Shown here one piece after another: positions 1-64,000 of a DNA stretch of 64,000 bases. The translations under genes and the position numbers were made by a program. Source of the DNA: Verrucomicrobiales bacterium (GTDB taxonomy: Bacteria; Verrucomicrobiota; Verrucomicrobiia; Verrucomicrobiales; DEV007); contig PAAG01000002.1 of NCBI GenBank assembly GCA_002698785.1, forward strand, positions 22,601 through 86,600. The letters are read 5' to 3'. Numbering within the stretch: position 1 is the stretch's first letter; each line of letters opens with the position of its first letter. Under the pieces are notes generated by a model that worked only from the letters and a program-made list of their open reading frames with translations, was not told the DNA's origin and made no database searches.

Positions 1-68
1 ACATCAAGACAAGCATTTGGATTCGAATCTGCGATACACAGTGCGTCCACAACATCACAACCCAACGA

Positions 69-1799
69 ATGAAAAAACTAATCATCACAGTGATTTCTGC
101 TTCCTTGATGCCCGGAGTTGTTCTGGCCCAGGGAAACTCAAATCCCAGATTGAATGCTGCCCCCCAAGCACAGGGGCAAGGAAACCAGAACAACTCGCAG
201 CAGCGTGAGCGCGAGAAAGCGCAGCGCGAACGTGAACGCGAAAGAATGCAGGCCCAGCGCCAGCGCGAACGTGCTCAGGCACAAGCACAGACAGAAACAC
301 CTGCCGCACCAACAGGCACTTCCGCAGTAGAGCAAATGCGCGAAACTGGTGCAGATCGAGTTGAGACAGCTCAAGAGAATGCAGCTGAAATGCGTGAGCA
401 AGCTGCTGAGCGTGTCGAGGCTGCTCAAGAAGCAACTGCACCTGTGAACGAAGAAGCGCAATCTCGCGTCGCTGAAGCACAAGAGAACGCAGAAGAAATG
501 CGCGAACAAGCCGCCGAACGCGTTGAGACAGCACAAGAAGGTGCCGCAGAAATGCGAGAAGAAACAGCCGAGTCCGCAACAGCTCGAGTCGAAGCCAACA
601 CAGAAGCAGAGATGAGCGCTGAAGAACGTGCTCTTGCCGCGCAACAAAGAGTAGAACAGATGAAAGCCGGAGAAGAAGTAAGCACTTCTGCTGCGGCAGA
701 ATCACAGACGTCTACAGAAGAAAACGTAAATCCTCGCATGACTGTCACGGACTCCAACGAAGCCGAGACCACAACCACAGCCAAGACTACTGCCGAAACC
801 GATGCCAAAGTGGCAGCAAATGCTGAAGCCAAGGCAAAACAGCGTGAACAGCGCAAGAAAGCTGCAGCGAAAATGGATAGAGAGACCAGACAGGTGCTCG
901 AAGACAACGCGAGACGCCGCGATCGATCAGAAGACCGTCAGCGTGCGGAGCGCATCGACGACGATGACGACGCAGAAAACCTCATCTACTCCATCCTCGG
1001 CGGGGCTGCCGCTGGGGCAATCGCGGGAAACCTTGCCTCCAGAGACCGTTACCCACAGCGCCTTCCTTCGGATCAGGTTGGGCGTTCCGACCGTGATCGA
1101 AGAGATTCCGTTGCCTATCTCAAGCGTCGCTTCCGCGGAGATGCCGACTGGAACGACGCACCTCCAGGATACTACGGCTACGATGACCGCCGCGGTCACG
1201 ACGGTCGCCATCACCGCCACCCACACTACTTCGAGGGCAACCGCCGGGTAGTCTGGTACGACAATCGCAATTCGATTCCTCCAATTCTTCTCGCATCGAA
1301 TCGCCTGAATCGAGTGCAGATGTATTCCTATCAGGATAGCCCGTATCGACGTAATCAGGCTGAAGTCGATCAGACCTATTACAACAATATCCCGGACGGG
1401 TATCAGAGCGAAGGCTCATACGCAGTCTCCTACGAGGTCGATCCGGAGTCTATCGTCTCCAGAGATGACATCTTGTTTCAGCAGGGATCTACGGCATTCG
1501 CAGACGCCTACTCGTTCGACATCGTTACGGACTTGGCGGAAGCAATGAATTCCTCGGAGCTTCAGAGCGAAAACTTCATCGTCGAAGGACATGCCTCATC
1601 AGAAGGCGACTACAGTTCAAATCTGAGGCTCTCTCAAGAGCGTGCTGAAAGGATCGCTCGCGACCTTGTCGATATGGGAGTCAATCCTGATCGCCTCATC
1701 CCCGTGGGATACGGGGAAACAGAAGCGCAGTATCCGGCCGACGCAGCAGAGAACCTACGTTCTCTCGACCGCCGAGTAATGGTATTCCGCGCGGAATAA
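69..1799 (+). CDS. OmpA-family protein with signal peptide and long Glu/Ala/Gln/Arg-rich repetitive region
   Basis: N-terminal hydrophobic signal (MKKLIITVISASLMPGVVLA). C-terminal OmpA-like peptidoglycan-binding block (FIVEGHASSEGDYSSNLRLSQERAERIARDLV...DRRVMVFRAE). The central part is repetitive (AQENAAEMREQAAERVE variants). Confidence 0.8.
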   Translation: MKKLIITVISASLMPGVVLAQGNSNPRLNAAPQAQGQGNQNNSQQREREKAQRERERERMQAQRQRERAQAQAQTETPAAPTGTSAVEQMRETGADRVETAQENAAEMREQAAERVEAAQEATAPVNEEAQSRVAEAQENAEEMREQAAERVETAQEGAAEMREETAESATARVEANTEAEMSAEERALAAQQRVEQMKAGEEVSTSAAAESQTSTEENVNPRMTVTDSNEAETTTTAKTTAETDAKVAANAEAKAKQREQRKKAAAKMDRETRQVLEDNARRRDRSEDRQRAERIDDDDDAENLIYSILGGAAAGAIAGNLASRDRYPQRLPSDQVGRSDRDRRDSVAYLKRRFRGDADWNDAPPGYYGYDDRRGHDGRHHRHPHYFEGNRRVVWYDNRNSIPPILLASNRLNRVQMYSYQDSPYRRNQAEVDQTYYNNIPDGYQSEGSYAVSYEVDPESIVSRDDILFQQGSTAFADAYSFDIVTDLAEAMNSSELQSENFIVEGHASSEGDYSSNLRLSQERAERIARDLVDMGVNPDRLIPVGYGETEAQYPADAAENLRSLDRRVMVFRAE

Positions 1800-1834
1800 G
1801 CACTTTCTAACACAACAACAGCAAAACAACGAGT

Positions 1835-1873
1835 CCTCCCCTCACGCCCAGCGTGTTGGGGAGGTTTCATTTT
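1835..1873 (+). terminator. Rho-independent terminator candidate after the OmpA-family gene
   Basis: Stem CCTCCCC (1835-1841) pairs with GGGGAGG (1858-1864) and is followed by TTTCATTTT. Confidence 0.6.
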
Positions 1874-2039
1874 CAGGGAGCAGCCCTCTCAAGTTCCCAT
1901 GTCTCATTTCCGGAAAATACGATCTCACGAAAGACTTCCCTCATCCGTTCCGTAGGGGGCTAGGTGCATCTTCAAGTGGCGGTGTCCTTTTCCGGCGCTC
2001 GCCATCATCGGAAACCTGGCATATAGTTAACTTTTCTTA

Positions 2040-4307
2040 ATGACTGACGACAATCCGGATTCCTTTACCCCGGGTCCATTCGAATCGCTCTCAGCGAAGA
2101 CTCCCCGGAAATCGAGCAAGAAACGCCGCGGCAAACGACGTGGCGGCTGGTTCAAACGTCTCTTTTTCTTTTGCTTCTTCCTTGGCCTAGCAGCGGCGTT
2201 GGGTGGCTCCATTTACTATTGGTTCCGTGCTCTAAAGTTCGAACTCTCTGCCATCGAGGAAGTTCCCCAGCGAACTCTCGTTTTTGACCGAAAGGGAAAA
2301 ATCCTCGGCCACGTCTCTGGCCACGGTGAAAACCGAATCGTCGTCAAAGCCTCCGACGTTTCAGAGAATTTTATAAACGCGCTTCTTGCTCGTGAAGACA
2401 TGCGTTTCTACGAACATGGCGGAGTGGACTACCAAGGCGTCGTCCGCGCCATGATCGCTAACTTCAAATCAGGGAATTTCGACCAAGGCGCATCGACTCT
2501 TACGATGCAGCTGGCGAGAAACTCCTTCACGCTTCACGAGAAGTCCATCGACCGGAAACTCCTCGAAGTAGCAATCGCCCGCCGCATTGAGGCAAAGTAT
2601 GACAAAGACGAGATCCTGGGTTTTTACATGAACCGAATCTACTTTGGGTCCGGCCTCTACGGTATCGAGCGGGCTTCCGAAGGCTTCTTCATGAAACCCG
2701 CATCTCAACTCACTCCCGGTGAAGGTGCCATGCTCGCGGGAATCATCCGTGGTCCCAGCCTCCTGAATCCATTCCGCAATCTCGAAGACGCCAAGGCGAC
2801 CAGGGACGAAGTGCTGGAGCGTATGTTGGCAGAGGAAATGATCACTCCACAGGAAATGGAGGCTGCTAAATCCGCAGAAATCTCCTTGCGCCCTCCAGAC
2901 AAGCGACTTGCCACAGGTTCTTACGTCCTCCAAACCGTCTACGATCTACTCGCCGATTACCTGGAGCCGGAACAAATCGAGATTGGGGGCTTGAAGATCT
3001 TCACCACGATTGATCCGGTTCTTCAGGAGACAGCGGAGAAATCCCTCGACTCTCACCTGACCAGTATTGAATCACGGTCAGGCTACAAGCATCCCCGGAA
3101 GAGCACACACAAAAAGGGCGAAGCGACCAAATACCTCCAAGGTTCCGTAGTATCCCTCGATAACTCCACCGGAGGAATCCTCGCTCTCGTTGGCGGACGT
3201 GATTTTGGAGATAGCTCTTTCAATCGCGCGTATCAGGCCCGCCGTCAGGTCGGCTCAACCTTCAAGCCATTCGTCTACGCCACCGCCTTTGAGAAATCCG
3301 GGCTTCTCCCCGGAGCATACGTCAGTGACAATCAGATTCGAATCCGCCACAATGGAGGCCCAGTCTGGTCCCCGGGTAACAGCGATGGAACCTTCACTGG
3401 ACTTCAACCCGCAGCCATCGGCCTCATCCGATCTCGAAATACGATGTCCGTAAGGGTCGGTCAAATCGCCGGGCTGGATAACGTTCGCGCCATGGCAAAC
3501 CAACTGAAGCTTGGGGAAACTCCAGATTCCCCCGTTCTCTTCCTGGGCGCATTTGAAACAAGCAACTACGCGATCACCAGTGCCTATTCGACGTTTGCAG
3601 CAAAAGGAGTGAACTACCCACCATTTCTGATCGGGAAAATCGAAGACGCTGAAGGAAAGACCCTCTATCGCCAGGAACTCCATGGCGACCGTATTATTCG
3701 CGAGTCGGTGAGTTGGATTACCACAGATATCCTCGGCAAAGTCATGGACAGCGGAACCGGAAAATCCGCACGCTCGCAGGGATACACCGCCCCCGCCTAC
3801 GGAAAGACAGGAACCACGAATGACTATCACGATGCTTGGTTTGTAGGCTACACCGACAAAGTCACCACTGGGGTTTGGGTTGGCCTCGACCGGCCTCAGA
3901 AAATCATGGACCGCGGATACGGATCAACTCTGGCGTTACCTGTTTGGACTGAGGTCATGAAAGCCGCCGAATCTTCCGGCCTCCAGGCCGAAGCCATTCC
4001 CGCTCCCCCTGGCACTACTCCTACTGTCCTTTGCCGAGAGTGTGGATTGCTTCAGGGTAGCGGAAACCGCACTCTCTATCCCTATCAGATGAATCTTCCG
4101 CCCGACCTCAAGCCGCGAGGAACCTGTCGAGGCCATGGTGGAGGTCTCTTTACCAACAGAAACCGCGAGCCTCAGGCATTCCAAATTTCGGGCGAACTTC
4201 CCGCGGGCGGGTATCCGCAGGGCAACCCGCCTCCCCCACCGGGAGAAAGCGGGATTGGGAAAGCCTTGCGAGGGCTTGGAAAATTCATTTTCGGAGGTGG
4301 TCGATAA
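2040..4307 (+). CDS. Class A penicillin-binding protein (glycosyltransferase GT51 + transpeptidase)
   Basis: N-terminal TM helix. GT51 motifs: REDMRFYEHGGVD, GASTLTMQLARN, RKLLEVAIARRIEAKYDKDEILGFYMNRIYFG. Transpeptidase motifs: STFKPFVY (SxxK), SRN, KTGTT. Confidence 0.92.
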   Translation: MTDDNPDSFTPGPFESLSAKTPRKSSKKRRGKRRGGWFKRLFFFCFFLGLAAALGGSIYYWFRALKFELSAIEEVPQRTLVFDRKGKILGHVSGHGENRIVVKASDVSENFINALLAREDMRFYEHGGVDYQGVVRAMIANFKSGNFDQGASTLTMQLARNSFTLHEKSIDRKLLEVAIARRIEAKYDKDEILGFYMNRIYFGSGLYGIERASEGFFMKPASQLTPGEGAMLAGIIRGPSLLNPFRNLEDAKATRDEVLERMLAEEMITPQEMEAAKSAEISLRPPDKRLATGSYVLQTVYDLLADYLEPEQIEIGGLKIFTTIDPVLQETAEKSLDSHLTSIESRSGYKHPRKSTHKKGEATKYLQGSVVSLDNSTGGILALVGGRDFGDSSFNRAYQARRQVGSTFKPFVYATAFEKSGLLPGAYVSDNQIRIRHNGGPVWSPGNSDGTFTGLQPAAIGLIRSRNTMSVRVGQIAGLDNVRAMANQLKLGETPDSPVLFLGAFETSNYAITSAYSTFAAKGVNYPPFLIGKIEDAEGKTLYRQELHGDRIIRESVSWITTDILGKVMDSGTGKSARSQGYTAPAYGKTGTTNDYHDAWFVGYTDKVTTGVWVGLDRPQKIMDRGYGSTLALPVWTEVMKAAESSGLQAEAIPAPPGTTPTVLCRECGLLQGSGNRTLYPYQMNLPPDLKPRGTCRGHGGGLFTNRNREPQAFQISGELPAGGYPQGNPPPPPGESGIGKALRGLGKFIFGGGR

Positions 4308-4418
4308 TCGAGAGACAAATCCCGGTTGTGTCTTTTAATTCTCATTGCATCCGCAATTCCGTATTTCCATGGGAATGAATTCGATGTAGTATTGTGTCGA
4401 ATTTGGCAAACCTCCGCA

Positions 4419-5243
4419 ATGAGTACAAAAAAAGACGGCTTTTTCAGCCTCGTCCCCGACGACTCCCCCCACGAAGTTGAGGGAGACAGGGAAGTCATGC
4501 TTCCCGGCATGTCTCTCGAAATACTCGCCACCCGAAAGATTCACCTCAGAAAGTGGAATCTCGAAAACCTCATCGATCCCTACTGGCGCCTTTACTGTCC
4601 CGTTGAGGGCAGCGCAGTCGTCACATACAAAGAGAACGATTTCACATTGGAACCGGGAAACATTTATCTCATTCCACCACGAACGATGTTCAGCTCGCAA
4701 AACCCTGAGCCGTTTTCGAAGTGGTATGTGCACTTTGTTCTTGGCAGATCGGATTTGCTTTCTGTGCCCGGAATCTATTCCCAGCCTGTCGACGATATCG
4801 CCAGCCAGTATCTTGATACCCTCGCAAAGGCAGGCGGAGAACCTTACAATTGGGAATCTGCTTTGTTGGTAATCTACTCACTCACTAAACTACCAAACGA
4901 AGCCTGGACCGACCAGACTCTTGACCGCAGGGTAGAAAAGGCGATGGAGTTCCTCCAGTCGAACTTGTCACGTAAAATAAATGCCGACGACGCAGCCCGT
5001 GCCGCCGGGGTTTCCGTGAGAAATCTGAATCATCTTTTCCGTTCACAGGTCCGCATGGCACCCATGAGCGTGCTGTTGAACTACCGCCTCGACCGAGCCT
5101 GCCACCTCTTGCGACACACCGACCAGTCCATCGAACAGGTCGCGGAAAACTGCGGATTCCCCAATCGCTATTATTTTAGCCGTATGTTAAAGCAACATCG
5201 CGGCATCTCTCCCGCCGCGTATCGCAAAGGCCAACTCTACTGA
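4419..5243 (+). CDS. AraC-family transcriptional regulator
   Basis: C-terminal AraC HTH (AENCGFPNRYYFSRMLKQHRGISPAAYR). The start is placed at the internal ATG (MSTKKDG); the longer ORF from 4326 is less likely. Confidence 0.8.
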   Translation: MSTKKDGFFSLVPDDSPHEVEGDREVMLPGMSLEILATRKIHLRKWNLENLIDPYWRLYCPVEGSAVVTYKENDFTLEPGNIYLIPPRTMFSSQNPEPFSKWYVHFVLGRSDLLSVPGIYSQPVDDIASQYLDTLAKAGGEPYNWESALLVIYSLTKLPNEAWTDQTLDRRVEKAMEFLQSNLSRKINADDAARAAGVSVRNLNHLFRSQVRMAPMSVLLNYRLDRACHLLRHTDQSIEQVAENCGFPNRYYFSRMLKQHRGISPAAYRKGQLY

Positions 5244-5244
5244 T

Positions 5245-5997
5245 ATGCCAGTCGACCCCGCAATCGAAGACCGGATCCGCATGTGCGAACGGCCTTCTGG
5301 CCGGGTCGCGATGCACCAGAACTGGCGCGACCTTCTCTTCGCCCATTGGAAGCTGGAACCGGAAGCAATACAGGCCACCCTACCTCCCGGACTGTATGTA
5401 GACACCTATGACGGATCGGCTTGGCTGGGACTGGTGCCTTTCCTGATGCGGGATATTCGCCCGCCAAAGTTGTTCGCTGTTCCACCCATTTCGAATTTCC
5501 TCGAGATGAATGTCAGGACCTACGTTTACGACGAACAGGGTCGTCCCGGAGTCTGGTTCTACTCTCTGGATGCAAACAACCCACTGGCCGTTTTCGTCGC
5601 GCAGAAATTCTTTCACCTCCCATACCTCTGGGCGGATATGTCTGAAAAGCGGAGCAACGGGAACATCCACTACAGCTGCCACCGAAAGAAAACCCCAGCC
5701 GACGAAGTCACTGAGATCGAGTATTCCGGTACCCGAGAACTCTCACCCCCAGAGCCGGGAAGCTTCGAATACTTTCTCGTAGAGCGTTACCTCCTTTATA
5801 CCTGGATCAAGAAATCGCAGCGTCTCTTCACTGGTAGGGTCTATCACACTCCCTACCCTGTCTACGAGGCAGAGGTCGGCTCAATGAAAACCGCTGTGCT
5901 GGACCAGGCAGGTTTTCCGATGGGAGACAGGAGTCCCGATCACGTAATCTTCTCGCCAGGAGTCGATGTTGATCTGTATTCTCTGGAACCCGCTTGA
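5245..5997 (+). CDS. DUF2071 (YqjF-like) family protein
   Basis: WRDLLFAHWKLEPEAIQATLPPGLYVDTYDGSAWLGLVPFLMRDIRP matches my memory of the DUF2071 N-terminal signature. It starts 1 nt after the AraC stop. Confidence 0.6.
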   Translation: MPVDPAIEDRIRMCERPSGRVAMHQNWRDLLFAHWKLEPEAIQATLPPGLYVDTYDGSAWLGLVPFLMRDIRPPKLFAVPPISNFLEMNVRTYVYDEQGRPGVWFYSLDANNPLAVFVAQKFFHLPYLWADMSEKRSNGNIHYSCHRKKTPADEVTEIEYSGTRELSPPEPGSFEYFLVERYLLYTWIKKSQRLFTGRVYHTPYPVYEAEVGSMKTAVLDQAGFPMGDRSPDHVIFSPGVDVDLYSLEPA

Positions 5998-6707
5998 TGG
6001 ACCTGCAGTCATTCTCACCGTTCTCTCTCGTTCACATCGTCACGCTTGCTGCGTGCCTGCTCATCGCAGTCGCCACTACCCTGGCTGGGGTCCGCAGACT
6101 CAGATATCCGAGAAAGCTGCGGCTGCTGCGCAGAATGATTGTTCTTGGCTGTGTATCTGTCTGGCTCCTCAATACTTCGTTCTGGCTTCACCCAAATTAC
6201 TTCCGCTGGGAAGGCGCTCTTCCACTTCAATTTTGTAATCTGGCAAATCTCATCGGTGCTTTGGCGGTAGCTCGAAAAATACGAGTCGCTCAGTCAGTCC
6301 TCTACTTCTGGTCGTTCGCCCTATGCATCTGGGCGTTCCTCACTCCATCCCTTGACCAGGGACCTGCACGCATCGGATTCTGGATCTTCTGGGCATATCA
6401 CCTTTTCATCCTTATCTCCGTGCTGTTCGTACTGACGGTTGATCGATTTCGTCCCGCTTGGCGAGACTGCTTTTCAGCAATCGGCATCACCCTTTCTTAC
6501 ATGGCGCTCCTGGCAATCATCAACCACTTCACAGGTTGGAACTACGGATTTGTCGGCGCTGGTTCTCCCATTCATCCCAGTCCTGTCGACGCCCTCGGTC
6601 CTTACCCGTTACGCCTCGTCTGGATGGCACTCATCGGATCAGCCATCTTTATCATTCTCCTCCTTCCCTGGCTGCGATCGCATCGTTTTTCCCTTTCCGA
6701 AACGTAG
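5997..6707 (+). CDS. Polytopic membrane protein (TIGR02206/YwaF-like?)
   Basis: About 6-7 hydrophobic helices and an LPLQFCNLANL motif recalled from YwaF-type proteins. The ATG overlaps the upstream stop (TGATG). Confidence 0.5.
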   Translation: MDLQSFSPFSLVHIVTLAACLLIAVATTLAGVRRLRYPRKLRLLRRMIVLGCVSVWLLNTSFWLHPNYFRWEGALPLQFCNLANLIGALAVARKIRVAQSVLYFWSFALCIWAFLTPSLDQGPARIGFWIFWAYHLFILISVLFVLTVDRFRPAWRDCFSAIGITLSYMALLAIINHFTGWNYGFVGAGSPIHPSPVDALGPYPLRLVWMALIGSAIFIILLLPWLRSHRFSLSET

Positions 6708-6754
6708 CGTTGAATGGTATAGACCAGCCTCAAAAAAACTACCCCAACCTGCAA

Positions 6755-8104
6755 ATGACCGACGCGGAAGCAAAAGAACTGGAGACCTTCATGAATGGTC
6801 TTGAAAAACGCAACGAATACGAAGCGGAATTCCTCCAGGCAGTTGAAGAAGTCGCAACGTCAATCATGCCCTGGTACCTTCAGCACGACAGATACCGGGA
6901 TGCACAGATTCTTGAGCGAATCACAGAGCCTGACCGAATCATCATCTTCCGCGTTACATGGGAAACTGACAAAGGCGAGATTCGAGCCAACCGCGCATGG
7001 CGTGTCCAGTTCAATCACGCACTCGGCCCTTACAAAGGCGGACTGAGATTTCACCCCTCCGTAAACCAGAGCATTCTCAAGTTTCTCGGCTTCGAACAGA
7101 TCTTCAAAAACAGCCTAACCGGCCTGCCAATGGGCGGAGCAAAAGGTGGCTCCAACTTCAACCCAAAAGGAAAGAGCGATCGTGAAGTCATGAGGTTCTG
7201 TCACTCCATGATGACCGAACTGCACCGACATATCGGCGAAGACATCGATGTCCCGGCCGGAGACATCGGAGTTGGCAGTCGTGAGATCAGCTACCTCTTC
7301 GGTCAATACATGCGGTTGGAAAACCGCTGGTCCGGCGTCCTGACCGGGAAGGGACAGTCCTTTGGCGGCAGCGCAGTCCGTACCGAGGCTACCGGATGGG
7401 GATGCGTCTACTTTTGCGAACGTATGCTGAACCATCACTCTGAGTGTCTTTCCGATAAACGTGTCTCCGTCAGCGGCAGCGGAAACGTCGCTCTCTACGC
7501 AGCCCAGAAGCTCATTGAGAAAGGAGCAAAGGTCATCACATTGAGTGATTCCAGCGGCATGATCTACATCAAAGATGGTCTCTCCATGGAACAATGGGAA
7601 GACATCCGGGATCTCAAAGAAGGCAGTCGTGGACGCCTCAGCGAATACGAAAGCACCGGTATCGAATACCACGACGGGAAAGAGCCCTGGGACATTCCCT
7701 GTGACATCGCGATGCCCTGTGCCACGCAGAACGAAATCGATCGCGAAGAAGCCGAAGCGCTCGTAAAGAATGGCGTTCTCGCAGTATGCGAAGGTGCTAA
7801 CATGCCGACCACTGTAGGGGCGATTGAAGTCTTCAAAGAGAACTACATACTGCACGCACCCGGCAAGGCATCCAACGCAGGCGGCGTGGCAGTAAGTGGT
7901 CTCGAACAGAGTCAGAACGCGATGCGAATCAGTTGGGATCGTGAAGAAGTGGATAGCCGCCTTCAGGAAATCATGAAGCGAATCCACCAACGTTGCGTAG
8001 ACGAAGGACAGACCTCAAACTCCCATGTAGATTACATCGATGGATCGAATATTGGAGGCTTTAAAAAGGTCGCCGAGGCCATGCTCTCCTACGGTGCCGT
8101 CTGA
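6755..8104 (+). CDS. gdhA: NADP-specific glutamate dehydrogenase
   Basis: Full-length GDH similarity (EFLQAVEEV, RVQFNHALGPYKGGLRFHP, PMGGAKGGSNFNPKGKS, GSGNVALYAAQK). The start is set at ATG 6755, giving 449 aa. The upstream part of the tracked ORF overlaps the membrane gene. Confidence 0.95.
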   Translation: MTDAEAKELETFMNGLEKRNEYEAEFLQAVEEVATSIMPWYLQHDRYRDAQILERITEPDRIIIFRVTWETDKGEIRANRAWRVQFNHALGPYKGGLRFHPSVNQSILKFLGFEQIFKNSLTGLPMGGAKGGSNFNPKGKSDREVMRFCHSMMTELHRHIGEDIDVPAGDIGVGSREISYLFGQYMRLENRWSGVLTGKGQSFGGSAVRTEATGWGCVYFCERMLNHHSECLSDKRVSVSGSGNVALYAAQKLIEKGAKVITLSDSSGMIYIKDGLSMEQWEDIRDLKEGSRGRLSEYESTGIEYHDGKEPWDIPCDIAMPCATQNEIDREEAEALVKNGVLAVCEGANMPTTVGAIEVFKENYILHAPGKASNAGGVAVSGLEQSQNAMRISWDREEVDSRLQEIMKRIHQRCVDEGQTSNSHVDYIDGSNIGGFKKVAEAMLSYGAV

Positions 8105-8168
8105 TCTAAGGTCACAATATTGCCTTTGACAATCGGCCTCCACCTATCCAAATTTCCGCGTCCCCAAA

Positions 8169-9386
8169 ATGCCAACAACAGTCATCGTAGGAGCTGGCGG
8201 CGTAGGTAACGTCGTCGCTCAAAAGTGCGCCCAGGACGCCGAAACCTTCGGCGAGATCTGGCTGATTTCTCGTACTAAGGAAAAGTGCGACGCCATCGCT
8301 GCAGACATCAAAGAAGCGACGGGAGTCGAGATCAAAACAGCTGCCATCGATGCGGACAACGTGGCGGAGACAGCCGCTTTCCTGAAAGAGGTGAAGCCCG
8401 AGATTCTTTTGAACATCGCCCTTCCCTACCAGGACCTCACCTTGATGGAAGCGTGCCTCGAAGCAGGAGTTCACTACCTCGACACGGCAAACTACGAACC
8501 ACCCGAAGATCCGCATTTCGAATACAAATGGCAGTGGGAATACCAGGACCGCTTCAAAGACGCGGGCCTGACTGCGATTCTCGGATCTGGATTCGATCCG
8601 GGCGTAACAAATGTCTTTTGTGCCTACGCATTGAAACATTGGTTCAGCGAGATCAAGACCGTCGATATCATCGATGCCAACGCGGGTGATCACGGCCTTC
8701 CATTCGCGACCAACTTCAATCCCGAGATTAACATTCGTGAGATTACGGCAAACGGCCGTTACTGGGAGAAAGGAGAATGGAAAGAGATCCCCGCCCTCTC
8801 TGTCAGCGAAGATTTCGAGTTCCCTGACCCCGATGTCGGCACCAAGAGAATTTACCTTCTTTACCACGAAGAACTCGAGAGCCTCGCCAAGAATTTGCCC
8901 GGTCTAGAGCGCATTCGGTTCTGGATGACCTTCTCCGAAAAATACATCACTCACCTGCGAGTGTTGGAGAACGTCGGGATGACCTCGATTGAGCCAGTAA
9001 ATTTTGACGGTCAAGAGATTATCCCGTTGCAATTCCTGAAAAAAGTATTACCTGATCCGGCGTCACTCGGTCCCCTGACAAAAGGTAAAACCTGCATCGG
9101 TTGCCTGATTCAAGGAAAACTGAAAGAAAGTGGAGAACTGGCTACCAAGTTCATCTACAACGTATGTGATCACCAAGCGTGCTATCAAGAAGTGAAAAGC
9201 CAAGCTATCAGTTATACTGCTGGAGTTCCGGCCATGATCGGGGCGCGCCAACTTATGTCCGGAGCGTGGCTGCGACCGGGCGTATGGAATGTCGAGCAGC
9301 TAGACCCTGATCCTTTCATGGACGATCTCAATGCCTGGGGGCTGCCCTGGCACGTCCTTGAAGTGGATCGATCATTGTTACTGTAG
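8169..9386 (+). CDS. Saccharopine dehydrogenase-family carboxynorspermidine/carboxyspermidine dehydrogenase
   Basis: N-terminal Rossmann motif VIVGAGGVGNVV. It is about 405 aa and sits directly upstream of a carboxynorspermidine decarboxylase homologue. Confidence 0.8.
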   Translation: MPTTVIVGAGGVGNVVAQKCAQDAETFGEIWLISRTKEKCDAIAADIKEATGVEIKTAAIDADNVAETAAFLKEVKPEILLNIALPYQDLTLMEACLEAGVHYLDTANYEPPEDPHFEYKWQWEYQDRFKDAGLTAILGSGFDPGVTNVFCAYALKHWFSEIKTVDIIDANAGDHGLPFATNFNPEINIREITANGRYWEKGEWKEIPALSVSEDFEFPDPDVGTKRIYLLYHEELESLAKNLPGLERIRFWMTFSEKYITHLRVLENVGMTSIEPVNFDGQEIIPLQFLKKVLPDPASLGPLTKGKTCIGCLIQGKLKESGELATKFIYNVCDHQACYQEVKSQAISYTAGVPAMIGARQLMSGAWLRPGVWNVEQLDPDPFMDDLNAWGLPWHVLEVDRSLLL

Positions 9387-9637
9387 CGCAGAGCTGGGAA
9401 TCTTCTCCCGGCCTGCGCCTTCCTCGCCCCTGACCACCTAAAAAGGGCCAGCGTGATCTCGTTTTGCGTCATCAGACACAATCCCGTGTCGATGTTATAC
9501 ATATAATTACCAAAATTACTTTTACTTTCCCTTGTTTACCAATTTCATTAATGAGAAGCATAATTGAGTCTAAATCTCAAATTCAATACAACATCGCTAC
9601 GTCCGCAAAAGATTATCCGGTTAGCGACCTGCCGACC

Positions 9638-10783
9638 ATGGCCAAAGCGTTTCGCGAGAGCGGATACGAAACGCCGAGCTATGTCCTCGACCACGCGGCT
9701 TATCACCGCAACGGACGCATTCTGAAGGAAGTTCAAGATGCTACTGGCGCTCGCATCATCCTGGCGCAAAAGGCTTTTGCCTGCTTTCACCTCTACCCCA
9801 CCCTTCGTAACTACCTGGCAGGCACAGCTGCCAGCGGTCTTCACGAAGCTCGTCTCGGTGCAGAGGAATTTGGTGGCGAGGTTCACGTATTCTCTCCGGC
9901 CTACAAGCCTAAGGAGATGGCAGAGCTTCTCAAAATCTCTGACCACATTGTCTTCAACTCTCTCAGCCAGTGGACTCGCTACCGCGACGAAGTCTTGGCA
10001 AACACCCGCAAGGTGTCTCCTGGTCTTCGCATTAATCCCGAGTATGCGGAAGCCGTCGCAGAGATCTACAACCCCTGCGCACCTGGCTCTCGATTCGGCG
10101 TTCTCGCTGAATTGATGAACGAGAACGACTTCAAAGGCATCGAAGGACTTCACTTCCACACACTTTGCGAGCAGGGCGCTGACGCGCTTGAGCGTACGCT
10201 CGAAGCAGTGGTCGCGAAATTCGACTGCTGGATCAAGAAAGTGAAATGGGTCAACTTCGGTGGCGGTCATCTCATCACCTCTCCTGGATATGACGTGGAG
10301 CTTCTGATCAAAGTGATCAAAGATTTCCAGGCGAGATATCCTCATCTTCAAATCTACCTCGAACCCGGTGAAGCGATCGCCAGCGATGGCGGCGTTCTGG
10401 TTGGTTCTGTTATCGATATCGTCGAAAACGGAATGCAGGTCGCTGTTCTCGATGTGTCGGCTACAGCTCACATGCCCGACGTATTGGAGATGCCTTATCG
10501 CCCCAGCGTTCTTGGCAGCGGCAAACCCGGCGCCAAGAAATACACCTACCGTTTCGGTGGCCCCACCTGTTTGTCCGGCGACGTGATCGGCGACTACAGC
10601 TTTAACGAACCACTCAAGATCGGAGATCAGATCGTGTTCCACGACATGGCTCACTACACCATCGTCAAGAACACCACCTTCAACGGAGTTCCTCTCCCGA
10701 GCATCTCCATCCTCCAGGAAACTGGTGAAGTCGAACTCATCCGCGAATTCGACTACGACGACTACAAATGTCGTTTGGGATAA
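9638..10783 (+). CDS. nspC: Carboxynorspermidine/carboxyspermidine decarboxylase
   Basis: Alanine racemase-fold decarboxylase motifs (HFHTLCEQ, NFGGGH, GGPTCLSGDVIG). Starting at ATG 9638 gives 381 aa, typical for NspC; an alternative ATG is at 9551. Confidence 0.85.
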   Translation: MAKAFRESGYETPSYVLDHAAYHRNGRILKEVQDATGARIILAQKAFACFHLYPTLRNYLAGTAASGLHEARLGAEEFGGEVHVFSPAYKPKEMAELLKISDHIVFNSLSQWTRYRDEVLANTRKVSPGLRINPEYAEAVAEIYNPCAPGSRFGVLAELMNENDFKGIEGLHFHTLCEQGADALERTLEAVVAKFDCWIKKVKWVNFGGGHLITSPGYDVELLIKVIKDFQARYPHLQIYLEPGEAIASDGGVLVGSVIDIVENGMQVAVLDVSATAHMPDVLEMPYRPSVLGSGKPGAKKYTYRFGGPTCLSGDVIGDYSFNEPLKIGDQIVFHDMAHYTIVKNTTFNGVPLPSISILQETGEVELIREFDYDDYKCRLG

Positions 10784-10815
10784 TCCCTTTTTAAACAGCA
10801 GACAAACTTCGAAAG

Positions 10816-10846
10816 AGCCGGCTCTAGAAATAGAGTCGGCTTTTTT
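10816..10846. terminator. Bidirectional terminator candidate between convergent genes
   Basis: AGCCGGCTCTA-GAAA-TAGAGTCGGCT hairpin with one mismatch, followed by TTTTT. It lies between nspC (+) and the DUF1501 gene (-). Confidence 0.65.
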
Positions 10847-10857
10847 GTGTCTTCACG

Positions 10858-12258
10858 TTACGCAAAGATTCCGTCGACCACTTCGCCGTAGACATCGGTG
10901 AGGCGGAAGTCGCGACCGGCGTATTGGTAGGTCAGCTTTAGGTGGTCGATTCCTAACAGGTGCAGGATGGTGGCGTGCATGTCGTGCATGTGAACTTTGT
11001 CCTTCACGGCGTAGTAGCCGAAGTCGTCGGTCTCGCCGTAGGAGAAGCCACCTTTGACTCCGCCACCAGCCATCCACATGGAAAAGCCCTGCGGGTTGTG
11101 GTCGCGGCCGTCGCCGCCCTGGATGATCGGAGTCCGTCCAAACTCGCCGCCCCAGACGACCAATGTATCTTCCAAAAGCCCACGCTGTTTGAGATCGGTC
11201 AGCAGACCGGAGATCGGTTTGTCTACGGCGAGAGCGTTCTTGGTATGGCCTTTCACGAGTCCGCCATGCTGATCCCAAACATTCGGAGTCGATACCTGGA
11301 TGTAGCGAACACCTGCCTCTGCAAAGCGACGAGCCATGAGACACTGGCGTCCGTAGGTGTCGGTCTCCTTGGTGCCGATTCCATACATCTCTTTGATGTG
11401 CTCGGGCTCGTCTTTGGTGTCAATGACAGGAGGAGCCGAGGCCTGCATCCGATAGGCCATCTCCATGGATTGAATCATGCCCTCGACTGGAGCGTATTTC
11501 GTACGCTCGTAGTGCTCGCGATTCATCTTCTGCAGGAAGGCCAGCTTCTTCGCCTGCACATCATCGGATGATTTCGCTTTGAGGAACTTGAAGGTCGCGT
11601 TCTCATCGAGCTTTCCATTTCCACCGATCGTTGTCGCCTGATGCGCCGCCGGCAAAAAGGCCGAACCGTAGTTACGCGGTCCGCCGTGAGATGCCGAAGG
11701 ACTGATACTGACAAACCCGGGAAGATCGCTGTTCTCCGTTCCGAGACCGTAGCTCACCCATGAGCCTACTGACGGACGCACAAAGTTATCGGTTCCTGTA
11801 TGAAGCATGCAGACAGCTTGACCGTGTGACTGCCCCTTGCTTTGCATCGAACGCATTAAGCACAGGTCGTCAGCGTGCTGTGCCGTGTGTGGAAAGAGAT
11901 CGCTGATCCAGAGGCCTGACTGCCCTCGCTGCTTGAACTCCCACGCCGAGCCCATCAACTTCGCCTGCCGCGTTGCTGATGGATCGAGGTTTTTCGCTGG
12001 AGCGAATGGAAGCTTGCCGCCGTCTCGCTTATTCAGTTCCGGCTTGTAGTCGAAAGAGTCCACATGCGAGGGACCACCGTGCATGAACAGAAAAATCACA
12101 CGCTTAGCACGTGGCGCATGGTGATACCCCTGTCCGGCTGCTTGTGCCATTCCTGACAATGCCATAGCCCCGAACCCACAGCCCGCGGCTTGGAGCAGCT
12201 TTCTCCGAGACCAGGTCGGAGCGTCGAAATGATTGCATGCGGTATTGAAGGGGCTCAT
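10858..12258 (-). CDS. DUF1501 (sulfatase-like) domain protein with Tat-type signal
   Basis: N-terminal [18 protein letters not shown]. Conserved blocks: [28 protein letters not shown]-like ([10 protein letters not shown]), [17 protein letters not shown]. Paralogue of 54747-56129. Confidence 0.9.
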
Positions 12259-12259
12259 A

Positions 12260-15133
12260 TCAATCGAGGTAAAGAAATTCAGTCGAAGCCATCAGCACGT
12301 GGGCCAGCTCTCCGCAGGCTTCCTTGATGTCTTCCGGGTATTCGCTCGCTCCACTCAGCGCAGCGATTAATCCAAGGGAACGCTGCATCTCAGCATCCGA
12401 AGGAGCACGTCCGAGAAGCGAGCGATACAGCCATTTCACTTCCTCTCCGGGAAGCTTCGCATTTTCCATGGCCAGCACTCCGAGCTTCTCCGCCTGCTCG
12501 TGCACGAAGTCGCTGTTTAAAAGGTAGAGTGCCTGCGTAGGAACCGTGGTTTGGTTGCGGCGTCCGGATACCACATCCGGATTCGCTGCGTCGAAAACGG
12601 CGAGCTCTGTAGCCGCGTTGTTTCGGGCCACCGGCAGATACACAGTTCGCTTCTGGTATTTGGAAAAGGAGAACGGTTTGTCCAGATCGATCCCGAAAGG
12701 AGTCGCGGTCGCCTTGCCCTTCTCTCGGTCCAGCTCACCTGACAGGGCCAGAACGCTGTCCCGGATTTCTTCCGCAGTCAGTCGTCGGCGATTCTGTTTT
12801 CCGAAAAGCTGATTGGTGGGATCCACCTTCACCAGCTCGTCGGTTGGGTTACAGCTCAATCGGTAGGCATGACTTAGCACGAGCTCGCGCACCATCGTTT
12901 TCACCGACCCATTGTTCGCACGGAACTCAGCGGCGAGGTAGTCGAGCAGTTCAGGATGAGTTGGTCCTGTTCCCAATCGCCCAAAGTTGTCGACCGTTGC
13001 CACAATGCCCCGCCCGAAAAGGTGGTGCCAGATTCGATTGACCATGACGCGGTCTAACAAAGCATTCTCCTCACTCACCATCCACTCGGCGAGTTCCATG
13101 CGCCCGCTATCACCTTCTGCGATCTGGGGAGCGTCACCAGTGTGAAGGACTTGGAGGAAATTGCGCGGGATCTTGTCCCCGAGTTGCCCGACCTCACCGC
13201 GCACTCGCAAATTGATGTCGTCCGAGTTCTTCGCATCGCGTGGAGCCATCGCGACCTCCGCGTCTTTCAGCTCTCCGATGAGGCGATTCAGCTCTTTCTT
13301 CAGATCGCCCTCACTCATGAGGTGGAGGGCATCTTTGTCCCCGCCCATTCCTGATAGCGCTTTCGCTTCTCGCTCGATGTCATTCACCGGAATGAACTGC
13401 ACCGCATCGACGATCACAAAGCTGCCTTCGGTGCCTGTCGTCTCGACGATGACCTGGCACTTCCCGCCCTTTTCAAAGGTGAAACGTCCCACTGGTTCGA
13501 ACAGGCCGCCGATCGACGGCTTCTTTGTTTCATCGAGATACACGCGGTGATCACCATCGCGAGCCTCGACTTTGATTGGCACATTCTTCGCCCGGTTCGC
13601 CTCGGCACTGTAGGCGAGACGAATCTCATACTCCCCGCTCTCAGGGAGGCTTCCTCGGAAAATGGCGCAGTTCGTTCCTTTGCCTGGAGCATCGTTTTCA
13701 TCCACGATATATCCGTCGCCGAAACGATTGCCGGACAGACTCGACTTTCGCCACGGCCCAATCAACTCGGCATCGGCTTCGTCATAAATCACGCCCGCGA
13801 GAGGTAGATTATCGAGAGACATCTTGCCTCCCGCTTTCTTCATGAAACTCTTCTCCACCGTCAGTCGCATCGCCAGCTCGAGGCGCTCAACCGTTGCCTT
13901 GGTCTTTTCGGCTTCCGGTCCCTCCATCGGCAATGGGCGCTCGATCCAGCTCGCGACATTTACACATCCGTTCCGCGTGCCGGTGACCACTTCCGTAGAA
14001 CGGAAAATCCCGGCCATCGCATAGTAGTCCTCCTGCGAAACAGGATCGAACTTGTGATCGTGACAACGGGCACACCCGAGTGTCAGGCCGAGAAACGCGC
14101 GACCGGTCGTGTCCAGCTGCTCGTCTGCCGTGTCGAGCCAGAGCTTTTCCTTGTCGCGCTCGGTAAGCATCTTCGGACCGAGTGCAAGAAAAGTCGACGC
14201 AACCAACTGTTCGCGTCGCTCTTCTGGACTTGCCGCATGCATCAGGTCGCCAGCCAGCTGCATCCTGACAAAATCATAGTAGGACACATCTTTGTTGAAG
14301 GCATCGATCACCCAGTTCCGATACCGCCATGCCTGGTAGAAAGTGAAGTTTCGGTCGCCACCGTTCGAGTCAGCATACCGAGCAACGTCCAGCCAGTGCC
14401 GCCCCCACTTTTCGCCAAAGCCCGGACGCGACAGAAGATCGTCCACGATCGCCGCAAGCGATTCGCGTGAGGGATCGGCGACAAAAGCATCTACTTCCTC
14501 AGGAGTCGGAGGAAGCCCGATCAAATCGAAATACAAACGTCGCAGAAGCACAGCGGGCTCCGCATCCGAGGTAGGTTTCACCCCTGCCTCTTCCAGGTTC
14601 GCCAAGATGAATCGATCCGTCTCCGTATCGGCCCATTCCGAGTTCGGCACAGATGGCACTTCTGCTTTTTCGATAGGACGGTAGGCCCAGCCTTGGCGAG
14701 CAGCCTCAAAATCAATCTCATCCTGCACCGCACCAGCGAGCGCTTCGTCACGTGGGTCTGGAGCACCCATGGCGATCCAATCTTCCAGGATCTTCACCTC
14801 TTCGTCCGAGAGCTTGCTCTTCGGTGGCATCTGCAAATCCTCATCAGCATATCGGATCGAGTGAATGAACAGACTCCCATCGACATCCCCCGGAACGATG
14901 GATGCGCCGGCGTCACCACCGATCGCCCAGCCCGCTTTGCGATCCAGCCACAGGCCGCCCTTTTGCTTCCCCGCTTCCTCCGAGTGGCACTCGTAGCAAC
15001 GCTGTACCAGGATGGGTCGGACTTTGTTCTCAAAATAGGCGAAGCCTTCTGTTCCTTCCGAGGGAACGATTGTCAGAAAGCCTGTAGCTACGGCCAGGCC
15101 AAAGCCGGAAGCGATGCGGGGGAAATTCGCCAT
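12260..15133 (-). CDS. PSCyt1/DUF1549/DUF1553 (PSD1-type) protein
   Basis: [19 protein letters not shown] (planctomycete cytochrome c motif), [16 protein letters not shown] (DUF1549) and [18 protein letters not shown] (DUF1553). Its stop lies 1 nt before the DUF1501 start. Confidence 0.9.
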
Positions 15134-15229
15134 TCTACAAGAATAAGTCGATTGCCCGGTATTTCGGACAGCTTAACCGTGGCGCGATCGGGCCAGACGG
15201 TGTCCAATCGAAACGCCCAAAATACCGGT

Positions 15230-15290
15230 CATTTTCGGTGCATTTTCCCTCATTCTGCTCATTTCGGGACATTTTCGCCTCATCCATCCC
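15230..15290. repeat. Six helically phased CAT(T)TTC direct repeats
   Basis: The repeats are CATTTTCGGTG / CATTTTCCCT / CATTCTGCT / CATTTCGGGA / CATTTTCGCCT / CATCCATCCC. They start at 15230, 15241, 15251, 15260, 15270 and 15281, a spacing of 9-11 bp. Confidence 0.7.
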
Positions 15291-15309
15291 CCGCCAAATC
15301 AGGGGCTCT

Positions 15310-15360
15310 GGTGAAAATGATGGGAAAAGATGGGGTTTTCCGTTTTCCATCATTTTGGTG
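15310..15360. repeat. Imperfect inverted repeat built from the same GAAAATG/CATTTTC unit
   Basis: GGTGAAAATGATGGGAAAAG (15310-15329) faces CGTTTTCCATCATTTTGGTG (15341-15360). The core AAAATGATGG(G)AAAA is complementary. Confidence 0.65.
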
Positions 15361-15731
15361 TGGGCGGCGGATATTTTGAGGAGAAAGGAAACTCAGGGAG
15401 AAGATTGCATGCCTCCATTCTAACGGAACACCAATAAAATGTCGAGCTTAGGAGGCATCCACTGGGATTTCGCGGACTGGGAATGATTTTGAGATGGAAT
15501 GGGGCATCGCGCTCAGCGCAGGGCAGATGTCCAAATTCTTTTGGACCTCTTGATTGCTATTTTGCATCTCTCTCCATAGCACGACATCGTCCTGAAATCA
15601 CCTTCACCCCTTAGTTTGTGTTATTTAGAGATTTACACATCAATCCTCCAAGAGACAACTTGGCTATTGTTTCCTGTTACGTTTCCCTATATTGATATTC
15701 GGTTCCTATAATACTACTGTTATCCCTAAAA

Positions 15732-16130
15732 ATGGCCTACCAGATTCACATCATCCCGCGCGAAGACCTTCAGACTGCCGATACTTGGAAATTCGTTGTC
15801 GACGAGTGTGAGGGCGTTCGTTTGGCGTCTGGTGAAGGCAGCGTTGTCGTTAATCCGAAAACCGGAGAGGAGATCCGTATTGGTGGTTCCTCTACTGATG
15901 CAGAGATTCATTTCCCTGATGAGGATGCTTGGTATCCAGCTCTATTCTGGAGACGCGGACGCGCATCGATCAATGCCAGGTTTGAGATGGGGGACGAGAC
16001 AGATCCCGCATGGCGCGTTGTCAGTTGGCTTGCACAGCGTCTTGACGGTGAGATCCAAGGTGACGAAGGCGAGGTGTTTGATTGTGTGACCGGTCAGATG
16101 GTCCGTGATCATTTGGGACGGGACGTGTGA
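15732..16130 (+). CDS. Hypothetical small acidic protein
   Basis: 132-aa ORF with no recognised motif. It is the first ORF of the same-strand run. Confidence 0.55.
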   Translation: MAYQIHIIPREDLQTADTWKFVVDECEGVRLASGEGSVVVNPKTGEEIRIGGSSTDAEIHFPDEDAWYPALFWRRGRASINARFEMGDETDPAWRVVSWLAQRLDGEIQGDEGEVFDCVTGQMVRDHLGRDV

Positions 16131-16264
16131 CCAAAACCGGGGAGAAAAAGCCGGAGATGGCAAGCCCGATCCCGCCGCGAGTTGATTGACTTCTGAAATA
16201 GGAATCCTTACTCTGAGTTCGAGATCGCACTCCTACATGGGCGGGGATCTCTTGAACGTTCGGC
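16131..16264 (+). repeat. Inter-ORF repeat copy 1 (about 134 nt)
   Basis: Starts right after the TGA. Its 5' part (CCAAAACCGGGGAGAAAAAGCCGGAGATGGCAAGCCC) is homologous to 16665-16702. It contains internal GGAATCCTTA and ends in CTTGAACGTTCGGC, 13 nt before ATG 16278. Confidence 0.7.
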
Positions 16265-16277
16265 TGAAAAAATACTC

Positions 16278-16724
16278 ATGAGACTATTCTGTATCGCGAT
16301 CACCGTTTACTGTTCGAGTTTGTTGCTCGCTGACGAAAAGGCTGTCCCCCACTCCTCACATAGGAATTCCAGTCCACTCAGTAATTCGGGCATCGGAGCC
16401 GTAGTCGACAAAGATCGACAGACCGGTAATTTGAAGGTTTTTAAAACGGTGGAAGGCGGCCCAGCCGCAAAAGCTGGATTGCTTGCTAATGATGAGATCG
16501 TAGCGATCGACTCGGAGGATACGACGGAAATGAGTTTGGAAGTAGCAGTCAGATTGTTGCGAGGAAAACAGGGCACCGCAGTAAGACTTGCCGTAAAGCG
16601 CTCTGGTGTGCCCGATATCATTCAATACAAAGTTACTCGCCAAATTCTCCCTCAACCGTCGCCAGCAAAACCGGTGCCGAACAAGCCAGCGATGGCAAGC
16701 CCTAGACCGTTTCGTCCCGGTTGA
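16278..16724 (+). CDS. Secreted PDZ-domain protein
   Basis: Signal-like N-terminus and a PDZ core (GIGAVVDKDRQTGNLKVFKTVEGGPAAKAGLLANDEIVAIDSEDT...LRGKQGTAVRLAVKR). The last ~18 codons lie inside repeat copy 2. Confidence 0.75.
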   Translation: MRLFCIAITVYCSSLLLADEKAVPHSSHRNSSPLSNSGIGAVVDKDRQTGNLKVFKTVEGGPAAKAGLLANDEIVAIDSEDTTEMSLEVAVRLLRGKQGTAVRLAVKRSGVPDIIQYKVTRQILPQPSPAKPVPNKPAMASPRPFRPG

Positions 16725-16800
16725 GTGTTGTATTTCGAATCCTTAATTTGCTAACGAAGTTGCGGTCTCGTCCCGGGCTGCCATGCTTCGAACGTTCGGC
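16665..16800 (+). repeat. Inter-ORF repeat copy 2, the best attC-like candidate (core 16676-16800, 125 nt)
   Basis: GCCGAAC (16676-16682) is the exact reverse complement of GTTCGGC (16794-16800). The inner stem pairs GCGATGGCAAGCCC (16689-16702) with GGGCTGCCATGC (16775-16786), leaving two single bulged bases. Further inner pairs are AGACCG/CGGTCT and TTTCGT/ACGAAG. Confidence 0.6.
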
Positions 16801-16806
16801 TCAGCA

Positions 16807-17151
16807 ATGGCTCTACTAAAGACAGTTCACTGGCGATTTCGGTGCCCCAAGCAAATTGATGGAGTTGCTAAAGATTTCGTCGAGTGGATCAGCCGAGATA
16901 TTGATCCTTCAAATCTCGATTTTGATTCTGCATTTGTCGAATTCCACGATCCGTGGTTTGCATGGCGAAGAATGATCGCTACGCGGTATGGTATTGCATC
17001 GAATTACAGATCGCCGAACGGAGTTCCTGCTAAACCGGCTTGGAATCGGAAGCTTCGTAAGCGGAATAGCGATCTGACACCTGAGCAGCTTGTCGAGCGG
17101 GTCTTCGAGAGAGTCGTTGTTCGTCTGAGGCGCACCAAACTGTCCCACTGA
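16807..17151 (+). CDS. Hypothetical protein
   Basis: ORF with no recognised domain. The start is placed at ATG 16807, just after the repeat end; the tracked start 16783 lies inside the repeat. Confidence 0.5.
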   Translation: MALLKTVHWRFRCPKQIDGVAKDFVEWISRDIDPSNLDFDSAFVEFHDPWFAWRRMIATRYGIASNYRSPNGVPAKPAWNRKLRKRNSDLTPEQLVERVFERVVVRLRRTKLSH

Positions 17152-17283
17152 ACAAGTCGAATAATGTTCTGGAGAGAAATCGCCTACCCACTCCGACTCG
17201 ACGCTCTTTGACAATTAGAATCCTCACCCTCGGCTCCAAGGCTCGCCTCCCGGTTGGTGATCCCTAAGCTTTGAACGTTCGGC
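17147..17283 (+). repeat. Inter-ORF repeat copy 3 (about 137 nt)
   Basis: ACTGAAC-AAG overlaps the stop codon (compare GCCGAAC-AAG in copy 2). CTGGAGAGAAATCGCC resembles CCGGGGAGAAAAAGCC of copy 1. It contains internal AGAATCCTCA and ends in CTTTGAACGTTCGGC, 12 nt before ATG 17296. Confidence 0.65.
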
Positions 17284-17295
17284 AAAACAATTTCC

Positions 17296-18003
17296 ATGTA
17301 TACCCCTCCAAACTTCAGGATCGACGACCGAGAGGTAATTCGTCAATTCATCAGCGAAAACTCGTTGGGTCTGTTGTTGTCGGTCCGGGATGGAGTCATC
17401 CATGACACCCACACTCCATTCCTTATTTCCGATTGTGGACAGCATCTCCTCGGACACATAGCCAGAGCCAACGCCCACTGGCATGACTGGGAAGAGGACT
17501 CAACTGCGAAGGTTATTTTTACTGGTCCGCACGCCTACGTTTCCCCGCGTTACTACGAATCAGAATTCGCGGTGCCCACCTGGAACTACACAGCCGTTTC
17601 CATTTCGGGCCGAATCGCTTTGATCGAAAAAACCGAAGCCAAACTCGATTTTCTGGATAGGCTCACGTCTGCCAACGAGTCCTCCGATAGCCCATGGACT
17701 CTGGATCGATCCGACGAACGATATCTCAACCTGCTTTCCGGTATCGTAGTTTTTTCGGTATCGATCGATTCGATTGAGGCTTCATTCAAACTGAACCAGA
17801 ATAAGAGTATTGAAGATCAACGGAAGGTGGTCGCATCGTTGACTGAGACAGGATGTCCGTTTGACCACGCTGTCGCGTTGCTTATGGAGAACAACATAGC
17901 CGATGCCGAGCAGGACGGTGGCGGGGAATCGGCAGCCCGCACCAAATCAGATCTGAAGAGTGGCGACAAACCTCAACCAGAATCGGAGGGAGGCGCCCGG
18001 TAG
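17296..18003 (+). CDS. PaiB-family FMN-binding putative transcriptional regulator
   Basis: MYTPPNFRIDDREVIRQFISENSLGLLLS, YVSPRYY and FKLNQNK blocks are typical of PaiB. The ~30-aa low-complexity C-terminal tail extends into a degenerate repeat copy. Confidence 0.8.
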   Translation: MYTPPNFRIDDREVIRQFISENSLGLLLSVRDGVIHDTHTPFLISDCGQHLLGHIARANAHWHDWEEDSTAKVIFTGPHAYVSPRYYESEFAVPTWNYTAVSISGRIALIEKTEAKLDFLDRLTSANESSDSPWTLDRSDERYLNLLSGIVVFSVSIDSIEASFKLNQNKSIEDQRKVVASLTETGCPFDHAVALLMENNIADAEQDGGGESAARTKSDLKSGDKPQPESEGGAR

Positions 18004-18035
18004 CGGGTGCCGGGCCTCAAACGTTCTGCAACAAT

Positions 18036-18479
18036 ATGCGAAATGCGGTCGCAATATCGATCATTCTAATCAGCGCGGTCGGGCTCTTCTTTGCCCTGGG
18101 TTGGTTGGGCATGCTTCCTCGAAGCCGGGTTATCGTTGTTCCTGATGGTTTCACCGGAGAGGTTGTCATCGCGTATCACCCAACCATTGGAAAGTCATTC
18201 AACGGCCGCCCTTTCAATTTTGGGACGACACGCATCATTATTCCCGAGGATGGAAATCTGATCATCTCTGATTGGGACGAGTTCGGAGGAATGAGTTCTG
18301 AAAAGTATATCAGGCAAGATGGGACCATTCTCGGTGGGACTCACCCATGGGCCGGAACTTCCAAAATCAAGACGAAAGGAACAATGGGGCGGAATCCGGG
18401 GGATGATGAACCTTTTCTAAAATCAGCAATGTTGGATGACGATTCTGTCATGTATTCGGGCTTCACCGTCCTAAAATAA
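18036..18479 (+). CDS. Hypothetical membrane-anchored protein
   Basis: Single N-terminal TM helix and no recognised domain. AAACGTTCTGC (18019-18029) lies 6 nt upstream of the ATG. Confidence 0.5.
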   Translation: MRNAVAISIILISAVGLFFALGWLGMLPRSRVIVVPDGFTGEVVIAYHPTIGKSFNGRPFNFGTTRIIIPEDGNLIISDWDEFGGMSSEKYIRQDGTILGGTHPWAGTSKIKTKGTMGRNPGDDEPFLKSAMLDDDSVMYSGFTVLK

Positions 18480-18588
18480 CTCGAGCCCAACAAACCTCTC
18501 TACCCCGCGCCAAGTCAAAAACGCGCTCCTGCAAACATTCGATGAAAGAAACTGGCTGATCCCCCGGTAGCGTTTCTCATACCTTCGA

Positions 18589-19263
18589 ATGAGAGCACGC
18601 TTTCCATACCGGATATTACGTCAAGGCCCCGTCATTTGGAATCGTGCGACTTTACTCTCAAGTATTTTGCTGGTTCTACTCTCGGTCACTGGCTGCACCA
18701 CGACACCGCCTCCCGCAAAGAATGCGCAAGCGATCGATCTCGAGCCTGATGATCACGGTCGCTACATGAAATGCGGTTGGTATTGCGGAGCGCCGCCTAT
18801 GAGCGTCTCCGCGACCTCGACCTTTCATGACGGGATCTACTCCTACTCTGCCGAGAACCTCCATGATTGTCGAAAGGACACTGCGTGGGTGGAAGGCATC
18901 GGTGGAGACGGCCACGGCGAACGGATCATATTCACGTTTGATATGACAGAGCGGACGCCAGGAAGCCATGAGATTGGTGTGGGGAGCGTATCCATCATCA
19001 ACGGTTTCGCGAGGTCGAAGAAACAGTGGGAGGCCAATTCGCGGGTGAAGACGTTCAAGATCTATTTCGACGGCGAGTATCTCGATACGGTCGAGCTGGA
19101 GGATACCCGAGAACCCCAGCGGGTGCAGTTACCCAAAATGGCGTTCATCCCCGGCAAGAAGCACGAGATAGCATTCGAAATCGACACGATCTATCCCGGC
19201 ACGAATTTCTACTACACTGCGGTGTCCGATTTTCTCTTCGATGGGTTTGGGGTGAGGCATTGA
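18589..19263 (+). CDS. Lipoprotein, possibly with NADase-type/discoidin-like glycan-binding domain
   Basis: Lipobox LLSVTGC. YSAENLHDCRKDTAWVEGIGGDGHGERIIFTF...IINGFARSKKQWEANSRVKTFKIYFDG resembles, from memory, the galactose-binding-like domain pattern. Confidence 0.5.
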   Translation: MRARFPYRILRQGPVIWNRATLLSSILLVLLSVTGCTTTPPPAKNAQAIDLEPDDHGRYMKCGWYCGAPPMSVSATSTFHDGIYSYSAENLHDCRKDTAWVEGIGGDGHGERIIFTFDMTERTPGSHEIGVGSVSIINGFARSKKQWEANSRVKTFKIYFDGEYLDTVELEDTREPQRVQLPKMAFIPGKKHEIAFEIDTIYPGTNFYYTAVSDFLFDGFGVRH

Positions 19264-19406
19264 GAAATGTGATTCTATGTAGTCACACACTCCGCCACCA
19301 GGTGGATGCAGCTAACTCAACGCTCCGAACATTTGCTGAAAGTCGATTCAAGCACACCGCAACATGTTGACGGGACTCTCGGGTAATCCACTTTGTCTGA
19401 GCAACT

Positions 19407-19856
19407 ATGGAAGGATATGACGATGACTATCCCACTTGTGCCGACACTTTCGCCACGCTGAGGTTCTATCATGAGGCGTGCACTCCCGACGCTGTGACCG
19501 AGGCGCTGGGTATCTCGCCATCGAGGACGCAGGCTAAGGGGCAAAACACCGTAAATGGGAAACAAGTACAACGACGTGTCTCGGGCTGGTTCCTCTGTTC
19601 GAGAGACGAGGTTCAATCGAAAGACATCCGGCGCCATATCGACTGGATCCTCGATCAAGTTTCTGAGTTGAGGAATGAGTTTGTTCGCCTGAACCAAGAA
19701 GGCTGGCGCTCTGATATCTCATGCTATTGGCTGAGCCATGGGCACGGAGGTCCCATGCTATCCCCTTCTCAGATGGAATCTCTAGCGAAGCTGAACCTGA
19801 CGTGCGGTTTCGACGTGTATTTTGAAGAGGATAGTGCTGAGGCCCCTGCTTCTTGA
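19407..19856 (+). CDS. DUF4279-family protein
   Basis: CADTFATLRFYHEACTPDAVTEALGISPSRTQAKG matches the DUF4279 N-terminal pattern as I recall it. Confidence 0.55.
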   Translation: MEGYDDDYPTCADTFATLRFYHEACTPDAVTEALGISPSRTQAKGQNTVNGKQVQRRVSGWFLCSRDEVQSKDIRRHIDWILDQVSELRNEFVRLNQEGWRSDISCYWLSHGHGGPMLSPSQMESLAKLNLTCGFDVYFEEDSAEAPAS

Positions 19857-19952
19857 CGGTGTAATGTTCGTTATTTTACCGGCAGAGTTGTTTCTCAGGG
19901 CACTCGCTCGCTACCAGAAAAGGCGCTATTGTAGATATGAAATAAGCTGATC

Positions 19953-20243
19953 ATGTCTCCAGCGCTGTATCGATTCTTCGTCGCCGAACTTGGATCCCTT
20001 CTGGGTTTGATTTTCATGCCCAAGCATGGGTGCACCCTGTCATCCCCTCCGCTCGAAATTATGTTCTTGGGTATTTGCTTCATCCTGATTCCGTGGATGT
20101 GCTTACGACTCGATAATTCCAAACTCGCGTGGGGGCTCGCTGCATCGACATTGGTAATCACCGTCTTGCTCGGTACTGTTTACATCGAGGTCATTCACTG
20201 GGATCACTATCCCGAGCGCTTCCTGGCCGGGCAGCACCTGTAG
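19953..20243 (+). CDS. Hypothetical small membrane protein
   Basis: 96-aa ORF with 3 hydrophobic segments. Confidence 0.4.
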   Translation: MSPALYRFFVAELGSLLGLIFMPKHGCTLSSPPLEIMFLGICFILIPWMCLRLDNSKLAWGLAASTLVITVLLGTVYIEVIHWDHYPERFLAGQHL

Positions 20244-20452
20244 ACTCGACTGTGCAATCCATTTTGTCCCATGCCGAAAAAGACGATATGAGGCGAACAG
20301 TTGACTTCGACTTCGCGGATCACGTTAGTGAGCTTTCCTTATATCCTCGAACTAGCTATACTCCCCCGAAACATTCTCTTTTTCTTACATGATATTCCGG
20401 TGAGTTGCGGTCCGCGGCGCATCTCAATACGGCAGCTTTTCATATCAAATAA

Positions 20453-21772
20453 ATGTCCCATCGCAGCATCGCCATTTTCGTCTTCTGCGTCAGCGGGGTC
20501 GCTTTGCTGGCCGTAACGCTATCTACCTCGAAATGGCTGAAGAGCCGACCTAGGTGGGAGCTTTCGGCGGTAAATTCTGAGAAAGGTGTTGAGATCTCCG
20601 TGTTTCTCAAAGGAAAGAACCAACCAGTTCACTCTACGATGCTGGAAGGTCGAGAAATCGCCCATGATGTCCACCGCGTTACCGTCAATGAACTTCCACC
20701 CGGAATCGGAGAATCGACATTTGTCGACGAAACCATTCCTCCAGGACGATGGGTTCTGACTATCGATGGTGTGGAGTTAGACATTATGGAGTCGCGTTTC
20801 TTGGTCGAAACCGGAGAGGCCAAGACTATTGACATAGATGACACCGCTGAAGGAAACCAGTCGAAGAGAGGTAGCATTTACCCGCCACCAGAGAGGATTG
20901 GAGACTGGACCACGATTCGAGAGCGATTCGAGAGTTGGGATTTTGTCGAATTTCTCTATGCAGGGGAAGCTGCTGATGGAGGTTCCCATGGGTTTCTTTT
21001 CACGACCCCCGATGGAGCCGAAATCGAAATTTCGGTGGTGTGCAGTACTTGGTGGACGGAAGAAGATGCAAGAAGACGGCACCAACCAATCTATCTCTCC
21101 TGTGAAGGAAAAGAGTATTTGGTTCCTGAAAATGGGGAGATCGAAAATACGCTTCTCGAAATCCTAGACATGGCAGCCGCTAGCCTGACTGGTGAGGGGC
21201 GAAGGAATCCGAAATACATTCGACGCCTGCGAGAAACCATCGCGACCCGCACAATTCCCGACGATACCTGGCCTTACGACAAGCTCGATGCCGACGATGA
21301 TCTCGGTGACTGGATCGAAACTCAGGATCGCCTTAAGAGCTGGGAAACGGTCGAACTGCAAGATTGGGGCAATCTTGGCGATCTCATCTCGACCCGATTT
21401 CAGTTTCGATCTTCAACCGGAGATGAGTTTGGCATTGTGGTAGCTTCTCCCGATTGGCTGCCGGATGAAGAAGAAATCTCAGCCAACTCGGAACCTGAGC
21501 AACCGACTGATCCCTTTGCTGAGGATTATGATGAAGAAATAACTCGGATGCTGATACTCGTCCATTTTGGAAGAAAGCTCTTTCTAGTGGAGGAAGGGAG
21601 CGATATCGAAGCTGAGTTGCTGGGAATGCTCGACAGGGCTGCGGTGAATTCGAAAGGAGTGGGCATTTCACATCCAAAATACGTTCAGCGACTGCGAGAG
21701 GTGGTTGCGACACGCGTGCCGAGCAGCTACATGCATTGGCCGATGACTGATGAGGAGGTAGAGGGAGAATAG
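20453..21772 (+). CDS. Hypothetical membrane-anchored protein with internal domain duplication
   Basis: N-terminal TM helix. Two homologous ~120-140 aa modules occupy residues ~149-268 and ~284-423, each running from GDW...SW to HPKY(I/V)(R/Q)RLRE..ATR. Confidence 0.6.
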   Translation: MSHRSIAIFVFCVSGVALLAVTLSTSKWLKSRPRWELSAVNSEKGVEISVFLKGKNQPVHSTMLEGREIAHDVHRVTVNELPPGIGESTFVDETIPPGRWVLTIDGVELDIMESRFLVETGEAKTIDIDDTAEGNQSKRGSIYPPPERIGDWTTIRERFESWDFVEFLYAGEAADGGSHGFLFTTPDGAEIEISVVCSTWWTEEDARRRHQPIYLSCEGKEYLVPENGEIENTLLEILDMAAASLTGEGRRNPKYIRRLRETIATRTIPDDTWPYDKLDADDDLGDWIETQDRLKSWETVELQDWGNLGDLISTRFQFRSSTGDEFGIVVASPDWLPDEEEISANSEPEQPTDPFAEDYDEEITRMLILVHFGRKLFLVEEGSDIEAELLGMLDRAAVNSKGVGISHPKYVQRLREVVATRVPSSYMHWPMTDEEVEGE

Positions 21773-21799
21773 CTCTGTGTCTCTTGTTTCTAAATTACT

Positions 21800-22095
21800 A
21801 TGTACCACCTTACATTCGACACTGTCCCGACGATCGAGAATGATGAATTCTCGACCTTAGACTGAGCAATCGTAGTCGCCTGGATTCCCTCGGAAGATGC
21901 GATTGATTTAGATGACGCTGAGAGGTTGGCCAGAGCTCACATCGAGAAACACCAGTGGTTTATCAAATCCCTCGATGAGGCATCCATAATTGACGAGGAG
22001 ATCTACGAACCTCGTGATGAGCATCGTGAATTTTTCGAGACAGCTTTGTCGGGTGAACAAGAATTGGTCTTCTATACCTTTCCTGATTCGGATTA
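21800..22095 (+). pseudogene. Small-protein gene interrupted by an in-frame TGA
   Basis: ATG 21800 reads MYHLTFDTVPTIENDEFSTLD, then TGA (21863-21865), then continues in frame as AIVVAWIPSEDAIDLDDAERLARAHIEKHQWFIKSLDE...ELVFYTFPDSD to TAG 22093-22095. Confidence 0.55.
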
Positions 22096-22183
22096 GTTTC
22101 CCTTTTTGGGGAGAGGCATTTTAATGATTACCCTTCCCACCATTCGGAGAGCAGTTTAGGGAGGGATTGAAGTAGATTCTCGA

Positions 22184-22485
22184 TTACGGTTTCAACCTTT
22201 CAAGAATTCGGTCGGGGTCTTGGCGGAGGTTCAAGACAGCGTGAACTACCACCCGCGATGTTTCTACGACATAGAAAATTCCATAATCGTAAAACCCGGC
22301 ACCAGTTTTCGGCGAAGGTTCTCGTGGAAGCGTTTCCCTATCTCAGGAAACTTTTGGATATCTTAAAGCGCTCGGTAAAATGTTGAAGAAAACTTCTCTG
22401 CGCGGGCCGGTTCTTCCTCAAAAAGCGAGACGTATATGGTGAGGGCATCCTTCTCTGCCCCTTCCAAGAGGATTAGCTCTCCCAT
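22184..22485 (-). pseudogene. Decayed RelE/ParE-family toxin gene
   Basis: The ATG at 22485 overlaps the antitoxin 3' end. There is an in-frame TAA at 22363-22365 and a frameshift near 22290-22300. The shifted frame restores GFYDYGIFYVVETSRVVVHAVLNLRQDPDRILERLKP, homologous to the intact toxin at 26895-27194. Confidence 0.7.
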
Positions 22486-22712
22486 GAAGCTCCTGTTTCC
22501 CGCTGCAATCGCTTCTTCGCTTCGGTCCAGCTTGAGCCGGTATCGCGATCCTGTCGATACGCTTCCATCCGCTCATTGAGCACTTCCAGGATCGCTCGTT
22601 CCTGATCTCCAGAAACGGTGGGAGCATTCAAGTCGTCCAAAAGTTCCTCAGCCATGAGCGTTTTCTCCTCCTGACTCAGTTTTTGCACATCTGGGAGAGT
22701 TTCCAAGATCAT
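22473..22712 (-). CDS. Addiction-module antitoxin (putative addiction module component family)
   Basis: The 79-aa sequence LSQEEKTLMAEELLDDL...ILEVLNERMEAYRQD is a paralogue of 26689-26898. It sits upstream of the toxin remnant. Confidence 0.7.
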   Translation of the reverse strand: MILETLPDVQKLSQEEKTLMAEELLDDLNAPTVSGDQERAILEVLNERMEAYRQDRDTGSSWTEAKKRLQRETGASWES

Positions 22713-22984
22713 ACGAAAGGATACTCCGTGGGAGAAAGAACTTCAAACTCCCTAATGTTCGCATTGATCACAACCTCAGTGATAAAATGATATTTTATTT
22801 TATTAATTTTTACTCATTTTTATTTCTTTTGCGCGGGCGGACTATGTGTGGGCTGTGAATGGCTGGGGCGGTCAGCGAATGACCGAAGCGAGATGCTTTG
22901 GCTCCACTAGAGTCTGCTCTGCCGAGAGAGTTTCGCTTCGACTGAAGTCGAAGTTACGGGGCTGTTGGCATCACGGGTTTGGCC

Positions 22985-23917
22985 TCAGGAAAAGTGACCG
23001 GGGACGTTCTGGTAGCCGTTGGAGCCGCTGATGAAACGGCGGGCGACGGCCTGGTATTCGTCGATGAGGTCGACGTCTTCGGCGGAGGCTTCGTGGATGT
23101 CGAGGTCGTAGCGTTCGCGTCGGAAAGGAACTATGTAGGCCATGGGCGTTCCGCGCGGAAGGATGATCTGACCTTCCTCCATCTGAAAAAGGGCGTTGAT
23201 GTGGGTGGTGTGGTGCTGATCGGAATGGACGATCCCAGGCATCGCGGCCCAGAGGTGATCGAAATGGTAGTAGCAGGGCAGGACGCGAATGGAGTAGCCG
23301 GGCGATGTGCGACAATACCAGGGACTGACAAATTTGACCTCGGCTTTGAAGCCTTCGTTAGGCATGGTCTCGTATTGCTTTCGGGGATGGCTGAGGAGGG
23401 CGAATTCCTCGTTTGGAGTCTGCCAGGAAAAGGTGCCATCTTTCCGAAAGGTGATGGAGTAGTCGCACCAGAGGGGTAGCACGTAGCCAGTGCGAAGGAA
23501 GTCGATGATGGCGGGACACTGTTTGACCGTAGAGTTTTGCCGAATTTTTAACTCTTTCGGGAATGTCTGGAAATCGGTGACGCGGTTGTAGTGGGTGTCC
23601 ATTCCCCGGAACCATCTGGGGATGTATTTCGTGGCGGGTGCAGGTGGCGCCAGCTTGAGGAGGCTTCGGTGCTTGTGCTCGACGAAGAATTCGATACGTG
23701 CCCGGTCTTCGTCATTTTCTCCAGATACAGTCGGACTGGGCACGGGACAGAAATCGTCGAGGTCTCTCCCCTGTTCGATCAGTAGACGGGAAGCGAGGCA
23801 TTGCAGCTCATCAGGACTGAGCGTGTCCCTTAGCGTTTTGAGGTGGGTCTCGACGGAGGATTCCATCGGCAACGGTATGGCCGTGGTGCCCAAGGGTGGG
23901 CAGGAAAATCGTGTCAA
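22985..23917 (-). CDS. Hypothetical protein (orphan; possible start at 23866)
   Basis: 310-aa ORF. The conserved-looking block STVKQCPAIIDFLRTGYVLPLWCDY...PGIVHSDQHHTTHINALF cannot be assigned confidently. It is the only minus-strand long ORF between the TA remnant and lysA. Confidence 0.55.
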   Translation of the reverse strand: MTRFSCPPLGTTAIPLPMESSVETHLKTLRDTLSPDELQCLASRLLIEQGRDLDDFCPVPSPTVSGENDEDRARIEFFVEHKHRSLLKLAPPAPATKYIPRWFRGMDTHYNRVTDFQTFPKELKIRQNSTVKQCPAIIDFLRTGYVLPLWCDYSITFRKDGTFSWQTPNEEFALLSHPRKQYETMPNEGFKAEVKFVSPWYCRTSPGYSIRVLPCYYHFDHLWAAMPGIVHSDQHHTTHINALFQMEEGQIILPRGTPMAYIVPFRRERYDLDIHEASAEDVDLIDEYQAVARRFISGSNGYQNVPGHFS

Positions 23918-24061
23918 ATCCGTTACGTTTGAGTGCTACTGAATCAATTCGAGGGCCAAACGTGCACGAGATCGGCTACCGGGGACTGATTGTGATTTTT
24001 CACCCCGGGCTTGCCCCGTGGGCGATTCCCTCTATCTTCCACGCTCTCATTCTAGAATACG

Positions 24062-25303
24062 ATGTCATCCCTTTCCCCCCAGCGTGCCGATCAGCTTCGT
24101 GAAATCGCGAGCGAGTATGGAACTCCGACGTATGTCTATGATGCGGAGGTCATCCGAAAGCAGTTCCGTCGGCTGAAGAAGTTCGACATTGTTCGCTTCG
24201 CCCAGAAGGCTTGCTCGAACACGCATATTCTGCGCCTGCTTCGGGAGGAGGGTGCGGTGGTGGACTGTGTATCGGCCGGGGAGCTGGACCGTGCGCTTGC
24301 TGCGGGATTCGAGCCGGGTGCGGATCCGGCGCAGATTGTTTTCACGGCAGATATCATCACGCCAGACGCGATTGAGCGCGTGGTGGAGCTGGGTGTGCCT
24401 GTGAATGCGGGCTCTCCTGATATGCTGACGCAGATCGGTGAAGCGAATCCGGGACATCCGGTCTGGCTGCGGATCAATCCAGGATTTGGCCACGGTCACA
24501 GTAAGAAGACGAACACGGGCGGTGAATCGAGCAAGCACGGCATCTGGCACGAGAATATCCACGAAGCGCTGGAGCTGATCGACAAATACAATCTGAAGCT
24601 CGTCGGTATCCATATGCACATCGGATCGGGCGCGGAGATCGATCACCTCTCCCGCGTGTGCGATGCGATGGTGGAGCAGGTGAAGACGGCAGGACGCGAC
24701 ATCGAGGCGATCTCTGGCGGAGGTGGCCTTTCTATCCCCTACTCTCCGAATGATCCGGAGGTGGATGTGGATGCGTATTTTGATAAGTGGGACGAAGCAC
24801 GTCGCCACGTGGAAGAGATCGTGGGACACAAGGTCCATCTCGAGCTGGAGCCGGGGCGTTTCCTCGCGGCGCAGGCGGGATCTCTGATCGCTGAGGTGCG
24901 TGGACAAAAGCAGACGGGCTCGAATCGCTATGTGCTGGTGGACGCGGGTTTCAACGACTTGATGCGGCCGGTGATGTATGGCTCTCGCCACGAGATGGAG
25001 TTGCTGCCTCATGATGGTCGTGACATGGATGCCCCGACTCCGACGGTGGTGGCGGGTCCGCTCTGTGAAAGCGGTGATATTTTTACCCAGCTCCCGGGTG
25101 GAGATGTGGACGCGCGTCCCCTGCCCCCGACGGAAACCGGTGACCTGCTGGTCTTCAAAGATGCGGGTGCCTATGGCTCGGTGATGGCGAGTAACTACAA
25201 CTCACGCCCCCTGGCTGCCGAAGTGATGATCGATGGAGATGACATCCGCCTGATCCGCCGACGCCAGACGATCGAAGATCTACTGGCGCTGGAGGAGGTG
25301 TAG
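24062..25303 (+). CDS. lysA: Diaminopimelate decarboxylase
   Basis: PTYVYDAEVIRKQF, FAQKACSN (PLP lysine), HMHIGSG, EPGRFLAAQAG and GPLCESGD blocks; 413 aa. Confidence 0.92.
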   Translation: MSSLSPQRADQLREIASEYGTPTYVYDAEVIRKQFRRLKKFDIVRFAQKACSNTHILRLLREEGAVVDCVSAGELDRALAAGFEPGADPAQIVFTADIITPDAIERVVELGVPVNAGSPDMLTQIGEANPGHPVWLRINPGFGHGHSKKTNTGGESSKHGIWHENIHEALELIDKYNLKLVGIHMHIGSGAEIDHLSRVCDAMVEQVKTAGRDIEAISGGGGLSIPYSPNDPEVDVDAYFDKWDEARRHVEEIVGHKVHLELEPGRFLAAQAGSLIAEVRGQKQTGSNRYVLVDAGFNDLMRPVMYGSRHEMELLPHDGRDMDAPTPTVVAGPLCESGDIFTQLPGGDVDARPLPPTETGDLLVFKDAGAYGSVMASNYNSRPLAAEVMIDGDDIRLIRRRQTIEDLLALEEV

Positions 25304-25390
25304 GGTTTTCGCCTCGACATTCGGGGTCGAACTAGAGAGTCTCATTGTGGACTCACGTTCGGTGCTTTTTCGGGCGTGGTTGGTTTAGCA

Positions 25391-26158
25391 ATGAGTAGAG
25401 CTCTCCTCCATTTCGTGTCGCTTCTTCTGGCTGGATGTTCTTTTGCCAATGCTCAGGATGCGACGGGGAAAGAAGTCGACCCTTTTAGCGAAAGCCCTTT
25501 TAACGTAGTTCCTGATCCTGACGGGAATGCCTATTTTCCTAAGGGGCGGGAGTCCTACTATACGGAACGTCTACGGGCGATGAATGAGCCTTCGCTTTTT
25601 GCGATGGAGGGTAAGAAGGATGCACCGGTTCAGTATCGATTTCTGTATTTGCCGACCTTTTCTAAACCGATCGCCTTTCGAACGGTCATCAAGGACAAGG
25701 AGCCGTTTATCCACGTTGTGCGACTCGATGGCATGGGTGGGTATGACCCGGGTGAGATTGAGATCGAAGCGGAGATCGAGATTGCGAAGCTGGAGTATCG
25801 GGCGTTAAAACAGATATTGGATCGCGCTTTGGAAGAGCCTATTTCGGAAATGCAGGCAGCGGCACTCGCGGGCCTGGACGGCACAACCTGGATACTGGAG
25901 TCGATCGTGAACGGCGAATATCAAATGCAGGACCTCTGGTCGCCAGATTCGTATCTGGAGATGGAGATCGACCATGAGGAATTCGAAAAACGCTCTGGCG
26001 TAAAATTTCCGAACCTGCGTCCCTTTGTAGAGGGCTGCAGCTACTTCCTCGAACTCACAGATATGAAATTTCCTAATCGTGATCCCTCTATATATCGTGA
26101 TGCGGGTTTCGAGGGAGAATTGCCAGAGGAGGTATCAAGCACTTCTGAGGAGGAGTGA
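25391..26158 (+). CDS. Hypothetical secreted protein
   Basis: Signal peptide MSRALLHFVSLLLAGCSFANA, an acidic C-terminus and no recognised domain. An alternative GTG start is at 25376. Confidence 0.55.
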   Translation: MSRALLHFVSLLLAGCSFANAQDATGKEVDPFSESPFNVVPDPDGNAYFPKGRESYYTERLRAMNEPSLFAMEGKKDAPVQYRFLYLPTFSKPIAFRTVIKDKEPFIHVVRLDGMGGYDPGEIEIEAEIEIAKLEYRALKQILDRALEEPISEMQAAALAGLDGTTWILESIVNGEYQMQDLWSPDSYLEMEIDHEEFEKRSGVKFPNLRPFVEGCSYFLELTDMKFPNRDPSIYRDAGFEGELPEEVSSTSEEE

Positions 26159-26226
26159 TTGCTTCGGGATTGAATTTTGGAGAGTGATCGGGATACTTCG
26201 CCACCGCCAATTTCTATATTGCCATC

Positions 26227-26619
26227 ATGCCAAACTTCAACATCAAGTGCCTCGTATCAGGATCCGAAACGGACGGAAAAGTTGCCGTCTTTGAAGAAGT
26301 CGTCAAACCGGGAGCGGGTCCTCCCCGCCACACTCACCGCGATCAGATCGAAGTGTTTCATGTGATGTCGGGAACGTTTCAGTTCGAAGTCGATGGAGAG
26401 GTTATCGAGCGAAGCACGGGCGGCACGGCAGTCGTTCCAGCGAAGGCAGTCCACGCGTTCCGGAATGTCGGTGATACGACTGGAACGGTGCGGTTCGAGT
26501 TGCTCCCTGCCGGGAATTCGGAGGAGTTTTTCCACAGGATCGTGAATGAAGAGATCGAGGATTTCCGAACGTTCTTCAATGAGTATGGGCTGGATCTTTC
26601 CGGTCCACCGATGGGGTGA
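26227..26619 (+). CDS. Cupin-domain protein
   Basis: 130 aa with cupin motifs GAGPPRHTHRDQIEVFHV and VPAKAVHAFRN. Confidence 0.75.
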   Translation: MPNFNIKCLVSGSETDGKVAVFEEVVKPGAGPPRHTHRDQIEVFHVMSGTFQFEVDGEVIERSTGGTAVVPAKAVHAFRNVGDTTGTVRFELLPAGNSEEFFHRIVNEEIEDFRTFFNEYGLDLSGPPMG

Positions 26620-26688
26620 GGTTGATTGGAGCGAAAGACTCCCCGAAAAACGTTCGCTCAATTTTGTAGTATCCGCTATTGTGGAAGG

Positions 26689-26898
26689 ATGACGGTGGAA
26701 GAAGTCAATCAACTCCCGACTGAAGAAAAGGTTCTTTTGATGGAGGCTCTCTGGGCTGATCTGCGGGAGAGATTTGAAGCCGCCGACATTCCCCAAGAGC
26801 ACAGAGAGATTCTCGACGCGAGGAGATCAAAAGTAGAGGCGGGTGAAATGAAGATCTTGGCGTGGGACGATGTGAAGTCCACCATCGGTCGCCGATGA
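26689..26898 (+). CDS. Addiction-module antitoxin
   Basis: MTVEEVNQLPTEEKVLLMEALWADL... Its stop overlaps the toxin start (ATGA at 26895-26898). Confidence 0.75.
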   Translation: MTVEEVNQLPTEEKVLLMEALWADLRERFEAADIPQEHREILDARRSKVEAGEMKILAWDDVKSTIGRR

Positions 26899-27194
26899 AT
26901 CGCATCGAGATTTCGGAGGGAGCTCTTCAAGACCTTAATGACGGGTTTCTCTTTTATGAGGTCCAAGAGGCAGGTCTTGGTGATTACTTCGTTGCTTGCC
27001 TTCGGGCCGATATAGAGCGGCTTAAGATAGCAGCCGGCACACATAGAATCGTTTATCACGATTACTTTCATGTGGTCAGCAAAGTGTTCCCTTATGGGAT
27101 TTATTACACATTCGCCGAGAAAACTGCGACCGTCTGGGCGGTGCTCGATCTCCGTCGAGATCCGAAGTGGATTCTAGACCAGCTCGACAAGTAG
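26895..27194 (+). CDS. RelE/ParE-family toxin
   Basis: 99 aa. FPYGIYYTFAEKTATVWAVLDLRRDP is a typical ParE/RelE C-terminus. It is translationally coupled to the antitoxin. Confidence 0.8.
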   Translation: MNRIEISEGALQDLNDGFLFYEVQEAGLGDYFVACLRADIERLKIAAGTHRIVYHDYFHVVSKVFPYGIYYTFAEKTATVWAVLDLRRDPKWILDQLDK

Positions 27195-27271
27195 CAGGTC
27201 GAATTTGCAGATCTCTTTGGGATCGCTACTGTCCAAAGTGGGGCTCCTGCGCCTTATTCTACAAACACCCC

Positions 27272-27811
27272 ATGTCTGATACCCCTAATGATCCCGAACG
27301 CACCGAGGCGTTTCTTCGGCTCCTGAGCGAGCATGAGAAGAAGCTGGGGATCTATGTGACTGGACTGGTAGCGTGCCCGCAGGATGGGCAGGATATTCTG
27401 CAGGAGGGAAAGATCGTGATGTGGCGGCAGTTCCACCAGTTCGAGCTGGGAACGAACTTCGCGGCATGGGCTCGGAAGATCCTCTTTTACCAGATCCTGG
27501 CTCACCGCCGGAAATCGAAGCGGGACAAAGCCGAACTGCTGAGTGAGAAGATGCTGGAGTCGCTCAGCGAAGAGGCCGAGTCAGCGATACGCGAACAGCG
27601 CTGGCAGAAACGGGAGGCAGTTCTGAAGCAATGCGTCACAAAGCTGAGCGAGGATCACCGCGAGATCCTACTGATGCGATACCGCGATGAATCGTCCATC
27701 GAAGGTATCTCTCGTCGGACCGAAAGAACGGAGGGTGCGGTGTATCGCCTGCTGAGCCGCCTCCGCAAGAACCTCTACCAATGTGTAGAAAAAGAGCTCG
27801 AAAAGGCCTGA
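27272..27811 (+). CDS. ECF-type RNA polymerase sigma factor (PVC Sig70_gvs1-like)
   Basis: Region 2 (AFLRLLSEHEKKLGIYVTGLV...QDILQEGKIVMWRQF...FAAWARKILFYQIL) and region 4 (EILLMRYRDESSIEGISRRTERTEGAVYRLLSRLRKNL). Confidence 0.88.
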   Translation: MSDTPNDPERTEAFLRLLSEHEKKLGIYVTGLVACPQDGQDILQEGKIVMWRQFHQFELGTNFAAWARKILFYQILAHRRKSKRDKAELLSEKMLESLSEEAESAIREQRWQKREAVLKQCVTKLSEDHREILLMRYRDESSIEGISRRTERTEGAVYRLLSRLRKNLYQCVEKELEKA

Positions 27812-27827
27812 TTTTCTTCTCCTTACG

Positions 27828-29249
27828 ATGACTGACGAAGAACGCGACGAACTTCTGGAGATGGCTCACGCTTATATCGAGCGCTCTCTCCCTCCCGAGA
27901 AGGTGGAGGAGCTTGAGAAGCTGCTCGCATCCAGTGCCGAGGCACGTCGGATATTCCTGAATTTCAATCACGACCATGCGGTCCTCCATTGGGAACACGT
28001 GTCCTCGGAGGGCGATGATTCAGAGTCGATTGGTGATGACACATATCGCCCCAGCCGTTTTCCTCCCCTATGGCAGATCCTTGCCGCAGGAGCAGTCGTC
28101 TCATTGCTCGCTCTTCTGATCATCCGGCCAAATGCGAGTTCCGAGCCGACTTTTGCCACGATGGCTTCGACGGAATCGGCTCGCTGGGAGAGTGGCGAAC
28201 TTCCCACTTCCGATGGGGCAAAACTCCCCGCAGGGAAGCTGCATCTCGCACGAGGCCTGGCTACAATCGAATTCGACTCTGGGACAACGATCGTGCTGGA
28301 AGCTCCTGCCCAGCTCGAGCTCGTCGATGACCGCCATTGTCGTCTCGATGCGGGGACGGTAGTCGTCGAGGCGCCGGGGCGATCGGCTGAGTTCAGTCTT
28401 TCCACCCCAACTGCAGAAATCCTCAATAAGAGCACGCACTTTGCGGTGAATGTTCACCCCGGCACCGGAGCGACCCAGACGCAGGTATTCGAAGGCGAAG
28501 TTTCTGTCATTCCTGCAAACGGTAGTGATCCCCTCACCCTGGCAAAGGGTCAGCGGTCTTTTCTTGGCGGCGAAGGGGAAGGGCAGATTACCGAAGGACT
28601 GGAGGAAGAAACCTGGGCCGCGAATGCCATTCCTCGGGATCGACCGAAAGGATGGCAGACGATCACGACCTCCGACGGGAGCGGCACGGATGGATACGTC
28701 TATGGCGGGCAGCCTAACAATCATGTCTCTGACGAGCTTCTTCTTCTAAAAAACAGCATCGATCTCTCTGGCCCACATCGGAAGAGTTACCTGCGTTTCG
28801 ACCTATCGCGGATTCCGAAAGGTGCGATCCAGAATGCGGAGTTGTCTCTGCGCTTTGCCCCGACGGGATGGGGTCTGGCTTCTCACCTGAATGATTCCGA
28901 GTTCGAGGTCTATGGGATCATTGATGATTCGCTCGATTCCTGGGACTACGAGACGATGGATTGGGAGAATGCTCCCGCCAATGTGACGGACAGCGGGACG
29001 GCGCTTCTTCCTGCCGCTACGATCTACCTCGGGAAGTTTGATCTTCCGCGGGGCATTCAGTCAGGTAGCTACGGTATCCGCGGCGATCGACTGGTCGATT
29101 TTCTGAATCGAGATCTCAATCGACAGGCGACCCTCGTCATTGTGCGAACGACGGTGGAAAATCGAGGTGGCGGATTGGTTCACGCGATCGCCAGCAAGCG
29201 CCACCCTACCCTGCCGGCCCCTTCGCTGGCGGTGAAGGTGGTGGAGTGA
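27828..29249 (+). CDS. FecR-like anti-sigma factor with extra C-terminal beta-rich (DNRLRE/CBM-like?) domain
   Basis: N-terminal anti-sigma helix, one TM segment (LWQILAAGAVVSLLALLII) and a FecR block (LHLARGLATIEFDSGTTIVLEAPAQLELV). The C-terminus YLRFDLSRIPKGAIQNAELSLRFAP resembles the DNRLRE motif. Confidence 0.75.
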   Translation: MTDEERDELLEMAHAYIERSLPPEKVEELEKLLASSAEARRIFLNFNHDHAVLHWEHVSSEGDDSESIGDDTYRPSRFPPLWQILAAGAVVSLLALLIIRPNASSEPTFATMASTESARWESGELPTSDGAKLPAGKLHLARGLATIEFDSGTTIVLEAPAQLELVDDRHCRLDAGTVVVEAPGRSAEFSLSTPTAEILNKSTHFAVNVHPGTGATQTQVFEGEVSVIPANGSDPLTLAKGQRSFLGGEGEGQITEGLEEETWAANAIPRDRPKGWQTITTSDGSGTDGYVYGGQPNNHVSDELLLLKNSIDLSGPHRKSYLRFDLSRIPKGAIQNAELSLRFAPTGWGLASHLNDSEFEVYGIIDDSLDSWDYETMDWENAPANVTDSGTALLPAATIYLGKFDLPRGIQSGSYGIRGDRLVDFLNRDLNRQATLVIVRTTVENRGGGLVHAIASKRHPTLPAPSLAVKVVE

Positions 29250-29292
29250 TAGCGTTTACATCAGTGCAGCATGATGATATTGTGACGAAAGG

Positions 29293-29559
29293 ATGGATGG
29301 ATTTTCGAAAGGTCTTTTCTGGGATTGTGACCCTGCCACGCTCAGCGCCGATACCCATCAGCGGTTCATAATTGAACGAGTTTTGAACCGTGGATTGTGG
29401 AATGATTGGTTACAGCTCCGATCCATTTATCCTCTTGCCACGATCAAGGAGTGCAGCCTGCAGATTCGAAATCTCGATCCGAAGGCACTATCCTTTTGCT
29501 CCGCAATTTTCAGCCTCCCTAAAGAAGCTTTTCGATGCGCCACGAATCAGAAGTCTTAG
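29293..29559 (+). CDS. Small protein, partner of the AbiEii-type nucleotidyltransferase (DUF6922-like?)
   Basis: 88 aa; GLFWDCDPATLSADTHQRFIIERVLNRG. It overlaps the downstream gene by 25 nt. The family name is from memory only. Confidence 0.5.
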   Translation: MDGFSKGLFWDCDPATLSADTHQRFIIERVLNRGLWNDWLQLRSIYPLATIKECSLQIRNLDPKALSFCSAIFSLPKEAFRCATNQKS

Positions 29560-30161
29560 CTCCTGAAACAGCGGAACTACTTCATTCGCTTGGTTCTTTC
29601 TTCTCAAATCTTGGCTTCTACCTAGCTGGAGGCACCGCTCTTGCAATACACCTAGGCCACAGGAAATCGATCGATTTGGACTTTTTCGGAGGCCGCGAGT
29701 TTGATCCTCTGAGTCTAGAACACGATATACGTGAATTCTTGAAAGACGGCTCGCAAGTCCAGGTTTCGGGCACGGCGAAAAACACTCTTAACCTTTTTAT
29801 CGATGGGATAAAGGTCGATGCGCTTCGATACTCCTATCCCATTCTAAGTCCCCCTACTCAGGAAGACTCTTACCTCCTAGCATCAATCCCTGACATATCA
29901 GCAATGAAGCTTTCTGCCGTCACGAATCGCGGCAGTAAAAAGGATTTCTTCGATATTTTCCAATTACTCCAAGATTATAGTCTGGGCGAGTTGTTGGACT
30001 TTTACGTCGAAAAGTTTTCGACTCACGACAGATTTATGGTTCTGAGATCACTCACCTACTTTGATGATGCAGAGGCAGAACCAGAACCAATTCTTCTCAA
30101 TAGGACGACTTGGAGCAAAGTAAAAAAAACGATTTCTTCCGTCGTTGCCGAGCTTTGCTAA
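29535..30161 (+). CDS. Nucleotidyltransferase AbiEii/AbiGii toxin-family protein
   Basis: FYLAGGTALAIHLGHRKSIDLDFF is the characteristic GGTAL...R.S.DLDF motif; 208 aa. Confidence 0.7.
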   Translation: MRHESEVLAPETAELLHSLGSFFSNLGFYLAGGTALAIHLGHRKSIDLDFFGGREFDPLSLEHDIREFLKDGSQVQVSGTAKNTLNLFIDGIKVDALRYSYPILSPPTQEDSYLLASIPDISAMKLSAVTNRGSKKDFFDIFQLLQDYSLGELLDFYVEKFSTHDRFMVLRSLTYFDDAEAEPEPILLNRTTWSKVKKTISSVVAELC

Positions 30162-30178
30162 CACGCTACTAAGCCTAC

Positions 30179-33100
30179 CTATTTCTTCGCTGCGAGGAAA
30201 TCCACGAGCGAGACGAATTCTTCGAGGGAGAGGGAGTTCGCGAGTCCTGCAGGCATCATTGATGTTGGGAGGTGCTCTTCTTTCTCCACGTCGGCGGCTT
30301 TGATTGTTTTCACCTGGCCAGCCATGTCGCGGAGGACCATGCGGTCAGAATTGCTCTCGGTAACGAATCCCATGTGAACGGTGCCGTCTTTCATCTGGAC
30401 TTGAGCGGTCTGGAAGCCTTGGGAAATTGTGTCGTTGGGACGGAGAATCGCGGTGGCGATCTGCTCGCGGTTCATGATCGATCCGATCTGTCCCATAAAT
30501 GGTCCCAAGGCAGGTCCGCCCGTCTCCAGAGCATGGCAAGCGACACATCCCTGCTGGGTGAAGAGTTTTTCACCGACCTTAGTGTCGCCTTTGATCTTGT
30601 CGATGGATAGAAGCACGTCCTCGACGGGAGTCGATCCGACGGCACCTTTTTGAGCTCGAATCTTTGCGAGGTCGACCGTGGGAGCGGCTTCAAGTTCGGA
30701 CTCGTCGACGAGAGTTCCGAGATCATCGATTCCCATGCGCATGCGATCGTTCAATCCGGCGAGAAATGTCTTCACCTTATCATCACCATCGGCGAGTTCG
30801 TCCATGAGAGCGGTCTGGATGACGGGAGATCCTTTCCAGGTGATAGGCTTGTAGTAGGGCCCGCGTGTGTCGGGTCGGGTCGTCCACCACCAGCTGCCAT
30901 CGTAGGGAGCTTCGTCCATGTAGAGTCGTGCGAGCACAGTAAGAATTTTCTCACGCTGCTTGCCTTTCGCTTCGGTGAGATGATCCACCAGCCCGTAGAC
31001 CGCTTTCTCGTAGTGCATGTTCGAGAGCGCCCAGAGCGCGAGGTCCTCACTGGAAGTGCCGACTGCATTCAGGCAAGAGTCCACAGCGCCCAGCTCTACC
31101 AATGAGCGAACGGCGAGATGTGGGAGGATGACATCTGGATTAGGAGTGGCGTGACGAGGTGTCGCCGTTGCCCCTTCGCTGGCTTCGTCCGGTGAAACGG
31201 TGGAAGCAAAGAAGTCGATGGATGACTCTTTTGGACCGGTGCTCGAAGTTTCGACTGCGGTCGAGAAGCCGACTGCATTGGCGGGAGCTTCAAAAACGAT
31301 TGTCTGGGGAGCTTTCGCTACTACGAAGGTCTTCGCTTTCTTCTGCTGTTTCTTCGAGAACTTTTCACCCTCAGGGCCTTTGCCCACAAACACTTCGCCC
31401 TCGATGGGTTTCAAATCTGAAAGACTGACAGTGGAGCCATCGCCCAACTCAAACACTGGATCGAGAAAGGCCAACTGCGATGCATTCTCGACTGGGTTGG
31501 TTTCGGAAAGATTGAGAAACACTTTCTCTCCAGGTGTCACTACCAATTCGTGCTTCGCTGATCGATTTCCCTTAAGCGTGTCCAACTGGGTGATCTTTGC
31601 CGCGCCTTCGGGTTCCGGCTTGGTGTAATCGACAGCGAGCAGTGCATCAGCGGCTTCTTTATCTCCCAGGCGACCAAGAGCGATCGCAGACGCCGCTTTT
31701 ACACGAGGAGTCCCATCATTCAATGCACTGACGAAAGGCTCCAGAACGAAGCCGTCCATTTCGAGTCGAGGAAGTCGATCTGTTGCGGCTCGAAGAACAA
31801 ACTCGCGCAGATCCTTGTCAGTGTGATAGGAAAGGATTTCTGCAGGGTCTGTTTCGATCTGTGCCCAGGTGTAAAGCGCAGCCACACGACCGGCGAGCGC
31901 GTGCTCTCCATCTTCGAAAACGGCTTTCAGACCGGACACAGCATCTTCTGAGTTCGAGCGAGATAGAAGTGACTGCTGAGCGTAGATACGCGTTTTGTCA
32001 CTGTCTGACCCGATCAGAGAGACGAGCTCTTCGATGGACGCATTTTGAAAATCAGCGGGCTTTTTGTATTCCCAGCCTTTGGGCACCACACGAACGGTGT
32101 ATCCCTTTTCCTCGCTACCACGAAATCCAGCACCGTCCCACGCACTGAGGAACATCTGCCCCGAAGGATCCACATCGATATCAGACACCTGAGATACCTG
32201 GACGAACTCCTTCGCTTTCTGGGTGAAGGTCGGTCCATCTTCCGTCAGCCGATGAAGGTAAACGGCCTTTCTTCCCCAGTCTGCCATGAGCGGCTGATGG
32301 TATTTCTCCGGCCATGTTGGCTCGTCGAGAAAGAGAGCACCAACGCCAGATCCTCCGCCGAGGTCTTCCAGCGCGGGAATCACTTCGTCGGCAAAATTGA
32401 TGAACAGGCGAGGATAGCCGTATTCGCCCGACTGGATATGGTGATTGAACCGAACGTTCCAGCCTCCGCCATCATTGGTATTTCCCCGGGTGAAAATGTT
32501 CATGTAGGGATCGATAGCGACGTCATAAATATTCCGCATGCCGGAGGTGTAAAGCTCGAGCTCGGTTCCGTCGGGGCGAACTCGAACAATACCACCACCG
32601 AGATGAGTCAGCTTGGTGCCATCCGTTCCCTCTGCATCGGCAAATCCAAAGTCGCCTACCGCGATATAGATCCAGCCATCAATTCCGAGTTGAATCCCAT
32701 TCGTAGAGTGGTCCGTACCACGATCATTCACCGCGGTCGCCGAGCAGATCTTTTTGACGAGAATCTCTGCCGGTCCATCCGCGACACCATCTCCATCGGC
32801 ATCGGTCAGAACAACGAGATCCATTCCCGTCGATAACTCTACGCCTTCTTCATTCTTCTCATCTCCGTAGGCAGTGTGTAGAACATAGAGTTTGTCACCA
32901 GCTGCGATGAGTCCGCGCGGGTTGTCGATCTTTGCGTAATCCGTATGAGAGTCTGCCTTTCCATCGTGATCTGTATCGACGAGTTTCACAATAGATCCCC
33001 GGCCCGCTCCTTTGCCAAGAGATCCATTGAGATCCACCCCTACATAGACCGAACCGTCTTCCGCAGCACAAAGACAAGCAGGACTGGGGGTCACGTCCGG

Positions 33101-33202
33101 ACCAGTAAACTGGGATAATACGAGATCGTCCGGAACCGAATCGGCTTTCGAGAAATGGACAGAAAAGAAAAGGAGAGTTAGAGCACAGGTAAATCTCGTC
33201 AT
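30179..33202 (-). CDS. PVC-type heme-binding CxxCH protein (membrane-bound dehydrogenase-like domain + HEAT repeats + cytochrome c)
   Basis: 1007 aa with a signal peptide. The N-terminal beta-propeller-like region contains GLIAAGDKLYVLH. The C-terminus is FTQQGCVACHALETGGPALGPFMGQIG...LEEFVSLVDFLAAKK. Confidence 0.85.
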   Translation of the reverse strand: MTRFTCALTLLFFSVHFSKADSVPDDLVLSQFTGPDVTPSPACLCAAEDGSVYVGVDLNGSLGKGAGRGSIVKLVDTDHDGKADSHTDYAKIDNPRGLIAAGDKLYVLHTAYGDEKNEEGVELSTGMDLVVLTDADGDGVADGPAEILVKKICSATAVNDRGTDHSTNGIQLGIDGWIYIAVGDFGFADAEGTDGTKLTHLGGGIVRVRPDGTELELYTSGMRNIYDVAIDPYMNIFTRGNTNDGGGWNVRFNHHIQSGEYGYPRLFINFADEVIPALEDLGGGSGVGALFLDEPTWPEKYHQPLMADWGRKAVYLHRLTEDGPTFTQKAKEFVQVSQVSDIDVDPSGQMFLSAWDGAGFRGSEEKGYTVRVVPKGWEYKKPADFQNASIEELVSLIGSDSDKTRIYAQQSLLSRSNSEDAVSGLKAVFEDGEHALAGRVAALYTWAQIETDPAEILSYHTDKDLREFVLRAATDRLPRLEMDGFVLEPFVSALNDGTPRVKAASAIALGRLGDKEAADALLAVDYTKPEPEGAAKITQLDTLKGNRSAKHELVVTPGEKVFLNLSETNPVENASQLAFLDPVFELGDGSTVSLSDLKPIEGEVFVGKGPEGEKFSKKQQKKAKTFVVAKAPQTIVFEAPANAVGFSTAVETSSTGPKESSIDFFASTVSPDEASEGATATPRHATPNPDVILPHLAVRSLVELGAVDSCLNAVGTSSEDLALWALSNMHYEKAVYGLVDHLTEAKGKQREKILTVLARLYMDEAPYDGSWWWTTRPDTRGPYYKPITWKGSPVIQTALMDELADGDDKVKTFLAGLNDRMRMGIDDLGTLVDESELEAAPTVDLAKIRAQKGAVGSTPVEDVLLSIDKIKGDTKVGEKLFTQQGCVACHALETGGPALGPFMGQIGSIMNREQIATAILRPNDTISQGFQTAQVQMKDGTVHMGFVTESNSDRMVLRDMAGQVKTIKAADVEKEEHLPTSMMPAGLANSLSLEEFVSLVDFLAAKK

Positions 33203-33283
33203 GAGCGGCGCACTAAGGCACAGCGCGCCGCCCTGTCAAGAGTCGCAATCCTTGTGTCGAATCTCGCAGCAGCAGAACTGCTA

Positions 33284-34654
33284 TTAGTCGAGATGCCAGT
33301 CTGGACCTTCACTCATGATACTGTCGTTGATCCCTAACAGCTTCTTCTTCAATGACTCAACCAATTCAGAATTCTCCGATGCAATGTTCCTCTCCTGAGC
33401 GGGATCGGTTTCCAGATCGAAAAGCTGGTAGTTGGTGTATCCACCGGACTTGATGGCAGGAATCCACTTTTCCTGGAACATATTGTCGGTCGACATCTCG
33501 TAGTCCGGGTCCGCCACGAGGGAGAATTTCCCATCTCTCATCGCAACCATGGGACGTGACTTCTGGAGGTGCCAGAAGAGAGGCTGGTGGCGGGTGAACT
33601 CCCCTGCTCCTGTCAGTAGCGGACTGAGGTCGGAGCCATCCAGATGAACGCCCTCAGGTTTCTCCAAATCCAGCAATCCACATACTGTGGGAAGAATATC
33701 AACAATGCCTGCTGGCTCCTGCAGAACGACATCACTCTTAATTTTACCCGGCCAGTTAAAAATCCCGGGAACGCGAATTCCACCGTCCCAGTTCATACCC
33801 TTCTTCCCGCGCAAGCCGCCTGTGCGGTCATCTCGATAACTCCCGTTGTCCGAAGCGTAGATGATGAGAGTATCTTCTGCCGGAGCGATTTCTTTCAACT
33901 TAGCGAGCAAGCGCTTCACGGCTTTGTCGGTGTTATCAATTGTTCCGGAATAGACCGCGGCTTTGTCCTTGAGATCTCCGTATTCGGAAACGATCTCGTC
34001 GGGAGCAGCGATCTTCATGTGGGGCTCATGGAACCAAATATTGAGGAAGAACGGCTTTTCCTCGTCACGCTCATTCTCCAGCCACGTGATCGCTTCATCG
34101 GCAACCAACTGGCAGGAGTAGCCCTCCAACTTACCGACAGGCTCGCCATTTCGGATAAAGTTTTCGGGATTGTGGTGGCTTGGTTCAGCGTTGTTCCACG
34201 TTGCGAACCAGTAGTCGAAACCGTGCTGGTCTGGAGTGGGCTTATCGTATTGCTCGGTCGGCAAGCCAAGATGCCACTTACCGATATGAGCGGTTGAATA
34301 GCCTGCCTTTTTCAAAACCTCGGCCAGAGTCACTTCGCGGAGCAAAAGGTGCGATTTCTGGCTCTCATCATGGATCCAGCTGTAGACACCAGTTCGAATG
34401 TGGTGCCTGCCGGTCAGGAGAGAAGCCCTTGATGGCGAACACACGGCGCAACCGGAATAGAAAGCCTGAAATCGCGTTCCGCTCGCAGCAAGGGAATCAA
34501 GAGAGGGAGTCTTCACCGGCCCATCGTAGCAACCGATATCCTGATACCCGAGGTCGTCAGACAGCAGCATTACGACATTCGGTTGATCGGCAGCCTTGAG
34601 ACCAAAACTGAGCGAAGTGATCGCGATAGAAAGAAAGAGAAAGCGTAAAACCAT
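33284..34654 (-). CDS. Arylsulfatase-family sulfatase
   Basis: Signal peptide. Motifs PNVVMLLSDDLGYQDIGCY, CSPSRASLLTGR (formylglycine motif) and GKWHLG. An alternative GTG start is at 34681. Confidence 0.9.
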   Translation of the reverse strand: MVLRFLFLSIAITSLSFGLKAADQPNVVMLLSDDLGYQDIGCYDGPVKTPSLDSLAASGTRFQAFYSGCAVCSPSRASLLTGRHHIRTGVYSWIHDESQKSHLLLREVTLAEVLKKAGYSTAHIGKWHLGLPTEQYDKPTPDQHGFDYWFATWNNAEPSHHNPENFIRNGEPVGKLEGYSCQLVADEAITWLENERDEEKPFFLNIWFHEPHMKIAAPDEIVSEYGDLKDKAAVYSGTIDNTDKAVKRLLAKLKEIAPAEDTLIIYASDNGSYRDDRTGGLRGKKGMNWDGGIRVPGIFNWPGKIKSDVVLQEPAGIVDILPTVCGLLDLEKPEGVHLDGSDLSPLLTGAGEFTRHQPLFWHLQKSRPMVAMRDGKFSLVADPDYEMSTDNMFQEKWIPAIKSGGYTNYQLFDLETDPAQERNIASENSELVESLKKKLLGINDSIMSEGPDWHLD

Positions 34655-34758
34655 GCCCGACTGTGCCGAAGGCTTTCCCACTTGTCACGTCTCGCGAATG
34701 CGTCTTTCCGAATCTTTCCTGTAAGAAACATCCCTGCGCCTGCGACGTAACCATTGCT

Positions 34759-35211
34759 ATGAGCACCACCACACCTACCCTATCAGCCCCGAATCTCGCC
34801 ACTGAATTCCCCCGGAGCCCACGTGAGACACTCGGAGGATACGTGATTGCAACACGCACATTGGACAAGTGCCGCGCCGCTGTCGCAGGCACCCTCGGCG
34901 ACTACCACTTCGACTGTCCTCTTGATAACCTATTCTTCGAATTCACAGGGATCACAGCAGACTCTTTCAAAGAAAAAGTGGCCACTGGAGCCTCAGATGA
35001 AGAAATGGCCGCCTGGATCGAAGAACACTCCAACGTCGAAAAGAAGATCGACGCGATCAAATGGAACAACGACCTCCGCTACAAGCGAATCAGTGAAATG
35101 CCTGACGAGTTGCAGGAGTTTCTCGAGGGTTACATCGCCGAATACATCCCAAAAAATAAGGTCGTTTACTACTGGTTCGATGTATATGATATCGAAGAAG
35201 AAAGAATTTAA
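34759..35211 (+). CDS. DUF5069-family protein
   Basis: EFPRSPRETLGGYVIATRTLDKCRA...DYHFDCPLDNLFFEFTGI matches DUF5069 as recalled. Confidence 0.6.
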   Translation: MSTTTPTLSAPNLATEFPRSPRETLGGYVIATRTLDKCRAAVAGTLGDYHFDCPLDNLFFEFTGITADSFKEKVATGASDEEMAAWIEEHSNVEKKIDAIKWNNDLRYKRISEMPDELQEFLEGYIAEYIPKNKVVYYWFDVYDIEEERI

Positions 35212-35283
35212 GAAAGATTGCTTAAAGGCCGTTGACTTTTCCACAATCCGGCTTTAAGTGCGCGCTCACAAAATTTTTCAGCT

Positions 35284-35466
35284 ATGGCAGTCCCGAAAAG
35301 AAGAACGTCGAAAATGAAGAAGCGCCTGCGTCGCACAGGACAGCGCTGGCGTGCACGCAAACTCAACGTTTGCTCGGAATGCGGTAGCGCAGCCCCTTCC
35401 CACATTGCCTGCCCAAGTTGTGGATACTACAAAGGCCGGCAAGTGATCACGGTAGACGAATTTTAA
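35284..35466 (+). CDS. rpmF: 50S ribosomal protein L32
   Basis: MAVPKRRTSKMKKRLRR...CSECGSAAPSHIACPSCGYYKGRQV. Confidence 0.95.
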   Translation: MAVPKRRTSKMKKRLRRTGQRWRARKLNVCSECGSAAPSHIACPSCGYYKGRQVITVDEF

Positions 35467-35497
35467 GTCTACCCTTCTGTAATTCAATCCTTTGCGC

Positions 35498-35532
35498 AAA
35501 GTCACCTCGAAAGAGGTGACTTTGTCCTTTTT
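35498..35532 (+). terminator. Hairpin/attenuator candidate between rpmF and plsX
   Basis: AAAGTCACCTC-GAAA-GAGGTGACTTT perfect 11-bp stem, followed by GTCCTTTTT. Confidence 0.6.
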
Positions 35533-35584
35533 CAGAGTTGATTGTTTTCCCTGCCTGATACTAGATAGCGGCACTTACCTCATA

Positions 35585-36598
35585 ATGAGAATTGCCCTAG
35601 ATGTCATGGGAGGCGACAATGCCCCCGAAGCTACCATGGAAGGTGCCGTGCAGGCACTTGAAGAGTTTGGCAGCGACTTGGAACGCCTCTTCCTCGTGGG
35701 CGACGAAAACCAAATCGAAGAGCAGCTCAAGCATTTCTCATATGCCCATGAGCGCATAGAGGTCGTTCACGCATCCGAAGTCGTCACCATGCACGACTCC
35801 GCGGTAAAGTCCGTCCGACAGAAAAAGGACTCATCCATCAGCCGTGCCGTTGATCTGGTAAAACAAGGACATTGCGACGCCGTCGTCAGCGCTGGAAATA
35901 CAGGTGCCGCAGTAGCAGCATCAACTATCAAACTCCGGAACATACCCGGCGTGGAGAGAGCAGGTATCGCGTCCCCTCTCCCGAATGAACATGGTCCCTG
36001 CAACATCGTCGATGCCGGTGCCAATGTGGACGCCAAGCCATCCCACCTCCTCGGCTATGCCATCATGGGTGCTGTTTATGCACGCCACGTCCAGAGGAAA
36101 GAGAATCCAGTGGTTGGCTTGATGTCTGTGGGAGAAGAAGACACGAAGGGAACGGATTTTACCCGTGAAGTTTTCGAACTGCTCAAAGGATCGAATCTCA
36201 ATTTCTGCGGGAATGTCGAGGGTCACGACCTTTTTGAATCGAAGATTGATGTCGTGGTGTGCGATGGATTTGTCGGGAATGTCATTCTCAAATCCTGCGA
36301 GGCGACCGCCAAAGTCATGTTCAAGTGGTTGAAGCAAGACCTGACCGCGAACCCCGTGCGAAAGATCGGAGCGCTACTCGCCAAAGATGGGTTCCTGGCG
36401 ACAAAGGAACGCGGAAACTACGAGACCTACGGCGGCAGTCCTCTGCTTGGTGTGAACGGAGTCTGCATCATCGGGCACGGTTCCAGCAGCCCCCTAGCCG
36501 TGAAGAACGCAATTCGTGTTGCAGCAGAGGCCGTGAAGCATCACGTTAACCCTCACATCGAAGAAGAAATGTCTCGCAATGCGAAGGCGCTCGGTTGA
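35585..36598 (+). CDS. plsX: Phosphate acyltransferase PlsX
   Basis: MRIALDVMGGDNAP, VSAGNTGA and DGFVGNVILK motifs. The start is set at ATG 35585. Confidence 0.93.
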   Translation: MRIALDVMGGDNAPEATMEGAVQALEEFGSDLERLFLVGDENQIEEQLKHFSYAHERIEVVHASEVVTMHDSAVKSVRQKKDSSISRAVDLVKQGHCDAVVSAGNTGAAVAASTIKLRNIPGVERAGIASPLPNEHGPCNIVDAGANVDAKPSHLLGYAIMGAVYARHVQRKENPVVGLMSVGEEDTKGTDFTREVFELLKGSNLNFCGNVEGHDLFESKIDVVVCDGFVGNVILKSCEATAKVMFKWLKQDLTANPVRKIGALLAKDGFLATKERGNYETYGGSPLLGVNGVCIIGHGSSSPLAVKNAIRVAAEAVKHHVNPHIEEEMSRNAKALG

Positions 36599-36635
36599 GT
36601 AGAGCCTCTTTCTTTGATCCGCGTGTTTGACTGAA

Positions 36636-37646
36636 ATGACCGATATCCCATCACCTGCCCCACCTCTTCCAGTCCGAATTGCAGGCACTGGAAGCTATGT
36701 GCCGGAGCGTGTGATGTCGAATGCGGAGCTGGAGAAAATTGTCGATACATCAGACGATTGGATTACTTCCCGCACAGGAATCAAAGAGCGCCGCATCGCC
36801 CGCGCGAATGAGTTCACCAGCCACATGGCGGCCAAGGCCGGGCAGCGAGCACTTGAGCAGGCGGAAATTGACCCAGCCGATGTCGACCTTATCATTGTGG
36901 CGACAATCACTCCCGACACTCTCACTCCCGCTACGGCCTGTTATGTGCAGCAGCACCTGGGATGTTTGAAGTCGGTAGCCTTCGACGTATCAGCCGCATG
37001 CTCGGGATTTCTCTATGCTCTTGAGCTGGCCCGCCACAGCATAGGTGCGGGAGCATTTCGAAATGCCCTGATCATCGGGGCAGAGAAACTGAGTTCTTTC
37101 GTGAACTGGTCTGACCGGAACACCTGTGTGTTGTTTGGAGACGGCGCAGGTGCCGCAGTCATCACGCCATCTCTCAATGGAGGAGGTCGAGTGCTTTCTT
37201 CCCAGTTGGGAACTGATGGAGCCCAGGCCGAACTCCTCAATATTCCCGGTGGAGGTTCTTCCTGCCCGATCACTATTGAAAACGCTCCCCAGCAACTGGC
37301 CACGCTGGCCATGCAGGGACGGGAAGTTTTCAAGCATGCGGTGAACGCCATGAAGCGTGCCAGCATTGAAGCCATTTCAGCAGCAGGCCTGACATCGCAG
37401 GACATCAAGCTGCTCATTCCCCACCAGGCAAACCTCCGTATCATCGATGCCATTGTGGAACGCCTTGAGATTGCCAAGGAAGACGTTTTCATCAACCTCC
37501 ACAAGTACGGCAACACCTCTGCTGCAGCGGTTGCGATCGCCTTGGACGAAGCACACCGCGAAGGCCGCATGGAGCGAGGTGACAAAATATTGCTCGTTGC
37601 CTTTGGTGCTGGCCTCACCTGGGCAAGCGCCGTCATTGAGTGGTAG
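36636..37646 (+). CDS. fabH: Beta-ketoacyl-ACP synthase III
   Basis: DDWITSRTGIKERR, AACSGFLYAL (active Cys), HQANLRII and GNTSAAAV motifs. Confidence 0.93.
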   Translation: MTDIPSPAPPLPVRIAGTGSYVPERVMSNAELEKIVDTSDDWITSRTGIKERRIARANEFTSHMAAKAGQRALEQAEIDPADVDLIIVATITPDTLTPATACYVQQHLGCLKSVAFDVSAACSGFLYALELARHSIGAGAFRNALIIGAEKLSSFVNWSDRNTCVLFGDGAGAAVITPSLNGGGRVLSSQLGTDGAQAELLNIPGGGSSCPITIENAPQQLATLAMQGREVFKHAVNAMKRASIEAISAAGLTSQDIKLLIPHQANLRIIDAIVERLEIAKEDVFINLHKYGNTSAAAVAIALDEAHREGRMERGDKILLVAFGAGLTWASAVIEW

Positions 37647-37708
37647 ATTCGTGAGGCAATTCGCTGGAAGCTTCGCCGCTTGATGCGTAGCATAGAGACG
37701 TCTGTTTC

Positions 37709-38719
37709 ATGCTCCCGACCGAAGATTCTACATTTCAACTTGCTCACCCCTGGGCCCTTGCACTCCTCGCCCTGCTTCCTATTCTGGCGATACTGAAGAG
37801 CCGGTCAGGGAATGAAGGTGCAGTAGTATTTTCGTCACTACACATCCTCCAACGTCTTGGCCCCGTAGCTCGAGGCCGGGCCGGTGGTTTTCGTCTCGCC
37901 AATATCTTTCTCGCGCTAGCCTGCCTTTTTATCGCCCTCGCAAGGCCTCAGTGGGTAAACCGCAAAGAGCAAATCACCGAAAGCGGCGTCGAACTGATCA
38001 TCGCTATCGACGTATCCCGCTCCATGCAGGCAGAAGATTTCCCCATCAATGGAACACCCGCGAACCGACTGCAGGCCGCCAAGATGGTGACCAGAAACTT
38101 CATCGAGGGACGGAATACCGACAGAATTGGACTACTCGCCTTCGCAGGGCGACCCTACCTGGCCAGCCCGCTAACACTCTCAAAGAACTGGCTTCGAGGG
38201 CCGTATGGTCTTGGGCGAGTGCAGATCGGTCTGGTAGAGGACGGAACCGCAATCGGCTCTGCCATTGCTGCAGCCGCAAAGCGACTCGACCGGAGAGACT
38301 CAAAAAGCAAAGTCGTAGTGCTGCTCACAGATGGCGCCAACAATGCCGGGCAACTGTCTCCTCTGGAGGCGGCTCAGTTGGCTAAGACCCTCGATATCCG
38401 AATCCATACCATCGCAATTGGGACCCACGGAACCCACCAAATCCCGACACCAAACGGCCCCATGTTCATTCGCGGGGAATTCGATGAAAAGACACTCAAG
38501 CAGATCGCTGATATCACCCGAGGCGAGTATTTCCGTGCGACGGATACCATGACGCTTGAACGAATCTTCACCTTGATTGATCAAATGGAGAAAACCGAGA
38601 TCAATCGGCGAGTCCAGATCGAATCGGACGAACTATTTCACTGGTTCGCTATTGCAGGACTTGCTTTCGGTTTGCTAACTGTCATAGGAGACGAAACATT
38701 CTGGAAGCGCTTTCCATGA
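37709..38719 (+). CDS. batA: VWA-domain protein BatA
   Basis: Two N-terminal TM helices, the VWA MIDAS motif LIIAIDVSRSM and a C-terminal TM helix. Confidence 0.85.
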   Translation: MLPTEDSTFQLAHPWALALLALLPILAILKSRSGNEGAVVFSSLHILQRLGPVARGRAGGFRLANIFLALACLFIALARPQWVNRKEQITESGVELIIAIDVSRSMQAEDFPINGTPANRLQAAKMVTRNFIEGRNTDRIGLLAFAGRPYLASPLTLSKNWLRGPYGLGRVQIGLVEDGTAIGSAIAAAAKRLDRRDSKSKVVVLLTDGANNAGQLSPLEAAQLAKTLDIRIHTIAIGTHGTHQIPTPNGPMFIRGEFDEKTLKQIADITRGEYFRATDTMTLERIFTLIDQMEKTEINRRVQIESDELFHWFAIAGLAFGLLTVIGDETFWKRFP

Positions 38720-40836
38720 GCGAAGTTACCTTTGCACAACCCGGCTGGCTGTGGGCACTCCTCCTTTTGGTGCCTCTGGTCGCGTTGCGCATATTCGGTC
38801 AATTCCAGGGAATTCGAAAACTTCCCGGCCTCGTCTCTCCCCGGCTGCATCACCGGCTGGTAGTGGGTAGTGGAGAAGCAAAACGCTGGGTGGTATTTTT
38901 CCTTCGTGCGCTGGCGCTCAGTCTGCTAATTCTCGCACTCGCCCGTCCACAATGGGGCTATGAAGAAGTTGAAACCGTGCAGGAATCTCGCAGTCTCATT
39001 CTCGCGATTGACACATCCCGCAGCATGCTGGCCGACGACCTTCCTCCCAACCGGCTCGCTCGTGCGAAGCTCGCAGCAAAGGACATCGTAGACTCTCTCC
39101 CTGAGGACCGTATCGGTATCATCGCCTTTGCTGGCCGCCCCTTCCTCCAGGCTCCGTTGACGGTCGATCACGATGCCGTGCTGGAGTCGGTCGATCAACT
39201 GGATACGGAGATCATTCCAAGAGGCGGCACCAACCTCGCAGCGGCAGCAGAATTAGCGCTCGAGACCTTCAAAGAAGCGGATCTCGACGGCGGTGCACTC
39301 ATTCTTTTCTCCGACGGCGAAGCTCTGGAGGGCACAGAGGAAATCGAGAAAGTGCGGAAGGATGCAGCTGAAGCGGGCATGCCTATTATCTCAGTAGGAG
39401 TTGGCACGATTGACGGGTCTATCATTCCTGAACTGGACAAAATGGGTAACCCGGTACCTGGCGTTTTTATTAAGGACGAAGAAGGGCAGGTCGTGAGAAG
39501 TCGACTCGATGAATCGGCACTGCGCGAAATTGCTTCCGGAGCTGGGACATATATCAATCTCGGGGGGCGCGCCTCCCTGACGCAGGTGGTCAACAGCATT
39601 CAAAGAACCATCGAAGCATCACGGGAAAATGCGGATATGAAACGTCGCCCTATCGAGAGGTTCATGTGGTTTCTCGGTGCCGCCACCTTATTGCTGATTC
39701 TGGCCCACATTATCCCCCTCCTCTGGTTGAAGCCAAGATCACATCTACAGGCATCGCTAGTTACGGAGAAGACGGCGGTAGTATCGGCACTCTTTTTCGT
39801 CGCCCTGACACAATACAGTAGCGCCAACGAAGCTCTACTCTCAGGCGCAAAAGCATTTAAAGAACAGAAATACGATCAAGCGATCGAGATTTACGAGGGT
39901 GCCCTGGCCCATCGAACAACATCCTCAGATCGCACCCGGCTTCAGTTCGGGATCGGTGCCGCGGCATTTCAGCTAAACGATTTCGAACGAGCCGCAGAAG
40001 CCTATGCCGAGGCTCTGGTTCAGTCCGACAAACGGCTGCAAAAGCATGCTCATTTCAACCTCGGGAATACACTGTATTCAAAAGGGGCCTCCGGATTGCA
40101 GGCGCTTCAGTCCAGAGCAAACCCGGACCAGCTTCAGAGCCTTACCTCTCCGACCGAGGCCCTCGACTCGACGATTCATCAGTGGGAAAGCGCAATCGAA
40201 CATTACGAAACCGCGCTTCAACTCGATCCATCCTATGAGCAGGCGCGGCATAATGTAGAAGTCGTGCGACGCCGGTTGGATGAACTGAAACAACAGAAGC
40301 AGGAACAGCAAGAGCAGCAGCAAAAACAGGAACAGGAGCAACCGCAGAAAGAGCAAAACGAACAGCAGGAGCAACAAGACGACAGTTCCCAGGATCAGAA
40401 CCAGAATCAAGACCAGCAGGAGAAGAACGAGCAGGACCAGAACCAGGAAAATCAACAGAACGGTGGCGACCAGCAGCAGGACCCTAACGCTCAACAAAAC
40501 CAGGAGAATCAGGACGAACAGTCGAATGAGAACTCAGATTCAGGATCCTCCGAAACCGAGCAGCAACCGCCCGAAGAACAGAATCAACCTGGCAAGGATC
40601 AGGAATCAGAACAGCCGGAACAACAGCAGCAGCCCCAACAGCAACCTGGCCAACAGGGAAACTCGAATCAGCAGAACAACATCGCCCAACGACAGTCGCA
40701 GGAAGAGATGGAGGTCAATCCCGAAACTGGATACTCTCCTTCCGATGCACGTCAGCTCCTTGAGAGCCTCGCAGATGAAACGGAAGTAAGGCCGATGCTA
40801 GCACCTTCCCGTGGAGAGAAATACAAGAATTGGTAA
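38716..40836 (+). CDS. batB: VWA + TPR protein (BatB/BatC-like fusion) with long Gln/Glu/Asn-rich tail
   Basis: The ATGA overlaps batA. VWA motif LILAIDTSRSM. TPR region (YDQAIEIYEGAL..., YEQARHNVEVV). Residues ~530-660 are Q/E/N/D low complexity. Confidence 0.8.
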   Translation: MSEVTFAQPGWLWALLLLVPLVALRIFGQFQGIRKLPGLVSPRLHHRLVVGSGEAKRWVVFFLRALALSLLILALARPQWGYEEVETVQESRSLILAIDTSRSMLADDLPPNRLARAKLAAKDIVDSLPEDRIGIIAFAGRPFLQAPLTVDHDAVLESVDQLDTEIIPRGGTNLAAAAELALETFKEADLDGGALILFSDGEALEGTEEIEKVRKDAAEAGMPIISVGVGTIDGSIIPELDKMGNPVPGVFIKDEEGQVVRSRLDESALREIASGAGTYINLGGRASLTQVVNSIQRTIEASRENADMKRRPIERFMWFLGAATLLLILAHIIPLLWLKPRSHLQASLVTEKTAVVSALFFVALTQYSSANEALLSGAKAFKEQKYDQAIEIYEGALAHRTTSSDRTRLQFGIGAAAFQLNDFERAAEAYAEALVQSDKRLQKHAHFNLGNTLYSKGASGLQALQSRANPDQLQSLTSPTEALDSTIHQWESAIEHYETALQLDPSYEQARHNVEVVRRRLDELKQQKQEQQEQQQKQEQEQPQKEQNEQQEQQDDSSQDQNQNQDQQEKNEQDQNQENQQNGGDQQQDPNAQQNQENQDEQSNENSDSGSSETEQQPPEEQNQPGKDQESEQPEQQQQPQQQPGQQGNSNQQNNIAQRQSQEEMEVNPETGYSPSDARQLLESLADETEVRPMLAPSRGEKYKNW

Positions 40837-40843
40837 ACCGACC

Positions 40844-42565
40844 ATGTGTTTTCGAATCGTAACACTTTTGCTCCTATGCCTTTCACCGATCCAACTGATC
40901 GGGCAGGAAAAGGAGTCGTCGATCACTGCCCAGGTTCTTTCGAACAAAGTGGCCGCAGGTGAGATCGGTGTCTTGATGGTCAAGATTCGTAATGGTGACG
41001 CTAGCCTCCCCGAGCGAATCGAAACGGAGGGTCTCGATATCCTTTCGACTGGTCAAAGCGTCTCCATGTCTGTTGATGCCCTCGGCGGGCAAATCATGGA
41101 CGTAACCTATAGCTACCGATTTCGTGGGGAAAAGCCTGGCACCTACACCATTCCCTCGCTCACCGCTACCATTCGGGGGAAAGAATACACGACGAACCCG
41201 ATCGAGGTAACCATAGTGAAGCTCGACCCTAACGATCACGCCTCGAACGCCACAAAACAATATTTTGGGAAACTCCAGGTTTCGAAAACCGAAGCTTACG
41301 TGAACGAAGCCGTCCCTTTTCAAATGGCTGCCTATGTTCGCGGGAAAAACGCCATTGTGAAAGTGATCGCTCCCCTCACAGAGATCAAACACGACAACTT
41401 TGTCTTTCAACCTTTCCAACGTTGGGACACTTCGGGAGAGGAAGTCGGGAACAATTACTTTTCGGTATCCACAATCCAATCGACCCTTTTCGCCTTAAAG
41501 CCGGGAGAGCACGAGATTGGTCCGGCTCAAATCGGAGTGGAAGCGATCGCATCGAGTTCCACCTTCGGAGGTTTTGGAATCTTTCAACGCACAGCCAATC
41601 GCGAGCTCGCGACAAATACCGTGCGAATGAAAATCAAACCGCTACCAGATGGCGCTCCGGCCAGCTTTACAGGTGGCGTCGGTGACTTCGAGATGAATAT
41701 TACTCCGTCGACGACTCAGTTGAATCTGGGAGATCCCGTATCAATGGAGTTCGAAATCACCGGTGCTGGCAACTTCACAACCATGTCCGCTCCTTCGTTT
41801 GCGTCGCTTCAGAAAGGCATTTGGAAAACGTATGAACCTAGCAAAGAGGTCTCTGAAGGTGATTCCGCCAATGGATCAGTAGAAGGGAAAGCCACCTTTT
41901 CCCAAGTCATCATTCCAGAAAAGAAAACAGACTCAATCCCCGCGTTTGAGTTCACATTCTTCAATCCGACGACGGGGTCCTACGTCACTCGAACGAGCGA
42001 TCCGATTCCTATTTCCGTCAACGTCGATTCTGGCTCAGGCCAGTCAGTCGCTATACCAAAGCCCACGTCCCCACAATCCTCCACGGACTATCCTGCCGAG
42101 TCCCCTTCACCAGAGTTTAATGACGTTCTTTACATTCGCACCACCACCCCGCAATGGTTGAGCCAAGTTCCGAGCGGAGCTCCCGGAATTCTGTTTTATG
42201 TGGTCCAGACGATCCTCTCCATCGCCTTCTGCACTGTCGTTGGATTCGGGGTATCTAGAATGGTTCGAAAATATCAATCCGAAAAACCCAGTCGCGACGC
42301 TGTCCTGACATTTCGCCAATCACTGAAGAATGTTCCCGGAGCCGGAAGTTCAAAGAAAGAGTTCTTCCAGGCGGTGGCCACATCGCTTCTACTTTGGAAA
42401 AAAGAACACCCAAAGGCACCCGGTGAGGTCAATGAAGTCATCGACCGAGTCTCTGAAAAGTGTGAGTCCATACTCTACGGCGGAGTCGAGGAACTGGAAT
42501 CTCGAATCTCCGCGATGGAAGCCGCCGAGTATCACTCCATCCTTAGCAAATTGCCTCGAAGATAA
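40844..42565 (+). CDS. batD: BatD-family (oxygen tolerance) protein
   Basis: Signal peptide, a repeated beta-rich region, a C-terminal TM helix and its position after batA/batB. Confidence 0.7.
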   Translation: MCFRIVTLLLLCLSPIQLIGQEKESSITAQVLSNKVAAGEIGVLMVKIRNGDASLPERIETEGLDILSTGQSVSMSVDALGGQIMDVTYSYRFRGEKPGTYTIPSLTATIRGKEYTTNPIEVTIVKLDPNDHASNATKQYFGKLQVSKTEAYVNEAVPFQMAAYVRGKNAIVKVIAPLTEIKHDNFVFQPFQRWDTSGEEVGNNYFSVSTIQSTLFALKPGEHEIGPAQIGVEAIASSSTFGGFGIFQRTANRELATNTVRMKIKPLPDGAPASFTGGVGDFEMNITPSTTQLNLGDPVSMEFEITGAGNFTTMSAPSFASLQKGIWKTYEPSKEVSEGDSANGSVEGKATFSQVIIPEKKTDSIPAFEFTFFNPTTGSYVTRTSDPIPISVNVDSGSGQSVAIPKPTSPQSSTDYPAESPSPEFNDVLYIRTTTPQWLSQVPSGAPGILFYVVQTILSIAFCTVVGFGVSRMVRKYQSEKPSRDAVLTFRQSLKNVPGAGSSKKEFFQAVATSLLLWKKEHPKAPGEVNEVIDRVSEKCESILYGGVEELESRISAMEAAEYHSILSKLPRR

Positions 42566-42570
42566 TTTCG

Positions 42571-43344
42571 ATGAAGTGCCTGTTCTCAGTTTTAGCCCTC
42601 CTCTTTGTGACACTCCCCTTTTCCGGAGAATGCGCAGATGAAGTGGCTGCAAAATTCCAGGCCGCCAACCAGGACTACCAAAACGGCAAGTATGCCGATG
42701 CTGCTGGCAAGTATTCCGAACTTACGGAAGCAGGAAAACTATCCCCGGAGCTCTATTACAATCTCGGAGCCTCCTACTACCAGTCGGGTGAAACGGGAAA
42801 CGCGACTCTCTGGATGCGGAGAGCACTGGTTCTAGATCCCGCCATGCCAGAGGCAAAACAGAGCCTGGCATTTCTCCGTTCGCATACCGGTTACCTTGAG
42901 TTCGCAGAATCGGGATTCGATCGTTTTGTCAGGCAGTTTCCGGAATCCTTCTGGAAATGGCTGATTTCGATTTTCATCTGGGCCGGCCTACTTTCACTGG
43001 CGGTCGGGTTCTTTGTTGAGCGACTGAAGCCGAATCGCTCCGGCCTGATCACGCTCGCCATTCTCTGTGGTCTTGCATCGCTCGTCATCTCGCGCATTTC
43101 CAGTTACCGTGAACGTAATTTATCGATCACGAATTTTGCGACAATTGTTGCCGACGCCTCCTCCGCTCAGACGGCTCCTACCCCCGGGTCAAAGTCTGTT
43201 ATCGACTTGCCTCCCGGCTCAGAAGTGCGCATCCTCCAGAAGTCAGGAAACTGGTGCTACGCCGAAATCCCCGGAGAAGTTCGAGGCTGGATTCGAACGG
43301 ATTCTCTTGAACCAGTATGGCCACTTCCCTCGAAAAACTCATGA
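42571..43344 (+). CDS. TPR + SH3-domain membrane protein (BatE-like)
   Basis: Signal peptide, TPR (YQNGKYADAAGKYSELT...YYNLGASYYQSGETGNA), TM helices and a C-terminal SH3-like GNWCYAEIPGEVRGWIRTDSLEPV. Confidence 0.7.
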   Translation: MKCLFSVLALLFVTLPFSGECADEVAAKFQAANQDYQNGKYADAAGKYSELTEAGKLSPELYYNLGASYYQSGETGNATLWMRRALVLDPAMPEAKQSLAFLRSHTGYLEFAESGFDRFVRQFPESFWKWLISIFIWAGLLSLAVGFFVERLKPNRSGLITLAILCGLASLVISRISSYRERNLSITNFATIVADASSAQTAPTPGSKSVIDLPPGSEVRILQKSGNWCYAEIPGEVRGWIRTDSLEPVWPLPSKNS

Positions 43345-44312
43345 AATCCCTTTATCTATTTTTATCTGTCGGGCTCCTCTGCTCCCTATCATGCGCAGCA
43401 CCTTCCGAGCGCATTGTTATCGGTGCCGAAGGAGGCAAGGGTGTTGCGATCGTTGATCCGGCAGACAACAACAAAGTGCTCTTCCATCACAAGATCGGTG
43501 CCGTTCACGACCTTCACTTGCTTCCGAACCACCACATCCTCACCCAGGATGGTTGGCCAAAAGTGATCGAACTGGATCTCGAAGGAAACATCGTATGGAC
43601 CTACGATGCTACGAAAATGAATCGATCGCCTGACGATGGAAAGGTGGAAATTCACGCTTATCAGCGACTCGATGACGGGCTCACAATGATCGTAGAATCT
43701 GGCCCTGGCCGGATTATTGAAGTCGATCAATCTGGCGAAATAAAAAAGGAATTGAAGCTCGAAGTTTCAAAACCCAACCCTCATTCCGACACGAGACTCG
43801 TTCGTAAACTCGAGAACGGTCACTACCTTGTCGCTCACGAGGCGGATCAGATTGTGAAAGAATATTCTCCTGACGGCGAAGTCATCTGGGAGTTCGCCGT
43901 TCCCCTTTTTGGCAAGGAACCAAAAAAAGGCCATGGCCCCGAAGCATTCGGTGGAAAATGCTTCTCCGCGATCAAACTCAAGAACGGTAACTACCTCATC
44001 GCTACTGGCAATGGGCATAGTGTGCTCGAAGTAACTCCGGAAAAAGAAATCGTCTGGAAACTGGAACAGAATGACATCGAAGGAATCACCCTGGCATGGG
44101 TGACCAATATACGCGAGATGGAGAATGGAAACTTCCTCATCGGCAATTGCCACGCCGGGCCTGACAATCCACAAATCATCGAGATCACTCGCGACAAAGA
44201 AGTAGTCTGGTCGTTTCATGATTTCGACACGTTTGGAAATGGTCTCGCAAACACTCTCGTTCTTGATGGCGAGCGTGCCGAAGCCCTTAGAAAAGCACTT
44301 TCCAGCAAGTAG
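43341..44312 (+). CDS. Hypothetical secreted beta-propeller-like protein
   Basis: Signal peptide MKSLYLFLSVGLLCSLSCA. Repeated G(E/N)IVW / EVIWEF / EIVWKL / EVVWSF strands. The ATGA overlaps the upstream gene. Confidence 0.6.
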   Translation: MKSLYLFLSVGLLCSLSCAAPSERIVIGAEGGKGVAIVDPADNNKVLFHHKIGAVHDLHLLPNHHILTQDGWPKVIELDLEGNIVWTYDATKMNRSPDDGKVEIHAYQRLDDGLTMIVESGPGRIIEVDQSGEIKKELKLEVSKPNPHSDTRLVRKLENGHYLVAHEADQIVKEYSPDGEVIWEFAVPLFGKEPKKGHGPEAFGGKCFSAIKLKNGNYLIATGNGHSVLEVTPEKEIVWKLEQNDIEGITLAWVTNIREMENGNFLIGNCHAGPDNPQIIEITRDKEVVWSFHDFDTFGNGLANTLVLDGERAEALRKALSSK

Positions 44313-44321
44313 TCTCAGTCC

Positions 44322-45545
44322 ATGTCCGCCCGCCGCATTGCATTGGATTCCCTGAACGAATGGGAAGAAACATCGAGATTTGCCAGCGACATCCTGGATG
44401 AACTCGCGAAGAAGAGAAACCTGTCTCCGCCTGATCGAGGGTTGGCACAGGAGATTCTCTATGGGACGATCCGAAACCTGTTTCTCCTGGATACCTGGAT
44501 CGACGAACTCCGACATGGGAGCCTCAAATCTCAAACGCGAAACATTCTCAGGGTCGGTGTATACCAACTCTTGATCTCCGGAGTAGCTGAGCACGCAGCG
44601 GTCAACGAAACCGTAAATCTTTCTCGCAAACACGAACGTAAACTCGTGAATGCAGTTCTTCGTGCAGCGCAACGCAGCCGCGAAGACCTCCTGAAATCAC
44701 AGGAAGAGATGTCACCGGAAGATCTGTATTCTCACCCGGAGTTTCTCATCCAACGATGGACCGATCAGTATGGTGAAGAAAGCGCCATCGACTACTGCCG
44801 CTGGAACAACCAGCCACCTAGCGTCTTCGGCAGGCTGAACGAGCTGCACCCAGACTCGTCCCTTCTCGCTCAAGCACGCGAAGACATCGGCGACACATGG
44901 CTGGGAGACGACTTCCCCGGATTCTTCCGCCAGGAGGGTCCCGTTCGAAAAGAATGGCTCGATAGTGGCTTAATCTACATGCAGGATCCGAGCACATCCC
45001 TTTCCTGCAAACTTCTCGATCCACAACCTGGAGAATTAATTCTCGATGCCTGCGCGGCTCCCGGAGGCAAAACATCGCTACTGGCCCAGCGCATGAAAAA
45101 CGAAGGCAAGATCCTGGCTACCGACAGTGCGCCGGAAAGAATCCGTCAGTTAGAAGAAAACCTTGAACGCCTCCATGTTACCAATGCGGAAGTCCGTGAG
45201 TTTGATTGGTCTGAACCGACGAAAGAATTCGAGGACAAGTTCGACGCCGTGCTCCTGGACGTCCCCTGCTCCAACTCCGGTGTCATTCGGCGCCGTGTAG
45301 ACGTACGATGGCGCCTGCACCCATGGGAATTCAGCCAGCAGGCGAAACTGCAAACCAAACTTCTGGAGTCTGTTAAGGGCCATTTGAAGCCCGGTGGACG
45401 CATTGTCTACAGCACCTGCTCCATCGACGAAGAAGAAAATCAGAAAGTAATCGAGAGCAGCGGACTCCAAATAGAGAAAGTCGAACAGTGCCTTCCGTGG
45501 AGAGATGGATATGATGGTGCCTTCGCCTCCCTTTTGCGGCTATAA
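44322..45545 (+). CDS. rsmB: 16S rRNA (cytosine967-C5)-methyltransferase
   Basis: NusB-like N-terminus. SAM motif LDACAAPGGKT and catalytic motifs DVPCSNSGVIRRR and YSTCSI. Confidence 0.88.
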   Translation: MSARRIALDSLNEWEETSRFASDILDELAKKRNLSPPDRGLAQEILYGTIRNLFLLDTWIDELRHGSLKSQTRNILRVGVYQLLISGVAEHAAVNETVNLSRKHERKLVNAVLRAAQRSREDLLKSQEEMSPEDLYSHPEFLIQRWTDQYGEESAIDYCRWNNQPPSVFGRLNELHPDSSLLAQAREDIGDTWLGDDFPGFFRQEGPVRKEWLDSGLIYMQDPSTSLSCKLLDPQPGELILDACAAPGGKTSLLAQRMKNEGKILATDSAPERIRQLEENLERLHVTNAEVREFDWSEPTKEFEDKFDAVLLDVPCSNSGVIRRRVDVRWRLHPWEFSQQAKLQTKLLESVKGHLKPGGRIVYSTCSIDEEENQKVIESSGLQIEKVEQCLPWRDGYDGAFASLLRL

Positions 45546-45599
45546 AATAGGGCATCCCTCTACTTGCGTGAATTTCTGTTTTCGCGTAAGAATCGAACC

Positions 45600-47054
45600 A
45601 TGTTTCGATCCTTTGCCAGTTCAGTAATCACCTTACTTGCCGTCTTGGTGTTTGCCTTCGGCCTGCTGTTCTTCTGGTCCGGAAGTGAGAATGTAGAGTT
45701 CAAGCGCGTTGCCATGGAGGGCGACCGCCCTACTGCGGCAGTTCTCGAGGAGTATCGGAGAAAGACAGCTCAAGCGACAGAGGTAGCCTCCAATGAGAAC
45801 ATGAAGGAGGAAGCTCCTAAGCCTGTCTCAAGAGGAAACGGAGATGGGTTGCCTGTTGTTCTCTGGATCAGTATTCCCGGTTTTCGTGGCGACTACATTG
45901 AGAAGTCGGAAACCCCATTCATGGATGAGCTTATCTCCAGTGGCGGCGGCACAAACAAGATGCGCCCGAATTTCCCCTGCCTCACCTATCCCGCCCATGC
46001 TACTCTGGCAACAGGCACTCCTCCTGCCACACACGGTATTATCGCCGATCGTATTCGCACGGCTCCCGGCGAAGTCATCGATAACCCGACCGATAGCGCA
46101 CTTCTCGGTGCGGAACCAATCTGGACCACGGCGACGCGTCAGGGAATCAAGACAATCGTTCACGACTGGCCGCTGTCACAGAATCAAACCGGAGACAATC
46201 CAGCCGCCTTCTTCCTTGATTCTTTTGATCCAGATGCAACCGACGAAGCCCGTTTGAATACTGCACTGGAGACCTGGAAAGGCACAGTATCCGGAGATGC
46301 ACCTCTCGAAGATAAAGACAAAGTTCGCCTCGTAATGCTCCGCCTGACTGACATCCAGAAAGCGGGACTCGTGCACGGCCCCCGGGGGGATGACACCTAT
46401 GCAGCGGTGGCGGCTACCGATGCGGCACTGAAAAAGTTTGTCGATAGTGTCGAGGCTGAATGGGAGAAGCTGGCACCCATCGATGGAAACCTCGTTATTT
46501 TCATCACAACCGACCACGGCATGGCCGAACTCGAAAAGAATGTGAACATCGCCCACTTGCTCGGAGAGGAAATGATGGCCAACGCCGACGTCGTCGCCCA
46601 TGACGCGGTCGCGAATCTGTATTTCAAGAACCTTCCCGAGTCTGAAGGAGAACAGAAACTCTTTACGGAAAAATTCGACGGAGAACTCAGCAAGCGGATC
46701 TACTTCCGAACCTACAAGAAAGAGGAGTTGCCCGAGGATTTCAAATACAACAACGAGCGAGTTGGCGATCGAGTTTTAACTCTCAAGACCGGTTATGCCT
46801 TCGTCGATGATAAGGCAGAAGAGCCCGTGTTCGACCCTACGGCAGGTCCCGGATACTTCGGGGGTTTTGGTTATCCAGTGGGAGAATCCATTCGAATGTC
46901 CGGCCAGATCATTATTTCAGGTATTCCGAAATCCCCGGTCACAGGTGAACTCGGTGAAATCATCGGGCAGGAAGGATTCCACGCCTCTGTCTGCAAAATC
47001 CTCGGTATCGAACCAGCTGAAGGAGCCTCTACCGAGACCCTGCCGGTTGAGTAG
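45600..47054 (+). CDS. Nucleotide pyrophosphatase/phosphodiesterase (alkaline phosphatase superfamily)
   Basis: TM anchor. VVLWISIPGFRGDY, FPCLTYPAHATLATGTPPATHGI and ITTDHGM motifs. The start is set at ATG 45600. Confidence 0.82.
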   Translation: MFRSFASSVITLLAVLVFAFGLLFFWSGSENVEFKRVAMEGDRPTAAVLEEYRRKTAQATEVASNENMKEEAPKPVSRGNGDGLPVVLWISIPGFRGDYIEKSETPFMDELISSGGGTNKMRPNFPCLTYPAHATLATGTPPATHGIIADRIRTAPGEVIDNPTDSALLGAEPIWTTATRQGIKTIVHDWPLSQNQTGDNPAAFFLDSFDPDATDEARLNTALETWKGTVSGDAPLEDKDKVRLVMLRLTDIQKAGLVHGPRGDDTYAAVAATDAALKKFVDSVEAEWEKLAPIDGNLVIFITTDHGMAELEKNVNIAHLLGEEMMANADVVAHDAVANLYFKNLPESEGEQKLFTEKFDGELSKRIYFRTYKKEELPEDFKYNNERVGDRVLTLKTGYAFVDDKAEEPVFDPTAGPGYFGGFGYPVGESIRMSGQIIISGIPKSPVTGELGEIIGQEGFHASVCKILGIEPAEGASTETLPVE

Positions 47055-47748
47055 CAGCCGGTATCCAGTCTGGAGGATAAAGCTTCACAATCTCACCGAC
47101 GATTCTCGGCTGATATTGGGACATCGAGCACGCATAGCGAACGGTATCTGCCAGCGGAACGTCCTTGAGGCGTAGCGATATGGAAGGATCGGTTCCTCCC
47201 GGGCTCGGCATGATGACAAAATTGACGCCACGCTGAAGAGGATTCGGATCAGTGTCCAGCTCACGGGAACGTGAGCGAAGGTAATCGATCGCCTCAGAGA
47301 ATTTCACATCGGAAAATTCAACATTCGAAAGTTGAATGGAACCCAGTTTACCCAAAACCGAATTCGACGCTCGATTCGCAGGGATACTTCGAGCAGATTT
47401 CTCTCGCGGCACCAATGTGACCGCATAAGCATCCGATTCGATGCTCATGTCTGCCATCTCCGCAATCAAACCGAGGGCGACGCCAATGGTGACATTCTGG
47501 AGATTCAAAGAGATCGGAGGCGTATCCTCCGGAATCGTACGGACGATGATATTGAATCCTTTTTTTCCTGAGTCTTGCTCTGCTGTATCCAGTTCCACAC
47601 TCTTCACCCGGATAAATTCGACCGCATCTTCGAAGGAAATCTCGGAAAATTCGATCGAAGGAATTCGATACCCTAGTTTTCCCTGTCCAAAACAACTACA
47701 TGAAAGAAATGCTGAACCACACACAAAAAGAGATATCCACCGACTCAT
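47029..47748 (-). CDS. Hypothetical secreted protein with two STN-like repeats
   Basis: Signal peptide. Duplicated module (SIEFSEISFEDAVEFIRVKSVELD...ISLNLQNVTIGVALGLIAEMA and SNVEFSDVKFSEAIDYLRSRSRELD...ISLRLKDVPLADTVRYACSMS). Confidence 0.6.
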   Translation of the reverse strand: MSRWISLFVCGSAFLSCSCFGQGKLGYRIPSIEFSEISFEDAVEFIRVKSVELDTAEQDSGKKGFNIIVRTIPEDTPPISLNLQNVTIGVALGLIAEMADMSIESDAYAVTLVPREKSARSIPANRASNSVLGKLGSIQLSNVEFSDVKFSEAIDYLRSRSRELDTDPNPLQRGVNFVIMPSPGGTDPSISLRLKDVPLADTVRYACSMSQYQPRIVGEIVKLYPPDWIPAATQPAGSR

Positions 47749-47753
47749 CGCGC

Positions 47754-48674
47754 CTACCAGAATATCTCAATCTCCATCCAATCGGAACCTAAAAATGTTT
47801 TACCTAGTTTTGATTCGTCTCGAAGCTCAACCTTTGCCGTAAAGTCATTTTCAGCGGAAGGCTGCTCGATAATTTCTGCCCATCCTCTTCCATTCGCCAC
47901 GCTCACTTTGAGCTTTGCTGCGGGTTCTTCCGCCGGAATGCCGAGTCCTGCATTAAACGGACTGGTGACGTCCCCCTTCCACACAGGCATCCATTCGATC
48001 TCGTCATTGATGAAGGTAGCGAAATCTCCCTGGTGCTGTCCTACCGGGGCACCCTTTCCTTCCGCATGATCATACCAGAGAAGATTTCCCTGAAGAAACA
48101 GGTGAGACATACTATCTACTTGCATCTTCATCGTCACGCTTCCGTTCTTTTCGTCAGGCGACAGTTGCTGTTCTTCGATCTCATCGATGACATTCTTCAC
48201 CACCAAGGCTTCATCTAATCTCCCCTCCTGCGTCAGGGTAAGTTTCACATTACTCAGCTTTCGAAGGAAGAGTTCCTTGTTCGCTCGAATTTCTGGAGCC
48301 AGTCTCGCCTCCAGTCTTTCTCGTGCTTTTTCATAGATCCTTCGAGACTCAACCAACTGAGGCGGTTCTTCCGCTATGTGCATGAAAGGCGGTTTGCCGG
48401 TAACTTGAATTGTATCGCTTTCTTTTGATACTACGAGCACCCCATCGAGATCACCTTCTTTTTGAAACTCCAGTTTTAGATCTGAAAGCCGGTTCAAATA
48501 GTGAAGATTAAGTTCTTCAATCGGCTTCTCTATTTCCGCCTCCAACACCTCATACTCAAACAGCAGGTCAGCAGCTTCCTTCGGCAGAGCAACGCCTGGC
48601 ACTTCGTCCTGTGATAAACAAAAGGGGACAGGACTCGTAGCAAAGAAAATAAAGATCACCAGCAGGTGCTTCAT
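47754..48674 (-). CDS. Hypothetical secreted protein (helical repeat + C-terminal beta domain)
   Basis: Signal peptide MKHLLVIFIFFATSPVPFCLS. Repeated L..L..LK..FQKEGDLDGVLVV and KL.LTQEGRLDEALVV motifs. The ATG overlaps the upstream stop (ATGA). Confidence 0.6.
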   Translation of the reverse strand: MKHLLVIFIFFATSPVPFCLSQDEVPGVALPKEAADLLFEYEVLEAEIEKPIEELNLHYLNRLSDLKLEFQKEGDLDGVLVVSKESDTIQVTGKPPFMHIAEEPPQLVESRRIYEKARERLEARLAPEIRANKELFLRKLSNVKLTLTQEGRLDEALVVKNVIDEIEEQQLSPDEKNGSVTMKMQVDSMSHLFLQGNLLWYDHAEGKGAPVGQHQGDFATFINDEIEWMPVWKGDVTSPFNAGLGIPAEEPAAKLKVSVANGRGWAEIIEQPSAENDFTAKVELRDESKLGKTFLGSDWMEIEIFW

Positions 48675-49114
48675 GCGGGAACGTTCGGCCCCTGACTCTT
48701 CGCTGACAAGCCAAAACGCCGAACCATTACAAACAGGAAAACTCCCCACACTACCAGACCGATGTTCTCGGCAATTTTCACGGGATAGTTGATCTCGCCC
48801 GTCCCGCCAAAGCATCCACAGGAAATATCCAGTCCCCTCGCCCAGGCAATTGCTATGGCACCCGTGAAAACCACAACGCTTCCCGTCAGTAACAAAGAGC
48901 TACCTGATGCGAAGCGGTCCCACATGATTCCTATACCGGCAAAAAGCTCTACCCACGGGATAAACAAAGCCAGCGCGGGCGCAATCGGATCGCCTACCAG
49001 ATCGAAGTTCCGAACTGCCTCCGCGAAGAGAATTGGATCTTTCAACTTGGCGACACCAGACCAGATAAAGAGAGCACCGAATAAGATGCGAAGTATGAGC
49101 AGAAAAACTTTCAT
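48671..49114 (-). CDS. MauE/DoxX-family membrane protein
   Basis: Four TM helices. FGALFIWSGVAKL and the CGCFG motif are typical of MauE-type proteins. Confidence 0.7.
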   Translation of the reverse strand: MKVFLLILRILFGALFIWSGVAKLKDPILFAEAVRNFDLVGDPIAPALALFIPWVELFAGIGIMWDRFASGSSLLLTGSVVVFTGAIAIAWARGLDISCGCFGGTGEINYPVKIAENIGLVVWGVFLFVMVRRFGLSAKSQGPNVPA

Positions 49115-50424
49115 TTCGCCTTTTCCCTACGATACGCTGCCGCCAGAAGGGATACAGGGTGAGAAACCGGCTTTTCTGCGCCAATTCCATTTTGAATCTG
49201 AAGATGACACCCCGGATTCGCCGTCGCAACTCGATCGGCTCCTGTTCGCTGAATGGACTCGACCTTTTCCACCTGCAGTTTTCCTGCCTGTTCCGGCTGG
49301 GTAATATTGTAGACTCCAGCGCTACCGCAGCAGTGGGTAGCATTTTCCAGTTCCACTAGCTTCAAGCCTGGAATCGAACAAAGCACCTCGCGTGGCTGTT
49401 TGGAAATCCCCTGCCCATGACACAAGTGACAGGCTTCGTGGTAAGTGATTGTCTCTTCCTCTTCTGGCTGCCCATCCGGTTTCCGAAAGCCTATCTCCAC
49501 TAGCCATTCTGAAATGTCTTTTGCGAGACGATCCCATTTCTTCGCTTTCTCAGAATACTCCTCATCGTCGGCGAGTATTCCCCCGAAGTGCTTCAAATGC
49601 GAACCACATCCTGCTGCATTAGTGATAACCGCATCGAGCGAATCGAGATCAAAAGTATCGATCAGGTGACGAGCCTGCACCTTTGCCTGTTCCAGATCAC
49701 CGTTGTGGGCATGCAACGACCCACAGCACCCTTGAGAGCGAGGCGTGACCACTTCACAGCCGTTCTCCAGAAGAACATCCACAGTGTCCCGATTCACATC
49801 GGAAAAAACCAGGTCCTGAACACATCCCGTCAGCATCCCAACCTTGTATCTGGTGGAACCTCCGCTCTCGTTTTCCTCGATCAGATCGTCAGAAAACTTC
49901 GATCGTACGGTCGGCGTCGTAGGCTCCAGCTCTCGCAAGTTCTTCGGCAGAATTTTCAGAATTCCACTCGCTCTCACCAACCGACAAAGGCCGCTGGCCT
50001 GATACAGCCACAGCAGTTTTCCAACTACCCGGAGCTTTGCCTGGCTGGCGAAAAGCTGCCGTAGGGTCAGCCAACGCCAGAATCTTCGCTCCGGCTGAAA
50101 CAAAACGTCCTGATGCTCTACCTCCGCACGAGCATACTCGAAGAGCTTCGGATAGTTCACCCCGGCAGGACATGCTGTTGTGCAGGCCAGGCAACCGAGA
50201 CAATAGTACATTTCATCCCCGAATTCCTTCGTCACCTCCAAGTCGCCGTCGGCAATGGACCGCATCAGGGCGATGCGCCCGCGAGGGCTGTTCCGTTCGC
50301 GTTTTGTTTCCAGATAGGTGGGACAACTCGGAAGACACATTCCGCAATGCATACACTGCTGGACCACAGAGTAATCGAGATCCGCCATGTATTTGAGAGT
50401 GGTGAGTTTGTTTTCAGCCATCAC
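49111..50424 (-). CDS. GlcF-like (Fe-S)-binding subunit with CCG domains
   Basis: Two 4Fe-4S motifs (CMHCGMCLPSCPTY, CLGCLACTTACPAGV) and CCG motifs (GCCGSLH, HCCGSAG). Confidence 0.85.
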   Translation of the reverse strand: MMAENKLTTLKYMADLDYSVVQQCMHCGMCLPSCPTYLETKRERNSPRGRIALMRSIADGDLEVTKEFGDEMYYCLGCLACTTACPAGVNYPKLFEYARAEVEHQDVLFQPERRFWRWLTLRQLFASQAKLRVVGKLLWLYQASGLCRLVRASGILKILPKNLRELEPTTPTVRSKFSDDLIEENESGGSTRYKVGMLTGCVQDLVFSDVNRDTVDVLLENGCEVVTPRSQGCCGSLHAHNGDLEQAKVQARHLIDTFDLDSLDAVITNAAGCGSHLKHFGGILADDEEYSEKAKKWDRLAKDISEWLVEIGFRKPDGQPEEEETITYHEACHLCHGQGISKQPREVLCSIPGLKLVELENATHCCGSAGVYNITQPEQAGKLQVEKVESIQRTGADRVATANPGCHLQIQNGIGAEKPVSHPVSLLAAAYRREKAK

Positions 50425-51842
50425 TCGCTCTCCCCGTCCAGTTCAAAGATCTTTCCAGGATTCAACAACCCGGCCGGATCAATGGCGCTTTTCACCTGTC
50501 GCAACAGCGGATAGCTCGCATCCGAAAACTGCCGCGGCAAAAACGGCTTTTTCGCCAGCCCTACCCCATGTTCTCCCGTGATCGTTCCCTCCAGCTCGAT
50601 CGTCTTGTCGAATATATCCGAGAGAGCCATCTCGACCCGCTCCATCTCTTCATGATCCGTTTCGTCCGTGAGAATGGTAGGGTGCACGTTGCCGTCGCCA
50701 AAATGCCCAAAGGTCGCGATATCGAGATTGTGCTTCTTTGCGACTTCTTCCACATACTCCACGATTTCCACCAATCGACTTCGCGGAACGGTGACATCCT
50801 CAAGGATCGTCGTGGGTCGAATTCTCGCCAGAGCCGAAAAGGCAGACCGCCTTGCCGTGGCCAAACGCGTAGCATGCGCCTCGTCCGTCGCCTGCTCCAC
50901 TGATATCGCCCCTTTCTCCTTGGCAATTTCAGCCATGGCTTCGGCTTCCTCTTCCACCACGGCAGGGTGCCCATCCGTCTCCATCAACACGACAGCTTCC
51001 GCTTCCGTAGGAAGTCCCACCTGAGCGTAGTCTTCAACACAGGCGCAGGTCTTTTTGTCGAGGAACTCCAAAGTGCACGGGATGATCTTGTTCTCGATGA
51101 TGGCAGATACAGTCCCAGCCGCCGCACTCATCGAATCAAAAGAAGCCAGCAAAGTCCTCCTGGCTTTTGGGCGTGGTACCAGCTTCAGCAGCACCTTAGT
51201 GATGATCCCGAGTGTCCCCTCAGATCCCACGAACAAATCTTTCAGCGAATACCCGGCGACGTCTTTCACACACTTCGACCCCAGCCAGGCGACTTCCCCA
51301 TTTGGCAGAACCACTTCCAGCCCCATGACATAGTCTCTCGTCACTCCGTATTTCAAGCCCCGCAGCCCACCGGAATTATTCGCTACGTTTCCACCAATGG
51401 TGGAAATCTTCATCGATCCCGGATCTGGAGGATAAAACAAACCGTGCGGCGCAGCAGCATCATCAATCGCTTTCGTGATCACTCCACATTCACACAGCAT
51501 CGTAAGATTGGCCGGATCGACCTCGATGATCTGATTTAGATTCACCAGGCAAAGCACGATTCCCCCTTCCACAGGAATACTGCCTCCGGAAAGCCCCGTT
51601 CCTGATCCGCGGGTGACTACCGGGATATTCCGACTGGCAGCAAATGCTACCACTCCTGCCACCGCCTTGGATGAAGTAGGAAGCACCACGCAGATCGCTT
51701 TCTGCTTCATAGCAGCAGTTCCGTCGAATCCGTAAGGGATCAAATCCTCGGGAGCGGTGAGCACATTTTCTTCGCCAGCCAACTCTGCCAATTCCTTATG
51801 CAGAGGGCTTCCGGGGGTAAAATCGTTGCGATTAAGGGTCAT
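50421..51842 (-). CDS. GlcD-like FAD-linked 2-hydroxyacid oxidase/dehydrogenase subunit
   Basis: FAD PCMH domain (VVTRGSGTGLSGGSIP) and C-terminus GEHGVGLAKKPFL...LLNPGKIF. Confidence 0.88.
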   Translation of the reverse strand: MTLNRNDFTPGSPLHKELAELAGEENVLTAPEDLIPYGFDGTAAMKQKAICVVLPTSSKAVAGVVAFAASRNIPVVTRGSGTGLSGGSIPVEGGIVLCLVNLNQIIEVDPANLTMLCECGVITKAIDDAAAPHGLFYPPDPGSMKISTIGGNVANNSGGLRGLKYGVTRDYVMGLEVVLPNGEVAWLGSKCVKDVAGYSLKDLFVGSEGTLGIITKVLLKLVPRPKARRTLLASFDSMSAAAGTVSAIIENKIIPCTLEFLDKKTCACVEDYAQVGLPTEAEAVVLMETDGHPAVVEEEAEAMAEIAKEKGAISVEQATDEAHATRLATARRSAFSALARIRPTTILEDVTVPRSRLVEIVEYVEEVAKKHNLDIATFGHFGDGNVHPTILTDETDHEEMERVEMALSDIFDKTIELEGTITGEHGVGLAKKPFLPRQFSDASYPLLRQVKSAIDPAGLLNPGKIFELDGESE

Positions 51843-51895
51843 TAGCCTGCGAAAGAGGATTGAAATAAGAGCGAGTCACCGAAAGAGCACAAGCG

Positions 51896-51909
51896 TTTTG
51901 TATACAAAA
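51896..51909. promoter_or_regulatory. Perfect 14-bp palindrome in divergent promoter region (operator candidate)
   Basis: TTTTGTATACAAAA lies between the glcD-like operon (-) and the PSD1-type gene (+). The GT-N-AC core is reminiscent of GntR-family operators. Confidence 0.3.
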
Positions 51910-51975
51910 TGATCATCGCCGCTGCTCCCCCGTATGCGCTATCGAATCTTGGCATTATCCAAGCTACTCTGAAGT

Positions 51976-54750
51976 GTGGTGGCAAATCGTTCCAGCACAG
52001 GTTCCGGCTTTCCCGCTAGTCTGGCGGTAGGGATTCTCGGCGTCATCTTACTGGCTCCGCTCCATTCATCCGCGAAAGAATCTCTTCCCGCCGAACAGGT
52101 AGAATTCTTCGAAGACAAAATCCGCCCACTTCTCGTGGAGCATTGCTACGAATGCCACGACTCTCAGAACGGGAAAATGAAGGGCGGACTCGCCCTCAAT
52201 CACCCCGGAGGAATTCTCGCCGGTGGAGACACCGGCCCGTCTCTCGTCGCAGGCGATCCAGAGAAGAGCCTGATTGTTGAAGCGGTCCGATACAAGAACC
52301 GCGACCTCCAGATGCCACCCAAGACTCCCCTCCCTGAGTCTGCTGTGAAAGATCTCGAAAAGTGGGTGCAAATGGGTGCACCAGATCCCCGCCCAGAAAT
52401 CGAAGATCACGCCAAGCCATTAGAAGGCATGTCCGCAGAGGAAGGAAGGAAATTCTGGTCATTCCGAGCGCCCCAAGCGCCAGAGCTCCCTGACTCTATC
52501 GAAGAAGAGGCCGATGTGATCGACCATTTCGTCTCCAAGAAGCTAAACGAATCAGACATTACAGCCGCCCCACAAGCTGATCGCGAAACCTGGATGCGCC
52601 GCGTGACGTTTGATCTGACAGGCCTTCCGCCCACACCCGAAGAAATCGATCAGTTCCTCGCCGATGAATCTCCAAAGGCGCACGAAAAAGTTGTCGACCG
52701 GCTTCTTGCTTCCCCCGATTACGGAGTGCGCTGGGGTCGGCATTGGCTAGACGTTGCCCGTTATGCCGACTCAAACGGACTCGACGAAAATCTCACGTTC
52801 GGCAATGCATGGAAGTATCGTGACTACGTCATCAATGCGTTCAACGAGGACAAGCCTTACGATCGTTTCCTCATCGAACAACTCGCTGGCGACCTGATCC
52901 CGGCTCCATCAACAGACGAAATCGTAGCCACCGGTTTCCTGGCACTCGGCGCACGAGTTCTCGCCGAAAAGGACATGGAGAAACTCGAGATGGACGTTAT
53001 CGACGAACAGCTCGATACCACAGGAAAAGCCTTCCTTGGACTGACGCTGGGGTGCGCCCGCTGTCACGACCACAAGTTCGATCCAGTCAGCCAGGCGGAC
53101 TATTACTCCATGGCGGCAATCTTCCGCAACTCAGTCAATTTCGCCGAGTCGAGCACTGGGGCAATACACCACTGGTACGAACACGACCTTGCCAGCAAGA
53201 AAGAGAAAGAAGAATTCAAAGAGATCGACAACGAAATCAAGGAGGCTAAGAAGGCCGCCTCTTCATACAAGAGCAAGATCGAGATCCGCATGCGCGGAGA
53301 AGCCCGCGCTCTCGCTGTCGACTACCTCACCGCCTGTTTTGATTTTGAAACGCAGGACACATTGGAAACCGTTCGCGCCATCGCAAAACCTCTCGGCCTA
53401 CACCCTCGCATTCTATTTCATTGCCGACGCCATCTCGAAGTGAACAAAGACACCGACGTGTTCTCCCATTGGTGGAAGTATCGCGCCGCAAACGATCGCG
53501 AAGGAGCGCGGAAATTCTACGAAGACAAATTCATGCGTTCGACGCTCGCCTTTGAAGAGCAAAAGAAGGCCGATCCGAAGAAGAAGGAATTGGAAGATCC
53601 TGAGCTCGCTCCATACCACGCCGCCTTGTTTGAGAAGACAGGGTTCCTCGCTGTTCCGGCAAAGTCTGCGCACGCGTTCACCGCATCCGAGCTCGCCGAG
53701 TACGATCGCCTTCAGGAAGAAGCCAGACTCCTCGAAAGCAATGCTCCCGACTACCCTGCGGCCATGGGAATCGCCGATAGGGAGGAAATCAAGAACACCC
53801 TCCCCATTCATATCCGCGGGAATCACCTAAACTTGGGTGATCACGTGCCACGAGCCGTCCCAGCCGTTTTTCACGAAAAAGAGGTCTCATTCCCGGAGAA
53901 AACCAGCGGTCGTCTGGAGCTAGCTAAATGGATGGCTTCTGCGGAACATCCCCTCACCCCTCGCGTGCTAGTCAATCGAGTCTGGGGATGGCACTTTGGA
54001 ACGGGCCTCGTGTCTACTACGGAGAATTTCGGAGTGCTGGGCGATTCTCCGAGTCACCCCGAATTGCTCGATTGGCTATCCTCTTGGTTTGTTGAAAACG
54101 GCTGGAGTATCAAGAAGTTAAACCGCCTTATTGTACTATCCGAGACCTACCAAAGATCCAGCCACCCGACATCTCCGGATATCGCATCTACAGATCCCGA
54201 CAACCGTCTGCTGTCTCACTTTCCCATTCAACGCCTCAGCGCAGAAGCGATCCGTGATTCTATCCTCGTCGTTTCCAATCGCCTCGATTCCGAACAGGGC
54301 GGAAAAACAGTCCCTCTCAGAAATCGGCAGATGGTCTTCAATCACACCTCTAAAGATCACACGACCTACGAGTCACTTCGCCGCACCGCGTACCTTCCAG
54401 TCATCAGGAACCACGTCTACGACTGGCTGCATATCTACGATTATCCCGATCCGACGATGCCTACGGGCAACCGGCCCACTACCGTAGTCGCTCCACAGGC
54501 ACTTCTGATGCTCAATTCTCCACTCTCGATCGAAAGCGCAGCGGCCTTTTCCTCCCGAATTCGGAGAGAAGCTGACGGAACTACCGACAGAATTCAGCTC
54601 GCCTGGCGTCTTGCGTACGGGCGAGAACCAAACAGGGATGAAATGGAAAGCGCGCTCTCCTTCATCAATCAGTCTCCGGAAGAAACGGAGCACTGGGACC
54701 TTTTCTGCCAGACGCTATTTGCATCCAACGAATTCATTTATCTCCGGTGA
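51976..54750 (+). CDS. PSCyt1/DUF1549/DUF1553 (PSD1-type) protein, second copy
   Basis: [35 protein letters not shown] and [18 protein letters not shown] motifs, with a GTG start. Paralogue of 12260-15133. Confidence 0.88.
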   Translation: MVANRSSTGSGFPASLAVGILGVILLAPLHSSAKESLPAEQVEFFEDKIRPLLVEHCYECHDSQNGKMKGGLALNHPGGILAGGDTGPSLVAGDPEKSLIVEAVRYKNRDLQMPPKTPLPESAVKDLEKWVQMGAPDPRPEIEDHAKPLEGMSAEEGRKFWSFRAPQAPELPDSIEEEADVIDHFVSKKLNESDITAAPQADRETWMRRVTFDLTGLPPTPEEIDQFLADESPKAHEKVVDRLLASPDYGVRWGRHWLDVARYADSNGLDENLTFGNAWKYRDYVINAFNEDKPYDRFLIEQLAGDLIPAPSTDEIVATGFLALGARVLAEKDMEKLEMDVIDEQLDTTGKAFLGLTLGCARCHDHKFDPVSQADYYSMAAIFRNSVNFAESSTGAIHHWYEHDLASKKEKEEFKEIDNEIKEAKKAASSYKSKIEIRMRGEARALAVDYLTACFDFETQDTLETVRAIAKPLGLHPRILFHCRRHLEVNKDTDVFSHWWKYRAANDREGARKFYEDKFMRSTLAFEEQKKADPKKKELEDPELAPYHAALFEKTGFLAVPAKSAHAFTASELAEYDRLQEEARLLESNAPDYPAAMGIADREEIKNTLPIHIRGNHLNLGDHVPRAVPAVFHEKEVSFPEKTSGRLELAKWMASAEHPLTPRVLVNRVWGWHFGTGLVSTTENFGVLGDSPSHPELLDWLSSWFVENGWSIKKLNRLIVLSETYQRSSHPTSPDIASTDPDNRLLSHFPIQRLSAEAIRDSILVVSNRLDSEQGGKTVPLRNRQMVFNHTSKDHTTYESLRRTAYLPVIRNHVYDWLHIYDYPDPTMPTGNRPTTVVAPQALLMLNSPLSIESAAAFSSRIRREADGTTDRIQLAWRLAYGREPNRDEMESALSFINQSPEETEHWDLFCQTLFASNEFIYLR

Positions 54751-56129
54751 ATCCCGTCCTACATCGTCGTCACTTGCTCGGATCCGCTGCACTGGGATTC
54801 GGCCAACTTGCGTTTCATTCCCTGCTCAATTCGGAAAAATCACAAGCTGCTGAGCCGAACTTCGGCCCCAGGGCAAAACGTGTGATCTTCCTTTTCATGA
54901 AGGGAGGGCCATCGCATATCGATACATTCGACCCAAAGCCACTCCTCGATCGCGATCATGGCAAGCCGCCACCATTCGAGCTGCCAAGAGTGACGTTCGC
55001 CAAACAGGGTAATCTGCTGAAATCGCCCTGGAAATTCCGCCAGTATGGCGAGAGCGGCCTTCCCGTGAGTGATCTGTTTCCCAATGTCGCCCAATGCGTT
55101 GATGATCTTTGTATTCTTCGAGGTGTCCACGGAACAAATCCCGCCCACGGGGGTGCTGTCCTGAAGCTCCACACAGGCAGCGACACCTTTGTTCGTCCCA
55201 GCCTTGGGGCATGGGTCGTCTACGGTCTCGGGTCGGAAAACAACAATCTCCCCTCCTTCGTTACTATTTGCCCAACACTTGCACACGGCGGAGTGAACAA
55301 CTGGGGCTCCGCATTTCTCCCCCAGCGATGCCAGGGCACACCGATGGGAACGGCCAGCACACCGTCCAAATCAGCCCAGATCAAATTCATTTCCCACCCG
55401 AGTCTCTCCCAAGCGGATCAAAGAGGCCAACTCGATTTCCTCAAGCAATTGAATGGAAATATGGCCGAGACCAATCCCCACGTGGAAGCCTTGAATGCGC
55501 GCCTGGAATCTTACGAACTGGCCTACCGAATGCAGACCGCTATGCCCGATGCGCAGGATCTTTCCGGCGAGTCTGCCACTACGATGAAAATGTATGGGGT
55601 AGATGACCCTGTGACCGAAGATTTTGGTCGCCAGTGTCTTCTTGCTCGCCGTTTTTGCGAACGAGGTGTCCGTTTCGTCCAGGTCACCCACAGCGACACA
55701 GAGGTTCAGTGGGATCAACACTCCAATTTGTACCAAGGGCACACCAAAAACGCAGCTGAAGTCGACAAACCGATCGCAGGACTTCTCAAAGATTTGAAAT
55801 CGCGGGGAATGCTTGAAGATACTTTGGTCGTCTGGGGGGGCGAATTTGGCCGCACTCCAACCGCTCAGGGAACAAATGGTCGCGACCACAATCCCCACGG
55901 CTTCACCGTCTGGATGGCTGGAGGTGGAGTAAAAGGAGGAATGGCTTACGGCGCAACGGATGACTACGGTTATTACGCTGCCAGAGACAAAATGCATGTT
56001 CACGATCTGCACGCCACTATTTTGCACCTCCTGGGCCTCAATCATGAGAAACTGACCTACCGCTACGCCGGCCGGGATTTCCGTCTCACCGACGTGCATG
56101 GACAAGTGGCGACTTCGATTCTTGCTTGA
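54747..56129 (+). CDS. DUF1501 domain protein, second copy
   Basis: The GTGA overlaps the upstream gene. HRRHLLGSAALGFG Tat-like signal; [28 protein letters not shown] and GRDHNPHGFTVWMAGGG motifs. Confidence 0.9.
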   Translation: MNPVLHRRHLLGSAALGFGQLAFHSLLNSEKSQAAEPNFGPRAKRVIFLFMKGGPSHIDTFDPKPLLDRDHGKPPPFELPRVTFAKQGNLLKSPWKFRQYGESGLPVSDLFPNVAQCVDDLCILRGVHGTNPAHGGAVLKLHTGSDTFVRPSLGAWVVYGLGSENNNLPSFVTICPTLAHGGVNNWGSAFLPQRCQGTPMGTASTPSKSAQIKFISHPSLSQADQRGQLDFLKQLNGNMAETNPHVEALNARLESYELAYRMQTAMPDAQDLSGESATTMKMYGVDDPVTEDFGRQCLLARRFCERGVRFVQVTHSDTEVQWDQHSNLYQGHTKNAAEVDKPIAGLLKDLKSRGMLEDTLVVWGGEFGRTPTAQGTNGRDHNPHGFTVWMAGGGVKGGMAYGATDDYGYYAARDKMHVHDLHATILHLLGLNHEKLTYRYAGRDFRLTDVHGQVATSILA

Positions 56130-56264
56130 TTAAAGCTAAGGCGTTACCGATCACTCTCTGCCCGCGTAATCAGGAGTAACAGATTCTCATTGAGTCACAA
56201 AAACGGCGTGGTTCATGCTCTGTTTGCGAAATCCAAAACGTGGGCTATATCTCCCACCCGAACT

Positions 56265-58037
56265 ATGGCTACCACCATTCCAGAAATTCCAGAGGATGCT
56301 CCTTTTACCGCAGAACAGCGCGAATGGTTGCGCAGTTACCTTTCTAAGCTTGTTGAAACCATGGGGGCTGCTGCAGGCACCCCCTCCGCTACTGCCGGCA
56401 AGCCACGTGCATTGCTGCTTTATGGCAGTCAGAGCGGAAATGCCCAGGCCCTTGCTGAAGGCTATGCCGAGATAATGAGCAACGACGGCTGGGGTGCCGA
56501 GGCGGTAAACATGGAAGATCACAGTCGCCTCGATCTCGCCCACGAACCGTTGATTTTGGTCATTGTCAGCACGTGGGGAGAAGGTGATCCGCCCGACAGC
56601 GCAGTAGAATTCTGGGAGAAATTTTCCTCCGACGAGCAACCGAAGCTTCCCAACTGCAAGTTTTCAGTCCTCGGCTTGGGTGATACCAACTATGCCGATT
56701 TCTGCGAGATGGGGAAACTCTTCGACGCGCGCCTCGAAGAACTCGGAGCCGAAAGAATCGCCCCAAGAGTCGATTGCGATGTCGACTACGAGGATCCTGC
56801 CGAAGAATGGTTCCGCGTGGTTTCCATGAAGCTCGATGAAATTGGAAAAGACTTCTTCATCACAACAGTCCAGACTGCCGGTGACACGGGAGTCGCGGAG
56901 GTGTCTCTCGAAGATATCCCTTACGGGAAAAAGAATCCTTTCCCAGCGACACTCACCTACCGGGAAAGGCTCAACAAAGAACCCTCTCCCCGGGATACGC
57001 GACACATCGAACTTTCCCTCGAAGGATCCGGTTTCGAGTATGAAGTCGGAGACGCCATCGCAACCTATCCGAAGAATCCCGAGGATCAGGTGGATGAAAT
57101 ACTCAGTATTCTTCCCTTCAATACTTCGGTCTCCGTGACAGCGCACACTGGACAGAAGATGCCTCTTCGTGACGCCCTGCTCGAGCACTACGATCTGAGG
57201 ACTGTGAACAAATCTATCCTGAAGAAATGGGCGGCACTAACCTGCCACCCATACCTTCTTGCAGCGATCGAAGACGACGAGGAACTGAACAAGATTCTTG
57301 ATGGAATCGAAGTCGTGGATCTCATTTACGATTTCCCTGCAGACTTCAAGAGTGGTCAGGAATTCATCGGTTTGCTCCGGAAACTCCAGCCACGTCTCTA
57401 TTCGATCGCCTCAAGCCCGAACGCTCATCCGGGCGAGGTACATCTCACGGTGGCTAAAGTCACTTACGAGACCAAAGGCAGACCACGCCGCGGAGTTTGC
57501 TCAACATTCCTTTGTGAGGGAATGAGCGAGAACGAGACTGTTCGAGTCTTCATGCAGCCTACGAAGCACTTCAAGCTTCCCGAAGACGGCAGCAAAGATA
57601 TCATCATGGTAGGCCCCGGAACAGGTATCGCTCCGTTCCGTGCTTTCCTCGAAGAACGCGAGGCTTCCAAAGCTACGGGAAGAAGCTGGCTGTTCTTCGG
57701 TAACCCGCACGAGAAGACTGACTACTTCTATCAGGAGCAGTTCGATAAGATGCAGGAGTCTGGCATTCTCACGCGTATCGACTGTGCCTGGTCACGAGAT
57801 CAGGAATACAAGATTTACGTGCAGGACAAGATTCGCGAGCACTCCGAAGAGATTTGGAACTGGCTCGAGGCAGGAGCTCACTTCTACGTCTGCGGTGATG
57901 CCACATACATGGCAGGTGACGTTGAGAAAGCCCTTTTCGATCTCATCCGAAAATACGGTGGGCACAACGACGAGGAAGCGGCAGAATACTTGAAGACACT
58001 CAAGGATCAGCACCGCTACCAGCGCGACGTCTACTGA
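56265..58037 (+). CDS. CysJ-like diflavin reductase (flavodoxin + FAD/NADPH domains)
   Basis: Flavodoxin LLLYGSQSGNAQ, FAD motif RLYSIASS, NADPH motif GPGTGIAPFR and C-terminus RYQRDVY. No cysI is adjacent. Confidence 0.85.
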   Translation: MATTIPEIPEDAPFTAEQREWLRSYLSKLVETMGAAAGTPSATAGKPRALLLYGSQSGNAQALAEGYAEIMSNDGWGAEAVNMEDHSRLDLAHEPLILVIVSTWGEGDPPDSAVEFWEKFSSDEQPKLPNCKFSVLGLGDTNYADFCEMGKLFDARLEELGAERIAPRVDCDVDYEDPAEEWFRVVSMKLDEIGKDFFITTVQTAGDTGVAEVSLEDIPYGKKNPFPATLTYRERLNKEPSPRDTRHIELSLEGSGFEYEVGDAIATYPKNPEDQVDEILSILPFNTSVSVTAHTGQKMPLRDALLEHYDLRTVNKSILKKWAALTCHPYLLAAIEDDEELNKILDGIEVVDLIYDFPADFKSGQEFIGLLRKLQPRLYSIASSPNAHPGEVHLTVAKVTYETKGRPRRGVCSTFLCEGMSENETVRVFMQPTKHFKLPEDGSKDIIMVGPGTGIAPFRAFLEEREASKATGRSWLFFGNPHEKTDYFYQEQFDKMQESGILTRIDCAWSRDQEYKIYVQDKIREHSEEIWNWLEAGAHFYVCGDATYMAGDVEKALFDLIRKYGGHNDEEAAEYLKTLKDQHRYQRDVY

Positions 58038-58197
58038 GAATAGACGCTCCGCTGGATTCCGATATGGCCGGAACCGATAGTACTTCGGTTTCCGGTCAAA
58101 ACGGACGTGTAGCAAGTGCACTCCCCTCCCGAGCTCTCACTCGCTTTCCCAGATAAACTGGGAGCGCTATTTCTGTGAATGCAAATTGAGGCGTGAA

Positions 58198-58923
58198 CTA
58201 CTCGTCGTCCAACTTTCGGAAAACGTAGAAGCCAAACCCCATTGTCGTACGGCCCCATTTTTCGTAGCCCTCTCGCCACTCGCGAGCCCTTTCCCGTTTG
58301 GCCTGCTTGTCAGGGTCGTCAGGATTCTCTTTCGCCATCGCGTGCACTTTTTTGCTGAACGCATCTTCAAACGCATCCCATTCTTCGGTAGTGCTCGTCG
58401 CTGCATACAGAGGCAAAAGGCCAAGATTTTCCGCGAGAGCGATATTCTCTTCGTGGGTTCGGTAGATTCCAACTGGCTCGCCTATCAACTCAAGATATTC
58501 GGGGTCGGGTTCTTGCTTCCAATATCCCTCACCGATCAAGAGGCAGCCATCTGCTCTTACGGCCTTGATCATCTTTTCAAGACAGGTGGGAAACGCTTCC
58601 TCTCCCGTTCCGAAAGCGTGACTCGCTCCCAGGCAGATGGCCAAATCAAATGCATTCGCTTTCAGAGAAGTCTTGGTAAGGTCGCCTTTCCGGAACGTGC
58701 AGGTTAAATCCGGAATTCGCTGTGATGCCTTCTCCCGGGCGAGTTTCAGCAGAGACGAATCAATGTCGATGCCAAGGCCTTCCGACCCGGAGTGCTTTAA
58801 ATACTCGATGAGAAAATCCCCATCTCCACAGCCCGCATCCACAACAGTCGCATCTGAAGTGACTGGGATGATTTCGATCAGGCGGGACGCACGAGCCGAG
58901 CTGAGAGGTACGTTGAAGGACAT
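58198..58923 (-). CDS. Class I SAM-dependent methyltransferase
   Basis: Motif I VVDAGCGDGDF and motif II-like DLAICLGASHAF. Confidence 0.8.
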   Translation of the reverse strand: MSFNVPLSSARASRLIEIIPVTSDATVVDAGCGDGDFLIEYLKHSGSEGLGIDIDSSLLKLAREKASQRIPDLTCTFRKGDLTKTSLKANAFDLAICLGASHAFGTGEEAFPTCLEKMIKAVRADGCLLIGEGYWKQEPDPEYLELIGEPVGIYRTHEENIALAENLGLLPLYAATSTTEEWDAFEDAFSKKVHAMAKENPDDPDKQAKRERAREWREGYEKWGRTTMGFGFYVFRKLDDE

Positions 58924-58928
58924 ATGAG

Positions 58929-60164
58929 CTATTTCACCCCCAGCGCCTCGACTCTCTGAGTCACAGGAGGATGGGTGTAATTGAGAAAAACGTAGAATGG
59001 GTGTGGAGTCAGGTTGCTCAAATTGTCTTTGCTGAGCTTTCGCAGTGCATCTGCCATCGCCTCAGGATTCCCGGTAACCTCAGCAGCATACGCATCGGCT
59101 TCGAACTCATGCTTTCGGCTCAACAAATTACTTCCTATGGAGAGCACTTCATTCACTGGCGACATGAGAATGCCGAACAGCACAAGACTGACGTAAACAC
59201 TGGTTTCTTTCACACCGAATGCATCAAACAGAGAACGGTTCTCCATCATCTGCCCCAAAAGGAAAAACATCACTCCTGTCGTCAAAATCCCGATCACGAG
59301 TGACTTCACGATGTGCCGCTTTTTGAAATGCCCGATTTCGTGAGCCAGCACTCCGACAAGTTCAGGAACGGTGTGCTTTTCAATCAAGGTATCGAATAGC
59401 GCGATCCGCTTATTGTTCCCAAATCCCGTGAAAAAGGCATTCGATTTCGCAGACCGTTTCGATCCGTCCATCACGGAAACTTCCTTCAACGGGAACTCGC
59501 ATTTCTCGGCCATCTCGTGAATCTCAGCCTTCAGTTCACCATCCTCCAACGGCTCAAACTTGTTAAAGAGAGGCATGATCCAAGTCGGCGCCACGTAGGC
59601 GAGCAACAAGGAGAAAGCCGTGACTAACACCCATCCCCACAGCCACGCCATGGGCACGGTCTGGAAAATCCAAAGCAACAGCGCCAACAGAGGCGCACCA
59701 ATAATCACACCAAGAATGGCTCCCTTCGCTCGATCTGCAATCCACGTCGCCAGAGTCGTTCGATTAAATCCAAACTGTTCCTCGATGTTAAAGGTCGAAT
59801 ACAAATCAAACGGAATAGAGAGCAATTGCTGTCCGACGACTAGCGCACCGACGAAAAGCATCCCCGTAAGAATGGGACCTTTTCCCAAACCACGCACCGC
59901 CTCGTCCAGCCAGCCAAAGCCACCCAACCACCAGAAGGTGAACAGCACAAGCAGCGAAAAGATCCCCTCAGCAATGGAGAAAACAGCTCTCGCTTGAGTG
60001 TATTCCTGCGACTTCTCGTAGGCCTCCGCGTCCACATATTCCTGGAAGGTCTCCGGAATGTCGGGACTCAGGGATTTCAAGTTCAGGAGATTAGCGATCA
60101 GGTCGACTTTCCACAGAAGAAACAGACCGAGAACAATTGCGATAAACCAGAAGTTGTACTGCAT
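58929..60164 (-). CDS. M48-family (Ste24-like) zinc metallopeptidase
   Basis: Multiple TM helices, the HEIGHFKKRH (HExxH) motif and a downstream EFEADAYA. Confidence 0.88.
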   Translation of the reverse strand: MQYNFWFIAIVLGLFLLWKVDLIANLLNLKSLSPDIPETFQEYVDAEAYEKSQEYTQARAVFSIAEGIFSLLVLFTFWWLGGFGWLDEAVRGLGKGPILTGMLFVGALVVGQQLLSIPFDLYSTFNIEEQFGFNRTTLATWIADRAKGAILGVIIGAPLLALLLWIFQTVPMAWLWGWVLVTAFSLLLAYVAPTWIMPLFNKFEPLEDGELKAEIHEMAEKCEFPLKEVSVMDGSKRSAKSNAFFTGFGNNKRIALFDTLIEKHTVPELVGVLAHEIGHFKKRHIVKSLVIGILTTGVMFFLLGQMMENRSLFDAFGVKETSVYVSLVLFGILMSPVNEVLSIGSNLLSRKHEFEADAYAAEVTGNPEAMADALRKLSKDNLSNLTPHPFYVFLNYTHPPVTQRVEALGVK

Positions 60165-60197
60165 CGATGACGAAAATACGAGGGGGAAAGCACTACA

Positions 60198-60584
60198 CTA
60201 GTCCTGTTCCCCTTTTGAATCCTCCAATTTCTGAAGATTCTCCTGCGCCAGTCTCCTTGCTTCTTCAGCCGCTTCCGACAATTCATCCTCCAACTGGTCC
60301 ATTCGCTCCTGGTGCTCCCTGCGAATCTGTAAAAGATCGTATACCGCCAGCATGAGAACAAACCCTGCGAGCAGAAAACACAACGCCCAGAACAAAAAGA
60401 AAGACATAGGCCTGGCCATAAGTACTTTGGCCAGCGGAACAGCTCCCGCAAAAACCAGGGCCAGCGTCACGAGCGTGGTGATAAAAAGCAGGTTTCGCCG
60501 ATACGGCCGGTGCCGCAAAATCACCCATCCCGTTGCGACGCCCATCGCCACCTTGCCTGTAGTTTTTCCAGTTTCATCTTCCAC
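60198..60584 (-). CDS. Hypothetical membrane protein with C-terminal coiled coil
   Basis: Three TM segments followed by a charged helical tail. It lies 33 nt upstream of the M48 gene. Confidence 0.5.
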   Translation of the reverse strand: MEDETGKTTGKVAMGVATGWVILRHRPYRRNLLFITTLVTLALVFAGAVPLAKVLMARPMSFFLFWALCFLLAGFVLMLAVYDLLQIRREHQERMDQLEDELSEAAEEARRLAQENLQKLEDSKGEQD

Positions 60585-60657
60585 ACTTTGATCGAATCAC
60601 AATCCCTCGCCCGTGGCGATCTTGTTTTTTCTTCTGAGACCTGTAGGCTCTCCTTCA

Positions 60658-61539
60658 ATGCCTCACGAGCGCCTGACAGTCCTGAAAACCTACAAACTCT
60701 ACATCGGGGGAAAGTTCCCCAGATCCGAGAGTGGCCGAACCATGCCTGCGAAGAAACAGTCCGACGGAACTCATCTCGCCCACTACAGCCATGCGTCACG
60801 GAAAGACCTGCGCGATGCTGTGGTGGCGGCCCGAAGCGCCTTTGCGGGCTGGAGAAAAGCCACCCATTATCTCCGCGGGCAGATCCTCTACCGCGCAGCA
60901 GAGATGATGGAAGGCCGACGCCAAAACTTTCTCGACGAAATACAGGCACTGACCAACCAGCCAATCAAAGACATTTCGCGCGAGATCGACGCCTCCGTTG
61001 ACCGTCTCGTTCAGTTCGCAGGCTGGAGCGATAAGTATGCCCAGATTTTCAGCTCGGTAAATCCTGTGGCATCACCACACCACAACTGGACCGAACCAGA
61101 TCCTGTCGGAGTGGTGGGCGTCATCTCCCCTGACGAACCCAGCCTTCTTGGTTTGGTGACAATGATCGCATCCACTATTGTCAGCGGTAACTCTCTGGTC
61201 GCCATCACGTCGGAGACAGCACCCCTTCCCGCCATCACCTTGGCTGAAGTTTTCGCTACCAGCGATCTACCCGCCGGTGTCGTCAACATTCTCACCGGAA
61301 AACGAGCCGAACTTGCCCCCTGGCTGGCCAATCACATGGACGTCAATGCCATCGTAGACGCCAGCGGAGACAACGAAATTGCAAAGACAATCAGCAGAGG
61401 TGCATCAAAGAATCTAAAACGCATATCCTCACGCCCGGTCGAAGATTCGGAGGATTGGTATGGCGAGCCCGGTTCCGACCCGTATCGAATCCTTGATACA
61501 GTCGAGTTCAAGACCACGTGGCACCCAGTCGGCGCGTAA
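60658..61539 (+). CDS. Aldehyde dehydrogenase-like protein lacking the catalytic domain
   Basis: The ALDH N-terminal/NAD-binding part is recognisable (YKLYIGGKF, DLRDAVVAARSAFAGW, GVVGVISP, LPAGVVNILTG, SKNLKR). The protein ends about 40 aa later, at 293 aa. No ELGGK or catalytic Cys block is present. Confidence 0.65.
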   Translation: MPHERLTVLKTYKLYIGGKFPRSESGRTMPAKKQSDGTHLAHYSHASRKDLRDAVVAARSAFAGWRKATHYLRGQILYRAAEMMEGRRQNFLDEIQALTNQPIKDISREIDASVDRLVQFAGWSDKYAQIFSSVNPVASPHHNWTEPDPVGVVGVISPDEPSLLGLVTMIASTIVSGNSLVAITSETAPLPAITLAEVFATSDLPAGVVNILTGKRAELAPWLANHMDVNAIVDASGDNEIAKTISRGASKNLKRISSRPVEDSEDWYGEPGSDPYRILDTVEFKTTWHPVGA

Positions 61540-62775
61540 TCATTTGCCGATACAGTAAAGATACTCCTGGCGGTCACCACTCACTTCCGCCGTCCGGATG
61601 AGAATGTTGTCGTCAACAAAGACCGGAGTTGCGAACCCTTCATCGCCGAGAGTGTTCTCGGCAATCCTCACAAATTTCTCTGGATTCGGTTCAAAAACAT
61701 AGGTGATCCCACGTTCGTTCAGCGCATAGATTTTGCCGTCCGCGAGAATTGGTGAGGCACTCACTGGCCCTCCCAGGCGTTCTTTCCATTTTTCCTCACC
61801 GGTCTCCGCGTCCCAGCAAACTGCAATACCGTTGTCGTTCAACGTGTACACATGCCCGTCGTGGTAGAGCATGGATTGCTCGTACGATTTCTCACCATTC
61901 TTCCAGATCACCTCTGCAGATCCGTCCGCACGCACAGCAACTGTCTCCTTATTTGGAAAACCACCACTCGCAAAGACGGTATCACCACTCCAGACGAGCG
62001 TTCCACAAGTCACTTTGCAGGTCCCGGGCGCTTCCCAGAGCAGTGCTCCGCTCATGGGATCAAAGCTGCTCACTTTATCATTTCCGCTCAGAAGAAGCTG
62101 CTCCCGCCCAGCCACTTTCCCCACAATGGGCGAAGAATACGTTGTCGGGATTTCCCTTTTCACCCTCCAGACCTCGCTCCCGTCAGCAACATTGTATGCG
62201 GCCAGAAAACCATCTTCCCACTCTGAACTCACGATCACAGTGTCCTTGTAAACCGTGGGGCTTGCCGAATACCCAAACTTATACTCGCATTCAAAGCCTC
62301 CCGTGTCGATTTGCCATAGAACGTCTCCTTTCAAATCGAGCGCGGTCAGCATGATCCGTTCCCTGTTATGGAATGTCACAAACACTCGTTTTCCATCCGA
62401 TGCCGGCGTGGAAGATGCTGCGCTGTTCTTCTTGTGCAGCTTTTCAGGCAGCCCACCATCATGAGCCCGTGCTTTCCAGGCTATCCCTCCGTCCTCCATC
62501 CTGTAGGCGAGAACGAACTGACCATCCTCTGTCGCTGTCGTCACGACGACCAGGCCATTTACCACAATCGGAGTCGACATACCCCTACCCGGAATAAGAG
62601 CCTTCCAGCGAACGTTTTCCGACTCACTCCATTCCGTAACCGGCGCAACGCTTTCTGGGGCGATGCCATTCTGGTTCGGCCCGCGCCACTGGAGCCATTC
62701 GGAAGAGCCTAACCCGAAGGAGGAGCTGAAAATAGTTGCGACCGAAACGATTTGGAGAAACCTGCAGATACTCAT
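61540..62775 (-). CDS. PQQ-like beta-propeller repeat protein (BamB-like fold)
   Basis: Signal peptide, WLQWRGPNQNGI and repeated (A/S)SP(I/T)V...G..YAL-type blades. Confidence 0.75.
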   Translation of the reverse strand: MSICRFLQIVSVATIFSSSFGLGSSEWLQWRGPNQNGIAPESVAPVTEWSESENVRWKALIPGRGMSTPIVVNGLVVVTTATEDGQFVLAYRMEDGGIAWKARAHDGGLPEKLHKKNSAASSTPASDGKRVFVTFHNRERIMLTALDLKGDVLWQIDTGGFECEYKFGYSASPTVYKDTVIVSSEWEDGFLAAYNVADGSEVWRVKREIPTTYSSPIVGKVAGREQLLLSGNDKVSSFDPMSGALLWEAPGTCKVTCGTLVWSGDTVFASGGFPNKETVAVRADGSAEVIWKNGEKSYEQSMLYHDGHVYTLNDNGIAVCWDAETGEEKWKERLGGPVSASPILADGKIYALNERGITYVFEPNPEKFVRIAENTLGDEGFATPVFVDDNILIRTAEVSGDRQEYLYCIGK

Positions 62776-62815
62776 CGTAAAAAATGTGGAAATCCCAACA
62801 ATAGAATGACAAGAT

Positions 62816-63049
62816 ATGCCTAGTCCAAAAAGGAAGCGCGTAAAGATGCCCGATCCCGTAGAAGAATCAAAATCCGGACCCAGCCTATACCGTCAGTTTC
62901 TCGACGAAAGAGACGAAATTCTCAAATACAAGTGGGTTCGCAGCGAAGAAGTCGGGCACGACATTGGATTTGAAACCGCCTTGATCAATTGGACCCGCAA
63001 TCATCGGGAACAGTGGAAAAAAGACTATTTCAAATCCAGCCGCAATTGA
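62816..63049 (+). CDS. Hypothetical small protein
   Basis: 77-aa ORF; ILKYKWVRSEEVGHDIGFETALINWTRNHREQW looks conserved but is unassigned. Confidence 0.45.
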   Translation: MPSPKRKRVKMPDPVEESKSGPSLYRQFLDERDEILKYKWVRSEEVGHDIGFETALINWTRNHREQWKKDYFKSSRN

Positions 63050-63065
63050 TTGGGTACCACCTCCC

Positions 63066-63656
63066 TCAGCGCGAGGCAAACTGAGAGGGATCAGACGTTG
63101 TATCCTGGTCCGGATGAAGGGCTGCGGTAATGGTGCAAGTTGTTCGCACGATTTGGTGAGCCTCTGCGTAAGCTGTACCCGATTCGGGAAAAAACGCTAC
63201 TAGCTCCTGAGCTTCCGAAATGTTGTCTTCCCCTACCAACTCGCGCACATCGGCGAGAAGCGCTTCTTCAATGACGTAGTGAACGCGAGGCATTTTGTGC
63301 TGCAATTCAAAAGCCAGACGATAAGCTGACTTGTAGTCTCCTGAGCGATAGATGCTCATTGCCAGGCCCTCGCAGGCAACTTCACTCTTCGGATTCGCAG
63401 AAAGAGCGCCGAGAAATTTCTCAATAGCCGAAGTCCACTCCTTCTTGTCAAAGTGCTTCCAGGCCTCACTTATCGCTTCCCGCTCTTTCGCTGTAGATAA
63501 GTCGCTTGCACTTACTTTACCCGCAGTTTGGAGATAAACTTTCTTTGCCTCCATCGGGCGATACACGCGTGATGTCTCTTGGTCGTCGGCATTCAGTACT
63601 CCAGAGGTTACAAGGAGGGAGAGAAGCGAAACAGAGCAGATATTTTTAAATTTCAT
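63066..63656 (-). CDS. Hypothetical secreted TPR-like protein
   Basis: Signal peptide and helical repeats (WTSAIEKFLGALSANP, GDYKSAYRLAFELQ). An AT-rich promoter region lies upstream at 63657-63766. Confidence 0.55.
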   Translation of the reverse strand: MKFKNICSVSLLSLLVTSGVLNADDQETSRVYRPMEAKKVYLQTAGKVSASDLSTAKEREAISEAWKHFDKKEWTSAIEKFLGALSANPKSEVACEGLAMSIYRSGDYKSAYRLAFELQHKMPRVHYVIEEALLADVRELVGEDNISEAQELVAFFPESGTAYAEAHQIVRTTCTITAALHPDQDTTSDPSQFASR

Positions 63657-63766
63657 GGGAAGCAGGTGTCGTTCTTTTAAAAACTTACCCGCTTCAATTA
63701 GTTAAAGCAATCAAATATTATAAATTTCTTAAATAGTTTTTTCAACATTGCGAAAACTTAACATTT

Positions 63767-64000
63767 TCAGGAAGGTGCGTTCGCTTCCTCAATCAATCGA
63801 GTGATCTGCAGCGCCACATCCAGAGCATCGGCTCCCTGCTGTCCACTTACTTTCGGCTGCTCGCCCCGTGACGAACATTCGACAAAGGCAGCCAACTCGC
63901 ACTTCAGCGGCTCATCTCTTTCCACTTCCACTTCTTCGCGAGTGATTTCAAAACCGTCCTTGCGATAGATCCAGCCACTCTGGTCCTGGTAATCGAGTGA
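63767..64000 (-). CDS. C-terminal fragment of Gfo/Idh/MocA-family oxidoreductase (5' end outside window)
   Basis: The reverse-strand frame stays open to the window edge: ...EPLKCELAAFVECSSRGEQPKVSGQQGADALDVALQITRLIEEANAPS, stop at 63767-63769. It is absent from the ORF track because no start codon lies in the window. Confidence 0.6.
   Translation of the reverse strand, partial: SLDYQDQSGWIYRKDGFEITREEVEVERDEPLKCELAAFVECSSRGEQPKVSGQQGADALDVALQITRLIEEANAPS

What the first reader, a model, noticed from the sequence alone, without database searches (positions are those of the whole stretch)
15732..22712. Integron-like array of small unrelated ORFs separated by a conserved boundary repeat; no integrase in window
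Ten consecutive plus-strand ORFs of 96-439 aa have unrelated predicted functions: orphan, PDZ, orphan, PaiB, membrane-anchored, lipoprotein, DUF4279, small membrane, duplicated-domain orphan and a stop-interrupted small gene. An inverted toxin-antitoxin module follows them.

The first three gaps contain a homologous 125-137 nt element with conserved ends and a variable centre. Each copy ends in GAACGTTCGGC (16254-16264, 16790-16800, 17273-17283), 6-13 nt before the next ATG. An exact 11-mer is expected about 0.03 times in 2 x 64 kb under uniform composition.

Degenerate 3' motifs recur in later gaps: AAACGTTCTGC at 18019, AAACATTCGA at 18533, GAACATTTGCTG at 19327, AATGTTCGTT at 19863 and AATGTTCGC at 22754.

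Several features fit an integron cassette array (CALIN type). These are the ORF-repeat-ORF organisation, the repeat length and the GTTCGGC end, which matches the attC R' consensus GTTRRRY at 6 of 7 positions. TA modules and decayed cassettes also fit. I am not aware of well-characterised arrays in Verrucomicrobiota. Alternative explanations are a lineage-specific REP-like intergenic repeat or a shared 5' regulatory element.
Basis: partly seen in the sequence, partly recalled or inferred. Interest (0 to 1): 0.8.

Follow-up and report, generated by a model that had tools for sequence, protein, structure and literature searches.

The report
Integron cassette array without its integrase
This stretch of a marine Verrucomicrobiales genome is a real integron gene-cassette array that has no integrase nearby and whose recombination sites are partly decayed, which is an ordinary kind of element in a phylum where few have been looked at closely.

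Summary

**Test in the window.** I built a covariance model from 44 repeat copies taken only from other metagenomic loci. It finds exactly four significant sites in the 64-kb window, all on the + strand between the first five ORFs:
- 16141-16264
- 16676-16800
- 17156-17283
- 17905-18029

**Why the repeat family is attC:**
- It has inverse core sites, GNNNAAC at one end and GTTNNNC at the other.
- It has an inner stem with compensatory changes in 9 of 9 pairs.
- It has bulged bases on the 5' arm.
- Each site's 5' core matches the previous site's 3' core in 49 of 59 adjacent pairs. This is the signature of crossover at G|TT.
- It sits beside true integron integrases (TIGR02249, 348 bits) in three loci, one from a Verrucomicrobiaceae genome.

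**Cassette turnover.** A strain about 95% identical carries different cassettes. Two breakpoints fall at attC 3' core sites.

**Limits.**
- The window holds no integrase gene or pseudogene, so this is a CALIN.
- Only attC2 looks intact. attC4 still folds, and attC1 and attC3 have decayed.
- ORF6 to ORF10 have no demonstrable attC.

**Novelty.** Integrons in Verrucomicrobia are already reported, so this is a new member of a known kind.

The parts
15134..15731 (.). Non-coding region between the PSCyt/PSD1 gene and the first cassette. The part up to about 15470 is conserved in a related species. The rest is specific to this array. No attI or attC was recognised. A perfect TATAAT lies at 15707-15712.
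   Evidence: Sequence. Homology to L046 runs to 15345 by BLAST and is patchy to about 15470. There is no model hit. The possible R'-like CTGTTACGTTTCCC at 15678-15691 does not match the R'' of attC1.
15732..16130 (+). Cassette ORF1, 132 aa, no Pfam family.
   Evidence: A 50% identical homologue (P0005) is a cassette flanked by attC sites in another array, L017. Another homologue follows a PT-HINT polymorphic toxin gene.
16141..16264 (+). attC1, degenerate. R'' is GGAGAAA, so the invariant C is lost. R' is GTTCGGC. The inner stem is mostly broken.
   Evidence: Model R1 gives 38.9 bits, E 3.1e-8, and flags 4 of the 9 modelled inner-stem (L-box) pairs plus one R-box pair (R'' position 7 A opposite the first G of R') as non-standard. 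DNA fold is -12.6 kcal/mol against the family's -22.4 +/- 3.4.
16278..16724 (+). Cassette ORF2, a PDZ-domain protein with a signal-peptide-like N-terminus. Its last 16 codons lie inside attC2.
   Evidence: Pfam PDZ_6, E 4.4e-13. The overlap with 16676-16800 is seen.
16676..16800 (+). attC2, intact. R'' GCCGAAC is the exact complement of R' GTTCGGC. The long imperfect hairpin is preserved.
   Evidence: R1 gives 68.7 bits, E 1.6e-15, with no non-standard pairs. Fold is -20.5 kcal/mol with 30 arm-to-arm pairs. Homology with strain L052 ends inside its R' at 16798.
16807..17151 (+). Cassette ORF3, 114 aa, no Pfam family. Absent from strain L052.
17147..17283 (+). attC3, decayed. R'' is either ACTGAAC at 17147 or GTCGAAT at 17156. 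R' is GTTCGGC. No hairpin forms.
   Evidence: R1 gives 25.0 bits, E 7.6e-5. Fold is -8.8 kcal/mol with 0 arm-to-arm pairs. Its best relative is L017:1199-1324, at 68% identity.
17296..18003 (+). Cassette ORF4, a PaiB-like FMN-binding protein. The last part of its C-terminal tail (from about residue 204) is read from attC4.
   Evidence: Pfam FMN_bind_2, E 1.2e-45, covers residues 1-158 only. Residues 204-235 match the translation of an attC in L044.
17905..18029 (+). attC4. R'' is GCCGAGC and R' is GTTCTGC. It still folds arm to arm, but two family-invariant positions are changed.
   Evidence: R1 gives 35.1 bits, E 2.6e-7. Fold is -25.7 kcal/mol with 26 arm-to-arm pairs. It is 71% identical to L044:1095-1219.
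18036..18479 (+). Cassette ORF5, 147 aa, membrane-anchored, no Pfam family. Absent from strain L052.
18485..18542 (+). Short attC remnant. An R''-like GCCCAAC lies at 18485-18491. The R' is mutated to CATTCGA at 18536-18542. It marks the 5' boundary of the ORF6 cassette.
   Evidence: Homology with L052 resumes at 18535. In L052 the junction is preceded by a different, 126-nt attC scoring 47.4 bits. The window copy is not detected by R1.
18589..19263 (+). ORF6, a lipoprotein with a NADase_transloc (F5/8 type C) domain. It is shared with L052 and L046. No attC is recognisable at its 3' side.
   Evidence: Pfam E 2.5e-28..
19407..21772 (+). ORF7 (DUF4279, 19407-19856), ORF8 (19953-20243) and ORF9 (20453-21772). 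These are co-directional genes of the variable island with no demonstrable attC. A marginal collapsed site lies at 20273-20317.
   Evidence: R1's best hit here has E 0.78. An ORF9 homologue is the first gene of the array in L046.
21791..22096 (+). ORF10, a small gene interrupted by an in-frame TGA. It is intact (98 aa) in strain L052.
   Evidence: Sequence..
22130..22712 (-). Inverted toxin-antitoxin module. The antitoxin at 22473-22712 is intact. The ParE/RelE-like toxin downstream of it is broken by stops.
   Evidence: Pfam Unstab_antitox, E 9e-10. My own reading of the - strand. The same antitoxin with a ParE partner is a cassette in the complete integron L050.

Best explanation
**What it is.** Window 15.7-22.7 kb is a chromosomal integron cassette array without an integron integrase, that is a CALIN. 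It lies in a marine Verrucomicrobiales genome.

**How a cassette is built.** Each of the first four or five units is a gene cassette: a short ORF followed by an attC recombination site of about 125 nt.

**How cassettes move (established integron biology).**
- One strand of attC folds into an imperfect hairpin.
- An IntI tyrosine recombinase cuts it at G|TT in the 3' core site.
- Cassettes are thereby excised as circles and inserted one after another in the same orientation.

**Present state.**
- The recombinase and the primary insertion site are not at this locus.
- Any further movement would need an integrase acting in trans, or homologous recombination with another array.
- One site (attC2) is intact and one (attC4) still folds.
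- Two sites (attC1, attC3) and the remnant before ORF6 have lost the stem or the G of G|TT.
- The proximal cassettes are therefore decaying.
- The distal genes (ORF6 to ORF10 and the broken toxin-antitoxin pair) are either much older cassettes or other island genes.

**Shown and inferred.**
- Shown: membership of the repeats in an attC family, the link of that family to IntI, the position of the crossover, and cassette turnover at this locus.
- Inferred: the catalytic mechanism, taken from what is known of integrons, and the current lack of mobility.
For: 1. **Independent model test.** Model R1 was built from 44 sites outside the window. It hits only 16676-16800 (68.7 bits), 16141-16264 (38.9), 17905-18029 (35.1) and 17156-17283 (25.0). 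All are on the + strand and all lie between consecutive ORFs. The next best hit has E 0.78.
2. **Conserved hairpin.** In a MAFFT alignment not fitted to any structure, 9 of 9 inner-stem pairs show compensatory changes. That stem is 89.6% paired; the whole structure is 83.7% paired, against about 35% when the partners are slid. The 5' arm carries 1-2 extra bases in 38 of 44 sites, with a conserved bulged G in 35 of 44.
3. **Crossover signature.** R'' of a site complements R' of the preceding site at all three variable positions in 49 of 59 adjacent pairs. It complements its own R' in only 3 of 59. In the window the matches are 3/3, 2/3 and 3/3.
4. **Integrase link.**
   - L033/L050 carry an IntI scoring 347.8 bits on TIGR02249 (cut-off 265), divergent from 15 family attC sites.
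   - L049, from GCA_022548915.1 (Verrucomicrobiaceae bacterium E54 / Haloferula), has an IntI next to 8 family sites.
5. **Turnover at this locus.**
   - Strain L052 (flanks about 95% identical) shares 10852-16798 and 18535-19270.
   - Between them it has two other cassettes, including an SMI1_KNR4 gene.
   - The 124-aa cassette obeys the chain rule: it begins TTCGCT and its attC has R'' AGCGAAC. The SMI1_KNR4 cassette follows a degenerate R' and cannot be checked.
   -.
6. **Related species.** L046 has a different gene set at the same position.
7. **Independent acquisition.** Three of the four window attCs (attC1, attC3, attC4) are closer to sites in other arrays (68-75%) than to any other window attC (55-66%). 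An ORF1 homologue is a cassette in another array.
8. **No integrase here.** tblastn finds no IntI or remnant in the window down to E 10.
Against: - IntegronFinder's generic attC model could not be run, so attC status rests on a family-specific model and on structural and comparative criteria.
- Three of the four sites score in the lower tail of the family (25-39 bits, against 60-107 for typical members). Two of them do not fold.
- No attC is detectable for ORF6 to ORF10. Two breakpoints between strains are not at attC sites: 19270, just after the ORF6 stop, and 21692, inside ORF9.
- The related species L046 has no family attC at all at this locus.
- At the ORF6 junction both strains carry ACATT rather than ACGTT although the upstream attCs differ. 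That fits homologous exchange as well as IntI action.
- Among contigs carrying the identical PaiB protein the gene order is invariant.
- Whether the genome encodes IntI elsewhere is unknown.
Confidence: 0.9

Rival explanations
1. The array came from integron activity but is now a fixed, inert genomic island. On this view its attC sites are fossils. The strain differences arose by ordinary homologous recombination between arrays or by deletion, not by current IntI activity.
For: - Two of four attCs have lost the hairpin, and the R' before ORF6 has lost the G.
- There is no intI in 64 kb.
- Gene order is invariant among 21 contigs carrying the identical PaiB.
- Some breakpoints are not at attC sites.
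- L046 has no family attC at the locus.
Against: - attC2 is fully intact and attC4 folds.
- Two of the four breakpoints fall within a few bases of G|TT.
- One of the two replacement cassettes in L052 obeys the chain rule.
- This rival differs from the main explanation only in the present-day activity of the array, not in what the array is.
Confidence: 0.45
2. A lineage-specific REP- or MITE-like intergenic repeat that is scattered through the genome and unrelated to site-specific recombination.
For: The repeat is intergenic, about 125-137 nt long, partly palindromic and conserved at its ends.
Against: - All four copies in 64 kb lie in one co-directional array and on one strand.
- Over 100 copies in other loci are likewise arranged in one-strand arrays separated by single small ORFs.
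- The repeat overlaps the 3' ends of ORFs.
- The chain rule holds in 49 of 59 adjacent pairs.
- The family is associated with IntI.
Confidence: 0.02
3. A shared promoter or 5' leader that co-regulates the downstream genes.
For: The conserved 3' end lies 6-13 nt before each start codon. TTGAC-like and TA-rich hexamers can be picked out by eye in two copies.
Against: - In the strain comparison the element stays with the upstream ORF, and divergence starts at its last bases.
- There is no Rfam match.
- There is no excess of promoter-like sites.
- The spacing of the hexamers is not conserved in the third copy.
- The compensatory changes preserve a DNA hairpin between the two ends of the element, not a leader structure.
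Confidence: 0.03
4. A polyimmunity or acquired interbacterial-defence island: an array of orphan immunity genes against polymorphic toxins, assembled by some other recombinase, as in the Bacteroidales rAID-1 system.
For: - An ORF1 homologue follows a PT-HINT toxin gene.
- Related arrays carry SMI1_KNR4, Imm7, DUF2314 and ankyrin genes.
- DUF2314 is listed as an immunity family found in heterogeneous polyimmunity loci in PMC3482391.
Against: - Only 2 of 61 cassette proteins of this attC family hit immunity families. Most are orphans, and the rest are GNAT, glyoxalase, hydrolase and toxin-antitoxin genes.
- PDZ, PaiB and DUF4279 are not known immunity families.
- The repeat is an attC, and the associated recombinase is IntI.
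- This is therefore at most a statement about some of the cargo, not a different system.
Confidence: 0.1

Closest known systems
[quoted passage not shown] 2016 (PMC4889954)
   Same: - At least two attC sites, here four within 1.9 kb, all on one strand.
- No intI nearby.
- Small size. That paper reports that 83% of CALIN have fewer than six sites.
- Cassettes of unknown function.
- No neighbouring intI pseudogene, as for 95% of CALIN in that paper.
   Different: - The sites were recognised with a family-specific model, not the IntegronFinder attC model.
- Most of the sites are structurally decayed.
- The array continues into genes with no attC.
Complete chromosomal integrons of Haloferula-like Verrucomicrobiaceae (L049 from GCA_022548915.1; L033/L050 from marine metagenomes)
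   Same: - The same attC family, of about 125-133 nt, with GNNNAAC-AAG-NC at one end and ACGTTNNNC at the other.
- The same ORF-then-attC organisation and cassette sizes of about 0.3-0.6 kb.
- Toxin-antitoxin cassettes, including Unstab_antitox with ParE.
   Different: - Those loci have a divergent intI (TIGR02249) and, in L033, an attI-type junction: GTTCTTC matches the first attC's R'' GAAGAAC.
- The window has neither.
- The window's host is a different, lower-GC Verrucomicrobiales lineage.
Sedentary chromosomal integrons of Vibrio (VCR arrays); comparison from my own knowledge
   Same: - Long attC sites of about 120-130 nt that resemble each other in sequence.
- Toxin-antitoxin cassettes.
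- Mostly orphan ORFs.
- ORFs that run into the attC.
   Different: - Vibrio arrays hold tens to hundreds of cassettes, with attC identity above 80% and an adjacent intIA.
- Here there are four recognisable sites with 55-66% identity and no integrase.
Bacteroidales rAID-1 islands and 'heterogeneous polyimmunity loci' (rAID-1 from my own knowledge; Zhang et al. 2012, PMC3482391)
   Same: Arrays of small unrelated co-directional genes. Related arrays include some immunity families (SMI1_KNR4, Imm7, DUF2314).
   Different: - The boundary repeat here is an attC tied to IntI, not to a XerD-like recombinase.
- Immunity families are a small minority of the cargo.

Membership tests
Integron cassette array / CALIN | Two or more attC sites clustered less than 4 kb apart on one strand | tested here: met
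   There are four hits of model R1 within 1.9 kb, all on the + strand, with E from 1.6e-15 to 7.6e-5. The model was built without any window sequence. IntegronFinder's own attC model was not available.
Integron cassette array / CALIN | attC has inverse core sites, R'' (RYYYAAC) and R' (GTTRRRY), and is 57-141 nt long | tested here: met
   The family consensus is GNNNAAC ... GTTNNNC, with AAC and GTT almost invariant (A5 and C7 44/44, A6 43/44; GTT 44/44). Window sites are 124-137 nt long. attC2 has GCCGAAC with GTTCGGC. attC1, attC3 and attC4 each carry one or two mutations in R''.
Integron cassette array / CALIN | Inner L''/L' repeats form an imperfect stem, with extrahelical bases on the R''-L'' arm | tested here: inconclusive
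   For the family this is met. Nine of 9 pairs show compensatory changes and 89.6% of cells are paired. The 5' arm has 1-2 extra bases in 38 of 44 sites. In the window it is met for attC2, mostly for attC4, and not for attC1 or attC3.
Integron cassette array / CALIN | Cassette boundary at G|TT of R', so that a cassette starts with the last six bases of a core site complementary to its own R'' | tested here: met
   The chain rule holds in 49 of 59 adjacent pairs, against 3 of 59 for a site's own R'. In the window the matches are 3/3, 2/3 and 3/3. Strain breakpoints fall at 16794-16798 and 18535-18538.
Integron cassette array / CALIN | The attC family is used by an integron integrase | tested here: met
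   The evidence is association only. The IntI in L033/L050 scores 347.8 bits on TIGR02249 (cut-off 265), and the IntI in L049 is named integron integrase by NCBI. Each lies next to family attC arrays on the opposite strand. Catalysis was not tested.
Integron cassette array / CALIN | No integron integrase gene near the array | tested here: met
   tblastn with the L033 IntI and with IntI1 finds nothing in the 64-kb window below E 0.49 and nothing near the array. The rest of the genome could not be searched.
Integron cassette array / CALIN | Cassettes can be excised as circles and re-inserted | not testable with these tools
   This needs outward PCR, split-read analysis or a recombination assay.
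Complete integron | intI, attI and the Pc promoter adjacent to the first cassette | tested here: not met
   There is no intI. No attI-like junction matches the R'' of attC1. The region upstream of ORF1 borders a PSCyt/PSD1 gene.
Sedentary chromosomal integron (Vibrio type) | A large array (more than about 20 cassettes) of highly similar attC sites, present throughout the species | tested here: not met
   There are four recognisable sites with 55-66% identity. Content differs between close strains.
REP / MITE-type dispersed repeat | Copies dispersed singly or in clusters in unrelated intergenic regions, in both orientations | tested here: not met
   There are no copies outside the array in 64 kb on either strand. 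More than 100 copies elsewhere all sit in one-strand arrays.

The most novel reading that the evidence does not exclude
The integrase-less array is still being remodelled. Two strains about 95% identical in the flanks differ by whole cassettes, with junctions at attC 3' core sites, although the locus has no intI or attI and most of its attCs look defective. That would mean one of two things in marine Verrucomicrobiales:
- an IntI acts in trans, encoded elsewhere in the genome or brought in by an incoming element;
- cassettes are swapped between arrays by an IntI-independent route.

A second strand of this reading is that part of the cargo serves as orphan immunity against polymorphic toxins. 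The candidates are the ORF1 family and the SMI1_KNR4, Imm7 and DUF2314 cassettes.
Probability: 0.25. Interest if true: 0.5.

Novelty: new member of a known kind. Interest (0 to 1): 0.35.

Why it matters
- **What it adds.** It is a worked example of an integron cassette array in an uncultivated marine Verrucomicrobiales lineage, and it defines the attC family used by Haloferula-like integrons.
- **Practical use.** That family model can be used to find cassettes and their hosts in ocean metagenomes.
- **Evolutionary picture.** The locus shows several stages side by side:
  - one intact attC;
  - decayed attCs;
  - ORFs that now read through attC sequence;
  - genes with no attC left.

  This illustrates how cassettes become ordinary chromosomal genes once the integrase is gone.
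- **Limits.** It does not change what is known about how integrons work. No antibiotic-resistance gene was identified among the array ORFs scanned against Pfam.

Tried and rejected
1. **Strict three-block pattern on GTDB genomes.** I scanned for TTGA..GAATCCT..GAACGTTCGGC and got 7 hits, about the number I estimated by hand for this pattern. I opened only L008, the one Verrucomicrobiales hit, and it lies inside a coding gene.
2. **Rfam, promoter and terminator scans of 15.0-23.5 kb.** Nothing was found.
3. **Folding the three repeats alone.** Only the second forms the expected hairpin. On its own this looked like evidence against attC. It became interpretable only once outside family members were found.
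4. **Window-type pattern on IMG/VR.** No hits.
5. **L042 recombinase.** It is a 29% identical tyrosine recombinase scoring 116.7 bits on TIGR02249, below the cut-off, so I did not count it as IntI.
6. **Model R1 on the related species L046.** No sites were found, so that array gives no attC evidence.
7. **Looking for the source MAG's own IntI.** I checked NCBI accessions of IntI homologues and found none with the MAS prefix.
8. **The idea that the array is mainly an immunity-gene bank.** A Pfam census of 61 cassette proteins gave only two immunity-family hits.
9. **Motifs at 19327, 19863 and 22754 as attC ends.** They are not above chance.
10. **IntI1 probe.** It served only to locate candidates, which were then confirmed with TIGR02249.

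Full report
**1. What is in the window**

- Between a PSCyt/PSD1 gene (12260-15133, - strand) and a 310-aa gene (22985-23917, - strand) lie nine intact + strand ORFs of 96-439 aa, one stop-interrupted small ORF and an inverted antitoxin gene.
It adds a NADase_transloc domain to the lipoprotein.
- GC falls to 0.48-0.52 here, against 0.56-0.59 in the flanks.
- GAACGTTCGGC occurs at 16254, 16790 and 17273, lying 13, 6 and 12 nt before the next ATG. A fourth copy at 48679 is unrelated and inside a gene.
- The first three intergenic elements resemble each other far beyond shuffled controls. The fourth gap shares the 3' block, and gaps 5 and 6 share a 25-nt block with each other.
- Folded alone, only the second element forms the long hairpin expected of an attC. 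The sequence of the window therefore could not settle the question by itself.

**2. Finding the family elsewhere**

- The window comes from a Verrucomicrobiales MAG. NCBI names its proteins MAS91591.1, MAS91596.1 and MAS91604.1.
- ORF1 has few homologues. One of them, P0005, lies on a 3.5-kb marine contig, L017. That contig is an array of six small + strand ORFs separated by 126-133-nt repeats (plus one 76-nt site). These begin ..CTAACAAGYC.. and end ..TTTGACGTTNNNC.
- Two of those repeats are plainly homologous to the window's third element. Unlike it, they have perfect stems that differ from each other by compensatory changes.
- A pattern taken from the L017 repeats found 3 IMG/VR loci and 24 metagenome loci.
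- A loose regular expression then showed about 100 sites in these loci, nearly all arranged as one-strand arrays with one small ORF between sites.

**3. The family is attC**

I aligned 44 sites from outside the window with MAFFT.

- *Stem.* RNAalifold predicts a stem of nine pairs between the two arms, and every pair shows compensatory changes. Columns 14 and 144, for example, read GC 14, CG 12, UA 8 and AU 7.
- *Pair counts.* With the outer core sites added, 83.7% of cells pair, against 63% in shuffles and 33-41% when partners are slid. The inner helix is 89.6% paired.
- *Bulges.* The 5' arm has one or two extra bases in 38 of 44 sites, including a bulged G in 35 of 44.
- *Core sites.* The ends are GNNNAAC and GTTNNNC, with AAC and GTT almost invariant (one A6 exception in 44). 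Positions 2-4 of the 5' core pair poorly with the same site's 3' core.
- *Chain rule.* Those positions do match the 3' core of the preceding site: all three match in 49 of 59 non-redundant adjacent pairs, against 3 of 59 for the site's own 3' core. Most exceptions span gaps over 0.9 kb, where a site was probably missed.
- *Meaning.* This is what crossover at G|TT produces. A cassette carries its own R'' and, at its 5' end, the last six bases of the core site it was joined to.

**4. Link to integron integrases**

- The ORF there scores 347.8 bits on TIGR02249 'integron integrase' (curated cut-off 265). It is divergent from an array of family attC sites.
- The junction upstream of the first cassette in L033 reads ACTGTTCTTC, which matches the first attC's R'' GAAGAAC.
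- The longer copy of this locus, L050, has 15 family sites, all on the strand opposite intI. It includes Unstab_antitox/ParE and RelB/PemK cassettes.
- The nearest named relatives of this IntI are the integron integrases of Haloferula sp. A504 (77% identity) and H. sargassicola (71%).
- The genome contig holding the Haloferula sp. A504 / Verrucomicrobiaceae bacterium E54 IntI (L049, GCA_022548915.1) has eight family sites next to it.

**5. Testing the window with an outside model**

Model R1 was built from the 44 outside sites. Run over the whole window with filters off, it gives four significant hits, all on the + strand.

| Site | Coordinates | Bits | E-value | R'' | R' | Fold (kcal/mol) | Arm pairs |
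|---|---|---|---|---|---|---|---|
| attC1 | 16141-16264 | 38.9 | 3.1e-8 | GGAGAAA | GTTCGGC | -12.6 | 22 (MFE; register not checked) |
| attC2 | 16676-16800 | 68.7 | 1.6e-15 | GCCGAAC | GTTCGGC | -20.5 | 30 |
| attC3 | 17156-17283 | 25.0 | 7.6e-5 | GTCGAAT or ACTGAAC | GTTCGGC | -8.8 | 0 |
| attC4 | 17905-18029 | 35.1 | 2.6e-7 | GCCGAGC | GTTCTGC | -25.7 | 26 |

- The next best hit has E 0.78. It is a possible collapsed site at 20273-20317.
- Typical family members score 60-107 bits, with a tail down to about 20.
- DNA folding of 31 family sites gives -22.4 +/- 3.4 kcal/mol on the strand written here.
- attC1 and attC4 have also lost family-invariant bases in or next to R''.
- attC4 lies inside the C-terminal extension of the PaiB-like ORF. 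Residues 204-235 of that ORF match the translation of an attC in L044.
- ORF2 likewise ends 48 nt inside attC2.
- Running into the attC is common in the family. Many cassette proteins end in tails such as ..EQGGAR.

**6. Cassette turnover at this very locus**

*Strain L052.* Its PSCyt protein is 98% identical and its flanks are about 95% identical at the nucleotide level.
- It shares window 10852-16798, 18535-19270 and 21692-22111 only.
- The first break is inside the R' of attC2. The window reads GAACGTTCGG|CTCAGC and L052 reads GAACGTTCGC|TTTAGA.
- Between these breaks L052 has a 124-aa cassette and an SMI1_KNR4 cassette, each with its own family attC. The 124-aa cassette begins TTCGCT and its attC has R'' AGCGAAC, as the chain rule predicts.
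- Because attC2 stays with ORF2 while ORF3 is replaced, the attC belongs to the upstream ORF. That is the canonical cassette polarity.

*Species L046.* Its PSCyt protein is 82% identical.
- It has the same flanks, but an ORF9 homologue comes first, followed by ankyrin, DUF2314, a 606-aa gene and the NADase_transloc gene.
- It has no family attC.

*More distant relative L047.* It lacks the island.

*Independent origins.* Three of the four window attCs (attC1, attC3, attC4) are closer to sites in other arrays (68-75%) than to any other window attC (55-66%). This argues for independent acquisition rather than local duplication.

**7. What is not shown**

- No IntI gene or remnant is present in the window, L046 or L052. 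The rest of the genome could not be searched.
- No attI-like junction matches attC1.
- ORF6 to ORF10 have no detectable attC.
- The breaks at 19270 and 21692 are not at attC sites.
- The motifs at 19327, 19863 and 22754 are at chance level.
- At the ORF6 junction both strains have ACATT although the upstream attCs differ. Homologous exchange between arrays explains that at least as well as IntI action.
- Contigs carrying the identical PaiB protein all show the same order.

**8. Cargo**

- Of 61 cassette proteins from arrays of this family, most have no Pfam match.
- The rest are typical of environmental cassettes: GNAT, glyoxalase, alpha/beta hydrolase, PIN, PemK and ParE toxins, TIR, IS110, and one each of Imm7 and SMI1_KNR4.
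- An ORF1 homologue follows a PT-HINT polymorphic toxin gene.
- DUF2314 is listed as an immunity family in PMC3482391.
- This hints that some cassettes are orphan immunity genes. It is not a general property of the family.

**9. Verdict**

- The finding is a true integron cassette array of CALIN type, with four attC sites in various states of decay and a distal part of uncertain origin.
- Integrons in Verrucomicrobia are already on record (PMC4889954; NCBI annotations). The finding is therefore a new member of a known kind.
- E-values from the model are rough because its calibration is shortened. The bit scores and the comparative evidence do not depend on them.

Noticed in passing
window 15225-15350: There is a cluster of CATTTTCG-like heptamers in both orientations (CATTTTCGGTG, CATTTTCCC, CATTTCGGG, CATTTTCGCC, then GAAAATGATGG and CCATCATTTTGG). 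It lies upstream of the PSCyt/PSD1 gene and is conserved in the related species L046. It looks like a regulator-binding array and is not part of the cassette array.
   Followed up: partly
L014:1-4984: A 60% identical homologue of ORF1 (P0004) sits directly after a 1293-aa protein with a Pretoxin-HINT domain and a 247-aa ORF, with overlapping stops and starts. This is the layout of a polymorphic toxin followed by immunity genes, so the ORF1 family may be an immunity protein.
   Followed up: partly
window 16676-16724 and 17905-18003; cassette proteins from L017, L027, L041 and others: Many cassette ORFs of this attC family have no stop codon of their own. They read into the attC and acquire similar C-terminal tails such as ..(N/A)EQGGAR and ..EQAGDGDAYQRP. 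ORF2 and ORF4 of the window do the same.
   Followed up: partly
L033:2024-3412 and homologues P0133-P0252: The integron integrases linked to this attC family, and most of the 120 listed environmental homologues, are about 440-490 aa long. That is about 140 aa longer at the N-terminus than IntI1 (337 aa). Part of the extension looks like a second copy of the N-terminal SAM-like motif.
   Followed up: no
Alignment A3, column 16 (for example window 16691, the G of CAGCGATGG): The conserved bulged base of the inner stem is a G on the strand that carries the ORFs, in 35 of 44 sites. As far as I recall, class 1 and Vibrio attC sites carry the extrahelical G and T on the opposite (bottom) strand. Which strand recombines in this family is therefore worth testing.
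   Followed up: no
L019:6774-6904, L020:4707-4837, L021:460-590: Three IMG/VR contigs of 29-46 kb, predicted as viral, each carry one identical family attC site scoring 64 bits. I did not check whether these are phages carrying a cassette or misclassified bacterial DNA.
   Followed up: no
window 26689-27194: A second Unstab_antitox gene with an overlapping 99-aa partner lies 4 kb beyond the array, on the + strand, between a cupin gene and an ECF sigma/FecR pair. No attC was detected near it.
   Followed up: no
window 9464-10783 and 24062-25303: Two Orn/DAP/Arg decarboxylase-family genes lie on either side of the variable island. NCBI names the second one diaminopimelate decarboxylase. In the more distant relative L047 the whole 15-27 kb segment between the PSCyt gene and the FecR gene is missing.
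   Followed up: partly
L049:2277-3452: An IS91-family transposase (Y2_Tnp) is inserted within the cassette array of the Verrucomicrobiaceae E54 / Haloferula integron. IS110-family transposases also occupy cassette positions in other arrays of this family.
   Followed up: no
window 22130-22470, - strand: The ParE/RelE-like toxin partner of the antitoxin at 22473-22712 is broken by a frameshift and stops, so the antitoxin is an orphan.
   Followed up: partly

Follow-up and report, generated by a model that had tools for sequence, protein, structure and literature searches.

Integron gene cassettes have a circular intermediate, and their recombination takes place at a G/TT core; because of this the R'' box of an attC site should be complementary to the R' box of the site that precedes it in the array, rather than to its own R'. 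The published rules for attC sites place extrahelical bases at positions 16 and 23/24 with a 6-bp stem between them, give the spacers a length of 5-6 nt and allow a total length of 57-141 bp (Nivina et al. 2016, PMC5027507). The mobile-integron site attCaadA7 is of this kind, with extrahelical bases at 16 and 23/24, a 6-bp stem and 5-6 nt spacers (PMC5027507), and the short sites of mobile integrons measure 57-70 nt. The VCR of Vibrio cholerae (~123-133 nt) are long sites with a large variable terminal structure and high sequence conservation within the lineage; VCR2 has three extrahelical bases, G16, T20 and T24 (PMC5027507). A model of the attC sites of Planctomycetes has also been published (Ghaly et al. 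2021, PMC8352920). Groups of at least two co-oriented attC sites within 4 kb of each other, with no intI nearby, are known as CALIN, of which 83% have fewer than six sites, and integrons in Verrucomicrobia are already on record (Cury et al. 2016, PMC4889954).

Below, ‘the window’ is the whole 64-kb stretch of DNA that was analysed; the proteins of the locus within it are deposited as ‘Verrucomicrobiales bacterium’ MAG proteins MAS91590-MAS91596. We consider it very probable that the element at 16676-16800 is the recombination site (attC) of a gene cassette from an integron, and a member of a conserved attC family, ~125 nt in length, that is found in marine Verrucomicrobiales. That it is an attC site had been proposed in an original prediction made from the letters alone, and the proposal is borne out by the fold, by a family-specific covariance model (R3, E 1.7e-15), by covariation, by the cassette-boundary rule and by breakpoints between related strains. 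The array in which it lies is short, partly decayed and integrase-less in the window, and the element, which we call site 2, is its one intact site.

Site 2 occupies 125 nt; the plus strand is the top strand and the minus strand the recombinogenic bottom strand. This assignment is consistent with the direction of the ORFs. The R'' box GCCGAAC (16676-16682), the inverse core with its AAC triplet, is complementary at 7/7 positions to the R' box GTTCGGC (16794-16800), just as the original prediction had read it, and equally to the R' box at 16258-16264. Each R box is one position off the R/Y consensus, and the two departures compensate each other. The crossover in R' is inferred to lie at G16794/T16795; homology to a related strain, L050, stops at 16798. 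Inside the R boxes, the folds and family covariation define an L stem with a 5' arm AGC[G]ATGGCA[A]GCCC (16688-16702) and a 3' arm GGGC TGCCAT GCT (16775-16787), all on the plus strand. Within it, the predicted bulged 12-bp stem with two extrahelical bases on its 5' arm is found as described: GC[G]ATGGCA[A]GCCC (16689-16702) is paired to GGGCTGCCATGC (16775-16786) except at G16691 (element position 16) and A16698 (position 23), two unpaired bases that are separated by 6 bp and read as C and T in the bottom strand. The unpaired spacers also exist, although their lengths had been given as 6 and 7 nt; an extra pair, A16688-T16787, covaries in the family and reduces them to 5 nt (AAGCC, 16683-16687; family consensus AAGRC) and 6 nt (TCGAAC, 16788-16793), as the family alignments place them. 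The whole layout therefore reads R'' of 7 nt, spacer of 5, 3 bp, bulge at 16, 6 bp, bulge at 23, stem and loop, spacer of 6 and R' of 7. Between the arms lies a variable terminal region (16703-16774), which holds both a subfamily-conserved motif, GAATCCTTA (16737-16745), and, as predicted, the stop codon of the PDZ ORF (TGA, 16722-16724). The inner stems AGACCG/CGGTCT and TTTCGT/ACGAAG, which had likewise been read by hand, are present in the top-strand minimum-free-energy (MFE) fold; they belong to the variable terminal region, beyond the conserved stem of the family model.

With spacers of 5/6 nt, bulges at 16/23, 6 bp between them and a length of 125 nt, site 2 conforms to the published geometry of attC sites, so that the canonical layout and the length range claimed for it agree with the rules of Nivina et al. 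2016 (PMC5027507); its closeness in length to the Vibrio repeats is equally evident. The likeness to the VCR extends to the large variable terminal structure, the high sequence conservation within a lineage, the R box, the unpaired spacers, the extrahelical bases on the R''-L'' arm and the presence of one same-strand ORF per site. Whereas VCR2 has three extrahelical bases, most sites of the present family have two (C and T on the bottom strand), and the sites here are of an unrelated sequence family, in a Verrucomicrobiales host, number only four and have no integrase adjacent to them. The likeness to attCaadA7 lies in the extrahelical positions, the 6-bp stem and the spacers; in contrast to the short mobile-integron sites, site 2 is 125 nt long and has, as the first of its extrahelical bases, a bottom-strand C instead of the usual G. 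The last of them is the conserved T of that strand. The Planctomycetes model (PMC8352920) has the same layout, a similar R'' (GCCUAAC against GCCGAAC), a spacer that also starts with AA and, at position 16, an unpaired base for which top-strand G predominates. However, its near-invariant L-box bases (U15, A18, U86 and A88) are not kept here, and the L boxes are without the GTT/AAC-like motif present in the Planctomycetes consensus. The present attC family is separate from that of Planctomycetes and is one of Verrucomicrobiales.

The stability of the hairpin is a poor guide to its identity. With DNA parameters, the R-box helix, the internal loop and the bulged stem appear for either strand, whether the MFE or the centroid fold is taken, and R'' and R' of site 2 are paired in both kinds of fold. 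The MFE is -20.2 kcal/mol for the bottom strand and -20.55 kcal/mol for the top strand, so that in this copy the bottom strand does not show the greater stability expected of it in an attC site, and neither value is better than for shuffled sequence (z -0.9 bottom, -1.8 top), and in a crude palindrome scan scores like that of site 2 arose in about one-fifth of shuffled windows. Since its stability is so unremarkable, a hairpin read by hand would be insufficient alone. The significance of site 2 comes instead from homology, covariation and covariance-model scores.

The homology was found through relatives of the repeat in other genomes. Searching with the pattern GAATCCTYA...GAACGTTCGGC gave 14 single matches in 185,579 species genomes, all judged to be due to chance, and 24 matches in JGI metagenomes, of which only L041 was real (E 3e-19). 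The L041 site is 125 nt long, has both bulges as in site 2 and carries a compensated change in the stem (ATCTCA/TGAGAT against ATGGCA/TGCCAT); it folds at -24.0 kcal/mol on the bottom strand and -19.5 kcal/mol on the top. A homologue of the L041 cassette protein, with 78% identity, led to L048 (GCA_029213065.1, a Verrucomicrobiales MAG), in which a tyrosine recombinase is followed by twelve small ORFs, all on one strand. The recombinase passes NCBIfam TIGR02249, ‘integron integrase’, with 323 bits against a cutoff of 265. An HMM built from just three copies of the repeat in the window matches the spacers of the L048 array with E down to 2e-21, and the window repeats are thus of the attC family of a complete integron. 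The closest IntI homologue that was looked up (P0019) comes from an assembly other than the source MAG.

There is further evidence in the way the family has changed. In an alignment of 12 family sites, drawn from several metagenome-assembled genomes and contigs and with a mean column identity of 71%, pairing in the L stem amounts to 95.8%; double changes are seen in 13 of its 14 pairs, and in no pair are the changes confined to one side. The observed score was equalled in none of 500 shuffles, and at most 34% of positions paired when the partner was slid by 1-3 columns. All 12 sites have the same unpaired bases at positions 16 and 23, G and A respectively. Taking the 11 sites of L048 alone, compensatory changes occur at 14 of 15 stem pairs, amongst them the pair 13-114, which is GC in seven sites and AU in two.

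R3 was built from those 11 attC sites of the integrase-linked L048 array only and was run with filters off. It aligns with site 2 over its entire length (1-125 of 125) at 77.7 bits, and the modelled pairs are standard except for the two innermost. In the 64-kb window it finds four sites only, numbered 1-4 here, and all other matches have E >= 0.7. Models of more distant origin perform less well. The Planctomycetes attC filter HMM (Ghaly et al. 2021, PMC8352920), transcribed and run with nhmmer, left the sites unmatched even at E <= 100. A surrogate covariance model (R1), re-estimated from sequences sampled from that published HMM and also run with filters off, ranked 16676-16800 top in the whole window and aligned it end to end, yet the match was marginal (13.3 bits, E 0.08). 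An Rfam scan of the window at gathering scores gave zero matches, and none of its attC sites was called terminator-like.

The other three sites are on the same strand as site 2 and visibly degenerate. Exact copies of GAACGTTCGGC at 16254, 16790 and 17273 are spaced like cassettes, three copies where 0.03 would be expected by our own arithmetic, and an HMM from the three corresponding repeats finds by sequence those three alone in the window. Site 1 (16141-16264; R3 57.3 bits, E 6e-11) has many non-standard pairs: its R'' equivalent is GGAGAAA (16141-16147), in which AAC has become AAA, three of the six mid-stem pairs are broken, and its R' is GTTCGGC (16258-16264). In site 3 (17156-17283; R3 36.8 bits, E 2.6e-6) the R'' equivalent GTCGAAT (17156-17162) has two C-to-T differences from GCCGAAC, and R' is again GTTCGGC (17277-17283); the inner stem ATCGCC/GGTGAT is kept and the outer and mid stem are gone. 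Most degenerate is site 4 (17905-18029), which scored 28.2 bits with R3 (E 2.2e-4) and 26.3 bits with R2; it has an R'' equivalent GCCGAGC, a spacer AGGAC, unpaired G and A at positions 16 and 23 and an R' box GTTCTGC (18023-18029), its stems are out of register and it overlaps the 3' end of an FMN_bind_2 ORF. Across the array, then, the AAC of R'' is mutated in sites 1, 3 and 4 (to AAA, AAT and AGC, respectively), the GTT of R' is retained in all four sites, and the R''/R' complementarity of site 2 is lacking in the other three. Having lost the R'' AAC triplet and several stem pairs, sites 1, 3 and 4 are probably impaired.

The original prediction had suspected that the first and third copies were decayed, and the mutated AAC triplets and broken stems show that they are; the R'' boxes that it proposed for them give way to GGAGAAA and GTCGAAT, and the bounds that it gave, 16131-16264 and 17147-17283, contract in the model alignment to 16141-16264 and 17156-17283. 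It had named two ways in which it could be refuted, and neither refutes it. Scoring with a covariance model (R3) was significant for both copies as well as for site 2. Folding upheld the R/L-box pairing of site 2 and failed for the other two copies: the MFE fold of site 1 is not attC-like (z +1.1) and site 3 does not fold as an attC hairpin (z +2.5). Site 4, the lack of any integrase in the window and the host phylum had all gone unmentioned. The upstream boxes CCAAAAC, GCAAAAC and ACTGAAC, suggested as the true R'' by RNAalifold on the three copies, were rejected in favour of the inner box, which agrees with the alignment of family sites as well as with canonical spacing and the cassette rule. 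Several stretches considered as further sites were judged to be chance: 32449-32571, which lies inside a 1007-aa ORF; 17971-18106, from a template scan only; 27642-27758, which is without AAC/GTT; and 37277-37332, from a crude scan only. The intergenic segments 18483-18545, 19264-19406, 19857-19952 and 15600-15727 show neither an attC-like fold nor a model match.

The four co-oriented sites span 1.9 kb of a modular array, in which four short plus-strand ORFs, one per site, have their ATG 7-14 nt past an R' box. It begins at a left junction, GTTATCC (15719-15725), which is followed by a leader, CTAAAA, and an ATG. The first two cassettes, nominally 15720-16258 and 16259-16794, form a two-gene block (15720-16794) consisting of ORF1 (15732-16130, 132 aa, no Pfam match), site 1, the PDZ-domain ORF (16278-16724, Pfam PDZ_6) and site 2. 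Cassette 3 (16795-17277) contains an ORF from 16807 (or 16783) to 17151 with no Pfam match, and cassette 4 (17278-18023) an ORF at 17296-18003 with the FMN_bind_2 domain. Within the window, neither an attC site nor an integrase lies upstream of the left junction. The 598 bp that lead up to the array abut a divergent PSD1/PSCyt gene (DUF1501 is also found among the flanking genes by Pfam) and have no attI homology to the integrase-proximal region of L048. Genes of these kinds would point to a planctomycete host, an origin set aside in favour of Verrucomicrobiales on the names under which the proteins are deposited. Searches with tblastn using the L048 IntI and IntI1 found no integrase or remnant of one in the 64-kb window, so the array is not a complete integron there; lacking an integrase within the window, it is a CALIN as defined by Cury et al. 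2016 (PMC4889954). It is like other CALIN in its co-oriented sites, its small size and the absence of a nearby intI or recognisable intI pseudogene, and differs in that its sites were here recognised with family-specific models rather than with the IntegronFinder model and in that three of the four are visibly degenerate.

The rule that R'' is complementary to the preceding R' can be followed through the family. In the L048 array the successive agreements are 7, 7, 7, 6, 7, 6, 7, 7, 7, 7 and 6 of 7 (7/7 in 8 of 11), against 3-6 of 7 when R'' is compared with its own R'. The rule is also kept in L041, L043 and L051 (7/7); in L041, for example, R'' GCCCAAC is the exact complement of GTTGGGC, the R' of the site upstream of its cassette. 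In the window the agreement is 6/7 for site 4, 5/7 for site 3 and 7/7 for site 2, a value that does not discriminate here because the R' boxes of sites 1-3 are identical. The GGAGAAA of site 1 is perfectly complementary to TTTCTCC, which the related strain L050 has at its left junction.

Comparison with two related loci, L050 and L051, shows where cassettes have been exchanged. L050 has the same flanking genes, is ~95% identical and is collinear with the window until GTTCG in the R' of site 2 (16798); beyond it are unrelated cassettes, cassettes 3 and 4 of the window being absent. The first L050 cassette to differ is closed by a site whose R'', AGCGAAC, complements the L050 junction G/TTCGCT. 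L051 matches 15723-16798 of the window at 97% identity and has the block behind two other cassettes with high-scoring sites; its homology to the window begins within the left junction GTTATCC, and an L051 attC site (88.8 bits) ends exactly there. Site 1 is already degenerate in the window strain, L050 and L051. The same two-gene block is thus seen in three different contexts, with breakpoints at recombination cores. From these comparisons, the block 15720-16794 (1,075 bp) behaves as one two-gene cassette, the working attC of which would be site 2, and, because whole cassettes differ between related strains precisely at its R' core, site 2 seems to have been used fairly recently. Strain breakpoints were also seen after 19270 and at 21692, where there is no recognisable site.

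How site 2 might work can be proposed from established attC biology; the cleavage chemistry, any activity today and the origin of the integrase are argued by analogy with it. The minus (bottom) strand, when single-stranded, would fold into a hairpin, in which R' would pair with R'' and the L stem would extrude two bottom-strand bases, the C facing G16691 and the T facing A16698. An integron integrase would recognise the shape of this hairpin and cleave at the bottom-strand AAC, that is, at top-strand G16794/T16795, whereupon the strand would be exchanged with another attC site (excision) or with attI (insertion). Site 2 closes the two-gene unit 15720-16794. From its sequence, it looks able to act as a substrate should an integrase be provided, and recombination here would need one that is encoded elsewhere or arrives from outside.

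It is necessary to ask whether the repeats might be something other than attC sites. That site 2 is a chance palindrome of an intergenic region is an idea to which its unexceptional MFE z-scores (-0.9 and -1.8) and the frequency of similar crude scores amongst shuffled windows would lend some colour, but we regard it as having practically no likelihood, given four co-oriented sites at cassette spacing with E of 2e-15 to 2e-4 from an independent model, and the three exact copies of GAACGTTCGGC; it is excluded by the HMM matches in L048, the covariation and the R3 scores. Only slightly better placed, and still very improbable, is a generic intergenic repeat unrelated to integrons, be it a REP, a MITE, a terminator-like hairpin or a structured 3' UTR RNA. 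The copies are indeed intergenic, palindromic and alike in their conserved loop motifs, and covariation by itself does not tell whether a hairpin forms in DNA or in RNA. However, repeats of the same family fill the array beside the TIGR02249 integron integrase, and the complementarity of R'' to the preceding R' is explained only by a circular cassette intermediate. The strain breakpoints at G/TT point the same way; no site is terminator-like or matched by Rfam, and target-site duplications are absent, as are terminal inverted repeats beyond the attC arms.

A more serious alternative concerns the activity of the array rather than the identity of its sites as attC. It may be a fossil, attC by descent, in which nothing recombines in this genome and site 2 is the least-decayed relic of a dead, domesticated array. 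The absence of IntI from the 64-kb window would fit this reading, as would the mutated AAC triplets and broken stems of three of the four sites and the degeneracy of site 1 in L050 and L051 already; moreover, four marine metagenome contigs carry the locus with 100% identity, which gives no hint that turnover is still going on within this strain. A dead array would be harder to reconcile with a site 2 that keeps its 7/7 R box and all modelled stem pairs but two, or with the whole-cassette differences between related strains that fall right at its R' core, and integron integrases are common in Verrucomicrobiales, with thousands annotated. We consider the fossil array a real possibility, if the less probable one, and continue to favour site 2 as an intact attC site that has been used fairly recently.

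The locus is an ordinary new example of a well-known system, and knowledge of how integrons work is unchanged by it. What is gained is that a short cassette array (a CALIN) is now labelled where standard pipelines give hypothetical genes only, and that a ~125-nt attC family of marine Verrucomicrobiales is defined, with a seed alignment and covariation, which could improve the detection of attC sites outside Proteobacteria; the published Planctomycetes profile misses the sites of this family. The loop motifs GAGTTGATTGAC and GAATCCTTA are shared among the repeats, and their strong conservation could reflect a further function, for example a host-factor site or an internal promoter. The main interest of the locus lies in the apparent fusion and immobilisation of cassettes: a two-gene block in three contexts, with breakpoints at cores and with decayed neighbours, is useful for thinking about how cassettes fuse and lose mobility. 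It is a rather unlikely suggestion, though one worth stating, that the point changes to AAC in the three degenerate sites were selected and did not arise by drift; were that so, they would represent a natural fusion and immobilisation of cassettes, the array may show cassette fixation, and it would provide an example of domestication in a widely sampled lineage of marine Verrucomicrobiales.

The integron integrase that accompanies attC sites of this family in another Verrucomicrobiales assembly (GCA_029213065.1; locus L048) is encoded by an ORF at 6411-7808 on the minus strand, from which 465 amino acids can be read if a TTG start is used, compared with 341 in the gene call. IntI proteins are usually 320-340 amino acids long, and most Verrucomicrobiales homologues of the L048 protein have 400-475. 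Because of the 465-residue reading and these homologue lengths, the sequences suggest that the L048 integrase and its homologues carry an N-terminal extension of ~100-130 amino acids beyond the usual IntI. It can also be observed that two sites of the L048 array (12057-12183 and 13704-13829) have a third unpaired base, an A, within the 6-bp stem, and in this they resemble the attC sites of VCR2 and attCoxa2, which have three extrahelical bases (PMC5027507).

A second array of the same attC family, again lacking an integrase, is found at 9868-11718 of a 123-kb contig (L043), where it adjoins sulfatase, DUF1501 and PSD1 genes. Taken with the array in the window, family arrays without a nearby integrase therefore occur at more than one locus.

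Isolated sequences resembling the family are present elsewhere in the window. A 16-nt exact match to its conserved loop motif, GAGTTGATTGACTTCT, lies on the minus strand at 26698-26713, and GCGAACGTTTTTC and GAACGTTCGGA are close by on the same strand, at 26564-26574. The stretch 26560-26715 (minus strand) gave no covariance-model match; set amid Cupin_2 and antitoxin genes, it is possibly a remnant of a family attC site in inverted orientation. A fourth exact copy of GAACGTTCGGC in the window, of which ~0.03 would be expected by chance, is at 48679-48689, a short way upstream of an ATG that is the possible start of a minus-strand signal-peptide-like ORF; this copy has neither an attC-like partner nor a model match.

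Downstream of the array, the strain-variable region extends over 18535-22111 by comparison with a related strain (L050). The NADase_transloc gene block (18535-19270) is common to both, and its start in each strain is the box ATTCGAT, which resembles R' except that G is replaced by A; 19271-21691 is exchanged for other sequence in L050, with no recognisable attC at the breakpoints of this replacement. Within the variable region or a short way past it are two addiction-module genes of the Unstab_antitox type (22.4-22.7 kb, minus strand; 26.7-26.9 kb, plus strand), and two Orn/DAP/Arg decarboxylase paralogues (9464-10783 and 24062-25303) are on either side of the region.

Finally, in cassettes of this attC family the stretch separating R' from the start codon is a conserved A-rich leader, exemplified by CTAGAAAATG and GAAGAAAATG. 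In the window, CTAAAAATG (15726-15734) directly follows the R'-type box of the left junction, and an A-rich leader also comes shortly after each R' in L048, L043, a further locus with family sites (L041) and a second related strain (L051). The leader may be a lineage-specific context for translation initiation.
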